The translations under genes were made by a program, and so were the position numbers. Below the pieces are notes generated by a model. The model was given only the letters and a program-made list of their open reading frames with translations, was not told the DNA's origin and did no database searches. Positions 1 through 64,000 of a stretch of DNA of 64,000 bases are shown one piece after another. Positions within the stretch are counted from its first letter, which is position 1, and every line of letters begins with the position of its first letter. The stretch comes from Octopus sinensis (Eukaryota): assembly GCF_006345805.1 (NCBI RefSeq), contig NC_042998.1, positions 20,832,001 through 20,896,000 on the forward strand, in the 5' to 3' direction.

Positions 1-510
1 TGCAGTACAACCGACCAGATATTCACTCCACGGAAGGTCTTCCAGAAATCGTGAGAATTTTGCCAAGAGGTGTACGCTTGCTTTGTAGACCTCGGAAAGG
101 TATGTGAGTAGATGCCGCGGGATATGCTGAGGAGGGGTTTGCAGGAGTTTGAGATTAATGAATAACTTCTGGTTGCCGTGAAGTAGCAATACAAATGCCC
201 AGATGTTTGTGTTAGGATAAACGGGTTAAATGGTGCTAAGTTGAAACCTCTCAACATTGGTGCTAAACTTTCTCAAGGGAATGGGGTTTCTCACTTCTCC
301 TTTTCGTAATGTTTATAAACTGGATTGACATACACAGCTGTTGTGGAAGTTGTATCACAATAGGTAGGTATAAGATCGGTCGACTGAAATTTGCAAACGA
401 CATGGTGCTATTTGGCTCATCAGAAGATTATCTCCAGCGTGCACTAAATGGGTTTGCTGCCGAGTACTTCAGGTCAGGGATAAGAATTAGTGTTGCGAAG
501 GAAAATATGT
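1..510 (+). mobile_element. Highly degenerate non-LTR retrotransposon RT fragment
   Basis: FVDLGK near 80-100 and KFANDMVL (YADD-like) at about 385-410; stops and frameshifts. Confidence 0.6.
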
Positions 511-765
511 AACACGTTAAAGTGAAATTAAATTAAACGAATTCTTTATTTGTATATTGGCAAGGAACGTATTTTAGCTTTCTAAATTCTATCAGTATAA
601 TTGCAACCCACTCATTGCCTGTTACCAAGCCTAGTACGTGCACTCATCCTGCACTTCTTACGTTAGCTATCTCTGTATCTCTCATTTACCCTTTCTCCTT
701 CTCCGCCGTCTACACGATGTAAAGCATTACTGGAGAAATCGACCAACCAACATTTATATCGCCTA

Positions 766-796
<31 letters not shown>

Positions 797-798
797 CA

Positions 799-832
<34 letters not shown>

Positions 833-974
833 CATACATACATACATGTTTTAATATAATCGGAGTAAAAAAACAAACATTGTATACGCTTTGCAAAGCT
901 GTTCCACTGGTATCGGCTACCAAATTCTATCATACACTTGGGACTTCTACATATATGCATGTGTGTGTGTGTGT

Positions 975-1014
<40 letters not shown>

Positions 1015-2044
1015 CCACCGCTTGACAGCCGGTATTGGTGTGTTTACGTCCCCGTAACGTAGCGGTCCGGCATACGCCTTGAGAGCTCCGTCCATGTTAG
1101 ATGCACGGTGCTAAGAGCACAAACATATATCGTTAGCAGACAAGAACTGTCTGGCATGGATGCTGGAACTGCTAAATCACGTGATTTTTGCATAAGAATT
1201 TATGCCTGTTCTCTTGACACAGAAGATCTCTCGGGGCGAACACCGCAGTACTCGGTGTTTTAATAACACATTCACCTACATTAAGTAGGATATACATATA
1301 TATTGCTTACGTCGTTAATATAGAATGTTCAAAAAGTCTCTCCGCAGTGAATTTTTTTTCATGCCGACTCTACAAGAAAAAAATCCTTTTGTTTCATAAT
1401 GAGGATATTAATTTATTTTATCGCATTTGTTTTATACTTTTTATATTTATAATTGTATTTTCCATGTAAATTCATTCAATAAACATTTCCAATTCAAAGA
1501 ATTTCCGATGTTCTTCCTTTCAAATGAAGGGGATAACGTCGGCGTAAATAAATATATTTTGAGATAATTGGGTTTAAAAAAGTTCCCCCGCCCCTGCTCT
1601 AAGGCTCTATTTAAATACGTCTGAAAATTGGCCCAACTCTCAACACTATACTCACAACATCCGTCTATCACATCAACAATGTGGACACGTGTTAACATGA
1701 TTATTTGATATATTGTACAGTCTATAATTAATGTGGTAGATCTTACATCAGTAGCATCGATCAAACACGTTTTCTCTTCCCGTTTTTTGATAGGAAAATC
1801 GAAAATATTTTAGAGTAAAAATAAGTGATTATCTTTTATCTTTTTTATCTTTTACTTGTTTCAGTCATTAGACTGCGGCTGTGCTGGAGCACCGCCTTTA
1901 ATCGAGCAACTCGACACCTGGACTTATTCTTTGTAAGCCCAGTACTTATTCTATCGGCCTCTTTTGCCGAACCGCTAGGTGACGGGGACGTAAACACACC
2001 AGCATCGGTTGTCAAGCAATGCTAGGGGGACGAACACAGACACA

Positions 2045-2126
<82 letters not shown>

Positions 2127-2604
2127 TACGACAGGCTTCTTTCAGTTTCCGTCTACCAAATCCACTCACAAGGCATTGGTCGGCCTGGGGCTATAGCAGA
2201 AGACACTTGCCCAAGATGCCACGCAGTGGGACTGAACCCGGAACCATGTGGTTGGTTAGCAAGCTACTTACAACACAGCTACTCCTTTTGTTAATTTTAT
2301 TTGAATTTAAATTTTTAATATAAGTTTTTTATATATATATTTACGCCTATTTATGGGATTTTGTATTGCTTATGTTCTTTTTATTGATACTTTCCCCGCT
2401 TAATTTAGTGTTTTTAGTGCATTTTAATAAAAAAACAAAAAAATATTGGGATTTGGGAATTGCCAACCTTGACTAGTCCCAGGGAGATAACTCACATGAG
2501 TTATGTTACTTGTTTCTACAGATAAATCAAACAAAATCCGTCATTGTCAGAGTTCAAAACTGTTTTGGTAAAAATAACAATCTAGAGACGAACCATTTGT
2601 TGAA

Positions 2605-2635
<31 letters not shown>

Positions 2636-2797
2636 ATGAATAAATAAATAAGTAAAAGATATTCATACTCTAGTACTTTTCGTTAGAAAATCTTTCACAG
2701 ATATATAAAATTTCTTTCAGTTGAATAGAAAGATAAACAGAAGACGTAACGTGAATAAAATATCCCGGTTTTACTCGGTCGAGATGTATTATACCTA

Positions 2798-3512
2798 TCT
2801 CTCTATATATAAAAGTGAAGTTGTGTGTCTGTCTCCTACGATTTAGATTCCTAACTCCTCCCACATTTTGCGGTGCAGTTTAACCAAAAGCGGGTAACTT
2901 ATAGTCGTGATTCATATCGAGCCCTTCTGGGTATTAGCACGCGTCTACGATGAACCGACGATTTAAAAAAAAAATTACCATAATTTTTTCCATTTTAATG
3001 CATTTTTTTCGCTATTATATAAGGGAAGTAACTCTCTAAAAATGTCTACGATGAGTCAACGATTAAAAAAATAATTTACCACCATTTTTAATGCATTTTT
3101 TTGCTATTTTTTTGGCTATAACTCTCTAAAAATGCTTATATAGTTATTTCCCTTACAAACCCGAGCAACGCCGGGCGATACTGCTAGTATATATATAAAG
3201 CTGAAGTTGTCTGTGTATGGCAGGTTTGGTAGCCTTCAACTAACACTATCTCCTCCGAGACCCTACAGCGCAAGTTGACCAAAATTGAGAGTATGAAATC
3301 GGACCATGTTAACACCAAAAATTATTTACATCAAAAAGGTGCTTTTTTTTCTATGAAAATCCCTATTTTTTAACGATTTTTTGACTGCTGTGTCGCCACT
3401 TTTCGGTGTATTTCAACCAGAAAAATGTTCACTTAAAGAGAATAACAAGCTACATAAATTCCAATTCTAAAGGGTTGAAACAAACCCGAGCAACGCCGGG
3501 CGATACTGCAAG
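2798..3512 (+). mobile_element. Two head-to-tail non-autonomous Helitrons (2798-3187 and about 3188-3512)
   Basis: 5' TC(T)ATATATAAA; 3' hairpin CCCGAGCAACGCCGGG followed by CTAG (CAAG in the second copy). Confidence 0.75.
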
Positions 3513-3927
3513 TAAAAGTAAGATATATAACGTCTAAACTAGTTCATTTATTTTATATAGACACATCCCAGTACGCACGCGCACACACACACTCTCTCTC
3601 ACATACACACACACAAATAAATAAATAAATAAATTAGCGTAAACTTAATTCCCTATTGTAATGGTGAACTAATTTTAACGAGCTGTTGAGCGTAACTATC
3701 AGTTGGAATAGCGAAGCTATGAAAAAAACAAATACTAAATAATAAATTCAACCCCCTACTACAGTTAAAACAGAAATTAGAAATAATTCTTATTAGTCAC
3801 ATATACACACATGCTCATATATAAAAGACAGCATTATTTTATTACTAAGGATCATTTACTGCTCATATACGCGTAAACTTACACACAGAAATACATGCAC
3901 ATATCTGCATCAATGTGTATATGCATA

Positions 3928-4951
3928 TCTATATATATAAAACTCTAGTTGTGTGAGTGTCTGTCCCCTTCGATTTAGATTCCTAACTCCTCCCACATTT
4001 TGCGGTGCAGTTTAACCAACTTCGGGTATCTTATAGTCGTGATTCATATCGAGCCCGTCTGACTATTAGCGCGCGTCAACGATGAGTCTACGATTTTAAA
4101 AATAATTTAACATCATTTTTTATTCCATTTTAATGCATAAAATGCATCGTATGTCGATGGCGGCGGAGTTGGCGTCCACGCTTACAGCTGCACCTGTTTG
4201 CTTCTCCCTCTTCCCTCCCTCGTGAAGCTGTGGGGAAGGGAGTGTAAAGAAATCAACGTCGTAATGCGTTGTGAAGGAGACCAGCGTTCTTTTAGAACAA
4301 CGACTTCACGGCTTGAAGACACCAAAACAAAAATGGCTAAAAAAGCCCGAATTGGCATCTATAAGGGATGTAACTCTCTAAAAATGCTTATATAGTTATT
4401 TCCCTTACAAATCCGGGCAACGCCGGGCGATACTGCTAGTCTATATATATAAAACTGTAGTTGTGTGAGTGTCTGTCCCCTTCGATTTAGATTCCTAACT
4501 ACTCCCACATTTTGCGGTGCAGTTTAACCAAATTCGGGTATCTTATAGTCGTAATTCATATCGAGCCCGTCTGGCTATTAGCGCGCATCTACGATGAGTC
4601 TACGATTTAAAAAATAATTTAACATCATTTTTTATTCCATTTTAATGCATAAAATGCATCGTGTGTCGATGGCGGCGGAGTTGGCGTCCATGGTCACACC
4701 TGCACCTGTTTGCTTCTCCCCCTTCCCTCCCTCGTGAAGCTGTGGGGAAGGGAGTGTAAAGAAATCAACGTCGTAATGCGCTGTGAAGGAAACCAGCGTT
4801 CTTTTAGAACAACGACTTAATGGCTTGAAGACACCAAAACAGAAATGGCTAAGAAAGTCCAAATTGGCATCTATAAGGGAAGTATCTCTCTAAAAATGCT
4901 TATATAGTTATTTCCCTTACAAACCCGAGCAACGCCGGGCGATACTGCTAG
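3928..4951 (+). mobile_element. Tandem dimer of a 512 bp non-autonomous Helitron (3928-4439, 4440-4951)
   Basis: A|TC start, subterminal hairpin, CTAG|T end; direct CTAG-TC junction. Confidence 0.85.
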
Positions 4952-5669
4952 TTGTATATAAATTCATGTTTGTATCGTCAGTCCATCGCAGCGTTACTCC
5001 TTTTTGCCAGCTGAGTGGACTGGAGCAACGTGAAATGAAGTGTTTTGCTCAAGAACACGACGCGTCGCCCAGTCCAGGAATCGAAACCACAATCTTACGA
5101 TCATGGTGCTGACACCCTAACCACTCAGCTACGCGCCTCCACATGTATGTATGTATGTATGCATGCATGCGCGGGGACATAGAAGTAATCGGACTGAATA
5201 CCCGATCGCACGGTTAAACCATTGGGAGTGAAGGACTCCTAGCCTTTGTTAGGGCATCCTTCTAGGCGAAGATAACTCAGGTAACAGGGATAACTCCGAC
5301 ATAAAACCTGCGGCTCAGTGGTTACCGATGATGTTGACTTGATCTTCTTTTCGGATTGTGGCTGCTGTTGCTTAGTGAGTGGGATTGACTCAGTGCACAG
5401 CCTCTCCTCACTTTAAAAAAAATCTTCTTGCACAGGCATTGCACGATAACAACATTGATTAAGCTTCGTGCAATGGCCATACTCGATAACGAGGGGGCAG
5501 CCACCATGTATGTATGTATGTATGTATGTACATATGAAAGATAATGGTTGTATGTGTGCATGTGTTTGTGTGTATGCGTGAATGAATACAAATACATAGT
5601 GCCGACACACGCACGCGCACGCGGTGCACAGACACACACACACACACACACGTAAACTAATTATCTTTC

Positions 5670-5729
5670 ATACATACGTACGTACGTACATACATACATA
5701 CATACATACATACATGCATGCATGCATAC

Positions 5730-5760
<31 letters not shown>

Positions 5761-6254
5761 CATGCATACATACATACATACATACATTCATGCATACATA
5801 CATACATGCATGCATGTATGCATACATGCATACATGCATGCATGCATACATACATACATACATACATTCATGCATGCATGCATACATACATACATACATA
5901 CATTCATGCATGCATGCATACATACATACATACATGCATACATACATACATACATGCATGCATACATACATGCATGCATGCATGCATACATACATACATG
6001 CATGCATGCATGCATGTATGCATATATACATATATACATACATGCATACATGCATGAATACATACATACATACATACATACATACATACATGCATGCATG
6101 CATGCATGCATACATACATGCATATATACATATATACATACATACATGCATGCATGCATGCATGCATACATACATGCATACATACATACATACATACATG
6201 CATACATACATGCATACACACATACATACATACATACATACATACATACATACA

Positions 6255-6285
<31 letters not shown>
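5670..6285. repeat. (TACA)n/(TGCA)n compound microsatellite
   Basis: Direct reading. Confidence 0.95.
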
Positions 6286-6287
<2 letters not shown>

Positions 6288-7385
6288 TGTGCGAGTGTGT
6301 TTCACTATTCAACTTGTGAACATGAAAGTCAGTAGGTGTGTGTGTGTATCGCTTTTCACTTTCCTCACCGACTTCAAAGCAAATGTCGCCTTCAAAAAGA
6401 CATGAAAACAAAAGTAAATAAATAAAAAATTCTTTACGGAAATTGCCGAACAATCAGCTGACCAGATCGACAAGACTGAGAACCGAAAGAATGACATATA
6501 TGTATATATATGTTTGTCTTTGTGTCTGCGTTTGTCTCCCACTACCGACTGACAACCGGTGTTAGTGTGTTTTTGCCCGCATAACCTAGCAGTTCGGCAA
6601 CGGTGACCGATATGCTTTTTAAAAACAACTAAAAATTCTTCAAGGTGTTACTCCAGCATGGCCGCAGTCTAATGACTGAAACAAATAAAAGATATAAAAT
6701 AAAAAATGAAAGCAAAAGATCAAAAAAAAAAGCCACAGGAGTGGCTGCGTGGTAAGTAGCTTGCTTACCAACCACATGGTCCCGGATTCAGTCCCACTGC
6801 ATGGCACCTTGGGCAAGTGTCTTCTACTATCGCCTCGGGCCGACCAAAGCCTTGTGAGTGGATTTGGTAGGCGGAAACTGAAAGAAGCCCGTCGTATATA
6901 TATGTGCATGTATATATATATATATATACATGCATACATACATACATACATACATACATACATGCATGCATTTTTACTTGTTTCAGTCCTTTGACTGTGG
7001 CCATGCTGGAGCATCGCCTTTAGTCGAGCAAATCGACCCCAGGACTTATTCTTTGTAAGCCCAGTACTTATTCTATCGGTCTCTTTTGCCGAACCGCTAA
7101 GTGACGGGGACGTAAACACACCAGCATCGGTTGTCAAGCAATGCTAGGGGGACAAACACAGACAAACAAACACATACACACATATATATACATATACATA
7201 TATACGACAGGCTTCTTTCAGTTTCCGTCTACCAAATCCACTCACAAGGCATTGGTCGACCCGGGGCTACAGCAGAAGACACTTGCCCAAGATGCCACGC
7301 AGTGGGACTGAACCCGGAACCATGTGGTTGGTTAGCAAGCTACTTACCACACAACCACTCCTGCGCATATGTATATACATATATG

Positions 7386-7434
<49 letters not shown>

Positions 7435-7441
7435 GTATATA

Positions 7442-7518
<77 letters not shown>

Positions 7519-8130
7519 AATAGAAATATTAAAATAAGTAAGTCTCTCTAAAAGAGAACAGCGGCAGCGTTCCCGGAAAATAATAGTTATCGCCATACTA
7601 ATATGGCATTCTTATAAAATAAGAAAAAAGCTGTCCGCTTATTAGCTCCATGAGGCCATCGCCTTAAGTTAGCTATTTGATACACAAACTGTATCCAAAT
7701 AACCTAATAAGCGGACAGCTTTTTTCTTATTTTTATAAGAATGCCATATTAGTATGGCGATAACTATTATTTTCCGGGAACGCTGCCGCTGTTCTCTTTT
7801 AGAGAGACTTAGTTATTTTAATATTTCTATTATTGAAAACAAGTGGATGTATTCCACCGAAACTAGGTAAATAAAACCATCGAACAGACATTGTCGGAAG
7901 CGACACCTACTGGCTGGCTACGCTGCATTGAAAAGGGGCAATACCCCGAAACGCGTCTGTAGCTGCCGTCAAGTAGTGTGGAGCGACTGACCTCCCTTGT
8001 TCGAAGGTTATATGGATACAGTTTGTGTATCAAATAGCTAACTTAAGGCGATGGCCTCATGGAGCTAATAAGCGGACAGCTTTTTTCTTATTTTTATAAG
8101 AATGCCATATTAGTATGGCGATAACTATTA
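7519..8130. mobile_element. Penelope-like terminal repeat remnant (inverted plus direct repeat arrangement) carrying the hammerhead
   Basis: 7519-7645 is inverted against 7704-7831; 8006-8130 is the reverse complement of about 7580-7704; flanked by (TA)n. No coding part seen. Confidence 0.55.
7922..7963 (+). ncRNA. Minimal type I hammerhead ribozyme (U3-A8 variant, palindromic stem III)
   Basis: GCTGCA-TTGAAAA-GGGG caata CCCC-GAA-ACGCGT-C-TGTAGC: 6 bp stem I, core U3UGAAA8A, 4 bp stem II, GAA, stem III ACGCGT, GUC cleavage triplet. Confidence 0.75.
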
Positions 8131-8135
8131 TATAC

Positions 8136-8189
<54 letters not shown>

Positions 8190-8609
8190 TTGCTCTGTGA
8201 AAAAGTTTGCATAGAACGGCGAAATAACCCACTGTAGTTGCAAAACGTAAAACTCTAAGTCATAGAGATCACTACAACACTGGTTAAAAAATATTTTTTA
8301 AAATATATATATAAATATATACATATACACAGTAATTTTCATTTTTGCCGAAACGCACATGGTGCAAAAATAACTGAATCAAGTTATCTCCTGCAAGAAA
8401 GAAAAAAGAAGCATCTCTCCTGAAAAAAATCCCGTAACAAAAAAAAAAATAATCCAGACCACATTGTTGGATTAAGTCAATATCTTATCTATTTCATATT
8501 TTATTTATTATTCTATTTTATCTTTCACTTAGGCCCACATCTTAGTTAAAGTTGCGATCGTCATTTTGTTTGTTACATTTTCAATAACTGTTCTCGATAT
8601 AATAATTTT

Positions 8610-9528
8610 CCAGACACTCTATCTTCTAATTAGCCTTAAGATTAATTAAATAACTTTTAATATTGATACCGTCAAATTAGCCTTAGGATTAAATTAAATA
8701 ACGTTTAATATTGTTTAATATTGTTAATAATTATTGTTAATTAGCCTTAAGATTAAATTAAATAACGTTTAATATTGTTTAATATTGTCAATAATTTTTC
8801 AGATACTCTATCTTCTAATTAGCCTTAAGATTAAATTAAATAACGTTTAATATTAATAACGTCTAATTAGCCTTAGGATTAAATTAAATAACGTTAATAT
8901 TGTTAATAATTATTGTTAATTAGCCTTAGGATTAAATTAAATAACGTTTAATATTGTTTAATATTGTTAATAATTACTGTTAATAGCCTTAAGATTAAAT
9001 TAAATAACGTTAATATTGTTTAATATTGTTAATAATTATTGTTAATTAGCCTTAGGATTAAATTAAATAACGTTTATATTGTTTAATATTGTTAATAATT
9101 ATTGTTAATTAGCCTTAAGATTAAATTAAATAACGTTTAATATTGTTTAATATTGTTAATAATTTTCAGATACTCTATCTTCTAATTAGCCTTAAGATTA
9201 AATTAAATAACGTTTAATATTACCCACACTCTAATATAATATTAACATTGCTAATATATTTTCAGATACTCTATCTCCTGATTAGCCTTAAGATTAAATA
9301 ACGTTTTTATCCACACTCTAACATAATATTAATATTGCTAATATATTTTCAGATACTCTATCTTCTAATTAGCCTTAAGATTAAATTAAATAACGTTTAA
9401 TATTAATAACGTCTAATTAGCCTTGAGATTAAATTAAATAACGGTTAATATTGCTTAATATTGTATATAAAATTTTTCAGATACTCTGTCTTCTAATTAG
9501 CCTTAAGATTAAATTAAATAACGTTTAA
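8610..9528. repeat. AT-rich minisatellite, variant units of about 45-75 bp built on TAATTAGCCTTAAGATTAAATTAAATAACGTTTAATATT
   Basis: More than a dozen recurrences, running into the gap. Confidence 0.9.
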
Positions 9529-9628
9529 NNNNNNNNNNNNNNNNNNNNNNNNNNNNNNNNNNNNNNNNNNNNNNNNNNNNNNNNNNNNNNNNNNNNNNNN
9601 NNNNNNNNNNNNNNNNNNNNNNNNNNNN
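9529..9628. other. Assembly gap (100 N)
   Basis: Run of N. Confidence 1.
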
Positions 9629-12600
9629 AAACTTAATTCTAACCGTGTCGTGTGGTTTTAACTCTGGGAGTTCTGTTGTAATGTTTGATTTCTTCTTTTC
9701 GTGAGGCCTGATACCAATTTTGTCGTGTAGTATGTTTGGGAGATTTGTTCGCAATGTTCTATTCATTATTTGATTTGCAGGGGATGGTGCACCATTTTGT
9801 AATTTTGTCGTGCGTAATGCTAGAGCGCTAACTGAGGTTCTTCGTCACTTTTGAATGCCTTTTTTAGCGTCTTTTTTATTGTCTGTATATTTCTCTCAAC
9901 CATGCCATTCGCTTGATGATAATGCGGGCTTTCTTCGTGTGATGAAAATGCCAATTTTTTGCAAATTTTTTGAATTCAGCCGAATTGAATTCTGGACCGT
10001 TGTCACTTACAACTGTTTGCGGAATTCCGAATTTAGCAAAAGTTTCTTTTAATTTTTTGATTACGGTTTTTGACTGGCAATCATTTATTTCGTGTAGATC
10101 AAAAAATCTTGTTTATAGTCAATAATTGTGACATACGAATTTCCAGACAGTGTGAAATACGTCTGTACCCACTTTGGTCCATGGTGTAGTAGGTATTTCA
10201 TGATTTATTAGTGGTTCGGCTGCTTGTTGATTTTTGTAGTCAATGCAGTATGAGCATGTGTTAATCATGTCTTTGATTTGAGCGTTAATGCCGGGCCAGT
10301 ATATACATTCCTTCGCTCTCTCTATGCATTTTTCGATACCCATGTGTCCGGTATGTATTTCCTGTAGAGCTTCTCTACGTAATGACTTAGGTACAATTAT
10401 TCTTGAACCTTTTAGCACGAGACCATTGACGATTGATATTTCATCACGAACAGATACGAATGGTTTGATGTTTATTGGTATTTTGTCTTTTGGGGGCCAT
10501 TCTGTTCTTGTATATGTGACGAGTGTCTGTAGAGACGGGTCGTCTGCAATGGCTTCTTATACTCTTTTAATTTAGTGTCGGTTATGGGTAATTTTTTATT
10601 ACTGCATGAATGTGCGATTTCATATCTTCGTCTGATACTTCTGGAGTATTTTGCTCAAGGTATGCACGTGATAGGGTATCTGCAACAATTGATTCTTTAC
10701 CAGGTATGTGTTTAGGTCAAAATCATATCTTTGTAATGCTAGTAGAAATCTTTGGATTCTGGGGGGGCATTTAGTGATCGATTTTTTGAATATTTGCTTC
10801 AACGGTTTATGGTCATTTTCGATTCTGAAATGAGTTCCGTATATAAACTGATGAAATTTCTTGCATGCGAAAACTATACTGAGAGCTTCGCTCTCTATCG
10901 GACAGTAGTTTTGTTCCGCTTGAGTTGTTGCACGAGATGCAAACGAAACAGGTAGCCATCTTTCGTTGTGTTTCTGCTCAAGTATCGCTCCGAGCCCATG
11001 CTTACTAGCATCTGTAGTTATTTTATTGGTAGATCTGGATCATAAAATTGTAGCACTGGTTTTCTGGTAATCATTTCTTTTAGCTTTTTTATTGCTTCGA
11101 TTTGTGGTTTGTCGAATGACCATAACGTGTCACTCTGTAGAAGCTGGCGCAATGGTGCTGTGACTTCGGAGTAATTAGATAAAAATTTACATAGGTAATT
11201 TGTCATACCTAGGAATCTTTGTAATTCTTTTTTACTTGTTGGCAGTGGCATGTGAATGATTGCTTGTACCTTGGTTGGATCTTGTTTTATCCCTTCGCTG
11301 GTTAATATATGCCCAAGGTACTTGATTTGTGATTCATAGAAGATACACTTTGATTTATTTAACTTTAATCCGTGCTTTCGGATTCGATCGAAAACTTGTT
11401 GTAGTCTATTTGTGTGTTCTTCTAAAGTGTTGGACCAGATTATGATGTCATCCTGTGAATTTCTTGCTCCTTCTATGCCCTCTATTATTTTTGACATTTC
11501 TTTTTTGGAAAACTTCACTGGCGCTGTGAATTCCAAAGGGTAGTCGTGTGAAGCGATACCTTCCAAAAGGTGTGTTGAACGTTAAAAGATGGGAGCTTTC
11601 TTCGTCAACTGGAATTTGCCAGTATCCATTAGATGCATCGAGTTTTGAAAGATATTTAGGGTTATGCATTTGTGCAAAAATGTCCTCCGCTGTAGGGAGT
11701 TTGAAATGTTGCCTTTTTATGGCTTTGTTTAGATTCTTGGGGTCTAAACAGAGTCGGAGTTTTCCGTTGGCTTTTTCAACGATGACTAGGGAATTTACCC
11801 AGTCTGTAGGTTCACTAACAGGTTTTATGATATCTAATTCTGTCATTCTTTTTAATTCTTTGTTGAGTTTTTCTTTTATAGAAAAAGGAACCGATCTTGG
11901 TGGATGAATTACAGGAGTTATTTGTGGATCCACTGTGATATGATGTGTTATTGACAAAGTGCCGATTTCTCCGAAACAGTCTTCATATTTTTCTAATATG
12001 TCGTTTGTGTTCGACGAATTTATTTTTGAAATTCTCTGAATCAGGTTCAGATCTTTAGCTGTCTTTGCATCTATAACTGCGTGCGAGTTTGTTTTTGCAA
12101 CAATGAATTTTATTTGCTTTGATAATTCTTTGTATTTAATGACTGCTGTGCATTTTCCTAGCACTTTTATAGCTGTGTTTTATAAGCTGATAATCGAGTT
12201 GAAGTTTTTTGCAGTTGTGGTTTTGGAATTATATTTCTATATTCTCTGAATGGCAGTACGGTTACGTCTGCTCCTGTATCTATTTTGAATGTTACATTCG
12301 AGTTGTTCACTTTTAGTTCGACCGTCCAAATGTCTTTTGGAGTCTTGAACTTTTCGATTTTGTGCACGCGGGAATTATTTGCAGTGATCATTTCGAGTGC
12401 ATGTGTATCGTCATCTGATTCATCGTCGGTATGTATCTCTACTTTATGTACAAATTTTCTTGATTTGCACATTTTTGCATAGTGTCCTTGTTTCTTGCAT
12501 TTTTCACATGTCTTGTGAAATGCTGGGCATTTATTTCTTTTGTGATTATAACCACAATAGTGACAGTTAGTGACGTAGTGTTGACTTGGCGCTTGAAACT

Positions 12601-13345
12601 TCGCGGGCTTTCTGTCACTTCCGCCTTGTTCGTTTTGATGTCTGGATTGCATATGGCGGGTATTTGGGTTTTGGCGCCTTTTCTGTCGTGTTGACTATAT
12701 ACCCTCGAGATTTCGTTATCTCTTGTTTCGGATGTGGCATTTAGCATCCTTGATTGGAGTCGTGTTTGCTCTGCACTCTGACCTGCTTGAATTGTTTTTT
12801 GTAGGTCTAAATTTGGTTCTCTCAATAATCTTTCTCTTAATCTCATGTCTCTGATTCCACATATCAGAATATCTTTGGTGAGACTGTCTGTGAGGTTGCC
12901 GAATTCGCACTGTTGTGCCTTTTGGCGCAACTCTACTACGTACTCATCGAATTTTTGATGTTCCGCTTGTCCACATGTGAAAAATTTGTGTCTTAGGAAA
13001 GTTATGTTTTTCCTGGGTTCACAATATGCATCGAATTTTTCGATTACTGTCTGAAGGTTCATTTCTTCGTCGGGTGAATCGAAATCCAGTGTGGAATGGA
13101 TATCTCGGCCTTTAGAACCGATGCAAGTTAAAAACATTGAAGTTTTTACTTTGTCTGGCTTCATGTCACTTTCTGTTGCTATCAAAAAGAGATTGAATTC
13201 TTTTTTCCACTTTTTCCATGCTGCGGCTAGATTTTCCTGATTAAAGTCTAGGTCTTTTGGATGCGGTAAATTTTCCATTTCGTCTTTGAAGTATGATTTC
13301 AACTTCTTTTTTCCTTTGGTTTCTGTATTTTGGGTTCTTTTAGTA

Positions 13346-13356
13346 TTCTGACACCA
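13346..13356 (-). other. Primer binding site TGGTGTCAGAA (complementary to a tRNA-Leu-type 3' end)
   Basis: Typical Gypsy PBS between the LTR and gag. Confidence 0.75.
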
Positions 13357-13593
13357 TGTTGTTGTTATATATATATATGTATTGAGTATTAAAGGAAGTA
13401 GTGAGTACTTAGTATGAAAGATTAAGAAAATGAGAGAGACTGAAACAACGTGTTAACGATACAAGATACTTTATTCGACTGCCGTTGTTGTACAAGTTAA
13501 TTGTTTTGGCGGGAAACAAAGTGAAAGTCCTTTTATCAAGGGAGACAATGGGCGACGTTGATTGTTCATGTTTGTTGTGATGATTATATAACA
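13357..13593 (-). repeat. Putative LTR (about 235 bp, TGTTATAT...ACA) of the Gypsy element
   Basis: Starts TG and ends CA on the minus strand, with a short terminal inverted repeat, directly before the PBS. The second LTR is not visible for confirmation. Confidence 0.6.
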
Positions 13594-14099
13594 TCTTCCT
13601 TTTTTTTATATCATCTGTATCCTACGACCGCGAGTCCGCTGCCCTAACCTATACATATATATTATATTATTATATATATATATATATTATAATATATATA
13701 TATATTTAAAAAAGGAGATGTGGAACACGAGTTGTGATATATAAAAAAAGGAAATGAAGAAAATGCTGACAAAATAATTTAAGTAAGGGAGAGTGTATTT
13801 AATTAGGTGAAAGTTCTTTTTACCGGTTGCGCATTTGTTATGCTTATCAAAAGATATTTTTTTAGGAGAGATAGAGTTCCTTTCTGATAGATTTTTTTCT
13901 CTTAACCAGTGGCCCAGTGGTTAGGGCAGCGGACTCGCGGTCGTAGGATCGCGGTTTCGATTCCCAGACCGGGCGTTGTGTGTGTTTATTGAGCGAAAAC
14001 ACCTAAAAGCTCCACGAGGCTCCGGCAGGGGGTGGTGATCCCTGCTGTACTCTTTCACCACTCTTTCTTCTGTTGGCCTGCTCGCTTAGCTAGGAACAT

Positions 14100-14246
14100 C
14101 GTATACACAGAAGTATTCGAGTGAAGAGAAGACATTGCAACCTACAGATGCGCCTTCGTTCCCTAGAGGGAAAGGACTAGATTGGGATTAGTCGTTGCCT
14201 ACTAGGGGCTCTTACATACCCGGGCAACGCCGGACTATGCTGCTAG

Positions 14247-14247
<1 letters not shown>
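14100..14247 (+). mobile_element. Helitron 3' end fragment
   Basis: CCCGGGCAACGCCGG hairpin followed by GCTGCTAG|T. Confidence 0.5.
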
Positions 14248-14277
<30 letters not shown>

Positions 14278-14321
14278 GTATACATATATATACATACATA
14301 TATATATATATATATGTATAC

Positions 14322-14356
<35 letters not shown>

Positions 14357-14412
14357 TTACATATATATATATTATATATACATATATATATATATACATA
14401 TATATGTATATA

Positions 14413-14444
<32 letters not shown>

Positions 14445-14488
14445 CATATATATGTATATATATACATATGTATAATATATATATATAC

Positions 14489-14519
<31 letters not shown>

Positions 14520-14692
14520 GATATACATATATATATACATATATATATATATATACACATATATATATATATACATATGTATATATATATATATATAGAC
14601 ATATATATATATAACATATATATGTATATATATATACATATATATATACATATATATACATATATATGTTATATATATACATATATATATAC

Positions 14693-14723
<31 letters not shown>

Positions 14724-14738
14724 CATATATATATATAT

Positions 14739-14792
<54 letters not shown>

Positions 14793-14960
14793 CAATATAT
14801 ATATACATACATATATATGTATATATATATACATATATATATACATATATATATACATATATATGTATATATATACATATATATATACATATATATATAT
14901 ATACATATATACATATATATATATATACATATATGTATATATATATATATGTATATAATA

Positions 14961-14995
<35 letters not shown>

Positions 14996-14997
14996 TA

Positions 14998-15031
<34 letters not shown>

Positions 15032-15177
15032 ATATATATATATATACATTATATATACATATATATATACATATATATATATATATACATATATATAATA
15101 TATATATATACATATCTATATATATATACATATATATATATATACTATATACATATTATATATATATACATATATAC

Positions 15178-15212
<35 letters not shown>

Positions 15213-15272
15213 CATATATACATATATATATATATATACATATATATAATATATATACATATACATATATAC

Positions 15273-15339
<67 letters not shown>

Positions 15340-15402
15340 CTATATATATAATACATATATATATATATATATATATCATATATATATACATATATATATT
15401 AC

Positions 15403-15435
<33 letters not shown>

Positions 15436-15523
15436 CTATATATATACATATATATAATATATATATACATATATATATATATAACATTATATATACATAT
15501 ATATATACATATATATAATATAC

Positions 15524-15571
<48 letters not shown>

Positions 15572-15822
15572 TATATATCTATATATATACATATATATAT
15601 ACATATATAATATATATATATATTATATATATATAATATATATACATATATATACATATATATATATAATATATACATATATAATATATATATATATATT
15701 ATATATCTATATATACATATATATAATATATACATATATATATATATATACATATCTATATCTATATATATATTACATATATATACATATATATATATAT
15801 ATATATTATACTATATATATAT

Positions 15823-15886
<64 letters not shown>

Positions 15887-15902
15887 CATATATACATATA
15901 TA

Positions 15903-15941
<39 letters not shown>
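14248..15941. repeat. About 1.7 kb degenerate (TA)n/(TATACA)n microsatellite
   Basis: Direct reading. Confidence 0.95.
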
Positions 15942-15942
<1 letters not shown>

Positions 15943-17049
15943 TCATAATATTAATACGCTAACTTTTTGTTTTGTATGTACCTGATGTGTGTCTCACACT
16001 TCAGAGAAGTGGCAAAGTGAGAGAGAGGAGGACAAGAGGAAGTAAGAAAGAAAGAGAGAGGAGAGAGAGAGTGAGAGAAAGAAAGAGAGAAAGTGAGAGA
16101 GACAGTTCATAGATACATAGACACAGCAAATATTGGCTGTCAATTTCACTTTTCATTACCACACGAGGATAAAATTAACTCACAAATGGCTGAGTACTCC
16201 ACAGGCATGCATAACGTTAACGTAGTTCTCAGGGAGATTCAGCCTCACACAGAATATGACAAGGCTGGCCCCTTTGAATTACAGCTACAACTCCAGACAT
16301 ATATATGTATAATGTATTTGTGTGTGTGCATAGTTTAGGTTAGTTAAAACAATGTTTGCAATAATAAGTGTCGCGTGATGAAAATAAACGCAATTACCAA
16401 ACTTTCATTCATAAATCCATTTATTATTTCGTTCTTTTGCATTTCAATTTGTACATTAAGGTTCTTCGAATATGTACGATGTATTTTAAAGTTAAATAGT
16501 AATTCCGTTTACATTTGTGTAACTTTCTATATTCTGTAACTGTCACAATATACTTTTCTAGGCCTGAAAATTTTGTGGGGAGGTGGGGCAGTTGATTAGA
16601 TCGACCCCAGTACACAACTGGTACTTAATTTATCGACCTCGAAAGGATGAAAGGCAAAGTCGACCTCGGCAGAATTTGAACTCGGAACATAAAGACAGAC
16701 GGTCATAATATACAAACATTTCTCATGGCACCAGTACACTGTTCGCAGATGCTTACATTTTTTGTTTTCCGTGAATTTTTCATGGGTCCAGCTAGTATGA
16801 AGAGACCGATAGAATAAGTACTGATCTTACAAAGAATAAGTCCTGGGGTCGATTTGCTCGACTAAAGGTGGTGCTTCAGCATGGCCGCAGTCAAATGCCT
16901 GAAACAAGTGAAAGGATAAAAGAGTTGTAGATACGAGGCGAATTTAGAGCGAAAAAAACCCCCCAAAAATTGATTTTAATCGTGGAATGTACGATGAATG
17001 AGGGGAGTAGGTTATTAAATTTTCTTTCATTTCTTTAAACTGCGAATTA

Positions 17050-17495
17050 GAAATGTGGCAATCTTTCGTCTCTAGTAGACCTTTCCGTCGATTTCCGTAA
17101 AAAATTTTAATTTTTTTACATATGGGCTTGCGGGAACTTTTGAAGTAATGAGAGCGAAAGACACTAAGAGAAAGCGATTGTATGACGAGGGAAGTTCTTT
17201 TGAAGTTACCGTGCATGGAAAGCATTGATGTACATGTGTGTGTGTGTGTGTGTGTTTGATGGGGTGTGGGAGACAGAAAGTATGTTGTGTAAGTGAAGTG
17301 CTTCTGTTAGTGTGTATGAAGAGACAGAGTAATGTGTGAAAGAGAGAGATAACTGAAATATTTTACTCGGTGTATGTGTATATGTATGTATATTACTTCA
17401 AAAGTTCCCTGCAAGCCCATATATATAAAAAAAAAAAATTTTTACGGAAATCGACGGAAAGGTCTACTAGAGACGAAAGATCGCCAGAAATGTTT
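17050..17495. repeat. Inverted repeat pair (about 100 bp arms) upstream of the AS3MT promoter
   Basis: 17050-17149 is the reverse complement of about 17392-17495. Confidence 0.75.
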
Positions 17496-17843
17496 CTGGA
17501 TAAAACGATGAAAAATTACGAATATGGAAAAATAATTTTACTCGAGATATTGCGAAGACACGTTGTAGTCGACAGATAGGGAGAAGATACGAAATTAGTT
17601 GCTGTGACATTTCAAAAAACGGGTTTTGAAAAAAAAAAAAGCATTTTTTTTTTTGTGAATGAGTAATTTGCTATTGTTTTGCATTCAGAAAATGTTAAAA
17701 AAATTCCGAAAAACTAATTTTATTTCTAGTTTGTGATTTCTATTTCGAATAGAGGGAGAATAACGAAGAAAAAAAAACTTTCTCTTGGCCTTTAGAAATT
17801 GATGATACGTTGTCAAATAATGTATTGTAAAGCGAAAGGACGA

Positions 17844-17913
17844 GGGGCGGGGTAAACGCCGGCAGAAGCACCAACGAGCGACGTGCTTGCTCTACTTTAT
17901 TCTCCATATAAAG
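17844..17913 (+). promoter_or_regulatory. Putative AS3MT core promoter: GC box GGGGCGGGG (17844-17852) and TATA-like TATAAAG (17907-17913)
   Basis: Motifs seen about 90-155 nt upstream of ATG 18000 in a locally CpG-rich patch. Function is inferred. Confidence 0.45.
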
Positions 17914-17999
17914 TTGAATTTCATTAATCGCTCCTTTAAGCTTTTCGCCGACACTTGTAGATAATACCAACTGTTGTTTCTCTAGGAATAAATATAAAC

Positions 18000-18172
18000 A
18001 TGCGTGACGCAAGTGAAGGAAAAATCCACGATCAAGTGAAGGAATATTACGGGAAAACCGTTAAAACAACGGATGACCTAAAACTTAGTTCATGCAGTGT
18101 ATCACTAGGCAAAAGGCTTAGCCCACGGGTAAAGAATGTCATTGCTATGGTCCACGAGGATATCCGTAAGAA
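18000..18172 (+). CDS. AS3MT: AS3MT coding exon 1, upstream duplicate copy (MRDASEGKIHDQVKEYYGK...VHEDIRK)
   Basis: Near-identical to 22516-22688, open frame, intact GTAAGT donor at 18173 in the same phase, so it can join exon 2. Confidence 0.8.
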
Positions 18173-18650
18173 GTAAGTAAACAATTATAAGATCGAAAAT
18201 TACAAAGTTTGCCTTTCAGCTACTGAAATCGATAAAACAAATCCTATTTACCGTATTTTAACGTGTTAAAGGAACCCTCTTGTATAAGGAATCCCCTAAT
18301 TTTTCGTGCTTAAAATTTGAAGAAAAAAGTTTTGTAAGGGATTATAATACTATCTATGTTTAAGAAACTCCCATATTTTTTTAACCTAATTTTTGACAAA
18401 AAAGGGTACCTTACGTTAAAATACGGTAAGTAGAGAGATCGATAAAAATAGACAAAGGTGATAGGATGACCGAATCGTTTGAGAATCGAACGAAATGTTC
18501 GTGGTTTTTTTAATTATAGCTGTTAAACGTTTTGCGTTCAAATCTCACCAAGGTTAACTTTGCCTTTCATTCTTTCGAGGTCGATGAAACAAAGTATCTG
18601 TCAAATACTGGAGTCGGTGTAATCGAATCAATAATACGGATTGGTAATCC

Positions 18651-20573
18651 GGTTAATATAGGGCGTAACAAATATCAGAAAATCAAAAAAAAAATGTGTG
18701 TAATAGGTGTAAAACAACTTCCTATGAACGAATATGAAAAAAAAAATTCGCGCACGCGAAAGGGGGGTGGGGGAGAGGCCTCGGAAAATTCACATCGGGA
18801 AGTTCCGAAAGCGTCTGAGGAGCTGACCCGGGCACCAAAACAAAAAAAAAATAGTGTAATATGTGTAAAACAACTTGCTCTAAACGAATATGAAAAAAAA
18901 AATGCGCTCTCGAGAAAGAGGGGTGGGGGAGAGGCCTCGGAATATTTATATCGGGAATTTCCGAAAGCGTCTGAACCGGGCACAAAAACAAAAACAAAAA
19001 CAGCGTAATAGGTGTAAAACAACTTGCTCTAAACGACTATCATGAAAAAAATGCGCGCTCGCGAAAGGGGGGTGGGGGAGAGGCTTCGGAAATTTCACAT
19101 CTTCAGTCCACGGCCTTTAAACTAAGAAAAAATAGTGTAATTGGTGTAAAACTACTTGTTCTAAACGAGTATCAAGAACACACACTCACACATGAATCAT
19201 AAACTCCGTATTTCGCAAAAAAAAAAAATAAGAGAAGAAATTCTGGAAAAAGTGAAGAAATGTTGGATCTCCGCCATGTGAATCAAAATACGTGTCAGAA
19301 ACATCTTGAAATACTACAGAAATTATGTTACGAAAATGATAATGTATACATACCTCTTTGAGTGGTCCATCGATAATGATGATAAAGAAATGAGTTGGAT
19401 TTGAACTCAGAATATTGACTAACACAACTACATACTACAAGACTCAAAATATTCAGCCAAGTCACCACCCTTTAACTAGCAATAATAATAACATCAATAA
19501 CATAACAGCCAAAAGATTTATCTGTTCTGAAAATAACAATCATAGTAAATAAATATGTTCTTTAATATTCACATTCATGTGCACAGTTAAACACACTTAC
19601 ATACAAACAGTCACGCATGCATAATACAGAACGGAACACATAAATGAAGGATGCATTACTTAGTATATATTACATCTAGAGAATTTTGATTAATAAGTCA
19701 AATATGCAAATTATAAAGATAATTAATTGCTTTACTAAACAGTGTTGTAAAGGTGAAAAAATAAATTTGGGAAAAAAACACGCCAAAACTAATTAATAAA
19801 GGATAATTAGGGAAGGATTGACACAAAATAATAATTTTTTCTGTCTCTTTTTTTCTGATAAATGCATCTTAATAAGTGAGAAGAATTGCATATATCTGAA
19901 CTATTTCAAAGAAAAGCATAAATTTAATGTTTAAAATAGCTTTAACCAAGGAATGAGATCCAACATTTCTTCACTTTTTCCAGAATTTCTTCTCTTTAAT
20001 TTTTTTTTGCGAAATACGGAGTTTATGATTCATGTGTGAGTGTGTGTTCTTGATACTCGTTTAGAACAAGTAGTTTTACACCAATTACACTATTTTTTCT
20101 TAGTTTAAAGGCCGTGGACTGAAGATGTGAAATTTCCGAAGCCTCTCCCCCACCCCCCTTTCGCGAGCGCGCATTTTTTTCATGATAGTCGTTTAGAGCA
20201 AGTTGTTTTACACCTATTACGCTGTTTTTGTTTTTGTTTTTGTGCCCGGTTCAGACGCTTTCGGAAATTCCCGATATAAATATTCCGAGGCCTCTCCCCC
20301 ACCCCTCTTTCTCGAGAGCGCATTTTTTTTTCATATTCGTTTAGAGCAAGTTGTTTTACACATATTACACTATTTTTTTTTTGTTTTGGTGCCCGGGTCA
20401 GCTCCTCAGACGCTTTCGGAACTTCCCGATGTGAATTTTCCGAGGCCTCTCCCCCACCCCCCTTTCGCGTGCGCGAATTTTTTTTTTCATATTCGTTCAT
20501 AGGAAGTTGTTTTACACCTATTACACACATTTTTTTTTTGATTTTCTGATATTTGTTACGCCCTATATTAACC
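18651..20573. mobile_element. Fold-back type element 1, about 620 bp terminal inverted repeats (18651-19271 / 19955-20573) with internal about 150 bp subrepeats
   Basis: Left end GGTTAATATAGGGCGTAACAAATATCAG and right end are exact reverse complements; arms align throughout; 683 bp AT-rich spacer with no credible ORF. Confidence 0.85.
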
Positions 20574-20643
20574 AAAACTTTCTCTTGGCCTTTAGAAATT
20601 GATGATACGTTGTCAAATAATGTATTGTAAAGCGAAAGGACGA

Positions 20644-20713
20644 GGGGCGGGGTAAACGCCGGCAGAAGCACCAACGAGCGACGTGCTTGCTCTACTTTAT
20701 TCTCCATATAAAG
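20644..20713 (+). promoter_or_regulatory. Duplicate of the putative core promoter (GC box plus TATA-like), separated from its exon by a 1.7 kb insertion
   Basis: 20574-20733 is a copy of 17774-17933 (offset 2800). Confidence 0.45.
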
Positions 20714-20733
20714 CTGAATTTCATTAATCGCTC

Positions 20734-22222
20734 TGTACTTATCTATTGTCGTGGTCCCGGTTTCGCACACGCGAATTCGCGCGCGCGCGCGCCAGACGTA
20801 GGTACTCGATACTCGAGATCCTACGAGGTGACTTGCGCATGCGCAGTGCAGAATTCGCGCATGCGCGTTAACGCCCCCCCTAAAAAAAAGGTGTTGGATT
20901 TCACTAAAAATATGTGTGTGTGTGTGTGTGTATATATAACATTTTCAATTTTACACAAAAAAATTACATAGTCGCTTTCCTCGCGGATTTACAGATAAAT
21001 GAATTAATTACTATTTTACAGAATAAAATTAATGAATTAATTATATAAATTAAATAATTCTTGAAAATTAATTAATATCAATAATATTTTTTGAACAAAG
21101 TAAATAATTTATAAAACTTGGTTAATAATTTTTTTTACACAAACGCGAACGTATATAATTTGTGAAACTTTTTTTTTTTTTACAGACGTATATAATTTGG
21201 TAAACTTAATGAATTAATTTCTTATCATCATCATCATCGTTTAACGTCCGTTCTCCATGCCAGCATGGGTTGGATGGTTCGACCGGGGATCTGGGAAGCC
21301 AGAAGGCTGCACCAGACTCCAGTCTTATCTGGCAATGTTTCTACAGCTGGATGCCCTTCCTAACGCCAACCACTCCGAGAGTGTAGTGGGTGCTTTTTAC
21401 ATGCCACCCGCACAGGTGCCAGGCGAGGCTGGCAACGGCCACGGTCGGATTGGTGCCAGTCGAGGCGGCTCTGGCATCGGCCACGATTCGGATAGTGCTT
21501 TTTACGTACCACCAGTCCAGGGGTCCTGGCATTTGCCGGGTGTCACACTTGCCCCAACATGTCTTCGCAAGCAAAGGGGGTTGGCATGGGTGCCTGTCGT
21601 GGGATGAGGTTCGATATCAACTTCGCTTGCCTCAACAGGTCTTTGTGTATAAATGTATAAATTTTTCGCACTAAATTCTTTCCGTAGAATTTATCAAAAA
21701 ACGCGCAAAATTATTCCGTAGAATTTATCAAATTAAAAAACGCAAAATTAATATATTTTTTGAAATTGCAAATTATTTAGAATATAAAACAAATGAAGTT
21801 AAATTTTAAAAATAAATGTCATATACTTATACTCTGTAAGGTGCTGTGTTCACACTTCAATTTACTATTTTCTAGAAATGTTGCTTTTCTAATTGAAACA
21901 ATTTTTCTCAATCTCCATTTAAAAGTCCATCATGTCTCTTGAGACATATCAAAATGAACAACTTTGAATTACGTCTGTAAAAAAAAAAAAAAGTTTCACA
22001 AATTATATACGTTCGCGTTTGTGTAAAAAAAATTATTAACCAAGTTTTATAAATTATTTACTTTGTTCAAAAAATATTATTAATATTAATTAATTTTCAA
22101 GAATTATTTAATTTATATAATTAATTCATTAATTTTATTCTGTAAAATAGTAATTAATTCATTTATCTGTAAATCCGCGAGGAAAGCGACTATGTAATTT
22201 TTTTGTGTAAAATTGAAAATGT

Positions 22223-22261
<39 letters not shown>

Positions 22262-22441
22262 TTTTAGTGAAATCCAACACCTTTTTTTTTAGGGGGAGGC
22301 GTTAACGCGCATGCGCGAATTCTGCACTGCGCATGCGCAAGTCACCTCGTAGGATCTCGAGTATTGAGTACCTACGTCTGGCGCGCGCGCGCGCGCGAAT
22401 TCGCGTGTGCGAAACCGGGACCACGACAATAGACAAGTACC
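20734..22441. mobile_element. Fold-back/MITE-like DNA transposon 2, about 460-470 bp TIRs, 8 bp target site duplication AATCGCTC
   Basis: Arms 20734-21190 and 21970-22441 are reverse complements. AATCGCTC lies at 20726-20733 and 22442-22449, and the empty site is visible in the other copy at 17926-17933. Confidence 0.9.
21225..21648 (-). mobile_element. RTE 3' UTR copy nested in fold-back element 2
   Basis: Reverse complement matches 62818-62900 and 63600-63839. Confidence 0.85.
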
Positions 22442-22515
22442 AATCGCTCCTTTAAGCTTTTCGCCGACACTTGTTGATAATACCAACTGTTATTTCTCTA
22501 CGAATAAATATAAAC

Positions 22516-22688
22516 ATGTGTGACTCAAGTGAAGGAAAAATCCACGATCAAGTGAAGGAATATTACGGGAAAACCGTTAAAACAACGGATGACCTAAAGC
22601 TTAGTTCATGCAGTGTATCACTAGGCAAAAGGCTTAGCCCACGGGTAAAGAATGTCATTGCTATGGTCCACGAGGATATCCGTAAGAA
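22516..22688 (+). CDS. AS3MT: AS3MT coding exon 1, downstream copy (MCDSSEGKIHDQVKEYYGKTVKTTDDLKLSSC...VHEDIRK)
   Basis: ATG at 22516, YYG and Cys32 motif, donor GTAAGT at 22689 (phase 2). Confidence 0.88.
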
Positions 22689-24724
22689 GTAAGTAAACAA
22701 TTATAAGATCGAAAATTACAAAGTTTGCCTTTCAGCTACTGAAATCGATAAAACAAATCCTATTTACCGTATTTTAACGTGTTAAAGGAACCCTCTTGTA
22801 TAAGGAATCCCCTAATTTTTCGTGCTTAAAATTTGAAGAAAAAAGTTTTGTAAGGGATTATAATACTATCTATGTTTAAGAAACTCCCATATTTTTTTAA
22901 CCTAATTTTTGACAAAAAAGGGTACCTTACGTTAAAATACGGTGAGTAGAGAGATCGATAAAAATAGACAAAGGTGATAGGATGACCGAATCGTTTGAGA
23001 ATCGAACGAAATGTTCGTGGTTTTTTTAATTATAGCTGTTAAACATTTTGCGTTCAAATCTCACCAAGGTTAACTTTGCCTTTCATTCTTTCGAGGTCGA
23101 TGAAACAAAGTATCTGTCAAATACTGGAGTCGGTGTAATCGAATCAATAATACGGATTGGTAATCCTTAACCAAAGCGGTGTCAGTTTAAATGAAACTAA
23201 TATTTCTTCTATAGTAGTTGTTTTCATTCTGGGTCCACATGAAATTTTTGGGGTCCACGCAACTAAATAGTAAATAGTAAACTGGGGATCTTCAATAGTA
23301 TTTTAAGAGCCCCTGAAAAAATTTTGTATGTATTGTAAGAAGGAGCTAGGTTTCTTTCTCTAACATATGTAGTTCAACCTACACAAGTTAATGTATGAAA
23401 AACAAAAAAAGAATTTAGTAAGTTACTATAAAACTAGTTTTTAAACATCAAATGGCTATGGGGTCCACCAGAATAAAATAGTAATCAAAGGGTTTCATAG
23501 ATAAAGAAAAATGGTCAGGAACCCCTGTTCTATTGGGGGATAGACATATGTAGAGGTATGGCATAGACATACGTCCACATGTGTGCCCCAACTGTTTTCT
23601 CTATTCACTGGTGTAGCCTCAGATTTACAGTGATATACTTATTTCAAAACTCCACTTTAGCATTATTACAAATTGGCTCCCAACCAGAATATTCTGAAAC
23701 ACCCCCAAGAACCGAAGTCTGGCGACGGGCCTGGTTGCAGAGTAAATTGAAAAATCTCATAAATTTTGAAATGCGTAATAGGACCGCCGTAAGCCTAGTT
23801 TGGCATAATTTCATTTATTATTTCGTTTTGGATTTGGTTTGCAAGATTCTTTATTATGGTCTCTAGATTTCCAGCTGGTTGTTCAGCAACTTCCGAAAGA
23901 AGTTATATTTAATTACTTTTGTTTTCGTGTCCAGTTTGAAGGCGACATTTGCTCTGAACTCGGTGAGATAGGTGAAAAGTCGAACTTCTAGGGAATGTCG
24001 CATTCAAGGGGACATGAAAACTGAAGTAAATAAATTAAAATTATTTATGGAAATAACCGAACAACCAGGAAATCTCCTGACCATAAACGAAACTATTTCG
24101 TCCCCACTTTTTTTTTTTTTTTTAATTTTATGAAATGAAAATATTTCAATTCATGATTTTTAAATGTCTGCTTCTCCCACTTCTCATACCTTTATGGCAG
24201 CTACGTTACTAAAAAGATTTTTCCCTTCACGTTGGTGTAAGTTTATCATATTCTGAAACGTATTTTAAACGTCGTGTCCTTCTTCACCCTCACTTATCAT
24301 GCCTATAATAATAAACACTACTAGAATCTACAGGTACAAGGCCTGAAATTGGGGTGGAGGGTCTTGTCGATTATGTCGACTCCAGTACGCTAATGGTACT
24401 TAATTACTTAATTTTTTTTTGTCCATCTCGAAAGAATGAAAGGTTAAGTCGACCTCGGTGGAATTTGAACTCAGAACGTAAAAACGGATGAAATGCCGTT
24501 AAGTATTTGGGCCGCGTTTCTGCCAGCTTGCCGCCTTACACCTTAGGAAGAAAAAAAACTGAAATGATATCCAATTCAGTACCTAAAGGGTTGCAAAAAG
24601 AACTTAACCTTTTCGCCCTTCTGCACGTGTACACGCACAAAAACACATACAAACGTGTAAGTGCCCACTGGTGGGAGGGAACAAACACACCCACACAAAT
24701 ACATACACACACACACACACACAC

Positions 24725-24759
<35 letters not shown>

Positions 24760-27700
24760 TTCTTTACTACCCACAAGGTGCTAAACACAGAGAGGACAAA
24801 CAACGACAGACAAACGGATTAAGTCGATTACATCGACCCCAGTGCGTAACTGGTACTTAATTTATCGACCCCGAAAGGATGAAAGGTAAAGTCGACCTCG
24901 GCGGAATTTGAACTCAGAACGCAGCAGCGGACGAAATACCGCTAAGCATTTCGCACGGCGTACTAACGATTCTACCAGCTCGCCGCCTTCACACACATAT
25001 ATATACACACGATGGGCTTCTTTCAGTTTCCGTCTACCAAATCCACTCACAAGGCTTTGGTTGGCCTGGGGCTATAGTAGAAGACATTTGCCCTAGGTGT
25101 CATACAGTGGAACTGAACCCAAAACCTCATAGTTGTGAAGCAAATTTTGTAACAGCATAGCCATGCCCGTCTCAACGGACGTCGGAGATAGATAGCACCA
25201 AGTTGGAATTTCTCCGTTTTGACGGGGATTTTTCCGAAATTTCTTTCATGGAGTCTTTGGAAATGATCTGAAGCATCTTTTTACAGAAAATAAATTTTTC
25301 GGAAAATATATTTTTTAACCCCTTCCCCCCACAACTTCCCCTCTCTTGACCAATTTTGGTCGAATTTGTGGGCACTATGCTCTTAAAAAGACCTTTCAGT
25401 AAAAAAAAAAGTAGATATTTTTAGATGAATAGGTGTGTGATTTTAAGGGAGATTTGGTTGTTGTTTCCATGACCGGTAAGGTTGGTTTCATAAAAATCAT
25501 AAATTTTCAAAAATATTCTTTTTAGTAGCATAAATGAGTTTAACTAAAAAGACTACAGCAACTCAGGGAAACTAAGCCAGAACAACCTGCCATCCTCTAC
25601 ACACCATCATAAACTGCGAGCAGGGTACAAATTGTTGTCCTTAAATGCTCGCAGTTTATGCAACAAAATACATTTGTTCAACGCCTACGTCAGAAGTGTT
25701 GACCCTGACTTCATCACTGTCACGGAAACATGGGCGCATTCCTTACTCTGTGATGGGGTTTTCAACATTACGGGGTACAACCTCTTCCGTAAGGACCGCA
25801 CTAACTGCCGTGATGGTCTACGTTCGTTCAAATTTTTTGGTAATTCCTTGTGCCGATTTGAACGAATCACAAGAAGAAGTTTTTTTCTATGATGTGCGTA
25901 TGACCATGTCAACACTCCTGCTTGGCGTTGTTTATCGTCCCCCAAGTTACCATCGGGACACACAGCTTTGCAATGTCCTCCGAGCTGCTGCCAGGAAAAC
26001 AGCCACTTATGTGTTTATTGCAGGCGATTTCAATCATCCTGAGATCGATTGGGAGACCTTCCATTGGCCACAGAGTGCAAACGATTTTGTTGAGCTTGTG
26101 CTGGACTCAAACTGGTCACAAGTAGTCACCTCTCCAACAAGAGGCGACAACACCTTGGACCTGCTCTTCACCACAACTCCTGAAGCGGTTATCAATTGCA
26201 CTACGGAGGAACCTCTAAGTGACTCTGATCATGCTATGATCATCGCCAATCTGGCTCTTGCGGGCAACAAAAACCTGAACCATCTCCAATCTGCTTCCTT
26301 CGATTGGAAGAGAGCAGATTGGAACCTGTACCACACTGAACTACAGCACCCAAACTGGCGTGAATTCTACAACTCTGAAGATGTGAATACTATACTCCAG
26401 AGTATCCTGGACTCAATATGGGCAGCATGTGCAGCATCAGTGCCACGTAAACAAAAAAAGAAGAACCGCCCCAAAAGGGCAATTTGGGAAACTTCAGCGG
26501 TCCGACTTGCCAGGAGGGAACGTCGGACTGCTGAACAGGAATACAGGTTGCATAAATCAGACACCAACAGGAAGAAGCGGAATAAATCCTCCAACCATCT
26601 CAAGCAAGTAACAAAAAAAGCAGTGCTTGAATTTGAACAGTGCATAGCAGCCAATCCTGACAGTAAGGTTTTCTGGAAATATGTGCACTCAAAGCAGAGA
26701 CCTCACTCTCCAGTGGACCCTCTTCGCAACCCTCACACAAACCAGATCACTGACGACCCCAAGGAATGCGCAGAACTCATTGCCGAGTGCTATGCAAACA
26801 TATTCACTGTTGAAAGTCAAGATGTACCATCTTCACCATCACTAACAGCAAACTCCATAACAACTATGGAATTTACACCTGCAATGCTGCGACGTCACCT
26901 TCAAAGTAAGCGCAACTATGCCTCCCCTGGTCTCGATGGAGTTACATACCTGCTTCTCAAACGTGGCAGGCACTTCCTTTTACACCAGCTTTCTATTTTC
27001 TTCCAGTACTGTCTCAACAATGGTGCTACTCCGGAGCAGTGGAAAACTGCCAGTGTCATTCCTCTGTTCAAAAAGGGCGACCGCACATCACCTGTCAACT
27101 ATCGCCCAGTCAGTCTCACTAGCTGTATTGCAAAACTGATGGAATCGTGTGTCAGAGAAACACTCTGGAACTTCTGGAGCTCTCACAGTCTCATCCGACC
27201 CTCACAATATGGATTTGTCCCTAACTCCAGCTGCAGTGACCAGCTTGTCGAGTTCCTTGAGGACATTACTCAGATTACTGACAGTGGCTCATGGGTGGAT
27301 GTTGTCTACCTTGACTTTGCTAAGGCTTTCAACTCTGTGCCACACAAAAGGCTTATGGTGAAACTCTCTGCAATGGGTGTGGGGGATGACCTTTTTAACT
27401 GGTTGAAATCCTTCATCCTCAGCCGAAAGGAGGTTGTCACAGTTCTAGGACAGCACTCTACACCATATGAGATGTCATCGGGTGTACCACAGGGATCTGT
27501 CCTTGGTCCCCTCTTGTTTGTGGCATACATTAACGACATAGATGCCAATTTAAAGAATGCCACAGTATTGAAATATGCAGACGACATCAAGCTGTACCTT
27601 GAAATCAAGAGGACAGATCCTGATGTCTACAACTCTTTCCTGCAATCAGACCTAGACACAATGCAGCAATGGATCACAGACTGGCAACTGAAACTGGCTG

Positions 27701-30700
27701 TGGACAAGTGTACCACCATGCATTTTGGGAGAAAAAACCCTGCGTTCACATACTCCCTCCACAACACTGATATCAAGAAATCCTCTTGCGAGCGTGACCT
27801 AGGCATCACTGTCAGCAGTGATTTGCGTTGGACAAAGCATATCTCTAAGATTGTCAGGAAGGCCGAGGGTGTCTTGGCATCACTCAGCAGGTCTTTTGTT
27901 AGCCACTCTCCAGCCATCTATTTAAAACTGTATACAGCTATGGTACGACCACACTTGGAATTTGCATCATCAGTTTGGAATCCCTATCTTGCACAGAACA
28001 TTGACCTCCTGGAATCTGTCCAGAGACGTGCAACCAAACGCATACCCTCCATCAGACACCTACCATATTCTGAGCGCCTTGTTTCCCTGGGCATGGATTC
28101 ACTGAAGCTCCGGCGTCTGGCGACAGACTTGGTAAACACCCACAAAGTTATCAACCACCTCACCAACAACAACACTGAACACCTTTTTGATCTCCATGTG
28201 TCTAACACACATGGACATGCCTACAAAGTCAGAAAACAATACAGCTCTCATGACTTTCGGAAACATTTTTTCACGCTCAGAGTTGCTGAAGCATGGAATA
28301 AACTGCCTGCATCAGTTGTTGACTGCCATGACACTGCATCTTTTAAGGCCCTCATGCTTTCCGAAATCCGCCGAAACTACACCTGATTATATATACACTT
28401 TAGATGAGTTGTAGTGCACCTGAGCACTGTACACAATTATTATTATTATTATTATTATTATGTTATTAATAGGAAGACAATATTGAAAAACACCAACACT
28501 TGTTAGAGTGAGAAAGAAACGAGGAAGGTGGTCATGAGATATGCTAGAAACAACAGCCAAATCTTCCTTTAATACCACATATTTTCGTCTGAAAATATAT
28601 ATTTTTTTTTCCTGGAAAGGCTTCTATAGTTAAGTGCATAGTGCCCACAGAATCGACGAAAACCGGTCCAGAGAGGGGAAGTTGTGGTGGTGGTTATGGT
28701 GGTTAAAAAAACAGATTTTTCAAAAAAAAATCTTGGTTAATTTTTCTGTCAAAAAGATGCTCCAGATCATTTCCAAGGACACCATAAAAAAACCCCCAAA
28801 AAACTGAACAATCACCATCAAAAGAGAGAAATTCCAACTTCTTGGTGCTATCTATCTCTGACGTCCACACCTGTCTCTTACGATTTATTGTATAAATGAA
28901 AATCATCATCATCATTTAATGTCCATTTCCCATACTGCATAAGTTGGACAGTTTGACCGGAGCTGGCAAGCTGGAGAGAGCTGTACCAAGTTCCAGCTTG
29001 ATTTAGCTTGGTTTAGCTATGGATGCCCTTCCTAATGCCCACCACTTTACAGAGTGTACTGGGTGGCACCAGCATGGGTGCATTGTATGTGGACCAGTAC
29101 AGGTGTAAGTTTTGAACTTGAGTTTTCCTTTGATTTATTGTCATCACTTCTGGTCATTTCTTTGTATTTTACTTGTACTTTTGTCACCTAAAAGAGGACA
29201 CAGTGCTCGATTTAATATACAACTGGAAAAAGGGGAAACAAAAATTGATTCAGGTGCAGGAGTGGCTGTGTGGCAAGTAGCTTGCTTACGAACCACATGG
29301 TTCCGGGTTCGGTCCCACTGTGTGGTACCTTGGTCAAGTGTCTTCTACCATAGCCTTGGGCCGGCCAAAACCTTGTGAGTGGATTTGGTAGACGGAAACT
29401 AAAAGAAGCCTGTCGTATATATGTATATATATATATATGTATGTGTGTGTCTGTGTTTGTCCCCCCAACATTGCTTGACAACTGATGCTGGTGTGTTTAC
29501 ATCCCTGTAACTTAGCGGTTCGGCAAAAGAGTCTGATAGAATAAGTATTAAGCTTACAAAGAATAAGTCCTAGAGTTGATTTCTTCGACTAAAGGCAGTG
29601 CTCCAGCATGGCCGCAGTCAAATGACTGAAACAAGTAAAAGAATTAAGAGCCAAACTAATTCCAATCCTTAACAGCATTATAAGCCCTGGGTAAATTAAT
29701 ACACTGGACCCATTTATTGACAGCAAACAACAACATGTGTAGCTCAGAATTGGGACCCCTAAACCCATGAGGTCCCCAGTCAACTGTATTGTGTGCTCAT
29801 GCCTTGATATGGCCCTGGACTGAGTACAATATGTGTCCACAGAGACTCTGCTTATAAATCTTTATATATAAAAGTGAAGTTGTGTGTCTGTCTCCTACGA
29901 TTTAGATTCCTAACTACTCCCACATTTTGCGGTGCAGTGTAACCAAAAGTGGGTATCTTATAGTCGTGATTCATATCGAGCCCTTCTGGGTATTAGCATG
30001 AGTCTACGATTTAAAAAAAAAATTTAACATCATTTTTTCCCATTTTTAATGCATTTTTTAGCTATTATATAAGGGAAGTAACTCTCTAAAAATGTATTAT
30101 TAAATCTCAGAATGTAAAAAGCTACAGTAACACCCCCCCCCCTTTGTGGTTAGCCATATTGAGATGGCTATTATACTTTACATCTCTAAAAATGCTTATA
30201 TAGTTATTTCCCTTACAAACCCGAGCAACGCCGGGCGATACTGCTAGTCCATTATAAATTTCTTGTGCTTGAGCAGGTTTCACAGTGTGTCCTTTCAATG
30301 CTATGCTTGACTGCAGAATATATATATTCTTTTATTCTTTTAGTTGTTTCAGTCATTTGACTGCGGCCATGCTGGAGCACCGCCTTTAGTCAAACAAATC
30401 GACCCCCCCCCCACCATGACTTATTCTTTGTAAGCCTAGTACTCATTCTATTGGCCCCTTTTGTTGAACCGCCAGGTTATGGTGACGTAAACACACCATC
30501 AGTTGTCAAGCGATATGGGGGGGGATAAACAAACACACGAATACATACACATGCACACACACATATATATACACACGATGGGCTTCATTCAGTTTCAGTC
30601 TACCAAATCCACTCACAAGGTTTTTGGTTGGCCTGAGGCTATAGTAGAAGACATTTGCCCAAGGTGTCATACAGTAGAACTGAACCCAGAACCATGTCAT

Positions 30701-33700
30701 TGGGAAGCAAGCTTCTTACCACACAGCCATGCCTGCTCCTATGACTGAAACAAGTAAATGGAATTTTATGCATTTCAGCTTATAGGCGCAGGAGTGGCTG
30801 TGTGGAAAGTAGCTTGTCTACCAACCACATGGTTCCGGGTTCAGTCCCACTGCGTGGCACTTTGGGTAAGTGTCTTCTACTACAGCCTCAGGCTGACCAA
30901 AGCCTTGTGAGTGGATTTGGTAGACGGAAACTGAAAGAAGTTCGTCGTATATATGTATATTTATATATATATATATATATATATATTTGTGTGTCTATGT
31001 TTGTCCCCCTCGCATTGCTTGACAACCGATGCTGGTGTGTTTATGTCCCCGTCACTTAGCGGTTCGGCAAAAGAGACTGATAGAATAAGTACTGGGCTTA
31101 CAAAAGAATAAGTCCCGGGGTCGAGTTGCTCGATTAAAGGCAGTGCTCCAGCATGGCCGCAGTCAAATGACTGAAACAAGTAAAAGAGTAAAGAGTATAG
31201 TTCGCAACAACAACATCAGCATTCTTCATAGAACACAGATGCTCCTCAATCAATACTGTGTAGACATATTTGCTAAGGTAGATATTCTTATTTTGTGATT
31301 TCTTCCACAAAATTTCCTTAGCCAGGTCACTAACTATTTACTCCACACATTTCTTCCCTTTCCCGATTGACACTGAATGCCACCGATGGATAAGACACCA
31401 TCAAAAGGAATTGTGTACAGAAGAATATGGCAATCTTCATGACGAAGTAAGACGAAATGATCAGGTTGCTGCTTTGAATATTGGACGTTCTGTCATTCTC
31501 CTATCATCATACACTGAAGGCCCCTAGTACATGCATGAAAAAATGCAGGATGCTCTCACTTATGTCCACCACAGTGGCTGTCCAGATTTTTTCCTCACCT
31601 TCTCTTGTAATCCCAAATGGGTTGACAGCCAGTCTCACTTTACGGCCCAAATACTCCAGATAGGCATGATATCACATCTAGAGTGATATCACATCAAAAG
31701 GCGGCGAGCTGGCAGAACCGTTAGCATGCCGGGTGAAATGCGTAGCCATATTTCATCTGCTGTTACGTTCTGAGTTCAAACTCCGCCGAGGTCGACTTTG
31801 CCTTTCATCCTTTCGGGGTCATTAAATTAAGTACCAGTTATACACTGGGGTCAATGTAATCGACTTAATTCGTTTGTCTGTCCTTGTTTGTCCCCTCTGT
31901 GTGTAGCCCCTTGTGGGTAATAAAGAAACAGATATTACATCTAGAGTGTTTCATCTGAAGTTAATGAAAATGATGGACGTTATAAAACACGGATATGTTT
32001 TTGGACCATTAAGTTGCTTCATGTACACTGTAGAATGGCAGAAAAGAGGACTCCCTCATGCCCATATCCTCCTCTGGCTTCAAAACAAACTCATGTCAAC
32101 AGATATTGACTCCGTTATTAGTGCTGAGCATAGCAATTTAAAAATATCACGATTTTTTTTTTAAAGTTGCCAGATCTTTCATCTACAAAGTTTGTAAGGT
32201 GCTGGAGACTGAAGATGGAAATGTATCACAGCATCAAAGCATAAAAAGCATTTTGAATGCTCTGAAATCATCAGACCACCTGAATTTATCCAGCAAGTTC
32301 AACAGGTCATTGATTACAATCCCAGAAACCATTAAGGTCAATTGCAAAAGATCTCCATGTGTCAGAAGGAACGATCAGAAATGTTGTCCATGAAGACATC
32401 AGATATAAGTCTTATATGATGAGGAAAGGTCAATTTGGCAGAAAAAAGCAAAAGAAAATCACTACATCAGATCTAAAAGGCTCTTAAACAAACTGAAAAA
32501 TCCAGCAATATATTTTTTTGGTTTTTCTCAAACAAGAAAATCTTCGACCAAGATCAAAAAGTTAACAGAAGAAATGACAGATGGTTATGTGCAGACCCTT
32601 CTGAATTTCCAAGTGTTATGCATACAAAATTTCCTGCCACTGTCATAGTTTTAGGGGTTGTCAGCAATAAAGGACATGTGATGCCTCCTTACTTCTTTTC
32701 AGAAGGCCTTTGAGTTAACTCTGATGCCTACATTGAGGTCCTGGAAATAATTGTTAAGTCCTGGATAGACAGTGTATGCAATGGAAGGCCATGTGTGTTT
32801 TAGTAAAACTCTGCACTATCACACATGGCTCCAGTAGCACAGGAATGGATGGCTGAAAATTTTTATGATCACATAACCTCTAACGTTTGGCCTTCTAATT
32901 CCCCAGATCTCAATCCATTCGACTATTACATGTGGAGCATTGTTGAAAGAGAGATCAATGAACACGCCCATAACACCAAAGATTCTTTGAAAGCTGCCAT
33001 AGTCGGAGTAATGTCCAAAATGAATCAGGACCACTTGATTTGAGCATGTAAGCGATTTAGATCTCATATAGAAGCAGTTGTTGAAGCTGAACGTGGCTTT
33101 ATTGAATAACATTATAGAAAAGAAGGTTTATTGTTATTGTCATAGTATTTTTTGATAAAATTATCTGTCATTGTATATCTGGTTTTTTTTTATAAACATA
33201 AATCTCTGTCATTGTATATCTGTTTTTTTCTTATAAACATAAATCTCTGTCATTGTATATCTGTTTTTTTTTATAAACATAAATCTTCCCTGTATATTTA
33301 TATAGATAGATACATAGATGCACACAATCACACCATATATGTATTTTATTCAGATATTATGGATGTGGACTTGTGATTCCTGAAAGCCTGGAAGGTATGA
33401 AGATCCTTGATTTGGGAAGTGGAAGTGGACAAGATTGTTTTGCATTATCAAAACTGGTTGGAGCTGATGGTTATATAGTTGGTGTTGATATGACACAAGA
33501 ACAGGTAAGACAATTCTAGATTATTCTTTTATTTTTCTAGGACTTGGCAATTTTAGTTGTACTCTTGCACAAATTTTGTAAAATGCTGCACTATTTTTGA
33601 TGTGCTCTGAACATGTCCTAATGCTATTAATAACTTGTAGGGACATGATATTTCATTATGCAACTATAATATAATTGGTTGTCTGGAAAGTTTGTGCCGA

Positions 33701-36700
33701 TTTTTAAAGGAAAGAAAAAGGTTAATAAATACTTGCTATTACATTATTAATCAACCAAATATGAACCATTTTGTTGCACAATGCGTTTCCATCTTTCCTT
33801 TAACTTGAAAATACCCTCTTCCCAGAATTGAGGTGGTTTCATGGCAAAGAATTCATCAAGGTGTCTTTTTACATCGTTCAAGGAATTGAAATTTTTACCA
33901 TTAAGACTATTCTGAAGAGACCTGAATAAGTGGAAATCCGAAGGAGCAATATCTGGTGAATATGGAGGGTGGGGTAACACATCCCAGCCGAGCTGCAGCA
34001 ATTTTTGTCTGGTTCCCAAAGCATCAAGTGCCAAAAATGAATTTTCTTATCTTCCATTTTAAAGGGTTACAGAATTAACACAGGTTATAGGAACGTAAAC
34101 CTTCTTCCACGAAAAGATAGCTTAAACTGTGGTCTAAATGGAGGTGTAGTCAAATCCTATTTTATGAACTCAACCATGTTCTAAAATAAGTAGAAAGGTA
34201 AGCTACTATAAATCGGCATGAACTTTCTGGACAACCCAGTACTACAAAGTCTATTAAACGTTTTTATAAGCCAGTGCGCCTCGACTGGCTTCTATGCCGG
34301 TGGCACTTAAAATGCACCAATCCGACCGTGGCCATTGTCAGCGTCGCCTGGCACCTGTGCGGGTGGCACGTAAAAAGCACCCACTACACTCACGGAGTGG
34401 TTGGCGTTAGGAAGGGCATCCAGCTGTAGAAACATTGCCAGATAAGACTGGAGCCTGGTGCAGCCTTCTGGCTTCCCAGATCCCCGGTCGAACCGTCCAA
34501 CCCATGCAAGCATGGAGAACAGACGTTAAACGATGATGATGATGATGATGATGATGATGAGTTCTGTGTTCTCCTATGTTAGCAGTGTTATTACATCACT
34601 TGTTAAGATTGTCTCTACAGATTTTTGTATAGAAATTATAGCCAACACTGAATTTGTTTTAACATTTCATATCTGGCGTCTTGGATATGAAACATAACAC
34701 AATCAATGCTGGCTATAATTTCTATAGAAAATCTGTAGAGACAACCTCAACAAGTGACCCAATGCTACTGAATGTGGCCAGTTGTCCTATGCCAAGTCTC
34801 CATTGCTTTCACAGTAATGTGCTTGCTCCAGCATTCAATCCTCAGAAGAGTAGATGTTGGCAAAAAAAAAAAAAAAAATTTGTTATCTTCAGTTCAGTTT
34901 CCATGCCTATTCTCATCTATGGTCATGAATATTGGGTAATGACTGAAATTGTATTATGTTATACTAGCAGTATCGCCCGGCGTTGCTCGGGTTTGTAAGG
35001 GAAATAACTATATAAGCACTTTTAGAGAGTTATAGCCAAAAAATAGCAAAAAAATGTATTAAAAATGGAAAAAAATGATGGTAAATTTTTTTAAAAATCG
35101 TTGACTCATCGTAGACATTTTTAGAGAGTTACTTCCCTTATATAATAGCGAAAAAATGCATTAAAATGGAAAAAAATGATGGTAAATTTTTTTTTAAATC
35201 GTAGACTCATCGTAGACGCGTGCTAATACCCAGAAGCGCTCGATATGAATCACGACTATAAGTTACCCGGTTTTGGTTAAACTGCACCGCAAAATGTGGG
35301 AGTAGTTAGGAATCTAAATTGTAGGAGACAGACACACAACTTGACTTTTATATATAAAGATTTACAATAATAATAAAGGACGTTAGCGTATACAGTTTTA
35401 CAAACCTAGGACGTTATATAGACCTCCCTGACTCAAGTTAGAGAAGGGATGCGTATTATACACAAGGTTTAGGTTTTTCAGAGGTACAGCCCCCTAAAAA
35501 TCCCCTGCATATTATACTTAAGAGCGGACTATACTCGAGGATTTACGGTACTTACAAGTAAAATTATTCATAAATGCACCTGAATTTCAATGTCATATGC
35601 ATATATTTTTTCTCCTTATTCCAGCTTGATATTGCTAATCAGTATATAGACTACCACACCAAACTCTTTGACTACAAAACCCCAAATGTTAAATTTGTTA
35701 AGGGCTATATTGAGCACCTTACAGATGCAGGCTTCAAGGAAAATTATTTTGACATCATTATGTATGTATACAGACTTTAATTTTAATCACTTCAAAATTG
35801 TATTCCAAAATAATATTTACTGGGGATTCTGTAACCCTTATTTTATATGTCAAAGTTTATATATAGCCCTGAATAGAAAGTGTTCCTTGTTAAGATATTT
35901 TTGCTGGCTGTTTGATCTAACTGTAGAGTGGTTGTTGTTGCTTAGAGCTAAGTTAAATGTTGACTTATAATAAAAGAGTAAACTTGATGGAGTAGGCTCA
36001 TGATAAAAACAGGCTGTTGTTGGAGGTGATGGCAAATTGATCACTGATGTGTAGGATGTGGGCTACAAACCCTTGGCTACACCTGAGCTGATAAAAGTAT
36101 TTTATGTGCATGGCGGCACCATTCAAGCATGGTCGATGCCAGTACCTCCTGACTGGCGCTCATGCTGTTGGTACATAAAAAGCACCCACTACACTCTTGG
36201 AGTGGTTGGCATTAGGACCCTTTTAAAAGTATGCTTCAGTTGTCAGGCAATATACTCTGCATGAGAAGACCTGTTGAGTCAAGTGAAATCGTTGTCGTGG
36301 CCATTGTCAATGCCGCTGACTGGCACCCATTTCGGTGGCATGTAAAAAGCACCATCCAAGTGTGGCCAGTGCCAGTGGCACATAAAATGCACCATTTGAG
36401 CTTGTTGATGTCAGTGCCTCTTGACTGGCCCCTGTGCCAGTGGAACATAAAAAGCACCCACTACACTCTTGGAGTGGTTGGCATTAGGAAGAGCATCCAG
36501 CTATAGAGACCTTGCCAGAACAGATTGGTGCCTGGTGCAGCCTTCTTGATTGCCAGTCCTCAGTCAAACCGTCCGACCCATGCCAGCATGGAAAGCGAAT
36601 GTTAAACGATGATGATGGTATGTAACCTGGTTCAGAATACAACCAATGATTAACTAGTCAATTGTGTTGTAAATGCTTTTATGATGATGATGATGAAGCA

Positions 36701-37432
36701 TTTGATAAAAGCTGAAAAACTCTTTTGAATACGTCTTTCCTCTGACATTAATTTTGCTTTCATAGGTGAACAATTGTGAGAAATTTCTCACACTTGGGAA
36801 TGAAAGGGCATAATGTCCTTAATCAGAAAACTATTAAGATGTGTAGTAAATGTTATTTCGACTTTTTGCATTCATTACACTATAAATTCTGTTTATATTT
36901 TTGGTTTCATTGTATGGTTAAGGTTCATAAACAAGTAACACTCAGATATTCAAAATTGTATTCCAAAATAATATTTACAGGGGATTCTGTAACCCTTATT
37001 TTATATGTCAAAGTTTATATATAGCCCTGAATGGAAAGTGTTCCTTGTTAAGATACTTTTGCTGGCTGTTTGACCTTGCTGTAGATCGGTAGAAATTACA
37101 ATAAATTATTTGAGTTCAGCATATATATAGTCAGTAATAAATTACTGTGACTCTTTGTTACACGTGTCTCTTGTTTCAGGTGGATTACCTGAAAAAAAAT
37201 CACACTTTTTCTCCTACCATTTCCCATCTTCCATGACATTTTGATATCATATATATGTAACTCAAAAGGCGCAGGAGTGGCTGTGTGGTAAGTAGCTTGC
37301 TAACCAACCACATGGTTCCGGGTTCAGTCCCACTGCGTGGCATCTTGGGCAAGTGTCTTCTGCTATAGCCCCGGGCCGACCAATACCTTGTGAGTGGATT
37401 TGGTAGACGGAAACTGAAAGAAGCCTGTCGTA

Positions 37433-37477
<45 letters not shown>

Positions 37478-40400
37478 TTGTGTGTCTGTGTTTGTCCCCC
37501 TAGCATTGCTTGACAACCGATACTGGTGTGTTTACGTCCCCGTCACTTAGCGGTTCGGCAAAAAGAGACCGATAGAATAAGTACTAGGCTTACAAAGAAT
37601 AAGTCACGGGGTCAATTTGCTCAACTAAAGGCGGTGTTCCAGCATGGCCGCAGTCAAAATGACTGAAACAAGTAAAAGAGAGTAACTCAAAAGGCGGTGA
37701 GCTGGCAGAACTGTTAGCATGCTGGGCGAAATACGTAGCTGTATTTCATCTGCCGTTATGTTCTGAGTTCAAATTCTGCTGAAGTCGACTTTGCCCTTCA
37801 TCCTTTCAGGGTCGATAAATTAAGTACCAGTTACGCACTGGGGTTGATGTATCGACTTAATCCGTTTGTCCTTGTTTGTCCCCCCTATGTTTAACCCCTT
37901 GTGGGTAATAAAGAAACATATATATGTAACTCATCATCACATGAGTTGATCAATGTATGTCATTCTGGGTTGTCCAATATAATCATTCCTGTGGTTTAGG
38001 ATCCACAAAAGGAGCTCACTCACTAATTTATCTTTGCTTCAATAGCAGTGACCATTATATCTTGTCCTCAGCTCATGAATGATTGATGATGTGTTGGAGG
38101 TATTTCCATAAAGCTCATCTTACATTGGATGTTGTTTCCATGATTTGTTGAGAGCAGCATGCAACATATGTACATAGGTCCCATCAAGCTTGCTTTCTTT
38201 ATTTGTCAGCTAAAATAGCTAAGATAATGCACGGAACGGCGAGCGCGCGCACATGAAGAGATAAAGTACATGATAGCGAACGTAAACATACGTCAGCCGC
38301 TAAAAAGTCCGTGATAGATGTAGGGCAGCTCTACATCATATATTTGCGTTAGCCGTGGGTAGGCAAGCAAAAGTGTGATCGCATATTTGCATCGACCATT
38401 GTCAAGGGGTTAATAATCTGTAATTCATTGATATAATAACAATAATTCGAATAATTTTGATTGTCTTGAGATTTGGTTATATTTAACTCTCTTGGAACAC
38501 TTAGGCTGATTGATTGGCCCAAGCTGAAAGGACTTTGAGGCTGATCCATCGGCCCAATGAAACAAACGTTTTGAAATGTAATAACCAATCAGAGATCATC
38601 TTTCAGTAGATATAATATAAAATTATATAATATATATAATTTTACATACTAATAAAGTAATTCTAAGTACTTTATCCTTTGTTTTCAATATGTACAACAG
38701 GAAAAAATTTTGGTCTTTTTGGCTACACATACCAAAACCCTGTATGTCTCAAAAGGGTTACACATGAAGTACTGACTACTGTCATTTAAGTCTGTTCTAT
38801 ATTGAATGAAGTCCAGGCTTTCTGGGGAGACTTGCATAAGTTGAAAAGGGTGGACAAATTGTTATTCTTAATAAAGCTAATAGAATTTTAACTAATACAA
38901 AATCACAACAAAAGTTTAATGATGGTTTGGATGTGAATTCTGTTTTTACTTTTCATTAATGAAAAATATGAGGAGCTGATAAAATTGCACTTATATTTTT
39001 GGGGAAGACTTGGTCACTTTGAGAACTGCTGATTCAAACACATGAAAGCAAGGGCTTCTAAAATGGTCTCTACAACCACTGGCGGCACCATTTTGGAGGG
39101 AACTGTTGCTGCTATCACATTTGCCAGATAAAAGTGGGTCACTGTCTGTTTGGCAATCAAAATAGCTGGGTCTCTTAAATTTACATTTCTAATCCTTTCA
39201 CTTCTGATGATAGGCCTTTGTGCTTGAAAGGTTACTCAACCTTCATCACATTGCTAGAAGCTCTCTTTTTTCAGTATTTGTTATTTTGCTCTTGTATCAC
39301 AATGCTTCAAGCAAACAACAACACACTACTTTATTCATATCGAAGCTTAATTTCATTTCATCATTTAAAAAAAAAATTATTTGCATATGAAATTAACTTA
39401 CCAATTATGATTTAACAGCCTTCCTACTTACTAAGACTTTGGCTTTGGCTAGGTTAACCCTAAGGACCTCTGATTCTAGACCTTGCTTCCACACCCTAAA
39501 CTTTGTCTCCAGTTCTGGCAGTGACTTGGCTATTAGAGCAAGGTCATCAGCATAGAGGAGCTCCCAGGGGCAGCCTGTCTTGAATTCTTCTGTTATTGCC
39601 TGGAGGACTATAAAGAATAAGAGGGCACAGAGGACTGATCCTTGGTGGACCCCTACTTCTACTTGGAATTCTTCACTATATTCATTTCCAACCCTCACCT
39701 TACTGATAGCATCCTTGCACAGTTCTTACCAGCCACTTGTCTATCCCCAGTTTCTGCATTGACCACCAGATAAGGGATTGGGGGACCCTGTCAAAGGCTT
39801 TCTCCAAGTCAACAAAAGCCAAGTACAGAGGTTTATCTTCGGCTAGATATTTCTCTCCTGCAGTTGCCTTACCAGAAATATAGCATCAGTGGTGCTTCTG
39901 CCTGGCACAAAACTGAACTGCATCTCATCTAGGCTAACTCTCTCCCTAATTAATTGGGCTATGACCCTCTCTGTAACTTTTGTCACCTGATCCAGCAGTT
40001 TGATACCCCTGTAGTTATTTCTATCTAAAGCATCACCTTTTCCCTTGTAGCAGTTGACTATGGCACTGCTGCACCAGTCATTGGGTATGACTCCTTCATA
40101 AACTACCTGATTTACAATGTGGGTGACAAGACCATAACCCACACTGCCCGATATTTTAAGCATCTCTGCAGTGATTCCTGATGGGCCATGTGCTTTCCTT
40201 GTCTTCATATCCTTAATTGCTTTATCTACCTGGGTATTGTTGATTCAGATAGCACCTGGGTACTGTCAGGTGCAAATAAGTGGAATTAATTGTAAAAGCT
40301 ACTGCACCATAAGTATAGTAGCTTTTATGCTTCACTTAATACTGCTGTTCTCAAAATATGAAGTATAATGCATCTATTATATTTTTAACATTAGTAATTG

Positions 40401-43400
40401 TTTCGTTTTTAGATTTGGTTTGCAAGATTCTTTATATGAGTTTGTGTTGAAGCATATTCTCTTGTGTCTGGGGAGAGTCATTTTCTTTTTGTGCCTTATA
40501 ATGTAACACACTCACCAGTAAAATTTCCACTTATTTCTTATTTTTATTTACCTAAAATTTTCGTTGTGTCTTGCAACCTTTTCAGTACTCTTGATAAGAC
40601 ATAAGTGGAAATTTTACCGGTGAGTGTGTTACATTATAAGGCACAAAAAGAAAATGACTCTCCCCAGACACAACAGAATTAGTAATGGTGTTTCAGATAA
40701 AGTCATCTTGTATGTTTGTCTTTATTTTTTAGCTGTTCTATTTTTGAAAATAAAACACTTAATTTGTATTAGTTTTAGCCAAAAACAGGCTAGGCCAACT
40801 AGAATTACAATGCGGGCCACTTTAGTCATAGAAAGTTTTCTGAGGGCTGCTTATATACTGACAGAATTGAAAGCATTTTGCTTTCTCATGCTATTATTAC
40901 AATAATGAATCAATGATCGTTGGTTCAATATGAAATATTATCGTTGCAAAAACAGTACTATCTTTCTTCTTTTACTTTACATTACAATCTTTAATTTTTG
41001 ATGAAATTTTAAAACTGTTTGTTTAAATAAACCCATTTGAAGAAAGTATCAAGTGGGCTGCGAAATACTAGTCTGCGGGCCACATGCAGCCTGTGGGCCT
41101 CAGGTTGGCCAACCCTAGCCTAAAACTTTTCAAAAGCTAGGTGTCTATGTTTTTATTCAATTTATCACCATCTTGAGCTAGACATGAAAGACTAATTTTC
41201 TTTTTTCAAGAGACTGTGTGTGTGTGTGTGTGTATGTGTGTATGTATGCATTTTTCTTTTTTAATTGAGATTTAGCCACCTTTCATTTTTACAGGGTTTA
41301 AATATTCTTTTCTTTTAAATCTTTAAAAAAATTTTTTTTTTTTTAATATCCTGTTAAAATAGGTCTTTCTTCAGTTCAGAAATGTCAGGAGGTTTCATCA
41401 CCTAAAAATTAAAAAATAAAGGTTCTTAGTTTAAAATTCATCTGGAAAATATGCATATATGGAGAAATAAATCATTTATAATTATCTTGATTATAGTGCT
41501 TTGTGTGGAAGCGTGTGGCTTAGTGGTTAGGGTGTCAGCATCATGATCGTAAGCTTGTGGTTTCGATTCCTGGACCGGGCGACACGTTGTGTTCTTGAGC
41601 AAAACACTTCATTTCACGTTACTCCAATCCACTCAGCTGGCAAAAATGAGTAACATTGCGATGGATTTGCGTCCCGTCCAGCTGGAGAACACATACGCCA
41701 TAGAAACCAGGAAACCGAGCCCATGAGCCTGGCAAGGCTTTAAAAGGGCACATTTATTATTATTTATAGTGCTTTGTATCATAAAAGTATTGTCTATACT
41801 TATGAGGTGACAGTTTTTTTTTTATATATATATCTTCATTAAGAAACATTTCTCATGGCCCCAGCAAACAAAATAGAAAAGGTATTGTCCCAATGGCAAA
41901 GAAGATGTGTATACTTTCAGTAAATATGCTGAATTGATATAAGTGAAGCTAAAACATTAATAATTCACAAACTGTAATATAAACAATATATGGCAGCCTA
42001 AACAGAATTCTTTTTGTTTTTTTATGTTTTAATTTTAGCTCCAACTGTGTTATCAACCTGTCAGCTGACAAAAAAGCGGTGTTGGCACAAGCTTATAAGA
42101 TTCTAAAAGTGAGTTTTTGCCTTTATTTAAAAGTATAATCCACTTTTTTTTCCCCAAAATTTAACGGTCAAAATCCCTAGTTGCATATTATATACGAGGT
42201 TAAAAATGAAAATTATTTTCTAAGCAATGTCCGAGTCTCTATTTGCTGTCCGGCAATATTTTATTCAGACGCATTTTGTGATGTCAGGAGCAAAAATACC
42301 TCAAGCTAAGCCTGAAAGCAATGAAGTCATAAAAGGATCATCCAAAACTTGCAGTAACCAATATTTATTAAACGTTATTACTGTTATTACTGTTATTTCT
42401 TTATTTTCTGCAAACAAAATGCACAAAAAAGCTACACGTTTGCATTATGTTATATATACAACTAGCAGTATCGCCCGGCGTTGCTCGGGTTTGTAAGGGA
42501 AATAACTATATAAGCATTTTTAGAGAGTTATAGCCAAAAAAATAGCAAAACAATGCATTAAAAATGGAAAAAAAAATGACGGTAAATTTTTTTTTAAATC
42601 GTTGACTCATCGTAGACATTTTTAGAGAGTTACTTCCCTTATATAATAGCGAAAAAATGCATTAAAATGGAAAAAAAATAATGGTAAATTTTTTTAAAAT
42701 CGTAGACTCATCGTAGATGCGCACTAATACCCAGAAGGGCTCGATATGAATCACGACTATTAAACTGCACCGCAAAATGTGGGAGTAGTTAGGAATCTAA
42801 ATCGTAGGAGACAGACACACAACCTTACTTTTATATATAAAGATAATAATAAAGGACGTTAGCGTATACATTTTTACAAACCAAGGATGTTATATAGACC
42901 TTATTGACTCAAGTTAGAGAAGGGGTGCGTATTATACAGAAGGTTTAGGTTTTTCAGAGGTACAGCCCCCTAAAAATCCCCTGCGTATTATACTCAAGGG
43001 CTGACTATACTTGAGGATTTACGGTAACTGAAATCAGAAACAAATTTTTATACATTTAAACCAAAATGGAATCTATTTGTGTTTTACAAACACTCGCAGG
43101 CATGGCTGTGTAGTAAGAAGTTTTCTTCTCAACCACATGGTTCTGGGTTCAGTTCTGCTGTGTGACACTCTGGGCAGATGTCTTCTACTATAGACCAAGG
43201 CCAACTAAGGCCTTGAGAGTGAAGGATTTGGGTGATGAAAACTAAAAGAAGCCCATTGTATATATATATATATATATGTATATGTGTGTGTATATGTTTC
43301 TGTGCCTGTGCTTGTCCCCCCCCCCCCAAATCGCTTGACAACCGATGCTGGTGTGTTTACATCTCCCGTAACTTAGTGGTTCAGCAATAGAGACCAATAG

Positions 43401-44974
43401 AATAAGTACTAGGCTTACAAAGAACAAGTCCTGGGGTCGATTTGCTCGACTAAAGGCGGTGCTCCACCACAGCCACAGTCAAATGACTGAAACAAGTAAA
43501 AGAGTATATAGAAAAACTAGGAGCAGAATATAGCTTTAGCTTTTGATTGAGTGCAGAAAAATATTTAAAAAGAAATGAAAGACATTATGTAAGATAAAGA
43601 AATGGAATAATAATAATTATAAAAAGTAAACTATAAAGGAAAAAGTAATCTTTATATATAAAAGTCAAGTTGTGTGTCTGTCTCCTACGATTTAGATTCC
43701 TAACTACTCCCACATTTTGCGGTGCAGTTTAACCAAATCGGGTATCTTATAGTCGTGATTCATATGGAGCCCTTCTGGGTATTAGCGCGCGTCTACGATG
43801 AGTCTACGATTTAAAAAAAAATTTACCATCATTATTTTCCATTTTAATGCATTTTTTCGCCATTATATAAGGGAAGTAACTCTCTAAAAATGTCTACGAT
43901 GAGTCAACGATTTAAAAAAAAATTTACCATCATTTTTTTCCCATTTTTAATGCATTTTTTTGCTATTTTTTGGCTATAACTCTCTAAAAATGCTTATACA
44001 GTTATTTCCCTTACAAACCCGAGCAACGCCGGGCGATACTGCTAGTAATAATTATAAAAAGGAAACTATAAAGGAAAAAGTAATAATTATGATACAGCAA
44101 TGAAACATTTTAGTTACAAAGGGTGAGAGATAAAAATAACCATAGTCAAGAAGTGCCAGACGTTTGGAAAGAGCAGAGAGAGGAAGGAGAAGAATATTAC
44201 ATGTACTCATTCCCAGCTTAGCAATTTTAAGCCAAGGTCAAAGGGACAAGCAGGTTACTTAGAAACAAGGTCATAAACCAGTATTACTGATTTTTTATAT
44301 ATATATATATATACAGCAGGAGTGGCTGTGGGGTAAGTAGCTTGCTAACCAACCACATGGTTCCGGGTTCAGTCCCACTGCGTGGCATCTTGGGCAAGTG
44401 TCTTCTGCTATAGCCCCGGGCCGACCAATGCCTTGTGAGTGGATTTGGTAGACGGAAACTGAAAGAAGCCCGTCGTATATATGTATATGTATATATATGT
44501 ATGTATGTGTGTTTGTGTGTCTGTGTTTGTTCCCCTAGCATTGCTTGACAACCGATGCTGGTGTGTTTACGTCCCTGTCACTTGGCGGTTCAGCAAAAGA
44601 GACCGATAGAATAAGTACTGGGCTTACAAAGAATAAGTCCTGGGGTTGATTTGCTCAACTAAAGGCAGTGCTCCAGCATGGCCGCAGTCAAATGACTGAA
44701 ACAAGTAAAAGATTATATGTGTGTGTGTGTGTGTGTGTGTATATACACTCTCTTTTTATTCTTTTACTTCTTTCAGTCATTTGACTGTGACCATGCTGGA
44801 GCACCGTCTTTAGTCGAGCAAATCGACCCTGGGACTTATTCTTTGTAAGCTTAGTACTTGTTTTATCGGTCACTTTTGCTGAACTGCTAAGTTACGGGGG
44901 ATGTAAACACACCAGCGTCAGTTGTCAAGCGATGTTGGGGGACAAACACACACATATATATGTGTGTGTGTGTA

Positions 44975-45028
<54 letters not shown>

Positions 45029-47008
45029 ATCATCGTCGTCATATATATATATGTATATATACATATATACGACGGGCTTCTTTCAGTTTCCATCTGCCAA
45101 ATCCACTCACAAGGCTTTGGTGGGCCCAAGACTATAGTAGAAGACACTTGCCCAAGGTGCTACACAGTGGGACTGAACCCAGACCAACGTGGTTCATAAG
45201 CAAGCTACTTACCACACAGTCACTCCTATGCCTATAAATATATATATATATATATATTCATATAAACATATACTGTCATCTACACATATACATACATACA
45301 TACATACATACACACACATACATGCAGATATTTGTATATACAGATATATAGATGTGCACATATGCATACAGTCGCACAAGTAAGTATGAAGAGATGTGTC
45401 GTATATTACTCTTTACTCTTTTACTTGTTTCAGTCATTTGACTGCGGCCATGCTGGAGCACCGCCTTTAGTCGAGAAAATCGACCCCGGGACTTATTCTT
45501 TGAAAGCCCAGTACTTATTCTATCAGTCTCTTTTGCCGAACTGGGGACGTAAACACACCAGTATCGGTTGTCAAGGAATGCTAGGGGGACAAACACACAC
45601 ACATACACATATATATACATATATACGACAGACTTCTTGAAGTTTCTGTCTACCAAATCCACTCACAAGGCATTGGTCGGCCCGGGGCTATAGCAGAAGA
45701 CACTTGCCCAAGATGCCATGCAGTGGGACTGAACCCGGAACCATGTGGTTGGTAAGCAAGCTACTTACCACACAGCCACTCCTGCGCCTATCTTTTACTT
45801 GTTTCAAGCATTAGACTGTGGCCATGCTGGAGCATCACCTTTTTTTAATTGAATGAACTGATCTCAGTAACTTACTTTCTTCTTTTAAGTCCGGTTCTTA
45901 ATATATTGGTCCCTTTTGCTGAACTACTAAGTTAAGAGCACATAAGCACGCCAACACTAATTGTCAAGTGGTGGTAGGGGACAAACACAGACACCCCGTC
46001 TAAACCTATGCAATTTCAGACGCCCAACCTCTTGTTCTTTATATAATCGCTGTCTCACAAAAAAAAGAAAATAGTTTACAAGTGTACAGTTTCAGCTGCC
46101 AACTGTCAGTACATTCATATCAGATCATGCAGCACGACCTTCAAAGTTAGAGTGAGCAACCACTACTCCAAGTTTCAAATCCCAAACAAAATCCAACAGT
46201 ACATCGTTATCTCAGCTTATCAATGAACTAAAAGATTGATTCAACTTCTTACACTCTCAAGTGGTCCATAGTCGCCTACGCCAAACCATACAGCTGCTGT
46301 AATAACAAGTGTGATCACTGCATAGCCGAGGTCTTGGCTATTTTGCAATCCGTGGATCATCTTAATGAACGCAGCAGCATAATTTTTACCTTACTCTTTA
46401 CTCTTTACTCTTTTGTTTCAGTCATTTGACTGTGGCGGTGCTGGAGCACCACCTTTAGTCAAGCAGATCGACCCCCCAGGACTTATTCTTTGGATGCCTA
46501 GTACTTATTCTATTGGCCTCCTTTGCTGAACTGCTAAGTTAAATGGAAGCACTCCGTCGGTTACGACGACGAGGGTTCCGGTTGATCCGAATCAACGGAA
46601 CAGCCTGCTCGTGAAATTAACGTGTAAGTGGCTGAGCACTCCACAGACACGTGTACCCTTAACGTAGTTCTCGGGGATATTCAGCGTGACACAGAGAGTG
46701 ACAAGGCCGGCCCCTTGAAATACAGGTACAACAGAAACAGGAAGTAAGAGTGAGAGAAAGTTGTGGTGAAAGAGTACAGCAGGGATCACCACCATCCCTG
46801 CTGGAGCCTCGTGGAGCTTTAGGTGTTTTCGCTCAATAAACACTCACAACGCCCGGTCTGGGAATCGAAACCGCAATCCTATGACTGCGAGTCCGCTGCC
46901 CTAACCACTGGGCCATTGCGCCTCCACTACTAAGTTACGGGGACGTAAACACACCACCATCAGTTGTCAAGCAATGTTGGGGTGATAAACACAGACACAC
47001 AAACATAT

Positions 47009-47055
<47 letters not shown>

Positions 47056-50000
47056 GTACATATATACGATGGGTTTCTTTCAGTTTCCGTCTAACAAATC
47101 CGCTCACAAGGCTTTGGTTGGCCCGAGGCTATAGTAGAAGACACTTACCTTGCTCAAGGTACCACGCAGTGGGACTGAACCCAGAACCATGTGGTTGGTA
47201 AGCAAGCTACTTACCACACAGCCACTCCCACGTCTATTGGGAAGCAAAATAGAAAAAACGTATTCTTAAGTAATGATTTATAACTGGAATAGGAAAATTC
47301 AATACCTCCCAATGACCATCATTTTCACTCCTGTATGGGGATGTCAGGCTATCAGGCCAGAGTATATATGATATAACACCCACAAAGTTATCAACCACCT
47401 CACCAACAACAACACTGAACACCTTTTTGATCTCCATGTGTCCAACACACATGGATATGCCTACAAAGTCAGAAAACAACACAGCTCCCATGACTTTCGG
47501 AAACATTTTTTCACGCTCAGAGTTGCTGAAGCATGGAACAAACTGCCTGCGTCAGTTGTTGACTGCCATGACACTGCATCCTTTAAGGCCCTCATGCTTT
47601 CCGAAATCCGCCGAAACTACACCTGATTATATATACACTTTAGATGAGTTGTAGTGCACCTGAGCACTGTACACAATTATTACTATTATTATTATTATAA
47701 CCAGTTTCATGTATTATTGATTTTGGCTTTTCATTGTAATGCATTGGCATATTTTTGCTTGTTCTTGTAACAAATGATTTTTAAATTATTCATCTCTGTA
47801 CTGTTAGGAAGGCGGTGAACTATACTTCAGTGATATGTATGCTGACCAAGAGGTTCCTGCTGATATACGCACAAATAAGGAACTCTGGGGTTTGTATTTC
47901 TTTCTTTCTTTCTTTCATTCATTTTTTTTTAATTTCTCATTCTTAATCATGTAACTCATAATTATCTATTTACTGTCATCATCATCACCATCATCACATA
48001 CCATATGCATGCACTCATGTGCAGAAATGTAAAAATACAAATAGAAGCGTGTAAGAGAGAGAGACATTACAATTTATTATTTACAGAGATGCTCTCGTGC
48101 TGGTGGTATGCAATAAGCACCATTCATGCATGGGTCATTGCCAGTACTGTCTGACTGGCTCCCCGTGCCAGTGGCATGTAAAAATTACCATCAAAATATG
48201 ATCGATGCCAGCCCCGTTGCTCTGGCTGGCTCCTGTGCTGGTAGCATGTAAAAAGCACCATCTGAATGTGGCTGATGCCATTATATGTTTCTTCATTGCC
48301 CACAAGGAGCTAATCATAGAGGGGACAAACAAGGACAGACAAAGGGATTAAGTCGATTACATCGACCCCAGTGCATAACTGGTACTTATTTAATCGACCC
48401 CAAAAGGATGAAAGGCAATGTTGACCTCGGTGGAATTTGAACTCAGAACAATTTGAACTCAGAACATAAAGACAGACAAAATACCTATTTCTTTACTACC
48501 CACAAGGGGCTAAACACAGAAGGGACAAACGAGGACAGACAAACAGATTAAGTCGATTATATTGACCCCAGTGCGTAACTGGTACTTATTTAATTGACCC
48601 CGAAAGGATAAAGGCAAAGTTGACCTTGGCAGAATTTTAACTCAAAACGTAACGGCAGACAAAATATCGCTAAGTATTTCGCCCCATGCTGGAGGCATGT
48701 AAAAAGGACCTGCTACACTCTGAAAGTGGTTGGCATTAGGAAGGGCATCCAGCTGTAGAAACATTGTCAGCTCAGACTAGAGCTTGGTGCAGTCAAAATT
48801 TGAAACCAGTAGTTAATTACACTTGAGGGTAGCGAGTTTGCAACATCGTTAGCTCGCTGACCAAAGTGCTTAGTGTGGTATTTCATGCATCTTTATGTTC
48901 TGAGTTCAAATTCTGTCAAGTCTGACTTTGCCTTTCATCCTTTCAGGGGTCAATACAATAAGTACTAGTTGAGTACTGGGGTTGATGTAATCAACTTACC
49001 TCCTCCCCCAAATTGCTGGATTTGTGTGAAAATTACAAAAAGATATTTAATTATACTTTATTGATTTGTGGGTTTTTTTATTTCAATGTTAGGTACTATA
49101 AATTCTCAGTGTTGATGCTGTGGCACTGTGGGTGATGAACCAAAAGAGAGAGAAAGTGACACAAGGTAACAGGGCAATTTAAGTATCCTTTGGCGTCCAT
49201 GCCGGTGGCATGTAAAAAGCAGCAAACAATCATGGCCGTTGCCAGCCTCCTCTGGCCCTTGTGCCGGTGGCACATAAAAAGCACCCACTATACACACGGA
49301 GTAGTTAGGAAGGGCATCCAGCTGTAGAAACACTGCCAGATCAGACTGGATCCTGGTGCAGCCTCCTGGCTTCCCAGACCCCAGTCAAACCGTCCAACCC
49401 ATGCCAGCATGGAAAATGGACGTTAAACGATGATGATGATGATGTCACTTTCTTTCTCCCTTCCAATGCATCACTCGCTAATGTCCTCTTTCATTTTGGT
49501 GTATCACCTGCTTTATCCACTGATGCTTTTATAAATTTCCAATAAACCCCAATTTTTTTTTAATCCAAAGGTGAAGGCCTTTCTGGGGCACTTTATTGGA
49601 AACAACTCCTAGAACTAACTCAAGAAATTGGATTTAGTCAAGTTCATATTGTCAGCATTTCCCGTATTCCTGTTGAAAGGGAAGATTACAAAAAACTTAT
49701 TGGTAAGAAAGCTTTTTTTATTGTATTTATTTTTTACTCAATTAATTTCTACTTGATTTGTTCCATTATTTAATTGAAGGATATTCTCTGTGTAATCTTG
49801 TGTAAAAAAAAAGTATGGAGTGCAAGTGTAATTTCAATAAAGAACAAAATAAGAATTTTTAACACTAACGTAAAAGGGGTGTTATTGTATGGGGCTGAGA
49901 CATGGCGAACAACAGTTAAGTCAAATAAGCAAATACAATCATTCATCAACAGATGCTTGCGTAGTATGCTTAAAATTAGATGGCCCCAACACAGAAGCAA

Positions 50001-51396
50001 TATGGAGCTATGGCAAAGAACAAATCAAATTTCGATTAGGGAGCAAATATTTTTTAAAAAGTGGAAGTGGATTGGTAGCATAATTAGAAAAGAAACACAC
50101 CAAATGTAGCGAAAAGTGCTTTAAAGTGGAAACCGGTTGGATATAGAAAGAAAGGTAGGCCTAAGAACTTGTGGCGTAGATCAACACAAAAGGAACTAGA
50201 GAAAGGGGGACAGTCATGGCAGAGTATAAGTACAGATGCGAAAAATTATGCAACATGGAATTCAATTATAAGTGGCCTATACTCTGCGTTGGAGGGTTAA
50301 AGGCAGAAAGCAAGAATCTTGTGTATGTATTAAAAAATGATCAGACTTGTCTTGGTGACATACCATTTCCATTAGATGGCTAAAAATGATGATCATCATG
50401 TTTGTTTGAATGCTCACTTTTCTATGCTTGTATGGATTAGATGGGATTATCATGATGATGATGATGGTCACCATCGTTTAATGTCCATTTTCCATGCTGG
50501 CATGGATTCGACATTTTGACAAGAACTGGTCAGCTGGAGAGCTGCACAAGGCTCCATTTATCTGTTTTGGCATGGTTTCTATGACTAGGGTGGGTGTAAG
50601 AGGCCAAATCCTGTCAATCTGAATGTGAGATGGGTAGAATATTTGAGCCCGGTATGACAAGTTCAAATACTAAAGGTTTAAGATGGTAGTGTGTGATTTG
50701 AGGGATAGTTTGTTACTATTTCTAGCAGGGAAATTGACTGCATAGAGGTTTGTCTTTAATTTGTCTATTTTTTAGGTAACTCATTCAAAGGAATTGGTAA
50801 CATTTGCAAAAAATTTATTTGCTTATCCCTGAATAAAATAAATTTTATTTCAAGAATAAAAAAAAATCCCATTCTTTAATTTTTCAGGTAACATAAAGTA
50901 TGCTGCTGTTACATGTCGTCTTTTTAAGTTACCAAAGAATTCCAAACCATCTTCTGCCCAAGTAGTCTACACTGGAGGTATTGTGGATCATGAGGACAGC
51001 CTGAAATTTAGTCGTCACATAACATTCTCTGTAAGTAAATAATTACAAACGAGGCACAGATGGAAATTTATGTAGATTTAAAGTTGTGTATAAAATATGC
51101 AAAACAGTATTTGAAACACTATTATTTTACGTCCATTTCCCTATGTTCTTTTCTTTTTCTTTTCTTTCTTTTACTTGTTTCAGTCATTTGACTGTGGCCA
51201 TGCTGGAGCACCGCCTTTAGTCGAGCAAATCGACCTCAGGACTTATTCTTTGTAAGCCTTGTACTTATTCTATCGGTCTCTTTTGCCGAACCATGAAATT
51301 ATGGGGGCATAAACACACCAGCATTGGTTGTCAAGCGATACTGGGGGCACAAACACAGACACACAAACATCTACACACCACAAACATACACACACA

Positions 51397-51434
<38 letters not shown>

Positions 51435-51542
51435 ATGATCACGTGACCGACCAGACCATCATGTTGCTACACATCGCTGGTCACAATGCATTCGCATTGT
51501 TTTAACCTTCGAATGACGCCACCCCGCTGGCTAAGCAAGCAG

Positions 51543-51589
<47 letters not shown>

Positions 51590-54500
51590 GATGGGCTTCT
51601 TTCAGTTTCTGTCTACCAAATCCACTCACAAGGCTTTGGTCAGCCCGAGGCTATAGCAGAAGACACTTGCCCAAGGTGCCACGTAGTGGGACTGAACCCG
51701 GAACCATGTGGTTTGTAAGCAAGCTACTTACCACACAGCCACTCCTACTCCTATGCTTACTAATTTGGATGAGCCTCCTCTAGCACAGAATTCCATTATT
51801 TGCTGCAGCTCTTTGTTATCTCCTTCACAACATTGTCTCTTGAGATCAGCTCTCAACATATCTGCCCATTCTTTTTTGGCCTTCCTCTTTCACATTTTCA
51901 TTCTACAGGTTCTTTGCACTTTGATTGCTTGGCACTTCTTTTACCCAATCTCATTCTCCATAAACATCATCATAATCATCATCATTTAATACCCATTTTC
52001 CATGCTGGCATGGGTTGAAGTGTTTGATATGAGGTAGCAACCCAGAGGGCCACACCAAGCTCCAGTTGTCTATTTTGGCATGGGTTCTATGGCTGAATGC
52101 TCTTCCTAACATCAACCCCTTCACAGAGTGTACTGGGTGCTTTTTAGGTGGCGCCAGTACATCTATATTTTTACATGGCACTGGCATGGGTGGATTTTTA
52201 TGCATTGCTAGCGTGGTTGCTCTTTTATGTGACATCAACATCATCATCATCATCATCGTTTAACGTCCGCTTTCCATGCTAGCATGGGTTGGACGATTTG
52301 ACTGAGGACTGGTGAACCAGATGGCTGCACCAGACTCCAATCTGATCTGGCAGAGTTTCTACAGCTGGATGCCCTTCCTAACACCAACCACTCCGAGAGT
52401 GTAGAGGGTGCTTTTACGTGCCACTGGCACGAGGGCCAGTCAAGCGGTACTGGCAACGGCCATGCTCAAATGGTGCTTTTTATGTGCCACCTGCACAGGA
52501 GCCAGTCCAGCGGCACTGGCAATGACCTCGCCCGAATGTTTTTTTCACGTGCCATCAGCACAAGTGCTAATAAGGCGACACGGGTAACGATCACACTCGA
52601 ATGGTGTTTTTAACATACCATTGGCATGGAGGCCAGCTTGTTGCTCTGGTATCGATCTAAATGAGTATGTTTATACTTGGTGCCAGCACAGCTGTTTTTT
52701 TTTTTACATGGCACCAGCACCTTCCTAATGCTAGCCACTTTACACTGTGAACTGGATGCCTTTTTCATGTCACCAGCACTAAAGAGGCTGTCATGCAGTT
52801 TGCGAGACTGTGAACCCTGGGTAAGCAAGACTATGGAACCTTGAGGTAAGACTACAAACCCTAGGGTAGTGGCCTACCTCTTTGGTCATAAGGCTTTTCA
52901 AATGAACCTTTTTTTTTATTTTAATTTTTTCAATTGACCTTTAAATGAGTAAATGGATTTAAATTATTTTCTATTTTCAGTCCAACAAACCTGTGACTGT
53001 TGACGCGGATTTACATGCTATCCTGAAATATTCTCGTTTTGGAGAAAAATTCCAAATTACTGAACAAAATGTAAGTTTTAATGACTTTTAGGGACACCAT
53101 ATTTTGTTATGCAACTATAATATACTACAAGGTCTATTAAACGTTTTTATAAGTCAATACATTGTTCTACTGTGTTAGCAGTGTTATTATTGGGTTGTCC
53201 AGAAAGTTCATGCCAATTTATAGTAGCTTACATTTCGACATAATTTAGAACATAGTTGAGTTCATAAAATAGGATTTGACTATACCTCCATTCAGAGCAC
53301 AGTTTAAGCTATCTTTTCGTGGAAGAAGGTTTATGTTCCTATAACTTGTGTTAATTCTGTAACCCTTTAAAATAGAAGATAAGAAAGTTCATTTTCAGCA
53401 CTTGATGCTTTGGGAATCAGACAAAAATTGCTGCAGTTCGGCTGGGATGTGTTACCCCACCCTCCATATTCACCAGATATTGCTCCTTCGGATTTCCACT
53501 TGTTCAGGTCTCTGCAGAATAGTCTTAATGGTAAAAATTTCAATTCCTTGGATGACATAAAAAGATACCTTGATGAATTCTTTGCCATGAAACCACCTCA
53601 ATTCTGGGAAGAGGATATTTTCGAGTTAAAGGAAAGATGGAGATGCATTGTGCAACAAAATGGTTCATATTTGGTTGATTAAAAATGTAATGGCAAGCAT
53701 CTATTGACCTTTTTTCTTTCCTTTAAAAATCGGCACAAACTTTCCAGACAACCCATTATATTATAGTTGCATTATGAAATATCCCAATACATCACTTAAT
53801 TTCATAATAAAAAGTTCAGAGTTCATAACTTACATTTTATTAAGATTATCTCTAGAGATTTCCTATGGAAATTATAGTCAGCTCTGGATTTGTTATAATA
53901 TTTCATATCCAGAACACCTGATGTAAACATTTCATTGTTTACACCAGTCCTAGCTATAATTTCAATAGAAAATCTCTAGAGATAATCTTAACGAAATGTA
54001 AGTGATGAACTCTGAACTTTTTATTGTGGAATACAGAAAAATATACTCTACATTTTGAGTATATTTACCTATGACATTAATCCACTGTATTATGTTATAT
54101 GTTAATTTATATATTGTCGTAGTATATTATAAAGCAATACTTCTGTCTCTTGAATGTATATTACATGTACACACAAGAAACTTTAAAAAGTGACTGAGTG
54201 GATCATTAGCTTTGAATGAAATACCTATTTCTTTACTAACCACAAGGGGCTAAACACAGAGGGGACAAACAAGGACAGACAAACAGATTAAGTCGATTAC
54301 ATCGACCCCAGTGCGTAACTGGCACTTATTTAATCGACCCCGAAAGGATGAAAGGCAAAGTCAACCTTGGCGGAATTTGAACTCAGAACATAGCAGAAGA
54401 CGAAATACCGCTAAGAATTTCGCCCGGCATGCTAATGTTTCTGCCAGCTCGCCACCTTTGAATGAAATACACTTACATGCACACAGACACACACATGCAT

Positions 54501-56622
54501 ACGTGTGCGAAAGATTTTATGGCATAAAAGCTACATGGGTATATTAGATGCACCCCATTTCAGCCATATTCAGGTGAAAAAGTTTTTTGTTCATTAAAGG
54601 TTGTAATATAGGCCCAACTTTGCACATACGAGGTGAAGTTTTGAGACATTTTTTTTCCCAAAAAATTCTCTTATATGCCATCAAATACATTGTGGGAGTG
54701 TGTAATCACTTCTGTAAGTTTTTTTCATATAAATGGTGAGTCTGATAGGGTCATGTATGCTGTCACAACTCCCTGTCCAAAACCATTCTTCAGGGCACAG
54801 CTGAGGGAGGGCAAAAGAGAGGCACACAGACAAAATCCTGGTTTGATAACATCAAGGACTGGATGGTTCACAACACAGCAAAACCTGCTATGCATGACAG
54901 AGAACAGACTGACTATGAAAGCAACTAGAGTGTCCCCCCCCCCCAATGACTGGCTGCATCAGTTAAGGGATATCTTGATGATGATGAGGCTTCAATATAA
55001 TATTTGAATAATAATAAAATCTTCTACCTTGTGACATATTTAATAACTATCCAATGTATATTTTTACAGGACCAAACAGCTGCAACTGAAAAAGTTTCCT
55101 GTGATGTAAGTATTTAACAAAGTTTCTAACATTTTGTGGGGTTTTAGTCAAATGACTGAAACAAGTAAAGGATTTTATATATATGTATGCATGTATATAT
55201 ATATATATATGAAATTGTAGTTGTGATACTGTGCCGGTGCAATGTAAAAAGCACCATCTGAATGTGGCCGATGCCAGCGCCACCATGACTGGCTTCCATG
55301 CCAGTGGCACATAAAAAGCACCAACCGATCATATATATATATGGATGTAACCCAATTTTAACCTCTGACGAGGCCCTATGGTTATATATATAAGTACCCT
55401 ATTTTTAAATGCCTATAACCTCATTATGTTGACAACTATGGGCACCAATAATAAAAATAAAAATAACTACTTTTAACCATAGGCTGAAACAGCTGTAAGT
55501 AGTGATTTTAATGATTTCAATAATTTATATTATGATTTTTATAATTTGTATTCTTATATGTATTGAATTATAAAATATATATGTATGCTATTAAGGTTCT
55601 TATTTTGTTAAATGAATAAATAATCCAACATTCTAATATCCGAAAGTTGATGAACAAACTAAATTTGTTTCTCCATTTTCTTATTTGTATTATATATATA
55701 TATATCATCATCATTTAGCGTCCGTTTTCCATGCTAGCATGGGTTATATATATATATATATATATATATAGTCAAGCATGACCTCAGAGTGTTGGGCCTC
55801 ACTGAGGCAATGGCGAAGGACCGAGATCTCTGGAGATATGCTGTGACTGCAAAGACCCGGGCTGCTTCCTGCACCAGTCCCGCATAGCCCTTGCCCATTC
55901 AAAGTACCTTGGATTCCAGAACATCCCGCTGTGCTTGAGGAGACCTGTTGAGTCAAGTACATGAACATTGAAATAAATATCAATGGAAATAGTAGTTGTG
56001 ATACCCGTGCCGGTGGCACATAAAAAGCACCATCCGAACGTGGCCGATGCCAGTGCTGCCTCGACTGGCTCCAGTGCCGGTGGCACATAAAAAGCACCAT
56101 CCGAACGTGGCCGATGCCAGTGCTGCCTCGACTGGCTCCAGTGCCGGTGGCACATAAAAAGCACCATCCGAACGTGGCCGATGCCAGCGCTGCCTTAGAT
56201 GGCTTCCGTGCCGGTGGCACGTTAAAAGCACTAACTGATCGTGGCCAATGCCAGACCCCCCTGGCACCTGTGCAGGTGGCACGTAAAAAGCACCCACTAC
56301 ACTCGCGGAGTGGTTGGCGTTAGGAAGGGCATCCAGCTGTAGAAACTCTGCCAGATCAAACTGGAGCCTGGTGCAGCCTCTGGCTTCCCAGACCCCGGTC
56401 GAACCATCCAACCCGTGCTAGCGCAGAAAACGGACGTTAAACGATGATGATGATGATGATGATGATATATAAATGTATATATATTATTGAATATGTATAT
56501 GAATGTATATATAAATAAGTTTTTTTTCTCTTTTTGTTCAGATTACCAATCCATTTGATTTACTCGACAATCAAGAAAAGCAATTAAAATCATCAGGGAA
56601 TTGCTGCAATGGCGCTAACTGA
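22516..56622 (+). CDS. AS3MT: Arsenite methyltransferase, spliced CDS join(22516..22688,33354..33504,35625..35761,42039..42108,47808..47889,49571..49702,50888..51030,52981..53070,55070..55105,56542..56622), 364 aa
   Basis: Manual splice reconstruction: all GT..AG introns, phases 2,0,2,0,1,1,0,0,0, total 1095 nt with no internal stop. The translation has the AS3MT motifs YYGCGLVIP, ILDLGSGSG (SAM binding), GVDMT, GYIE, SNCVINL, GGELYFSD, GALYW, TNPF and a C-terminal CC, collinear with human AS3MT as recalled. Confidence 0.93.
25545..28460 (+). mobile_element. CR1-clade LINE, ORF2 (APE endonuclease plus RT) nearly complete, one frameshift near 25810, (ATT)n tail
   Basis: LSLNARSL, VTETW, VYRPP, AGDFN, NYRPVSLTS, YLDFAKAF, GVPQGSVLGP, YADD, RDLG, VRPHLEFAS, FFTLRVAEAWNKLP; stop at 28386. 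5' boundary approximate; lies in AS3MT intron 1. Confidence 0.93.
29859..30247 (+). mobile_element. Non-autonomous Helitron
   Basis: A|TC...hairpin-CTAG|T, same family as 2798-3187. Confidence 0.85.
31198..32145 (+). pseudogene. Helitron Rep (HUH endonuclease) remnant interrupted by a SINE
   Basis: NQYCVDIFAKV, GRSVILLSSYTEGP, FLTFSCNPKW, RVFHLKL and YTVEWQKRGLPHAHILLWL (HUH motif); stops and frameshifts. Confidence 0.85.
31697..31930 (+). mobile_element. SINE family B representative (central GCCTTTCATCCTTTCGGGGTCGATAAA domain)
   Basis: Other copies at about 16560-16700(-), 24320-24545(-), 24757-24989(-), 37690-37918(+), 48290-48690(-), 48830-49010(+), 54225-54460(-). The central motif resembles the Meta/MESC SINE domain as recalled, not verified. 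Confidence 0.8.
32170..33109 (+). mobile_element. Tc1/mariner superfamily transposase remnant, maT (DD37D)-type
   Basis: FDQDQKVNRRNDRW, VLGVVS..GHVMPP and WPSNSPDLNPFDY; 37 residues between the (mutated) second Asp and the final Asp; in-frame stops. Confidence 0.8.
33354..33504 (+). CDS. AS3MT: AS3MT exon 2 (YYGCGLVIPESLEGMKILDLGSGSGQDCFALSKLVGADGYIVGVDMTQEQ)
   Basis: tttattcag acceptor, gtaaga donor, SAM-binding motif I. Confidence 0.95.
33674..34239 (-). mobile_element. Internally deleted mariner element with TIRs
   Basis: HPPYSPDIAPSDFHLFRSL; about 28 bp TIR TTGGGTTGTCCAGAAAGTTCATGCCGATTT-like; TA flanks. Confidence 0.9.
34272..34560 (+). mobile_element. RTE 3' UTR fragment with (GAT)n tail
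   Basis: Matches 63570-63839. Similar fragments occur at about 36090-36620, 48090-48290, 49190-49443 and 52250-52800 (minus). Confidence 0.85.
34964..35360 (-). mobile_element. Non-autonomous Helitron
   Basis: Reverse-complement termini of the same family. Confidence 0.85.
35625..35761 (+). CDS. AS3MT: AS3MT exon 3 (LDIANQYIDYHTKLFDYKTPNVKFVKGYIEHLTDAGFKENYFDII)
   Basis: Polypyrimidine-ccag acceptor, gtatgt donor, GYIE motif. Confidence 0.93.
37267..37683 (+). mobile_element. tRNA-derived SINE family A, full-length representative (internal microsatellite)
   Basis: A-box TGGCTGTGTGGT, B-box GGTTCAGTCCC, conserved 3' end ...GACTGAAACAAGTAAAAGAG. Other copies at about 1848-2285(-), 6735-6900(+), 6970-7366(-), 16780-16925(+), 25005-25168(-), 29255-29645(+), 30325-30745(-), 30783-31197(+), 43095-43505(+), 44316-44712(+), 44755-45232(-), 45410-45790(-), 46390-47230(-), 51165-51755(-), 58640-59372(+, two copies), 63965-64000(-). 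Confidence 0.88.
39412..40235 (-). mobile_element. Fragment of the same RTE family (RT domain), degenerate
   Basis: MKTRKAHGPSGITAEMLKISGSVG, GVHQGSV and LLYADD match 61164-61950. Confidence 0.92.
40463..40672. repeat. Palindromic MITE-like element, 72 bp arms
   Basis: 40463-40534 is the reverse complement of 40601-40672 with about one mismatch. Confidence 0.75.
41506..41760 (+). mobile_element. SINE family C (tRNA-like head, TTGAGCAAAACACTT body)
   Basis: A-box TGGCTTAGTGG and B-box GTTTCGATTCC; second copy at 4985-5142(-). Confidence 0.8.
42039..42108 (+). CDS. AS3MT: AS3MT exon 4 (SNCVINLSADKKAVLAQAYKILK)
   Basis: ttttag acceptor, gtgagt donor, SNCVINL motif (Cys157). Confidence 0.95.
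42462..42843 (-). mobile_element. Non-autonomous Helitron
   Basis: Reverse-complement termini of the same family. Confidence 0.85.
43649..44045 (+). mobile_element. Non-autonomous Helitron flanked by a 38 bp direct repeat
   Basis: A|TC...CTAG|T termini; flanks 43611-43648 and 44046-44083. Confidence 0.85.
46542..46927 (-). mobile_element. SINE family D inserted into a family A SINE, TSD CTAAGTTA
   Basis: Head TGGCCCAGTGGTTAGGGCAGCGG...GTTTCGATTCC; TSD at 46534-46541 and 46930-46937. Other pieces at 13909-14090(+) and 51432-51546(-). Confidence 0.8.
47375..47698 (+). mobile_element. 5'-truncated copy of the same CR1 LINE (3' end plus ATT tail)
   Basis: Near-identical to 28135-28455. Confidence 0.9.
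47808..47889 (+). CDS. AS3MT: AS3MT exon 5 (EGGELYFSDMYADQEVPADIRTNKELW)
   Basis: ctgttag acceptor, gtttgt donor, GGELYFSD motif. Confidence 0.92.
49571..49702 (+). CDS. AS3MT: AS3MT exon 6 (EGLSGALYWKQLLELTQEIGFSQVHIVSISRIPVEREDYKKLI)
   Basis: T-run then ccaaag acceptor, gtaaga donor, GALYW motif. Confidence 0.92.
49790..50300 (+). mobile_element. Old RTE-clade LINE C-terminal fragment (different family)
   Basis: IRIFNTNVKGVLLYGAETW, FINRCLR..LKIRWP, KWKWIG and GRPKNLW; frameshifted. Confidence 0.8.
50888..51030 (+). CDS. AS3MT: AS3MT exon 7 (NIKYAAVTCRLFKLPKNSKPSSAQVVYTGGIVDHEDSLKFSRHITFS)
   Basis: ttttcag acceptor, gtaagt donor, RLFK and QVVYxGGI motifs. Confidence 0.92.
52981..53070 (+). 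CDS. AS3MT: AS3MT exon 8 (SNKPVTVDADLHAILKYSRFGEKFQITEQN)
   Basis: ttttcag acceptor, gtaagt donor, AILKxSRF motif. Confidence 0.9.
53190..53756 (+). mobile_element. Internally deleted mariner element, same family
   Basis: Same TIRs and YSPDIAPSD motif; TA flanks. Confidence 0.9.
55070..55105 (+). CDS. AS3MT: AS3MT exon 9, 36 nt (DQTAATEKVSCD)
   Basis: tttttacag acceptor and gtaagt donor, phase 0/0. Sequence is poorly conserved, so support comes mainly from the splice signals. Confidence 0.65.
55365..55497 (+). ncRNA. Degenerate hammerhead-like motif with long stem II
   Basis: CTGACGA, GGCCCTATGGTTA pairing with TAACCATAGGCT, GAA, palindrome ACAGCTGT, then A. Stem I has only about 2-3 bp. 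Confidence 0.45.
55770..56465 (+). mobile_element. 5'-truncated RTE (last codons plus 3' UTR plus GAT tail)
   Basis: VKHDLRVLGLTEAMAKDRDLWRY resembles the end of the 62 kb ORF; shares the 3' terminal sequence. Confidence 0.85.
56542..56622 (+). CDS. AS3MT: AS3MT last coding exon (ITNPFDLLDNQEKQLKSSGNCCNGAN*)
   Basis: Long polypyrimidine tract then cag; ITNPF resembles the human ITDPF motif; terminal CC; TGA at 56620-56622. Confidence 0.88.
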   Translation: MTNPFDLLDNQEKQLKSSGNCCNGAN

Positions 56623-59600
56623 TTCGTTCTCTGTATTTGGTTATATGTAATTGCTTAATAAGCAAAACAATTTGATACAAATTTCAGTTATTCTTCAATT
56701 TTTTGTTAACCATCAGTTGTAATAATAATAATAGTAATAATAATATCTTTTAGACTAATATGAATACTACTGTGCATGAAATCACTATATTCTACCAAAT
56801 AATACATTGAAATACTTAATTTGATGAGAAATCAATAATATGATCAACTAGCAAAGAGCACATATGAACATTAATAAGTTTCAGAGCAAACAAGAAAGCC
56901 TTTATGTTTCTCCCTGATCTGTTGGAAATAATAGCTAAATCTCCCTGAAATCACACCCTGCTTTTCTTAAAAACAGAAGGCCACATTGGATTATGTGGTC
57001 TTAGATATATTATTCGAAAAAAGAAAAATTGATTGGATGGTCATGTCAGGGATGTCTTTGGGATTGACCTTTTAAGGATTTAAATCAGCTGTATCCAGCT
57101 AAAATATTTTACCTGTTTTATGTTCAAACTAACTAGATTTGGCATTTCACACCTGTTCTACAATGTCATTCTGAAAGTAAACAATCTTACCAAAATCTTG
57201 AAGTTGATGTATAGTTAAAGCAATGAATGAATAAGCATTAAATTTGACAGAATAGTCTGAATGCTAAAGGGATAGACAGGAAGTTTGTCAGTTGGATTTG
57301 AATTTGGCTATAACAATTCCACATCACTTGTTTCACAAAATACCTTTTGAGAAAAGCATAAACATAATAGTTTATATTTATCTTGTCTTTTAGTGGAGCA
57401 AACCAAGCTTTGATGGAGATTTGAGAGTTGAAAAATAAAAGATATAATAATTTGTCTATAATCCTTTGAGTATCAGATGAATAATACCAAATTTGGTTAG
57501 TTATAGGCAATGTAGAATTTAAGGTGGTTAGACATTGGTCTACTCTGGCAAAAGTAAAACAAGACAGGCAAAATTGTGATAAAAAGAAAAAGTAATTTTT
57601 CAAAAGTTAGAGTATTAGAATGTGAGGAAAAGAAATGGATTTTAATATTTTGAGCGGTATGCTCTTTAACAAGATAAGTTGTTTGGAGTTACCCATACTA
57701 ATACAATAAGGGAAAATAATTTAGGCAAATAATTTGAAAAGTAAAACCCAGGAGCAAAACCCTAAATAGTTAAAAGGGAAGCATTTTATTTCCTTAATAT
57801 TTAATTTTTTTTTATTATTTGTCATAAGTAAGATAATCCATATTACATATGCGATTATCCTTATGGTCAGCCTTTCTTATGTTTTTATTCAATTCAATGA
57901 TAGGTACAGTCTACTACAGGGTTGATTTCTTGTAATCTAATTCCAAATATGTAATCCTAAATACCCGAATGATGAATGTGTGTAACACATAATAAAAAAT
58001 TGCTTTTATAAAACTATATAACACCAAGCTAAAGTAATAGCAGTTTCCTTCTGTCTCCTAACACATCGTATCTCACAGTACAATGCATACTCTAGTGAAT
58101 AAAGCCGTATTTTGTTTTTTTTACTATCTGTATTCTTTCTTTTTTGTGAAATACATTTTTTTAGTGTATAATTTTTGTGTTTCAGAATAAAATAGTTCTT
58201 GAATTTTATTTTTGTTAGTTTAATTTTTTATGCAATAATTATTACTTTTTATCTTCTCTCAGTAAACAAGAGAAAGAAATTTGAATGCAAAATTTTCTCT
58301 CTCATTCTCCTTCTGTTACAAGGAAACACACACACACATGCATGTACACACACACACACACATACACACACAAACATACACACACATGCACCCACACACA
58401 GGCACACACATGGTGGACTTTCAGTTTCTGTCTATCAAATCCACTCATGGTTTTGGTTTGCCCTGGTACCTAAAAGAAGACACTTGCCCAAGGTACCATG
58501 CCCTGAAATTGAACCTGAAACCAAATGGTTGGGAAACACATATTTTAACTTCACATTCACACCTGCATTATGATGTATAAAAAATATATATTTACAAACT
58601 TTTAGATTTAACAATTGAGTCTTTAATAATTCGGGTGTATATATAGGCGTAGGCATGGCTGTGTAATAAGTGTATTGTTTCCCAACCACATGGTTCCAGG
58701 TTCAGTCCCACTGCTTGACACCTTGGGCAAGTATCTTCTACTATACCCTAAAGCTGACCAAAGCCTTGTGAATGGATTTGGCAGATGGAAACTGAAAGAA
58801 GCCTGTTGAATATATGTGTGTGTTTTTGTGTTTGTTCCCTACTGCTGCTTGACAACTGGTATTGGTGTGTTTACATCCCTGTAACTTAGTGGTTCAGCAA
58901 ATGTGACCAATAGAATAAGTATGTGGCTTAAAAGAAAAAAGTACTGGGATTGATTCATTTGGCTAAAAAACATTCTTCAGGCATAGGAGTGGCTGTGTGG
59001 TAAGTAGCTTGCATACGAATCACATGGTTCCTGGTTCAGTCCCACTGTGTAGCACCTTGGGCAAGTGTCTTCTACTACAGCCTCGGGCCAACCAAAGCCT
59101 TATGAGTTGATTTGTTAGACGGAAACTAAAAGAAGCCTGTCGTATATATGTATGTGTGTGTATATGTTTGTGTGTCTGTGTTTGTCCCCACCAATTATCG
59201 CTTGACAACCGATGCTGGTGTGTTTACGTCCCCGTAATTTAGTGGTTCGGAAAAAGAGACCGATAGAATAAGTACTAGGCTTACAAAGAATAATTCCTGG
59301 GGTCGATTTGCTTGACTAAAGGCAGTGCTCCAGTATGGCCACAATCAAATGACTGAGACGAGTAAAAGAGTAACTGATTCTCCTGATGTTTCTTTTACCC
59401 AAAGCCAGTAACTTTTCAGCACCCCCCCCCCTCATAGTAGCTATGATTCTTTGGAAGTAAGCAATGGTGATGAGGAAAGAAAGAACCTGTTTGTTGTGTT
59501 AAAGTGATAATGGTAGTGAGGGAGAATGGCCTTCTCTATAATGCTGAAGTTGCAGTTGTGGTAGTGAAGGCTCTGTCTCTCAGCATTGGTTCTTTCTTTG

Positions 59601-59980
59601 AAAATTGAGGTTAAACGTGGTGGTGATCGCTGTTGTGTCAGTCAGAAAGTAGGATACAAGCTGTCAGTGTTGACCTTTCTTCAGCATAGTAATATTGCGA
59701 AATTAAAAAAAATATGTTAATGAGGTTGCAAAAGGTCGAATTGAATTTTCTGATTAGTTGTAAAGTACACGTTACATTCATCATGGGGAAATAAGCTGAT
59801 ACCCACTCTGAGAGAATCAAAGAATTAGTAGATCAAATCCTAGCTGAGTTATTTACTACACACACACACACACATTATTTCTATTTGTCTGTTTCACTTT
59901 CAGTTGTGTGTGTGTATATATATTTATATATATATATGGTGTGTAGGTGTGGTTGTATATGCATATATATATATATATAT

Positions 59981-62900
59981 ACAGGTAAGGTAATCGAGGT
60001 AGTCAGAGTAAGTGACAGAATAATTAAAATTAGATTAGTCCTTCACCATAGGACAGCTACCATCATCTCGGCATATGCCCCTCAACCAGGGCTACCGGAA
60101 GGACAAAAAGACCAATTCTATGACACCCTATTGCGGACTACCTCATTGACAAATGACAGTGACCTTCTCTTCGTGGCAGGTGATTTCAATGGACATGTTG
60201 GACGACATGTCGGGGGCTTCCATGGCGTCCATGGAGGCTACGGTTTTGGCTCTCGTAATGAGGAGGGAACCAGGCTGCTGGAGTTCTGCGATGCAAATGA
60301 CCTTATGGTCTGCAATACCAACTTCAGGAAACTCACCTAGTCACCTACCGTTCTGGCAGACACACCAGCCAGATTGACTACATCCTTGCCAGAAAAAGGG
60401 AAAGAGGGCTGATTATAAATGCCAAAACCTTTCCAGGCGAAGAATGTACTCCCCAACATAGATTAGTGGTTAGCGACTTCAGGATCAGAGCTAAATGGTT
60501 GCCCAGAAGAAGACCAGCTTGGAGGAGAAGGGTCTGGAAGCTTAAACATCCTGCAAATGGACAGAGATTTAGAGACATACTACTCGAGGCCTTTGACGAA
60601 ATAGAAGGGGATATAGCTTCACTAAATGTGGAAAACAACTGGAGATTCCTACGGGACAATCTGCTGACAGCCACTGACCAGATCTGTGGATGGAGCAAAG
60701 TACCATCTCGACCCAGAGTAACATGGTGGTGGAACACTGTGGTTGACAGGGCTATTAGACAAAAGAGACAGGCTTGGAAGGACTGGAAGAATGGTGGTAG
60801 CAGGGAATTGTATCAGACAGCCAGAAGGGAAGCTAGGAGACAGGTTTATCTAGCCAGAGGGGAAGCGGATAAGAAAAAATTTGCCAATATTCTGAGCCGT
60901 GAGGATGAAAGACTTGAGGTATTTCGTGTTGCAAGACAGTGTGTGAGAGAGAATCGTGATGTGGTAGGAGAGAAGTGTGTTCGCATGGATGATGGTTCAC
61001 TTGTGCTAAATGAGGATGCAAAGAGAGAGGTTTGGAGATGCCAGTATGAAAGGTTGCTGAATAAAGAAAATGAATGGGATAAAGAGAGTCTGCCGAATGT
61101 TGACCCAACAGAGGGACCAGCTATCCGAGTTGATAGTTCCGTGGTAGCTAAGGCAATTAGAAGCATGAAGACAGGGAAAGCCCCAGGCCCATCAGGAATT
61201 ACTGCAGAGATGCTCAAAATATCTGGCAGTGTCGGCTATAGCCTGGTCACCCGTATAGTCAACCAGGTGATACACGAAGGAGTCATACCCAATGACTGGT
61301 GTAGCAGCACACTAGTCAACTGCTACAAAGGTAAAGGTGATGCCCTAGATACAAATAATTACAGAGGTATCAAGCTGTTGGATCAAGTAATGAAGGTTAC
61401 GGAGAGGGTCATAGCCCAACTAATTAGAGAGAGAGTTAGTTTAGATGAGATGCAGTTTGGGTTCGTGCCAGGGAAAAGTACCACTGATGCTATATTCCTG
61501 GTAAGGCAGCTGCAGGAGAAATACCTAGCCAAAGATAAGCCCCTGTACCTGGCTTTTGTTGACATGGAGAAAGCTTTTGATAGGGTCCCCCGATCCCTTA
61601 TCTGGTGGTCAATGAGGAAACTGGGGATAGATGAATGGCTGGTGAGGACTGTGCAAGCCATGTACAGAGATGCCGTAAGTAAGGTTAGGGTTGGCAACAT
61701 GTACACAGAAGAATTCAAAGTAGAGGTTGGGGTCCACCAGGGTTCAGTACTCAGCCCCCTCCTATTTATCATAGTCCTCCAGGCAATTACGGAGGAATTC
61801 AAGACAGGTTGTCCCTGGAAGCTCCTCTACGCTGACGACCTTGCTCTTATTGCTGAGTCACTATCAGAGCTGGAGGAGAAGTTCCAGGTGTGGAAGGAGG
61901 GTTTAGAATCGAGGGGCCTTAGAGTCAACCTAGCTAAAACCAAAGTACTAATAAGTAGGAAGGTAGACAATCCACAAATGTCTTCAGGAAGATGGCCCTG
62001 CTCGATCTGTAGAAAAGGTGTAGGTAGAAACTCTATAAGATGTACCCAGTGTAAGCTATGGACACATAAGAGGTGCAGCAATGTCAAAGGTAGGCTAACT
62101 GGGAAGATAGTTTTTGTATGTGGCAAATGCTCTGGAGCATTAACCTCCGAAAATCTGCAGAAAATAACTTCCGTCACTTTCCAGGGGGAAAACTAGAAGT
62201 AGTTGATAGCTTCCGTTATCTAGGTGACCAAGTCAGTAGTGGGGGTGGGTGCGCTGAAAGTGTAACTGCTAGAATAAGAATAGCCTGGGCAAAGTTTAGG
62301 GAGCTCTTACCTCTGCTGGTGACTAAAGGCCTCTCGCTCAGAGTAAAAGGCAGACTGTATGATGCGTGTGTACGAACAGCCATGCTACATGGCAGTGAAA
62401 CATGGGCCGTGACTGCCGAGGACATGCGTAAGCTCGTGAGGAATGAAGCCAGTATGCTCCGATGGATGTGTAATGTCAGTGTACATACTCGACAGAGCGT
62501 TAGCACCTTGAGAGAAATGTTGTACCTAAGAGGCATCAGTTGTGGTGTGCAAGAGAGACGATTGCGCTGGTATGGTCATGTGGCGAGAATGGATGAAGAT
62601 AGGTGTGTGAGAAAGTGCCAATCCTTAGCAGTTGAGGGAACCCGTGGAAGAGGTAGACCCAGGAAAACCTGGGACGAGGTGGTGAAGCACGACCTTCGAA
62701 CTTTAGGCCTCACTGAGGAAATGACCAGCGACCGAGACCTTTGGAAATATTCTGTACGTGAGAAGACCAGGCAGGACAAGTGAGCCCAGCCCACTTATGA
62801 ATGCCTTCCTCCCTTGGACACAAAGACCTGTTGAGGCAAGCGAAGTCGATATAGAACCTCATCCGACGACAGGCACCCATGCCAACCCCCTTTGCTTGCG

Positions 62901-63839
62901 AAGACATGTTGGGGCAAGCGAAATCGAATTGAACCAGCCAGGATTCCTGGTCTGGTGGTACGTAAAAAGCACTATCCGACTCGTGGCCGATGCCAGCGCC
63001 GCCTCCACTGGCTTCCGTGCCGGTGGCACGTAAATTACACCAATCTGACCGTACGACAGGCACCCATGCCAACCCCCTTGCTTGCGAAGACATGTTGGGG
63101 CAAGCGAAATCGAATTGAACCAGCCAGGATCCCTGGTCTGGTGCTACGTAAAAAGCACTATCCGACTCGTGGCCGATGCCTCCACTGGCTTCCGTGCCGG
63201 TGGCACGTAAAATACACCAATCTGACCGTACGACAGGCACCCATGCCAACCCCCTTGCTTGCGAAGACATGTTGGGGCAAGCGCAAACGAAATCGAAATC
63301 GAATTGAACCAGCCAGGATCCCTGGTCTGGTGGTACGTAAAAAGCACTATCCGACTCGTGGCCGATGCCAGCGCCGCCTCCACTGGCTTCCGTGCCGGTG
63401 GCACGTAAAATACACCAATCTGACCGTACGACAGGCACCCATGCCAACCCCCTTGCTTGCGAAGACATGTTGGGGCAAGCGAAATCGAAATCGAATTGAA
63501 CCAGCCAGGATCCCTGGTCTGGTGGTACGTAAAAAGCACTATCCGACTCGTGGCCGATGCCAGCACCCCCTCGTTTGGCTTCCGTGCAGGTGGCACATAA
63601 AATACACCAATCCGACCGTGGCCGTTGCCAGCCTCGCCTGGCACCTGTGCAGGTGGCACGTAAAAAGCACCCACTACACTCACGGAGTGGTTGGCGTTAG
63701 GAAGGGCATCCAGCTGTAGAAACACTGCCAGATAAGACTGGAGCCTGGTGCAGCCTTCTGGCTTTCCAGATCCCCGGTCGAACCGTCCAACCCATGCTAG
63801 CATGGAGAACGGACGTTAAACGATGATGATGATGATGAT
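59981..63839 (+). mobile_element. RTE-clade LINE, 5'-truncated within the endonuclease, two frameshifts (about 60332 and 62185), PHD finger in ORF, tandem-repeat 3' UTR, (GAT)n tail
   Basis: SAYAPQ, AGDFNGHVG, NYRGIKLL, QFGFVPG, FVDMEKAFDRV, GVHQGSVLSP, YADD, FRYLG, MLHGSETW, LRWYGH, GRPRKTW; stop at 62783. Confidence 0.95.
62866..63615 (+). repeat. Four tandem units of about 180-200 bp in the RTE 3' UTR
   Basis: Units start at 62866, 63053, 63230 and 63428 (ACGACAGGCACCCATGCCAACCCC). Confidence 0.9.
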
Positions 63840-64000
63840 AGATATATATATATATATAGATAAAACTTACAAATATAGCTATATATATATATATATATAT
63901 ATAGATAAAACTTACAAATATAGCTATATATATACACACATATATATATATATATATATATACTCTTTACTCTTTTACCCTTTTACTTGTTTCAGTCATT

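What the first reader, a model, noticed from the sequence alone, without database searches (positions are those of the whole stretch)
17774..23166. AS3MT promoter and first exon duplicated as an 877 bp direct repeat flanking a fold-back element
Structure: [17774-18650 promoter+exon1+intron start]-[element 1, 18651-20573]-[same block at 20574-20733 and 22442-23166, split by element 2]. The duplicated block abuts both TIR ends exactly, like a giant target-site duplication. This points to transposon-end-mediated duplication (aberrant or alternative transposition, or repair) of the regulatory front end of an arsenic-metabolism gene. The copies differ at about 9 positions by eye (about 1%), so the event is recent. 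It gives the gene two possible starts.
Basis: partly seen in the sequence, partly recalled or inferred. Interest (0 to 1): 0.78.

Follow-up and report, generated by a model that had tools for sequence, protein, structure and literature searches.

The report
Tandem AS3MT first-exon duplication beside transposon
The start of an arsenic-methyltransferase gene (likely core promoter, first exon, start of intron 1) is present twice in tandem with a fold-back transposon at the joint, but the junctions look like a short-homology repair duplication (or possibly two alleles joined), not a transposase-made "giant target-site duplication".

Summary
Block A (17774-18650) equals block B (20574-20733 + 22450-23166): 877 bp each, 9 substitutions, no indels. 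Fold-back element E1 (18651-20573) lies between them. Fold-back element E2 (20734-22441) splits block B and has a clean 8-bp target-site duplication. The block holds a genuine AS3MT exon 1 (ATG at 18000 and 22516). Exons 2-5 lie downstream.

The 9 bp that close and follow E1 (TTAACCAAA) recur directly after block B. Removing a 1917-bp insert leaves two directly abutting 883-bp units. They join through a 3-bp microhomology (AAA) inside an A-run. E1 sits at the last of 13 TTAA sites of unit 1, 2 bp from its end, with an odd extra GG. Neither reading of the E1 ends gives the target-site-duplication pattern expected of alternative transposition.

Best reading: a break or stalled fork at the E1 palindrome was repaired by microhomology, probably on the E1-free, E2-bearing homologue. 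The 1% divergence would then be allelic and would not date the event.

An assembly artefact cannot be excluded without reads, but no gap separates the copies. No other copy of E1, E2 or the locus was found in any collection. Interest is modest.

The parts
17774..18650 (+). Block A (unit 1 without its last 6 bp): 226 bp upstream sequence, AS3MT exon 1, and 478 bp of intron 1 ending in an old SINE fragment
   Evidence: Searches give the repeat. One search shows that 18519-18632 is about 77% identical to SINE copies elsewhere in the window.
17844..17913 (+). Putative core promoter: GGGGCGGGG at 17844 and TATAAA at 17907. This is motif-based inference only.
   Evidence: No transcript data are available.
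18000..18172 (+). Exon 1A coding part (MRDASEGK...IRKK, phase 2) with a GTAAGT donor at 18173
18651..20573 (.). E1, a fold-back element of 1923 bp. Arms are 18651-19271 and 19955-20573, and the loop is 19272-19954 (28% GC). Each arm holds 155-bp subrepeats. The DNA actually inserted relative to unit 2 is 18651-20567, which reads GG + TTAA + core.
   Evidence: No other copy exists in the window.
20568..20576 (+). TTAACCAAA: host sequence at the end of unit 1, ending in the AAA microhomology of the duplication joint
   Evidence: The same sequence occurs at 23167-23175.
20574..20733 (+). Block B, first part (upstream sequence up to the E2 insertion site). It differs from block A by a T>C change in the base after TATAAA.
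20734..22441 (.). E2, a fold-back element of 1708 bp, with arms of about 20734-21190 and 21970-22441. A SINE copy is nested in its loop (21224-21648). The 8-bp target-site duplication AATCGCTC lies at 20726-20733 and 22442-22449.
22442..23166 (+). Block B, second part (its first 8 bp are the E2 target-site duplication): 5'UTR, exon 1B and the start of intron 1
22516..22688 (+). Exon 1B coding part (MCDSSEGK...IRKK). It carries R2C, A4S and one synonymous change. The donor is intact.
23167..23175 (+). TTAACCAAA after block B. This is the empty E1 site (TAATCC|TTAACC) and the end of unit 2.
33352..33507 (+). AS3MT exon 2 (YYGCG...LDLGSGSG...VDMTQEQ), with acceptor ttattcAG|A. Further exons lie at 35622-35762, 42040-42108 and about 47808-47864.

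Best explanation
A real 883-bp tandem duplication of the AS3MT 5' end (about 226 bp upstream, exon 1 and 0.48 kb of intron 1) was made by microhomology-mediated repair, not by transposase joining.

**Proposed sequence of events (inferred)**
- E1, a 1.9-kb near-perfect palindrome, sat at a TTAA in intron 1 on one chromosome.
- A break or collapsed fork at or next to E1 left an end reading ...E1-TTAACCAAA.
- This end was joined or primed through the AAA microhomology in the A9 run 226 bp upstream of the ATG.
- The partner was most likely the homologue, which lacked E1 and carried E2.
- Copying or joining then continued through b'-E2-c'-TTAACCAAAG.

**What this accounts for.** The two units are two former alleles in tandem. 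That explains in a single event the 1% divergence, E1 only in unit 1, E2 only in unit 2, and the missing GG in unit 2.

**Shown.** The tandem 883-bp units, the AAA joint, the absence of any longer homology at the breakpoints, and the empty E1 and E2 sites in the other unit.

**Inferred.** E1 as the trigger, and the homologue as the partner.

**Likely consequence.** Transcription from the intact upstream copy A would splice exon 1A to exon 2. Copy B would then be intronic, because E2 splits its TATA-to-start interval. Intron 1 would carry two long hairpins.
For: - **Tandem units.** With 18651-20567 removed, the units abut directly. TTAACCAAA closes both of them.
- **Joint.** The three-way junction view shows unit end ...TTAACCAAA|GCGG, unit start ...GAAAAAAAAA|CTTTC and joint ...TTAACCAAAA|CTTTC. 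That is a 3-bp microhomology.
- **No repeat at the breakpoints.** No direct repeat occurs there, so unequal crossing-over between repeats is not indicated.
- **E1 position.** E1 occupies the last of 13 TTAA sites of the unit, 2 bp from its end. This is expected if E1 provoked the break.
- **E1 left junction.** The only indel between the units (GG) lies exactly at the E1 left junction. It is palindromic to the flank (CC|GG), as in a repair joint.
- **E1 arms.** They show 0 substitutions in 575 bp, against 9 in 877 bp between the blocks (Poisson P = 0.003). The event or E1 is therefore younger than the block divergence.
- **E2 empty site.** E2 has a clean 8-bp target-site duplication, and block A is its empty site.
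- **No assembly gap.** No gap lies between the copies. The only N run is 9529-9628.
Against: - No reads, second assembly, population sample or sister species could be reached. Neither the reality of the joint nor the parental alleles are shown.
- The same sequence would result from an older duplication followed by a chance E1 insertion near the joint. For a TTAA-specific element, the chance of using this site is 1 in 13 within unit 1, or 1 in 26 over both units.
- The true ends of E1 are undefined, because no other copy is available.
- A role for the E1 transposase in making the initiating break is not excluded.
- The identity of the E1 arms could reflect consensus polishing.
Confidence: 0.45

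Rival explanations
1. Assembly artefact: two haplotypes of a heterozygous individual were placed in tandem (a false heterotype duplication). Allele 1 would be a-b-c-E1-d and allele 2 would be a-b'(E2)-c'-d.
For: - The copies differ by about 1% and by two allele-like large indels, E1 in one and E2 in the other. This is what allelic variation in an outbred invertebrate would look like.
- The window is a scaffolded assembly with a 100-N gap.
- False exon gains of this kind are documented (PMC9516828).
Against: - The stated hallmarks of false duplications include gaps between the two copies (PMC9516828). No gap lies here; the nearest N run is 8 kb away.
- The joint shares only 3 bp, so no overlap-based or k-mer-based assembler should create it without reads that contain it.
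- 140 bp of identical sequence (17774-17913) is duplicated, although a graph assembler would collapse it.
- No part of the outer flanks a or d is duplicated beyond 9 bp.
Confidence: 0.15
2. Older tandem duplication, with E1 incidental. A microhomology-mediated 883-bp duplication arose first, and the copies then diverged by 1%. E2 later inserted into copy B. E1 inserted by chance at the TTAA 2 bp from the end of copy A.
For: - Block B shows an intact empty E1 site, and block A an intact empty E2 site.
- The E1 arms are younger than the block divergence.
- TTAA occurs on both sides of the E1 core.
Against: - E1 would have to hit the one TTAA nearest the joint: 1 of 13 in the unit, 1 of 26 in both units.
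- The extra GG is not explained by a clean TTAA integration.
- This scenario needs four separate events.
Confidence: 0.15
3. One reading: alternative transposition, of the P-element hybrid-element-insertion type or the Ac sister-chromatid / reversed-ends type. The two ends of E1 on sister chromatids would insert upstream, duplicating the flank. TTAACC after block B would then be an excision footprint.
For: - The order flank-element-flank, with the palindrome ends touching both blocks, is the order such events produce.
- Tandem duplications whose endpoints coincide with transposon termini are documented for Ac (PMC3744419).
- A 6-bp remnant of one terminus at the old donor site is conceivable for transposases that cut inside the inverted repeat (my own knowledge of P-element footprints, not tested here).
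Against: - No target-site-duplication logic fits.
  - In the GGTTAA...TTAACC reading, E1 has no target-site duplication. The old flanks are GGTAATCC and AAAGCGGT, and no doubled duplication appears at 23167.
  - In the TTAA reading, the right junction keeps 5 bp of old flank, and the new target has no TTAA.
- The joint has the microhomology typical of end joining or template switching.
- The maize products carry an element at the start of each repeat, whereas only one E1 is present here.
- No transposase gene for E1 lies in the window.
Confidence: 0.12

Closest known systems
Microhomology-mediated tandem duplication (template switching at stalled forks / break-induced replication, or microhomology end joining)
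   Same: - Two head-to-tail units.
- A 3-bp microhomology at the joint.
- No long repeat at the breakpoints.
- A secondary-structure-forming sequence (a long palindrome) next to the breakpoint.
   Different: The two units differ by 1% and by two transposon insertions. The partner was therefore probably the homologue, or else the event is old. The trigger is inferred, not shown.
Transposon-induced tandem direct duplications by alternative transposition (maize Ac reversed-ends transposition, PMC3744419; Drosophila P-element hybrid element insertion)
   Same: A class II element lies at the joint of a tandem duplication of flanking host DNA. The duplication starts within a few bp of an element end.
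   Different: - The defining target-site-duplication signature is absent.
- 5-9 bp of old flank separate the element core from the joint.
- There is a single element rather than one per repeat.
- The joint carries microhomology.
Foldback-type transposons (Drosophila FB, Galileo; sea-urchin TU elements)
   Same: - E1 and E2 consist mostly of long inverted arms.
- The E1 arms are built of tandem 155-bp subrepeats.
- Neither element has coding capacity.
- E2 has a clean target-site duplication.
- Such elements are known to promote rearrangements.
   Different: - There is no sequence relation to any described family.
- Copy number in the genome is unknown.
- The E2 target-site duplication is 8 bp. 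From memory, FB gives 9 bp and Galileo 7 bp.
- E1 has only an ambiguous TTAA (+GG) flank.
False heterotype duplication / false exon gain in assemblies (PMC9516828)
   Same: One exon is duplicated next to itself, with allele-like divergence and allele-specific indels.
   Different: No gap lies between the copies. The joint falls inside unique sequence with only 3 bp of overlap. Depth and k-mer tests were not possible.

Membership tests
Alternative-transposition duplication (hybrid element insertion / sister-chromatid or reversed-ends transposition) | Duplication endpoints coincide exactly with the transposon termini | tested here: inconclusive
   The palindrome ends (18651 and 20573) touch both blocks. 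However, the terminal TTAACC plus AAA recurs after block B. The true breakpoint is therefore 0-9 bp from the element end, depending on where E1 really ends.
Alternative-transposition duplication (hybrid element insertion / sister-chromatid or reversed-ends transposition) | Target-site-duplication signature: the old duplication on one side of the element, a new target on the other side, and a doubled duplication or footprint at the vacated donor site | tested here: not met
   - In the GG...CC reading, no target-site duplication is found. The flanks are GGTAATCC and AAAGCGGT.
- In the TTAA reading, the new target GAAAAAAAAA|CTTTC lacks TTAA, and 5 bp of old flank persist.
Alternative-transposition duplication (hybrid element insertion / sister-chromatid or reversed-ends transposition) | A reciprocal deletion product and an active transposase source | not testable with these tools
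   No population data are available. No DNA-transposase ORF for E1 lies in the window.
Microhomology-mediated tandem duplication | Direct head-to-tail units with 1-5 bp of microhomology at the joint and no long homology at the breakpoints | tested here: met
   The units are 883 bp and the joint microhomology is AAA. No repeats occur at the breakpoints.
Foldback-type DNA transposon (E1, E2) | Long terminal inverted repeats that make up most of the element; arms built of tandem subrepeats | tested here: met
   The E1 arms are 621 and 619 bp out of 1923 bp, with 155-bp subrepeats at 2.8 copies per arm. The E2 arms are about 460 bp out of 1708 bp, without long subrepeats.
Foldback-type DNA transposon (E1, E2) | A target-site duplication and an identifiable empty site | tested here: met
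   - E2 meets this: 8-bp AATCGCTC, with block A as the empty site.
- E1 meets it only in part: an empty site exists in block B, but the flank is TTAA with an extra GG.
Foldback-type DNA transposon (E1, E2) | Multiple dispersed copies in the genome | not testable with these tools
   No other copy lies in the 64-kb window. The public collections gave nothing.
False heterotype duplication (assembly artefact) | A gap between the duplicated pair, or copies at contig ends | tested here: not met
   The only N run is 9529-9628. The criteria come from PMC9516828.
False heterotype duplication (assembly artefact) | Half read depth and 1-copy k-mers over both copies | not testable with these tools
   No reads are available.
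Arsenite methyltransferase (AS3MT/ArsM) for the gene | N-terminal YYGK region with a conserved cysteine, the YYGCG motif and the SAM-binding motif LDLGSGSG | tested here: met
   - The exon 1+2 peptide gives E = 3.5e-32 against proteins named arsenite methyltransferase, with Pfam domain PF13847.
- The conserved motifs align with homologues.
- Exons 3-5 were found by tblastn.

The most novel reading that the evidence does not exclude
A single aberrant repair event started at the end of a fold-back transposon and fused two homologous alleles head to tail. The result would be a natural AS3MT allele with two promoter/first-exon modules. These encode different N-termini (MRDAS... and MCDSS...). One module keeps an intact core promoter, and the other has been rewired by a second fold-back element at its transcription start. 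Both could be used as alternative, differently regulated starts of an arsenic-detoxification gene.
Probability: 0.12. Interest if true: 0.55.

Novelty: new member of a known kind. Interest (0 to 1): 0.3.

Why it matters
If the duplication is real, it is a clear natural example in an invertebrate of a palindromic transposon nucleating a small tandem duplication of a gene's regulatory front end. Each unit preserves the empty site of the insertion carried by the other unit. The order and nature of events could therefore be worked out from population data. It also bears on annotation of the gene, which has two candidate first exons differing at residues 2 and 4, and an intron 1 that would carry long hairpins. 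It does not open a new mechanism. It should not be counted as a gene-structure gain until reads confirm the joint.

Tried and rejected
1. **Looking for the same or a related locus elsewhere. All attempts failed.**
   - The exon-1 peptide search found no candidate.
   - Ten exact look-ups of window ORFs, including junction-spanning ones, were not in the collection.
   - A homology search with the 196-aa ORF spanning E1, block B and E2 gave no hit.
   - Two metagenome scans, with the E1 terminus and an exon-1 26-mer, gave 0 hits.
   - An exact look-up of the intronic LINE ORF was not on record.
   - The E1 termini and target-site duplication could therefore not be defined from other copies, and the organism was not identified.
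2. **Other E1 or E2 copies or fragments in the window.** None were found.
3. **TTAACCAAA as the end of another repeat family.** The four other occurrences lie inside an unrelated repeat with a different context. Rejected.
4. **Unequal crossing-over between repeats.** No direct repeats occur at the breakpoints, and the SINE fragments near them are in inverted orientation. Rejected.
5. **Kolobok or piggyBac membership for E1.** Kolobok makes TTAA duplications with RR..YY termini (PMC9587614). The E1 core starts with TA when TTAA is taken as the duplication, and it lacks a TTAA outside GG...CC. From memory, piggyBac ends are CCC...GGG. Neither fits, so E1 is left unassigned.
6. **Block-E1-block as a composite element with long terminal direct repeats (KolobokP-like).** Rejected, because the block carries a host exon.
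7. **Rfam scan of 16-25 kb.** The only hit was a sub-threshold mir-297 match on an (AC)n run.

Full report
**1. Is the observation there?**

Yes. The repeat finder reports 17774-17933 = 20574-20733 (99%) and 17926-18225 = 22442-22741 (98%). Megablast extends the second pair to 725 bp at 98.9%. After removing element 2 and one copy of its 8-bp duplication, the two blocks are 877 bp each. Apart from interspersed transposons, this is the only long direct repeat above 97% identity in the 64-kb window.

**2. Anatomy of the gene**

The block contains a genuine first coding exon of an arsenite methyltransferase.
- The exon 1 + exon 2 peptide hits proteins named arsenite methyltransferase at E = 3.5e-32, with 93% query coverage and Pfam domain PF13847.
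- The YYGK motif, the exon-1 cysteine, YYGCG and LDLGSGSG align with homologues.
- tblastn places exon 1 at both copies. It places exon 2 at 33352-33507, exon 3 at 35622-35762, exon 4 at 42040-42108 and exon 5 near 47808.
- Reading the sequence, the ATG is at 18000 (copy B 22516). The exon ends at 18172 (copy B 22688) with a GTAAGT donor. The exon-2 acceptor is ttattcAG|A, which gives ...IRKK-YYGCG.
- Both copies keep the ATG, the frame and the donor. Copy B has R2C, A4S and one synonymous change.
- The 'promoter' is inference only. It rests on a GGGGCGGGG at 17844 and a TATAAA at 17907, 93 bp before the ATG.

**3. Anatomy of the two elements**

- E1 (18651-20573) is a fold-back element.
  - Its arms are 621 and 619 bp. 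The outer 575 bp have no substitution and one A10/A9 indel.
  - Each arm carries 2.8 copies of a 155-bp subrepeat. The loop is 683 bp at 28% GC.
- E2 (20734-22441) is a second, unrelated fold-back element.
  - Its arms are about 96% alike.
  - It is flanked by a perfect 8-bp duplication, AATCGCTC, and block A shows the uninterrupted target.
  - It is therefore an ordinary insertion. It sits about 20 bp downstream of the TATA-like box of copy B, between that box and the 5'UTR.
  - A SINE copy is nested in its loop.
- Neither element has another copy or fragment in the window.

**4. The junctions decide the mechanism**

| Junction | Sequence |
|---|---|
| Upstream flank / block A | GAAGAAAAA\|AAAACTTTC |
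| Block A / E1 | GGTAATCC\|GGTTAATATAGGGCG |
| E1 / block B | CCCTATATTAACC\|AAAACTTTC |
| Block B / downstream | GGTAATCC\|TTAACCAAAGCGG |

- The 9 bp TTAACCAAA that close E1 and open block B recur immediately after block B.
- Relative to unit 2, the inserted DNA is uniquely 18651-20567, which reads GG + TTAA + core.
- Without that insert, the locus is two directly abutting 883-bp units. The joint lies in AAA, which is shared by the unit end (TTAACCAAA|GCGG) and the A9 run at the unit start.
- No longer homology exists at the breakpoints.
- This is the signature of microhomology-mediated joining or template switching. It is not the signature of transposase strand transfer.

**5. Testing alternative transposition in both readings of the E1 ends**

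- Reading (a): E1 is TATAGGG...CCCTATA with a TTAA duplication.
  - The right junction keeps 5 bp of the old flank (CCAAA).
  - The supposed new target has no TTAA.
- Reading (b): E1 is GGTTAA...TTAACC.
  - There is no target-site duplication. The flanks are GGTAATCC and AAAGCGGT.
  - No doubled duplication appears at the vacated site.
  - The TTAACC after block B must be chance (empirical frequency 3e-4 per position) or a 6-bp footprint.
- The published criteria for transposition-generated tandem duplications are endpoints at the termini, a matching 8-bp duplication pattern, and an element at the start of each repeat (PMC3744419). They are not met here.
- Kolobok-type TTAA elements have RR..YY termini (PMC9587614). 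Neither reading satisfies this together with a TTAA flank.

**6. Why E1 is probably still involved**

- E1 occupies the last of the 13 TTAA sites of the unit, 2 bp from its end. For a TTAA-specific element that inserted after the duplication, this is a 1-in-13 to 1-in-26 coincidence.
- The only indel between the units, GG, lies exactly at the E1 left junction.
  - It is the reverse complement of the adjacent host CC, as a 2-nt palindromic addition at a hairpin-capped end would be.
  - It is equally the reverse complement of the CC beyond the right-hand TTAA.
  - This junction therefore looks like a repair joint. This is inference.
- Long perfect palindromes are established fork barriers and break sites (general knowledge).

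**7. Timing**

- The outer E1 arms have 0 substitutions in 575 bp, against 9 in 877 bp between the blocks (P = 0.003 under equal rates).
- Either E1 is younger than the divergence of the blocks, or its arms are being homogenised in vivo or by polishing.
- E1 occurs only in unit 1, and E2 and the lack of GG only in unit 2.
- The most economical real-world history is therefore one event that joined an E1-bearing chromosome to its E1-free, E2-bearing homologue.
- The 1% would then be standing allelic divergence and says nothing about the age of the event.

**8. Artefact**

The same sequence is what a tandem stitch of two haplotypes would give.

Points against an artefact:
- No gap lies between the copies. 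The only N run is 9529-9628, and gaps between copies are a listed hallmark of false duplications (PMC9516828).
- The joint offers only 3 bp of overlap.
- 140 identical bp are duplicated rather than collapsed.
- No outer flank is duplicated.

It cannot be excluded without reads. I give it about 0.15.

**9. Function (inferred)**

- Copy A is continuous with the native upstream DNA and has an intact TATA-to-ATG interval. Copy B keeps only 160 bp of upstream DNA, separated from its 5'UTR by the 1.7-kb E2.
- Five of the nine differences cluster in 51 bp (17959-18009; permutation p = 0.004). They include AG>AC at a good candidate 3' splice site (tgttgtttctctAG|G at 17984-17985), plus R2C and A4S.
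- If an upstream non-coding exon exists, only copy A could be spliced in.
- The most likely outcome is that exon 1A is used and copy B is an intronic pseudo-exon. Primary transcripts would then carry two long hairpins.

**10. What failed**

All attempts to find this locus, this genome, or relatives of E1 and E2 in the collections failed.

**11. Verdict**

This is a transposon-adjacent, microhomology-type partial gene duplication, which is a known kind of event, and it is not validated by reads. Interest is 0.3.

Noticed in passing
window 17959-18009 (and 22475-22525): Five of the nine differences between the two blocks fall within 51 bp around the start codon (permutation p = 0.004). They include AG>AC at a candidate 3' splice site 15 nt before the ATG, plus R2C and A4S. 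This hints at an upstream non-coding exon, or at relaxed constraint on one copy.
   Followed up: partly
window 18651-18652: An extra GG lies at the E1 left junction and is absent from the empty site in unit 2. It is palindromic to the adjacent CC, like a hairpin-derived addition.
   Followed up: partly
window 14200-16000: About 1.8 kb at 13% GC is made of TA-rich 8-12-bp microsatellite-like repeats, with a central palindrome (arms 14477-14705 and 14706-14934). It was assembled without a gap, which suggests a long-read assembly.
   Followed up: no
window 5500-6350: About 0.8 kb of 8/12-bp periodic CATA/TACA-type repeats, which produce long spurious ORFs on both strands.
   Followed up: no
window 9529-9628: The only assembly gap in the window (100 N). 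It lies just downstream of a tandem-repeat region (8589-9443) and next to a retroelement.
   Followed up: no
window 10119-13302 (- strand): A degraded LTR-retrotransposon pol/gag with broken frames. It has reverse transcriptase and integrase zinc-binding domains (Pfam).
   Followed up: partly
window 25645-28386 (+ strand): An intact 913-aa LINE ORF (endonuclease plus reverse transcriptase) lies in AS3MT intron 1, in the gene's orientation. A 324-bp copy of its 3' end (97.5% identical) sits at 47375-47698, about 110 bp upstream of exon 5.
   Followed up: partly
window 33701-34244 and 53185-53728: A 544-bp inverted pair, 93% alike, contains ORFs with a mariner-like C-terminal motif (my reading; no Pfam hit). 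The pair brackets AS3MT exons 3-5 and is a potential substrate for inversion.
   Followed up: no
window 21224-21648: A SINE-like repeat is nested in the loop of E2. It is 85-96% identical to copies at 34314-34546, 63428-63836 and elsewhere.
   Followed up: partly
window 59885-63800: A second LINE (reverse transcriptase ORF at 60466-62196) is followed by tandem repeats of about 190 bp derived from the same SINE-like sequence (62916-63681).
   Followed up: no

What the first reader, a model, noticed from the sequence alone, without database searches (positions are those of the whole stretch)
49571..49600. AS3MT lacks the fourth conserved cysteine: WGEGLSGALYW instead of WGECLGGALYW
Cys32, Cys62 and Cys157 match human Cys32, Cys61 and Cys156, but the Cys206 position is Gly207 (codon GGC at 49576-49578, one base from TGC). 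Established: human Cys156/Cys206 (CmArsM Cys174/Cys224) bind As(III), and mutating them abolishes methylation. The rest of the gene is intact, including the SAM motifs and splice sites, and other Cys differ too (new VTCR Cys258, retained C-terminal CC). Inference: altered mechanism, altered substrate (another arsenical, thiol or selenium compound) or a neofunctionalised paralogue in a marine animal with high organoarsenic load.
Basis: partly seen in the sequence, partly recalled or inferred. Interest (0 to 1): 0.75.

Follow-up and report, generated by a model that had tools for sequence, protein, structure and literature searches.

The report
Octopus AS3MT paralogue lacking arsenic-binding cysteine
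The octopus gene is an intact, conserved tandem copy of the arsenic methyltransferase AS3MT in which one of the two arsenic-holding cysteines is a glycine, and the same swap, with the same accompanying changes, recurs in uncharacterised second copies in many aquatic animals from sea anemones to zebrafish.

Summary
Codon GGC at 49576-49578 encodes Gly207 where human AS3MT has Cys206 and CmArsM has Cys224. The gene has 10 exons, all introns are GT-AG, and it is 100% identical to an NCBI Octopus sinensis model. It is not an assembly error: Argonauta hians has the same GGC, and there too the Gly gene lies upstream of the canonical Cys copy on the same strand. The copy is under purifying selection (dN/dS 0.22, against 0.10 for the Cys copy).

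Gly at this site is not an octopus oddity. About 20 animal lineages carry such a copy, and 23 of the species I sampled keep a Cys-type copy beside it. One clade is old and runs from lampreys to teleosts; its zebrafish member is zgc:153372, named "uncharacterized protein". In proteins that keep the other hallmarks the residue is only ever Cys or Gly. Gly copies keep Cys32, Cys62, Cys157 and every SAM-motif column I checked. They repeatedly gain the same second-site changes: F253Y and S255A (both in octopus), Y60F, and new Cys at 160/162. Cys258 is not specific to them.

My best reading is an active methyltransferase with a remodelled metalloid pocket that takes already-alkylated arsenicals. That function is inferred, not shown. 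I found no paper describing this class.

The parts
22516..22688 (+). Coding exon 1 (Met1 to the first two bases of codon 58); holds Cys32 (TGC, 22609-22611).
   Evidence: Spliced model translates exactly to P0001.
33354..33504 (+). Exon 2: YYGCG with Tyr60 and Cys62 (33364-33366), and SAM motif I, ILDLGSGSGQD.
   Evidence: These columns are conserved in all Gly lineages.
35625..35761 (+). Exon 3: GYIE and Asp151, which belong to the SAM pocket.
42039..42108 (+). Exon 4: SNCVINLSADK with Cys157 (42046-42048). Asn160 and Ser162 are unchanged here, although they are Cys in many other Gly copies.
47808..47889 (+). Exon 5: EGGELYFSD ... ELW. Its last base is the first base of the Gly205 codon.
49571..49702 (+). 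Exon 6: (G)EGLSGALYW. Gly207 = GGC at 49576-49578, at the position of human Cys206 and CmArsM Cys224.
50888..51030 (+). Exon 7: GNIKYAAVTCRLFK. Tyr253 (TAT, 50899-50901) and Ala255 (GCT, 50905-50907) are the recurrent companions of Gly207. Cys258 (TGT, 50914-50916) is not specific to the class.
52981..53070 (+). Exon 8 (C-terminal domain).
55070..55105 (+). Exon 9 (36 nt). Holds Cys337, which is His in Argonauta.
56542..56622 (+). Exon 10 with the CC pair (359-360) and the stop codon (56620-56622).

Best explanation
SHOWN. The window holds the upstream member of a tandem pair of AS3MT genes in Octopus sinensis. The pair predates the Octopus-Argonauta split. The upstream copy has Gly where the fourth conserved cysteine, an As(III) ligand, should be. 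It is otherwise intact and under purifying selection. It belongs to a widespread class of animal AS3MT second copies ('Gly-type'). In my trees this class appears in about 20 lineages, including one old vertebrate clade. All members keep the three other catalytic cysteines and the SAM pocket. They repeatedly acquire the same extra substitutions at a handful of otherwise invariant positions.

INFERRED. The protein is still a SAM-dependent methyltransferase that uses thiol chemistry on a metalloid, but its pocket now offers one fewer sulfur ligand. The smaller Gly side chain should leave more room, and Tyr253 adds a hydroxyl in place of Phe. Published work says arsenite needs three thiols, methylarsenite two and dimethylarsenite one. 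I therefore think it most likely takes substrates that are already alkylated: MAs(III), DMAs(III) or larger trivalent organoarsenicals. Cys157 (with or without Cys62) would hold the substrate, and Cys32/Cys62 would supply the reducing disulfide. It would then work downstream of, not in place of, the Cys-type enzyme kept beside it.

Confidence. About 0.9 that it is a functional member of a recurrent Gly-type class. About 0.35 for the 'later-step organoarsenical methyltransferase' mechanism. The figure below is a blend of the two.
For: Gene intact and identical to the NCBI model.

Argonauta has the same GGC codon, the same Tyr253, Ala255 and Cys258, and the same order of Gly gene then Cys gene.

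Selection (Nei-Gojobori): Gly copy dN 0.166, dS 0.769, dN/dS 0.22; Cys copy dN/dS 0.10. Gly-versus-Cys identity is no higher within a species than between species (0.62/0.62/0.59/0.61), so there has been no gene conversion since the split.

AlphaFold2 model pLDDT 92.5, pTM 0.92. Best structural match is human AS3MT 8xt7 (TM 0.94, rmsd 2.1 A), followed by CmArsM and CrArsM.

Among the 162 homologues that keep Cys62, Cys157 and Trp204, the column is Cys in 121 and Gly in 41, and never anything else.

Bootstrapped neighbour-joining trees with the convergent columns removed: cephalopod Gly+Cys copies monophyletic 99%; all-Gly monophyly 0%. Same-lineage Gly+Cys pairs: Nematostella 100, Dimorphilus 100, Clavelina 100, Ostrea 100, pectinids 100, unionids 100, anurans 97. 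Old vertebrate Gly clade 98%.

Cys32, Cys62 and Cys157, and D77, G79, G81, G83, D85, D103, M104, E138, S155, N156 and D186, are retained in all 18 Gly lineages. Q108 and D151 are retained in 17 of 18.

Of the 48 columns that are at least 98% conserved in Cys-type proteins, 33 never change in Gly lineages. The outliers each change to one residue: 207 to G (18/18), 253 F to Y (11), 60 Y to F (8), 255 S to A (7), 158 V to T (4), 160 N to C (3). Fisher p for F253Y is 5e-12.

Columns 60, 158, 162 and 207 lie within 5 A of SAM in the published human model (PMC3790734).

Thiol requirement of 3, 2 and 1 for As(III), MAs(III) and DMAs(III): PMC3877260. DMAs(III) held by a single Cys in the disulfide-cascade model: PMC6138428.

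Gly copies are expressed in other species: zebrafish zgc:153372 has cDNA clones and transcript contigs, and the bullfrog copy is on many short transcript-like contigs.

23 sampled species hold both types.
Against: C206S in human AS3MT is completely inactive on both As(III) and MAs(III), and CmArsM residue 224 is essential for both steps (PMC3877260, PMC7563989). By simple analogy the Gly copy would be dead on at least those two substrates.

Gly copies evolve faster than their Cys sisters in 9 of 11 pairs, and dN/dS is doubled in octopods. That is also what relaxed constraint would give.

I found no expression data for the octopus gene itself.

No Gly-type protein has been assayed, as far as I could find.

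The octopod copy lacks the extra Cys at 160/162 that many other Gly copies carry, so the class may not be uniform in mechanism.

I had no atomic coordinates, so the proximity of residues 253 and 255 to the arsenic site is inferred from strand topology and co-variation.

The trees are distance-based only.
Confidence: 0.55

Rival explanations
1. Sequencing or assembly error: the true codon is TGC.
For: GGC is one base from TGC. The window has one assembly gap (9529-9628) and a suspicious near-identical duplication around exon 1.
Against: An independent assembly of Argonauta hians has GGC at the same codon and shares Tyr253, Ala255 and Cys258. Dozens of other species have Gly there.
Confidence: 0.01
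2. A non-catalytic relic or pseudoenzyme: the copy lost arsenic methylation and survives as a binding, buffering or regulatory protein, or is decaying slowly.
For: Cys206/Cys224 mutants are inactive. Gly copies evolve faster, and dN/dS is twice that of the Cys copy.
Against: dN/dS of 0.22 at dS of about 0.8 is clear purifying selection. All Gly lineages keep Cys32, Cys62 and Cys157, and the checked SAM-pocket columns are kept in all 18 (Q108 and D151 in 17 of 18). A protein that no longer binds SAM or a metalloid need not keep them. Loss of function would give assorted residues, but only Gly is seen, and the same second-site changes recur. The vertebrate clade has been kept from lampreys to teleosts.
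Confidence: 0.13
3. Still an ordinary arsenite methyltransferase: As(III) is bound by Cys32, Cys62 and Cys157 (in other lineages helped by new Cys at 160, 162 or 205), so the substrate is the same and only the ligand geometry differs.
For: Three cysteines remain, which is the number As(III) needs. Many Gly copies gain a Cys at 160 or 162, positions next to the SAM pocket, and planorbid snails have WCEG, with the Cys moved two residues.
Against: The octopod copies have none of these relocated cysteines. With all three thiols used as ligands, none is left for the reducing disulfide that the cascade model requires. A redundant enzyme would not be expected to be kept beside a Cys-type copy in 23 sampled species.
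Confidence: 0.17
4. The substrate is no longer arsenic: another soft metalloid or a thiol/selenol (Sb, Bi, Se, Te, small thiols).
For: The pocket loses a sulfur ligand and gains a Tyr hydroxyl. I found nothing that ties the Gly copies to arsenic experimentally.
Against: Strict retention of the three remaining AS3MT cysteines and the overall fold points to the same kind of chemistry. There is no positive evidence for another element.
Confidence: 0.1
5. This rival concerns history, not function. The Gly copy arose once in early animals, and the apparent lineage-specific Gly+Cys pairs result from gene conversion between neighbouring copies, with selection protecting only the key sites.
For: A Gly-type query preferentially retrieves Gly-type proteins from distant phyla. 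Some pairs are tandem: octopods, and Dimorphilus by its adjacent gene numbers. Vertebrates do have one old Gly clade.
Against: Same-lineage pairs have 97-100% bootstrap support even after the convergent columns are removed, and all-Gly monophyly is 0%. In octopods dS between the copies is saturated (1.3-2.2) with no within-species excess identity. The exons are spread over 34 kb. The Ostrea and Nematostella Gly copies have no AS3MT neighbour within 10 kb.
Confidence: 0.12

Closest known systems
Human AS3MT (PDB 8xt7) and animal Cys-type AS3MT, including the octopus's own neighbour gene (P0004)
   Same: 46% identity to the human enzyme over the modelled region and 62% to the octopus Cys copy. 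Same exon sizes, same three-domain fold (TM 0.94), same SAM motifs, and Cys32, Cys61 and Cys156 equivalents.
   Different: Gly replaces Cys206. Tyr replaces Phe252 and Ala replaces Ser254, both invariant in the Cys-type proteins I aligned. There are fewer C-terminal cysteines, and evolution is faster.
CmArsM from Cyanidioschyzon merolae (4fr0, 4fsd, 4kw7) and its engineered C224A mutant (5jx7)
   Same: Homologous along the whole length (E 5e-69). Gly207 aligns with Cys224, which with Cys174 holds As(III) and phenylarsenite in the crystal structures.
   Different: C224A is a laboratory loss-of-function mutant. Here the loss is natural, always to Gly, conserved, and accompanied by recurrent second-site changes.
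ArsM enzymes specialised for organoarsenicals (arsinothricin BgArsM; arsenosugar-pathway ArsM)
   Same: They are a precedent that ArsM-family enzymes can be dedicated to methylating an already alkylated trivalent arsenical (PMC8552651; NCBIfam families NF040538 and NF038099).
   Different: BgArsM keeps all four cysteines. The octopus protein scores far below those family cut-offs (125 against 500 bits, and 74 against 400), so it is not a member.
Three-cysteine microbial ArsMs that lack the first (N-terminal) cysteine
   Same: Also natural AS3MT/ArsM relatives with only three of the four cysteines. From my own knowledge, they are reported to prefer MAs(III) over As(III). I did not check this here; the nearest support is the '3 of 4 Cys' filter in PMC5552862.
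   Different: They lack CysA, a redox partner, and keep both arsenic ligands. The Gly class keeps CysA and lacks CysD, an arsenic ligand.
Zebrafish zgc:153372 (LOC767695, UniProt Q08C90)
   Same: Gly at the same site and Tyr at 253, and it is expressed. It belongs to the same functional class as defined here.
   Different: It belongs to the old vertebrate Gly clade, with Phe60 and extra Cys160/Cys162, and is not orthologous to the octopod copy. NCBI calls it 'uncharacterized protein'.

Membership tests
AS3MT/ArsM, As(III) S-adenosylmethionine methyltransferase (EC 2.1.1.137) | Full-length sequence homology to characterised AS3MT/ArsM | tested here: met
   E 2.5e-92 to human AS3MT 8xt7 and 5e-69 to CmArsM. 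Animal AS3MT proteins fill the hit list.
AS3MT/ArsM, As(III) S-adenosylmethionine methyltransferase (EC 2.1.1.137) | AS3MT fold (N-terminal, SAM-binding and As-binding/C-terminal domains) | tested here: met
   AlphaFold2 model pLDDT 92.5. Foldseek best hits are 8xt7 (TM 0.94, rmsd 2.1 A), then CmArsM and CrArsM; the next-best methyltransferases reach TM of 0.62 or less.
AS3MT/ArsM, As(III) S-adenosylmethionine methyltransferase (EC 2.1.1.137) | SAM-binding motifs (YYG, DLGSGSG.D, DM, GYIE, D151, SNC) | tested here: met
   All present in the octopus protein and kept across the 18 Gly lineages (Q108 and D151 in 17 of 18). Residue list from PMC3790734.
AS3MT/ArsM, As(III) S-adenosylmethionine methyltransferase (EC 2.1.1.137) | Conserved cysteines A, B and C (human Cys32, Cys61, Cys156) | tested here: met
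   Cys32, Cys62 and Cys157.
AS3MT/ArsM, As(III) S-adenosylmethionine methyltransferase (EC 2.1.1.137) | Conserved cysteine D (human Cys206 / CmArsM Cys224), an As(III) ligand required for both methylation steps | tested here: not met
   Gly207, GGC at 49576-49578. Requirement taken from PMC3877260, PMC6138428 and PMC7563989. I therefore do not file it as a canonical arsenite methyltransferase, only as an AS3MT-family paralogue.
AS3MT/ArsM, As(III) S-adenosylmethionine methyltransferase (EC 2.1.1.137) | Catalyses methylation of As(III) | not testable with these tools
   Needs a recombinant enzyme assay.
NCBIfam NF008823 'arsenite methyltransferase' (bacterial subfamily model) | Score above the curated cut-off (263 bits) | tested here: inconclusive
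   The Gly copy scores 163 bits, but the canonical octopus Cys copy also fails at 176 bits. The model does not discriminate for animal proteins.
Class I SAM-dependent methyltransferases (Pfam Methyltransf_31 / _25 / _11) | Domain score above the gathering threshold | tested here: met
   PF13847 scores 109.6 bits against a cut-off of 27.
Gly-type AS3MT paralogues (a class defined in this report, not a curated family) | Gly at the CysD column with Cys A, B and C and Trp204 retained, plus at least one recurrent companion change (Y253, A255, F60, C160, C162) | tested here: met
   The octopus copy has G207, Y253 and A255, and the Argonauta orthologue has the same three.

The most novel reading that the evidence does not exclude
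Gly-type AS3MT copies are the missing animal enzymes for the late alkylation steps of arsenic metabolism. They would turn dimethylated or trialkyl trivalent arsenicals into trimethylarsine oxide, tetramethylarsonium or arsenobetaine/arsenocholine. Aquatic animals would then make part of these compounds themselves rather than only acquiring them from food or microbes. The apparent absence of the Gly copy from amniotes would match their DMA-dominated excretion. That absence is only 'not seen in my hit lists' and was not tested.
Probability: 0.15. Interest if true: 0.85.

Novelty: new variant of a known kind. Interest (0 to 1): 0.68.

Why it matters
[quoted passage not shown] The data here contradict both statements. 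A second, Gly-type copy is common in aquatic animals and appears to have arisen many times, with the same active-site changes each time. Repeated change of that kind suggests a specific new function rather than decay.

If the Gly copies act on already methylated arsenicals, they bear on where the tri- and tetra-alkyl arsenic compounds that dominate seafood come from. Their origin is currently attributed to the base of the food chain or to microbes (PMC4284695; bioRxiv 10.1101/2023.04.05.535637).

The zebrafish member, zgc:153372, makes the question directly testable by knockout and arsenic speciation. It also matters for annotation, because databases name both types 'arsenite methyltransferase'.

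Tried and rejected
1. Mutually exclusive alternative exons. The idea came from Mizuhopecten 'isoform X1/X2', one with Cys and one with Gly. I rejected it because the two proteins differ along their whole length (80% identity), and the octopus window has only one exon-6 homologue.

2. Cys258, Cys337 or Cys359-360 as substitute ligands.
- Cys258 also occurs in Cys-type rays and is absent from most Gly copies.
- Cys337 is His in Argonauta.
- The CC pair is a general family feature, present in 105 of 120 proteins.

3. A single old Gly clade. All-Gly monophyly has 0% bootstrap support.

4. NCBIfam cut-offs as a membership test. They are uninformative, because the canonical octopus copy fails them too.

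5. Measuring distances from residues 253, 255 and 258 to the arsenic site. This was not possible: the structure tool returns no coordinates. I fell back on secondary structure (strand 253-261) and class I methyltransferase topology.

6. Literature on a frog/tetramethylarsonium link, and on the Ciona and zebrafish enzyme assays. These were not retrievable in the held library, so I cannot say which paralogue was assayed in published work.

7. Looking for the upstream neighbour gene (RAI16-like in Argonauta) in the window. I found only repeat matches.

8. Ten literature searches found no description of the Gly class. This covers open-access papers only.
Full report
**1. The observation**

The window is eukaryotic and repeat-rich. 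Bases 49571-49600 read GT GAA GGC CTT TCT GGG GCA CTT TAT TGG. I first used a remembered human AS3MT sequence only as a probe to find exons. I then built the gene from splice sites and checked it with an exact spliced alignment.

- The gene has ten coding exons on the + strand: 22516-22688, 33354-33504, 35625-35761, 42039-42108, 47808-47889, 49571-49702, 50888-51030, 52981-53070, 55070-55105 and 56542-56622. All nine introns are GT-AG.
- The product is identical to the 364-aa NCBI model 'arsenite methyltransferase-like [Octopus sinensis]'.
- Gly207 is GGC at 49576-49578. The Gly205 codon is split across the intron (47889 + 49571-49572).
- In phmmer alignments to solved structures, Gly207 lies opposite the Cys of LWGEC in human AS3MT (8xt7), LYGEC in CmArsM (4fr0/4kw7) and LLGEC in Chlamydomonas ArsM (5evj). 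Cys62 and Cys157 align with their counterparts.

**2. Not an error, and a paralogue**

- The best non-self hit is an Argonauta hians protein (75% identity in the search table; 72% in my own alignment) that also reads WGEG.
- From genomic loci I extracted the coding sequences of both octopod genes in both species.
- Both Gly copies use GGC at codon 207 and TGT at 258. Both Cys copies use TGT at the Cys and TAT/TAC (Tyr) at 258.
- In O. sinensis the Gly gene occupies CM016860.1 20,854,516-20,888,622. The canonical gene (P0004) starts 15.4 kb downstream on the same strand, just outside the window.
- Argonauta has the same order with a 7.9 kb spacer. All internal exon sizes are the same in the two paralogues.
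- Nei-Gojobori estimates, Octopus against Argonauta: Gly copy dN 0.166, dS 0.769, ratio 0.22. Cys copy dN 0.092, dS 0.925, ratio 0.10.
- Gly-versus-Cys identity is the same within and between species (0.62, 0.62, 0.59, 0.61), so the copies have not exchanged sequence since the two genera split.
- The gene is therefore real, old and constrained, though constrained less tightly than its neighbour.

**3. The same change elsewhere**

- Among the 120 best database hits, the Cys32, Cys62 and Cys157 columns are invariant. The Cys206 column is Cys in 106 and Gly in 14.
- In an exhaustive search of 50%-identity cluster representatives, it is Gly in 26 and Cys in 104 of the 150 best.
- Other residues appear only in distant homologues that also lack other hallmarks. 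Among 162 proteins that keep Cys62, Cys157 and Trp204, the column is only ever Cys (121) or Gly (41).
- Named Gly holders include oyster, scallops, freshwater mussels, planorbid snails, tunicates, a ray, a sawfish, lampreys, ranid frogs, Nematostella and Seison.
- Two further searches with Gly-type queries added corals, octocorals, Actinia, a nemertean, an annelid, hemichordates, a crinoid, a sea urchin, many anurans, sharks, a chimaera, sturgeon, gar and essentially all teleosts.
- The zebrafish member is zgc:153372 / LOC767695 / Q08C90. NCBI lists it as 'uncharacterized protein', and it has cDNA clones and transcript contigs.
- In my 101-sequence sample, 23 species carry both a Gly and a Cys copy.

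**4. One origin or many**

I built neighbour-joining trees with Kimura-corrected distances and bootstrapping. The first used 52 sequences with column 207 removed. The second used 101 sequences with all eight convergent columns removed.

- Cephalopod Gly+Cys copies are monophyletic (96% and 99%).
- The octopod Gly pair branches before the split of the octopod Cys copies from two unnamed cephalopod-like transcripts (96-98%).
- All-Gly monophyly is 0%.
- Gly copies pair with Cys copies of their own lineage: Nematostella 100, Dimorphilus 100, Clavelina 100, Ostrea 100, pectinids 100, unionids 100, anurans 97, Dendronephthya 92, Oculina/Stylophora 98, and planorbids 68-77.
- There is also one old vertebrate Gly clade from lampreys to teleosts (98%).
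- Fitch parsimony on a 162-sequence tree needs 18 changes of state.
- The simplest reading is repeated duplication followed by the same Cys-to-Gly change.
- Gene conversion between old neighbours remains a minority alternative. These are distance trees only.

**5. What changes with the glycine**

- All 18 Gly lineages first defined keep Cys32, Cys62 and Cys157 and 11 of the 13 SAM-pocket columns I checked. Q108 and D151 are kept in 17 of 18.
- Of the 48 columns that are at least 98% conserved in Cys-type proteins, 33 never change in any Gly lineage. The exceptions each change to a single residue:
  - 207 C to G: 18 lineages
  - 253 F to Y: 11 lineages
  - 60 Y to F: 8 lineages
  - 255 S to A: 7 lineages
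  - 158 V to T: 4 lineages
  - 160 N to C: 3 lineages
- Ser162 to Cys is also enriched: 7 of 18 lineages against 6 of 121 sequences.
- Planorbid snails read WCEG, with a Cys two residues upstream.
- The octopod copies have G207, Y253 and A255. Clavelina, Seison and Diadema share that triple.
- The old vertebrate clade has F60, C160, C162, G207 and Y253.
- In a published model of the human enzyme, the residues within 5 A of SAM include 57-RYYG-60, 155-NCV-157, 160-LV-161 and C206. Columns 60, 158, 162 and 207 therefore all line the same pocket (PMC3790734).
- The AlphaFold2 model (pLDDT 92.5) puts Tyr253 at the first residue of strand 253-261.
- In class I methyltransferases the last strand runs antiparallel, so its start lies at the active-site edge of the sheet. 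That is established topology, but applying it here is my inference. Residues 253 and 255 would then face the same way. Cys258, five residues on and on the other face, is unlikely to reach the site.
- Cys258 also occurs in Cys-type rays.

**6. How it probably works**

The published work I rely on:
- Arsenite binds three cysteines, methylarsenite two and dimethylarsenite one. C156S and C206S are inactive on As(III) and MAs(III), while C32S and C61S lose only the first step (PMC3877260).
- In the disulfide-cascade model, the C-terminal cysteine pair holds the arsenical, the N-terminal pair supplies electrons, and DMAs(III) ends up on a single cysteine (PMC6138428).

My inference:
- A pocket with Cys157 but no Cys207, extra room and a new hydroxyl, with the redox pair and SAM site intact, looks suited to arsenicals that need at most two, or only one, sulfur ligand. 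Those are already methylated or alkylated trivalent species.
- ArsM relatives dedicated to organoarsenical substrates exist in bacteria, although they keep all four cysteines (PMC8552651).
- This fits the retention of a Cys-type copy alongside, and the faster but still constrained evolution of Gly copies.
- I give this mechanism about 0.35.
- The rivals are a pseudoenzyme, an unchanged arsenite methyltransferase with a different ligand set, and a non-arsenic substrate. None is excluded.

**7. Comparison with what is known**

- By homology, fold and SAM motifs this is an AS3MT-family protein. By the defining fourth cysteine it is not a canonical arsenite methyltransferase.
- Reviews state that all such enzymes have four conserved cysteines (PMC6138428). 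[quoted passage not shown]
- One survey required only three of the four cysteines but reported positions 72, 174 and 224 as conserved in all sequences retrieved (PMC5552862).
- Ten searches of the open-access library found no description of the Gly class.
- I rate it a new variant of a known kind. The octopus gene itself is already annotated, so the new part is the class and its convergent signature.

**8. Limits**

- There is no biochemical evidence and no octopus expression evidence.
- The trees are distance-based.
- Fisher tests treat Cys-type sequences as independent, which they are not.
- Many Gly sequences are automatic gene predictions.
- The absence of a Gly copy from amniotes is only an absence from my hit lists.
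- The literature search covers open-access papers only.

Noticed in passing
window 17926-18650 and 22442-23166: A 725-bp segment containing coding exon 1 is present twice in direct orientation at 98.9% identity. The upstream copy would encode MRDASEGK... instead of MCDSSEGK... . Inverted near-identical segments lie between the two copies: 18651-19271 against 19955-20573 (99.4%), and 20735-21190 against 21970-22440 (96%). This could be a real local rearrangement giving an alternative first exon, or two haplotypes assembled in series.
   Followed up: partly
window 14247-15940: A (TA)n microsatellite of about 860 copies (1.7 kb). It accounts for the GC dip to 0.13 in that interval.
   Followed up: yes
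window 9529-9628: A run of 100 N, which is an assembly gap.
   Followed up: no
window 39405-40208 (- strand, inside intron 3) and about 62340-62603: Open reading frames with reverse-transcriptase-like motifs (FVPGRSTTDAIF..., YADDLALIA). These are fragments of non-LTR retrotransposons. The second has a counterpart in the Argonauta locus.
   Followed up: no
window, many places, e.g. 21226-21380, 49190-49327, 56241-56342; also L001 and L002: A short interspersed repeat whose translation contains ...STHYTHGVVGVRKGIQL... recurs throughout the introns and is shared with Argonauta. About 400-bp repeats in the window have many copies at 80-93% identity in the neighbouring gene's locus.
   Followed up: no
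P0007 and P0008 (Octopus bimaculoides), P0003 (Argonauta hians): Public gene models of the canonical Cys copy look mis-predicted. The two O. bimaculoides proteins carry unrelated insertions in place of exon 5. The Argonauta model has a 46-residue N-terminal extension from an extra upstream exon. No O. bimaculoides Gly copy appeared in the database.
   Followed up: no
P0068 (Biomphalaria glabrata), P0111 (Bulinus truncatus): The planorbid snail Gly copies read LWCEG: Gly at the usual Cys position but a new Cys two residues upstream, plus Cys162. This looks like a relocated ligand. In the trees the two snail Gly copies do not always pair with each other.
   Followed up: partly
L005 (Pristis pectinata), L006 (Nematostella), L007 (Ostrea edulis): Unlike in octopods, these Gly copies have no AS3MT neighbour within 10 kb. 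The sawfish gene lies next to a ubiquitin-specific protease gene, and the Nematostella gene lies between a globin gene and a gelsolin-like gene.
   Followed up: partly
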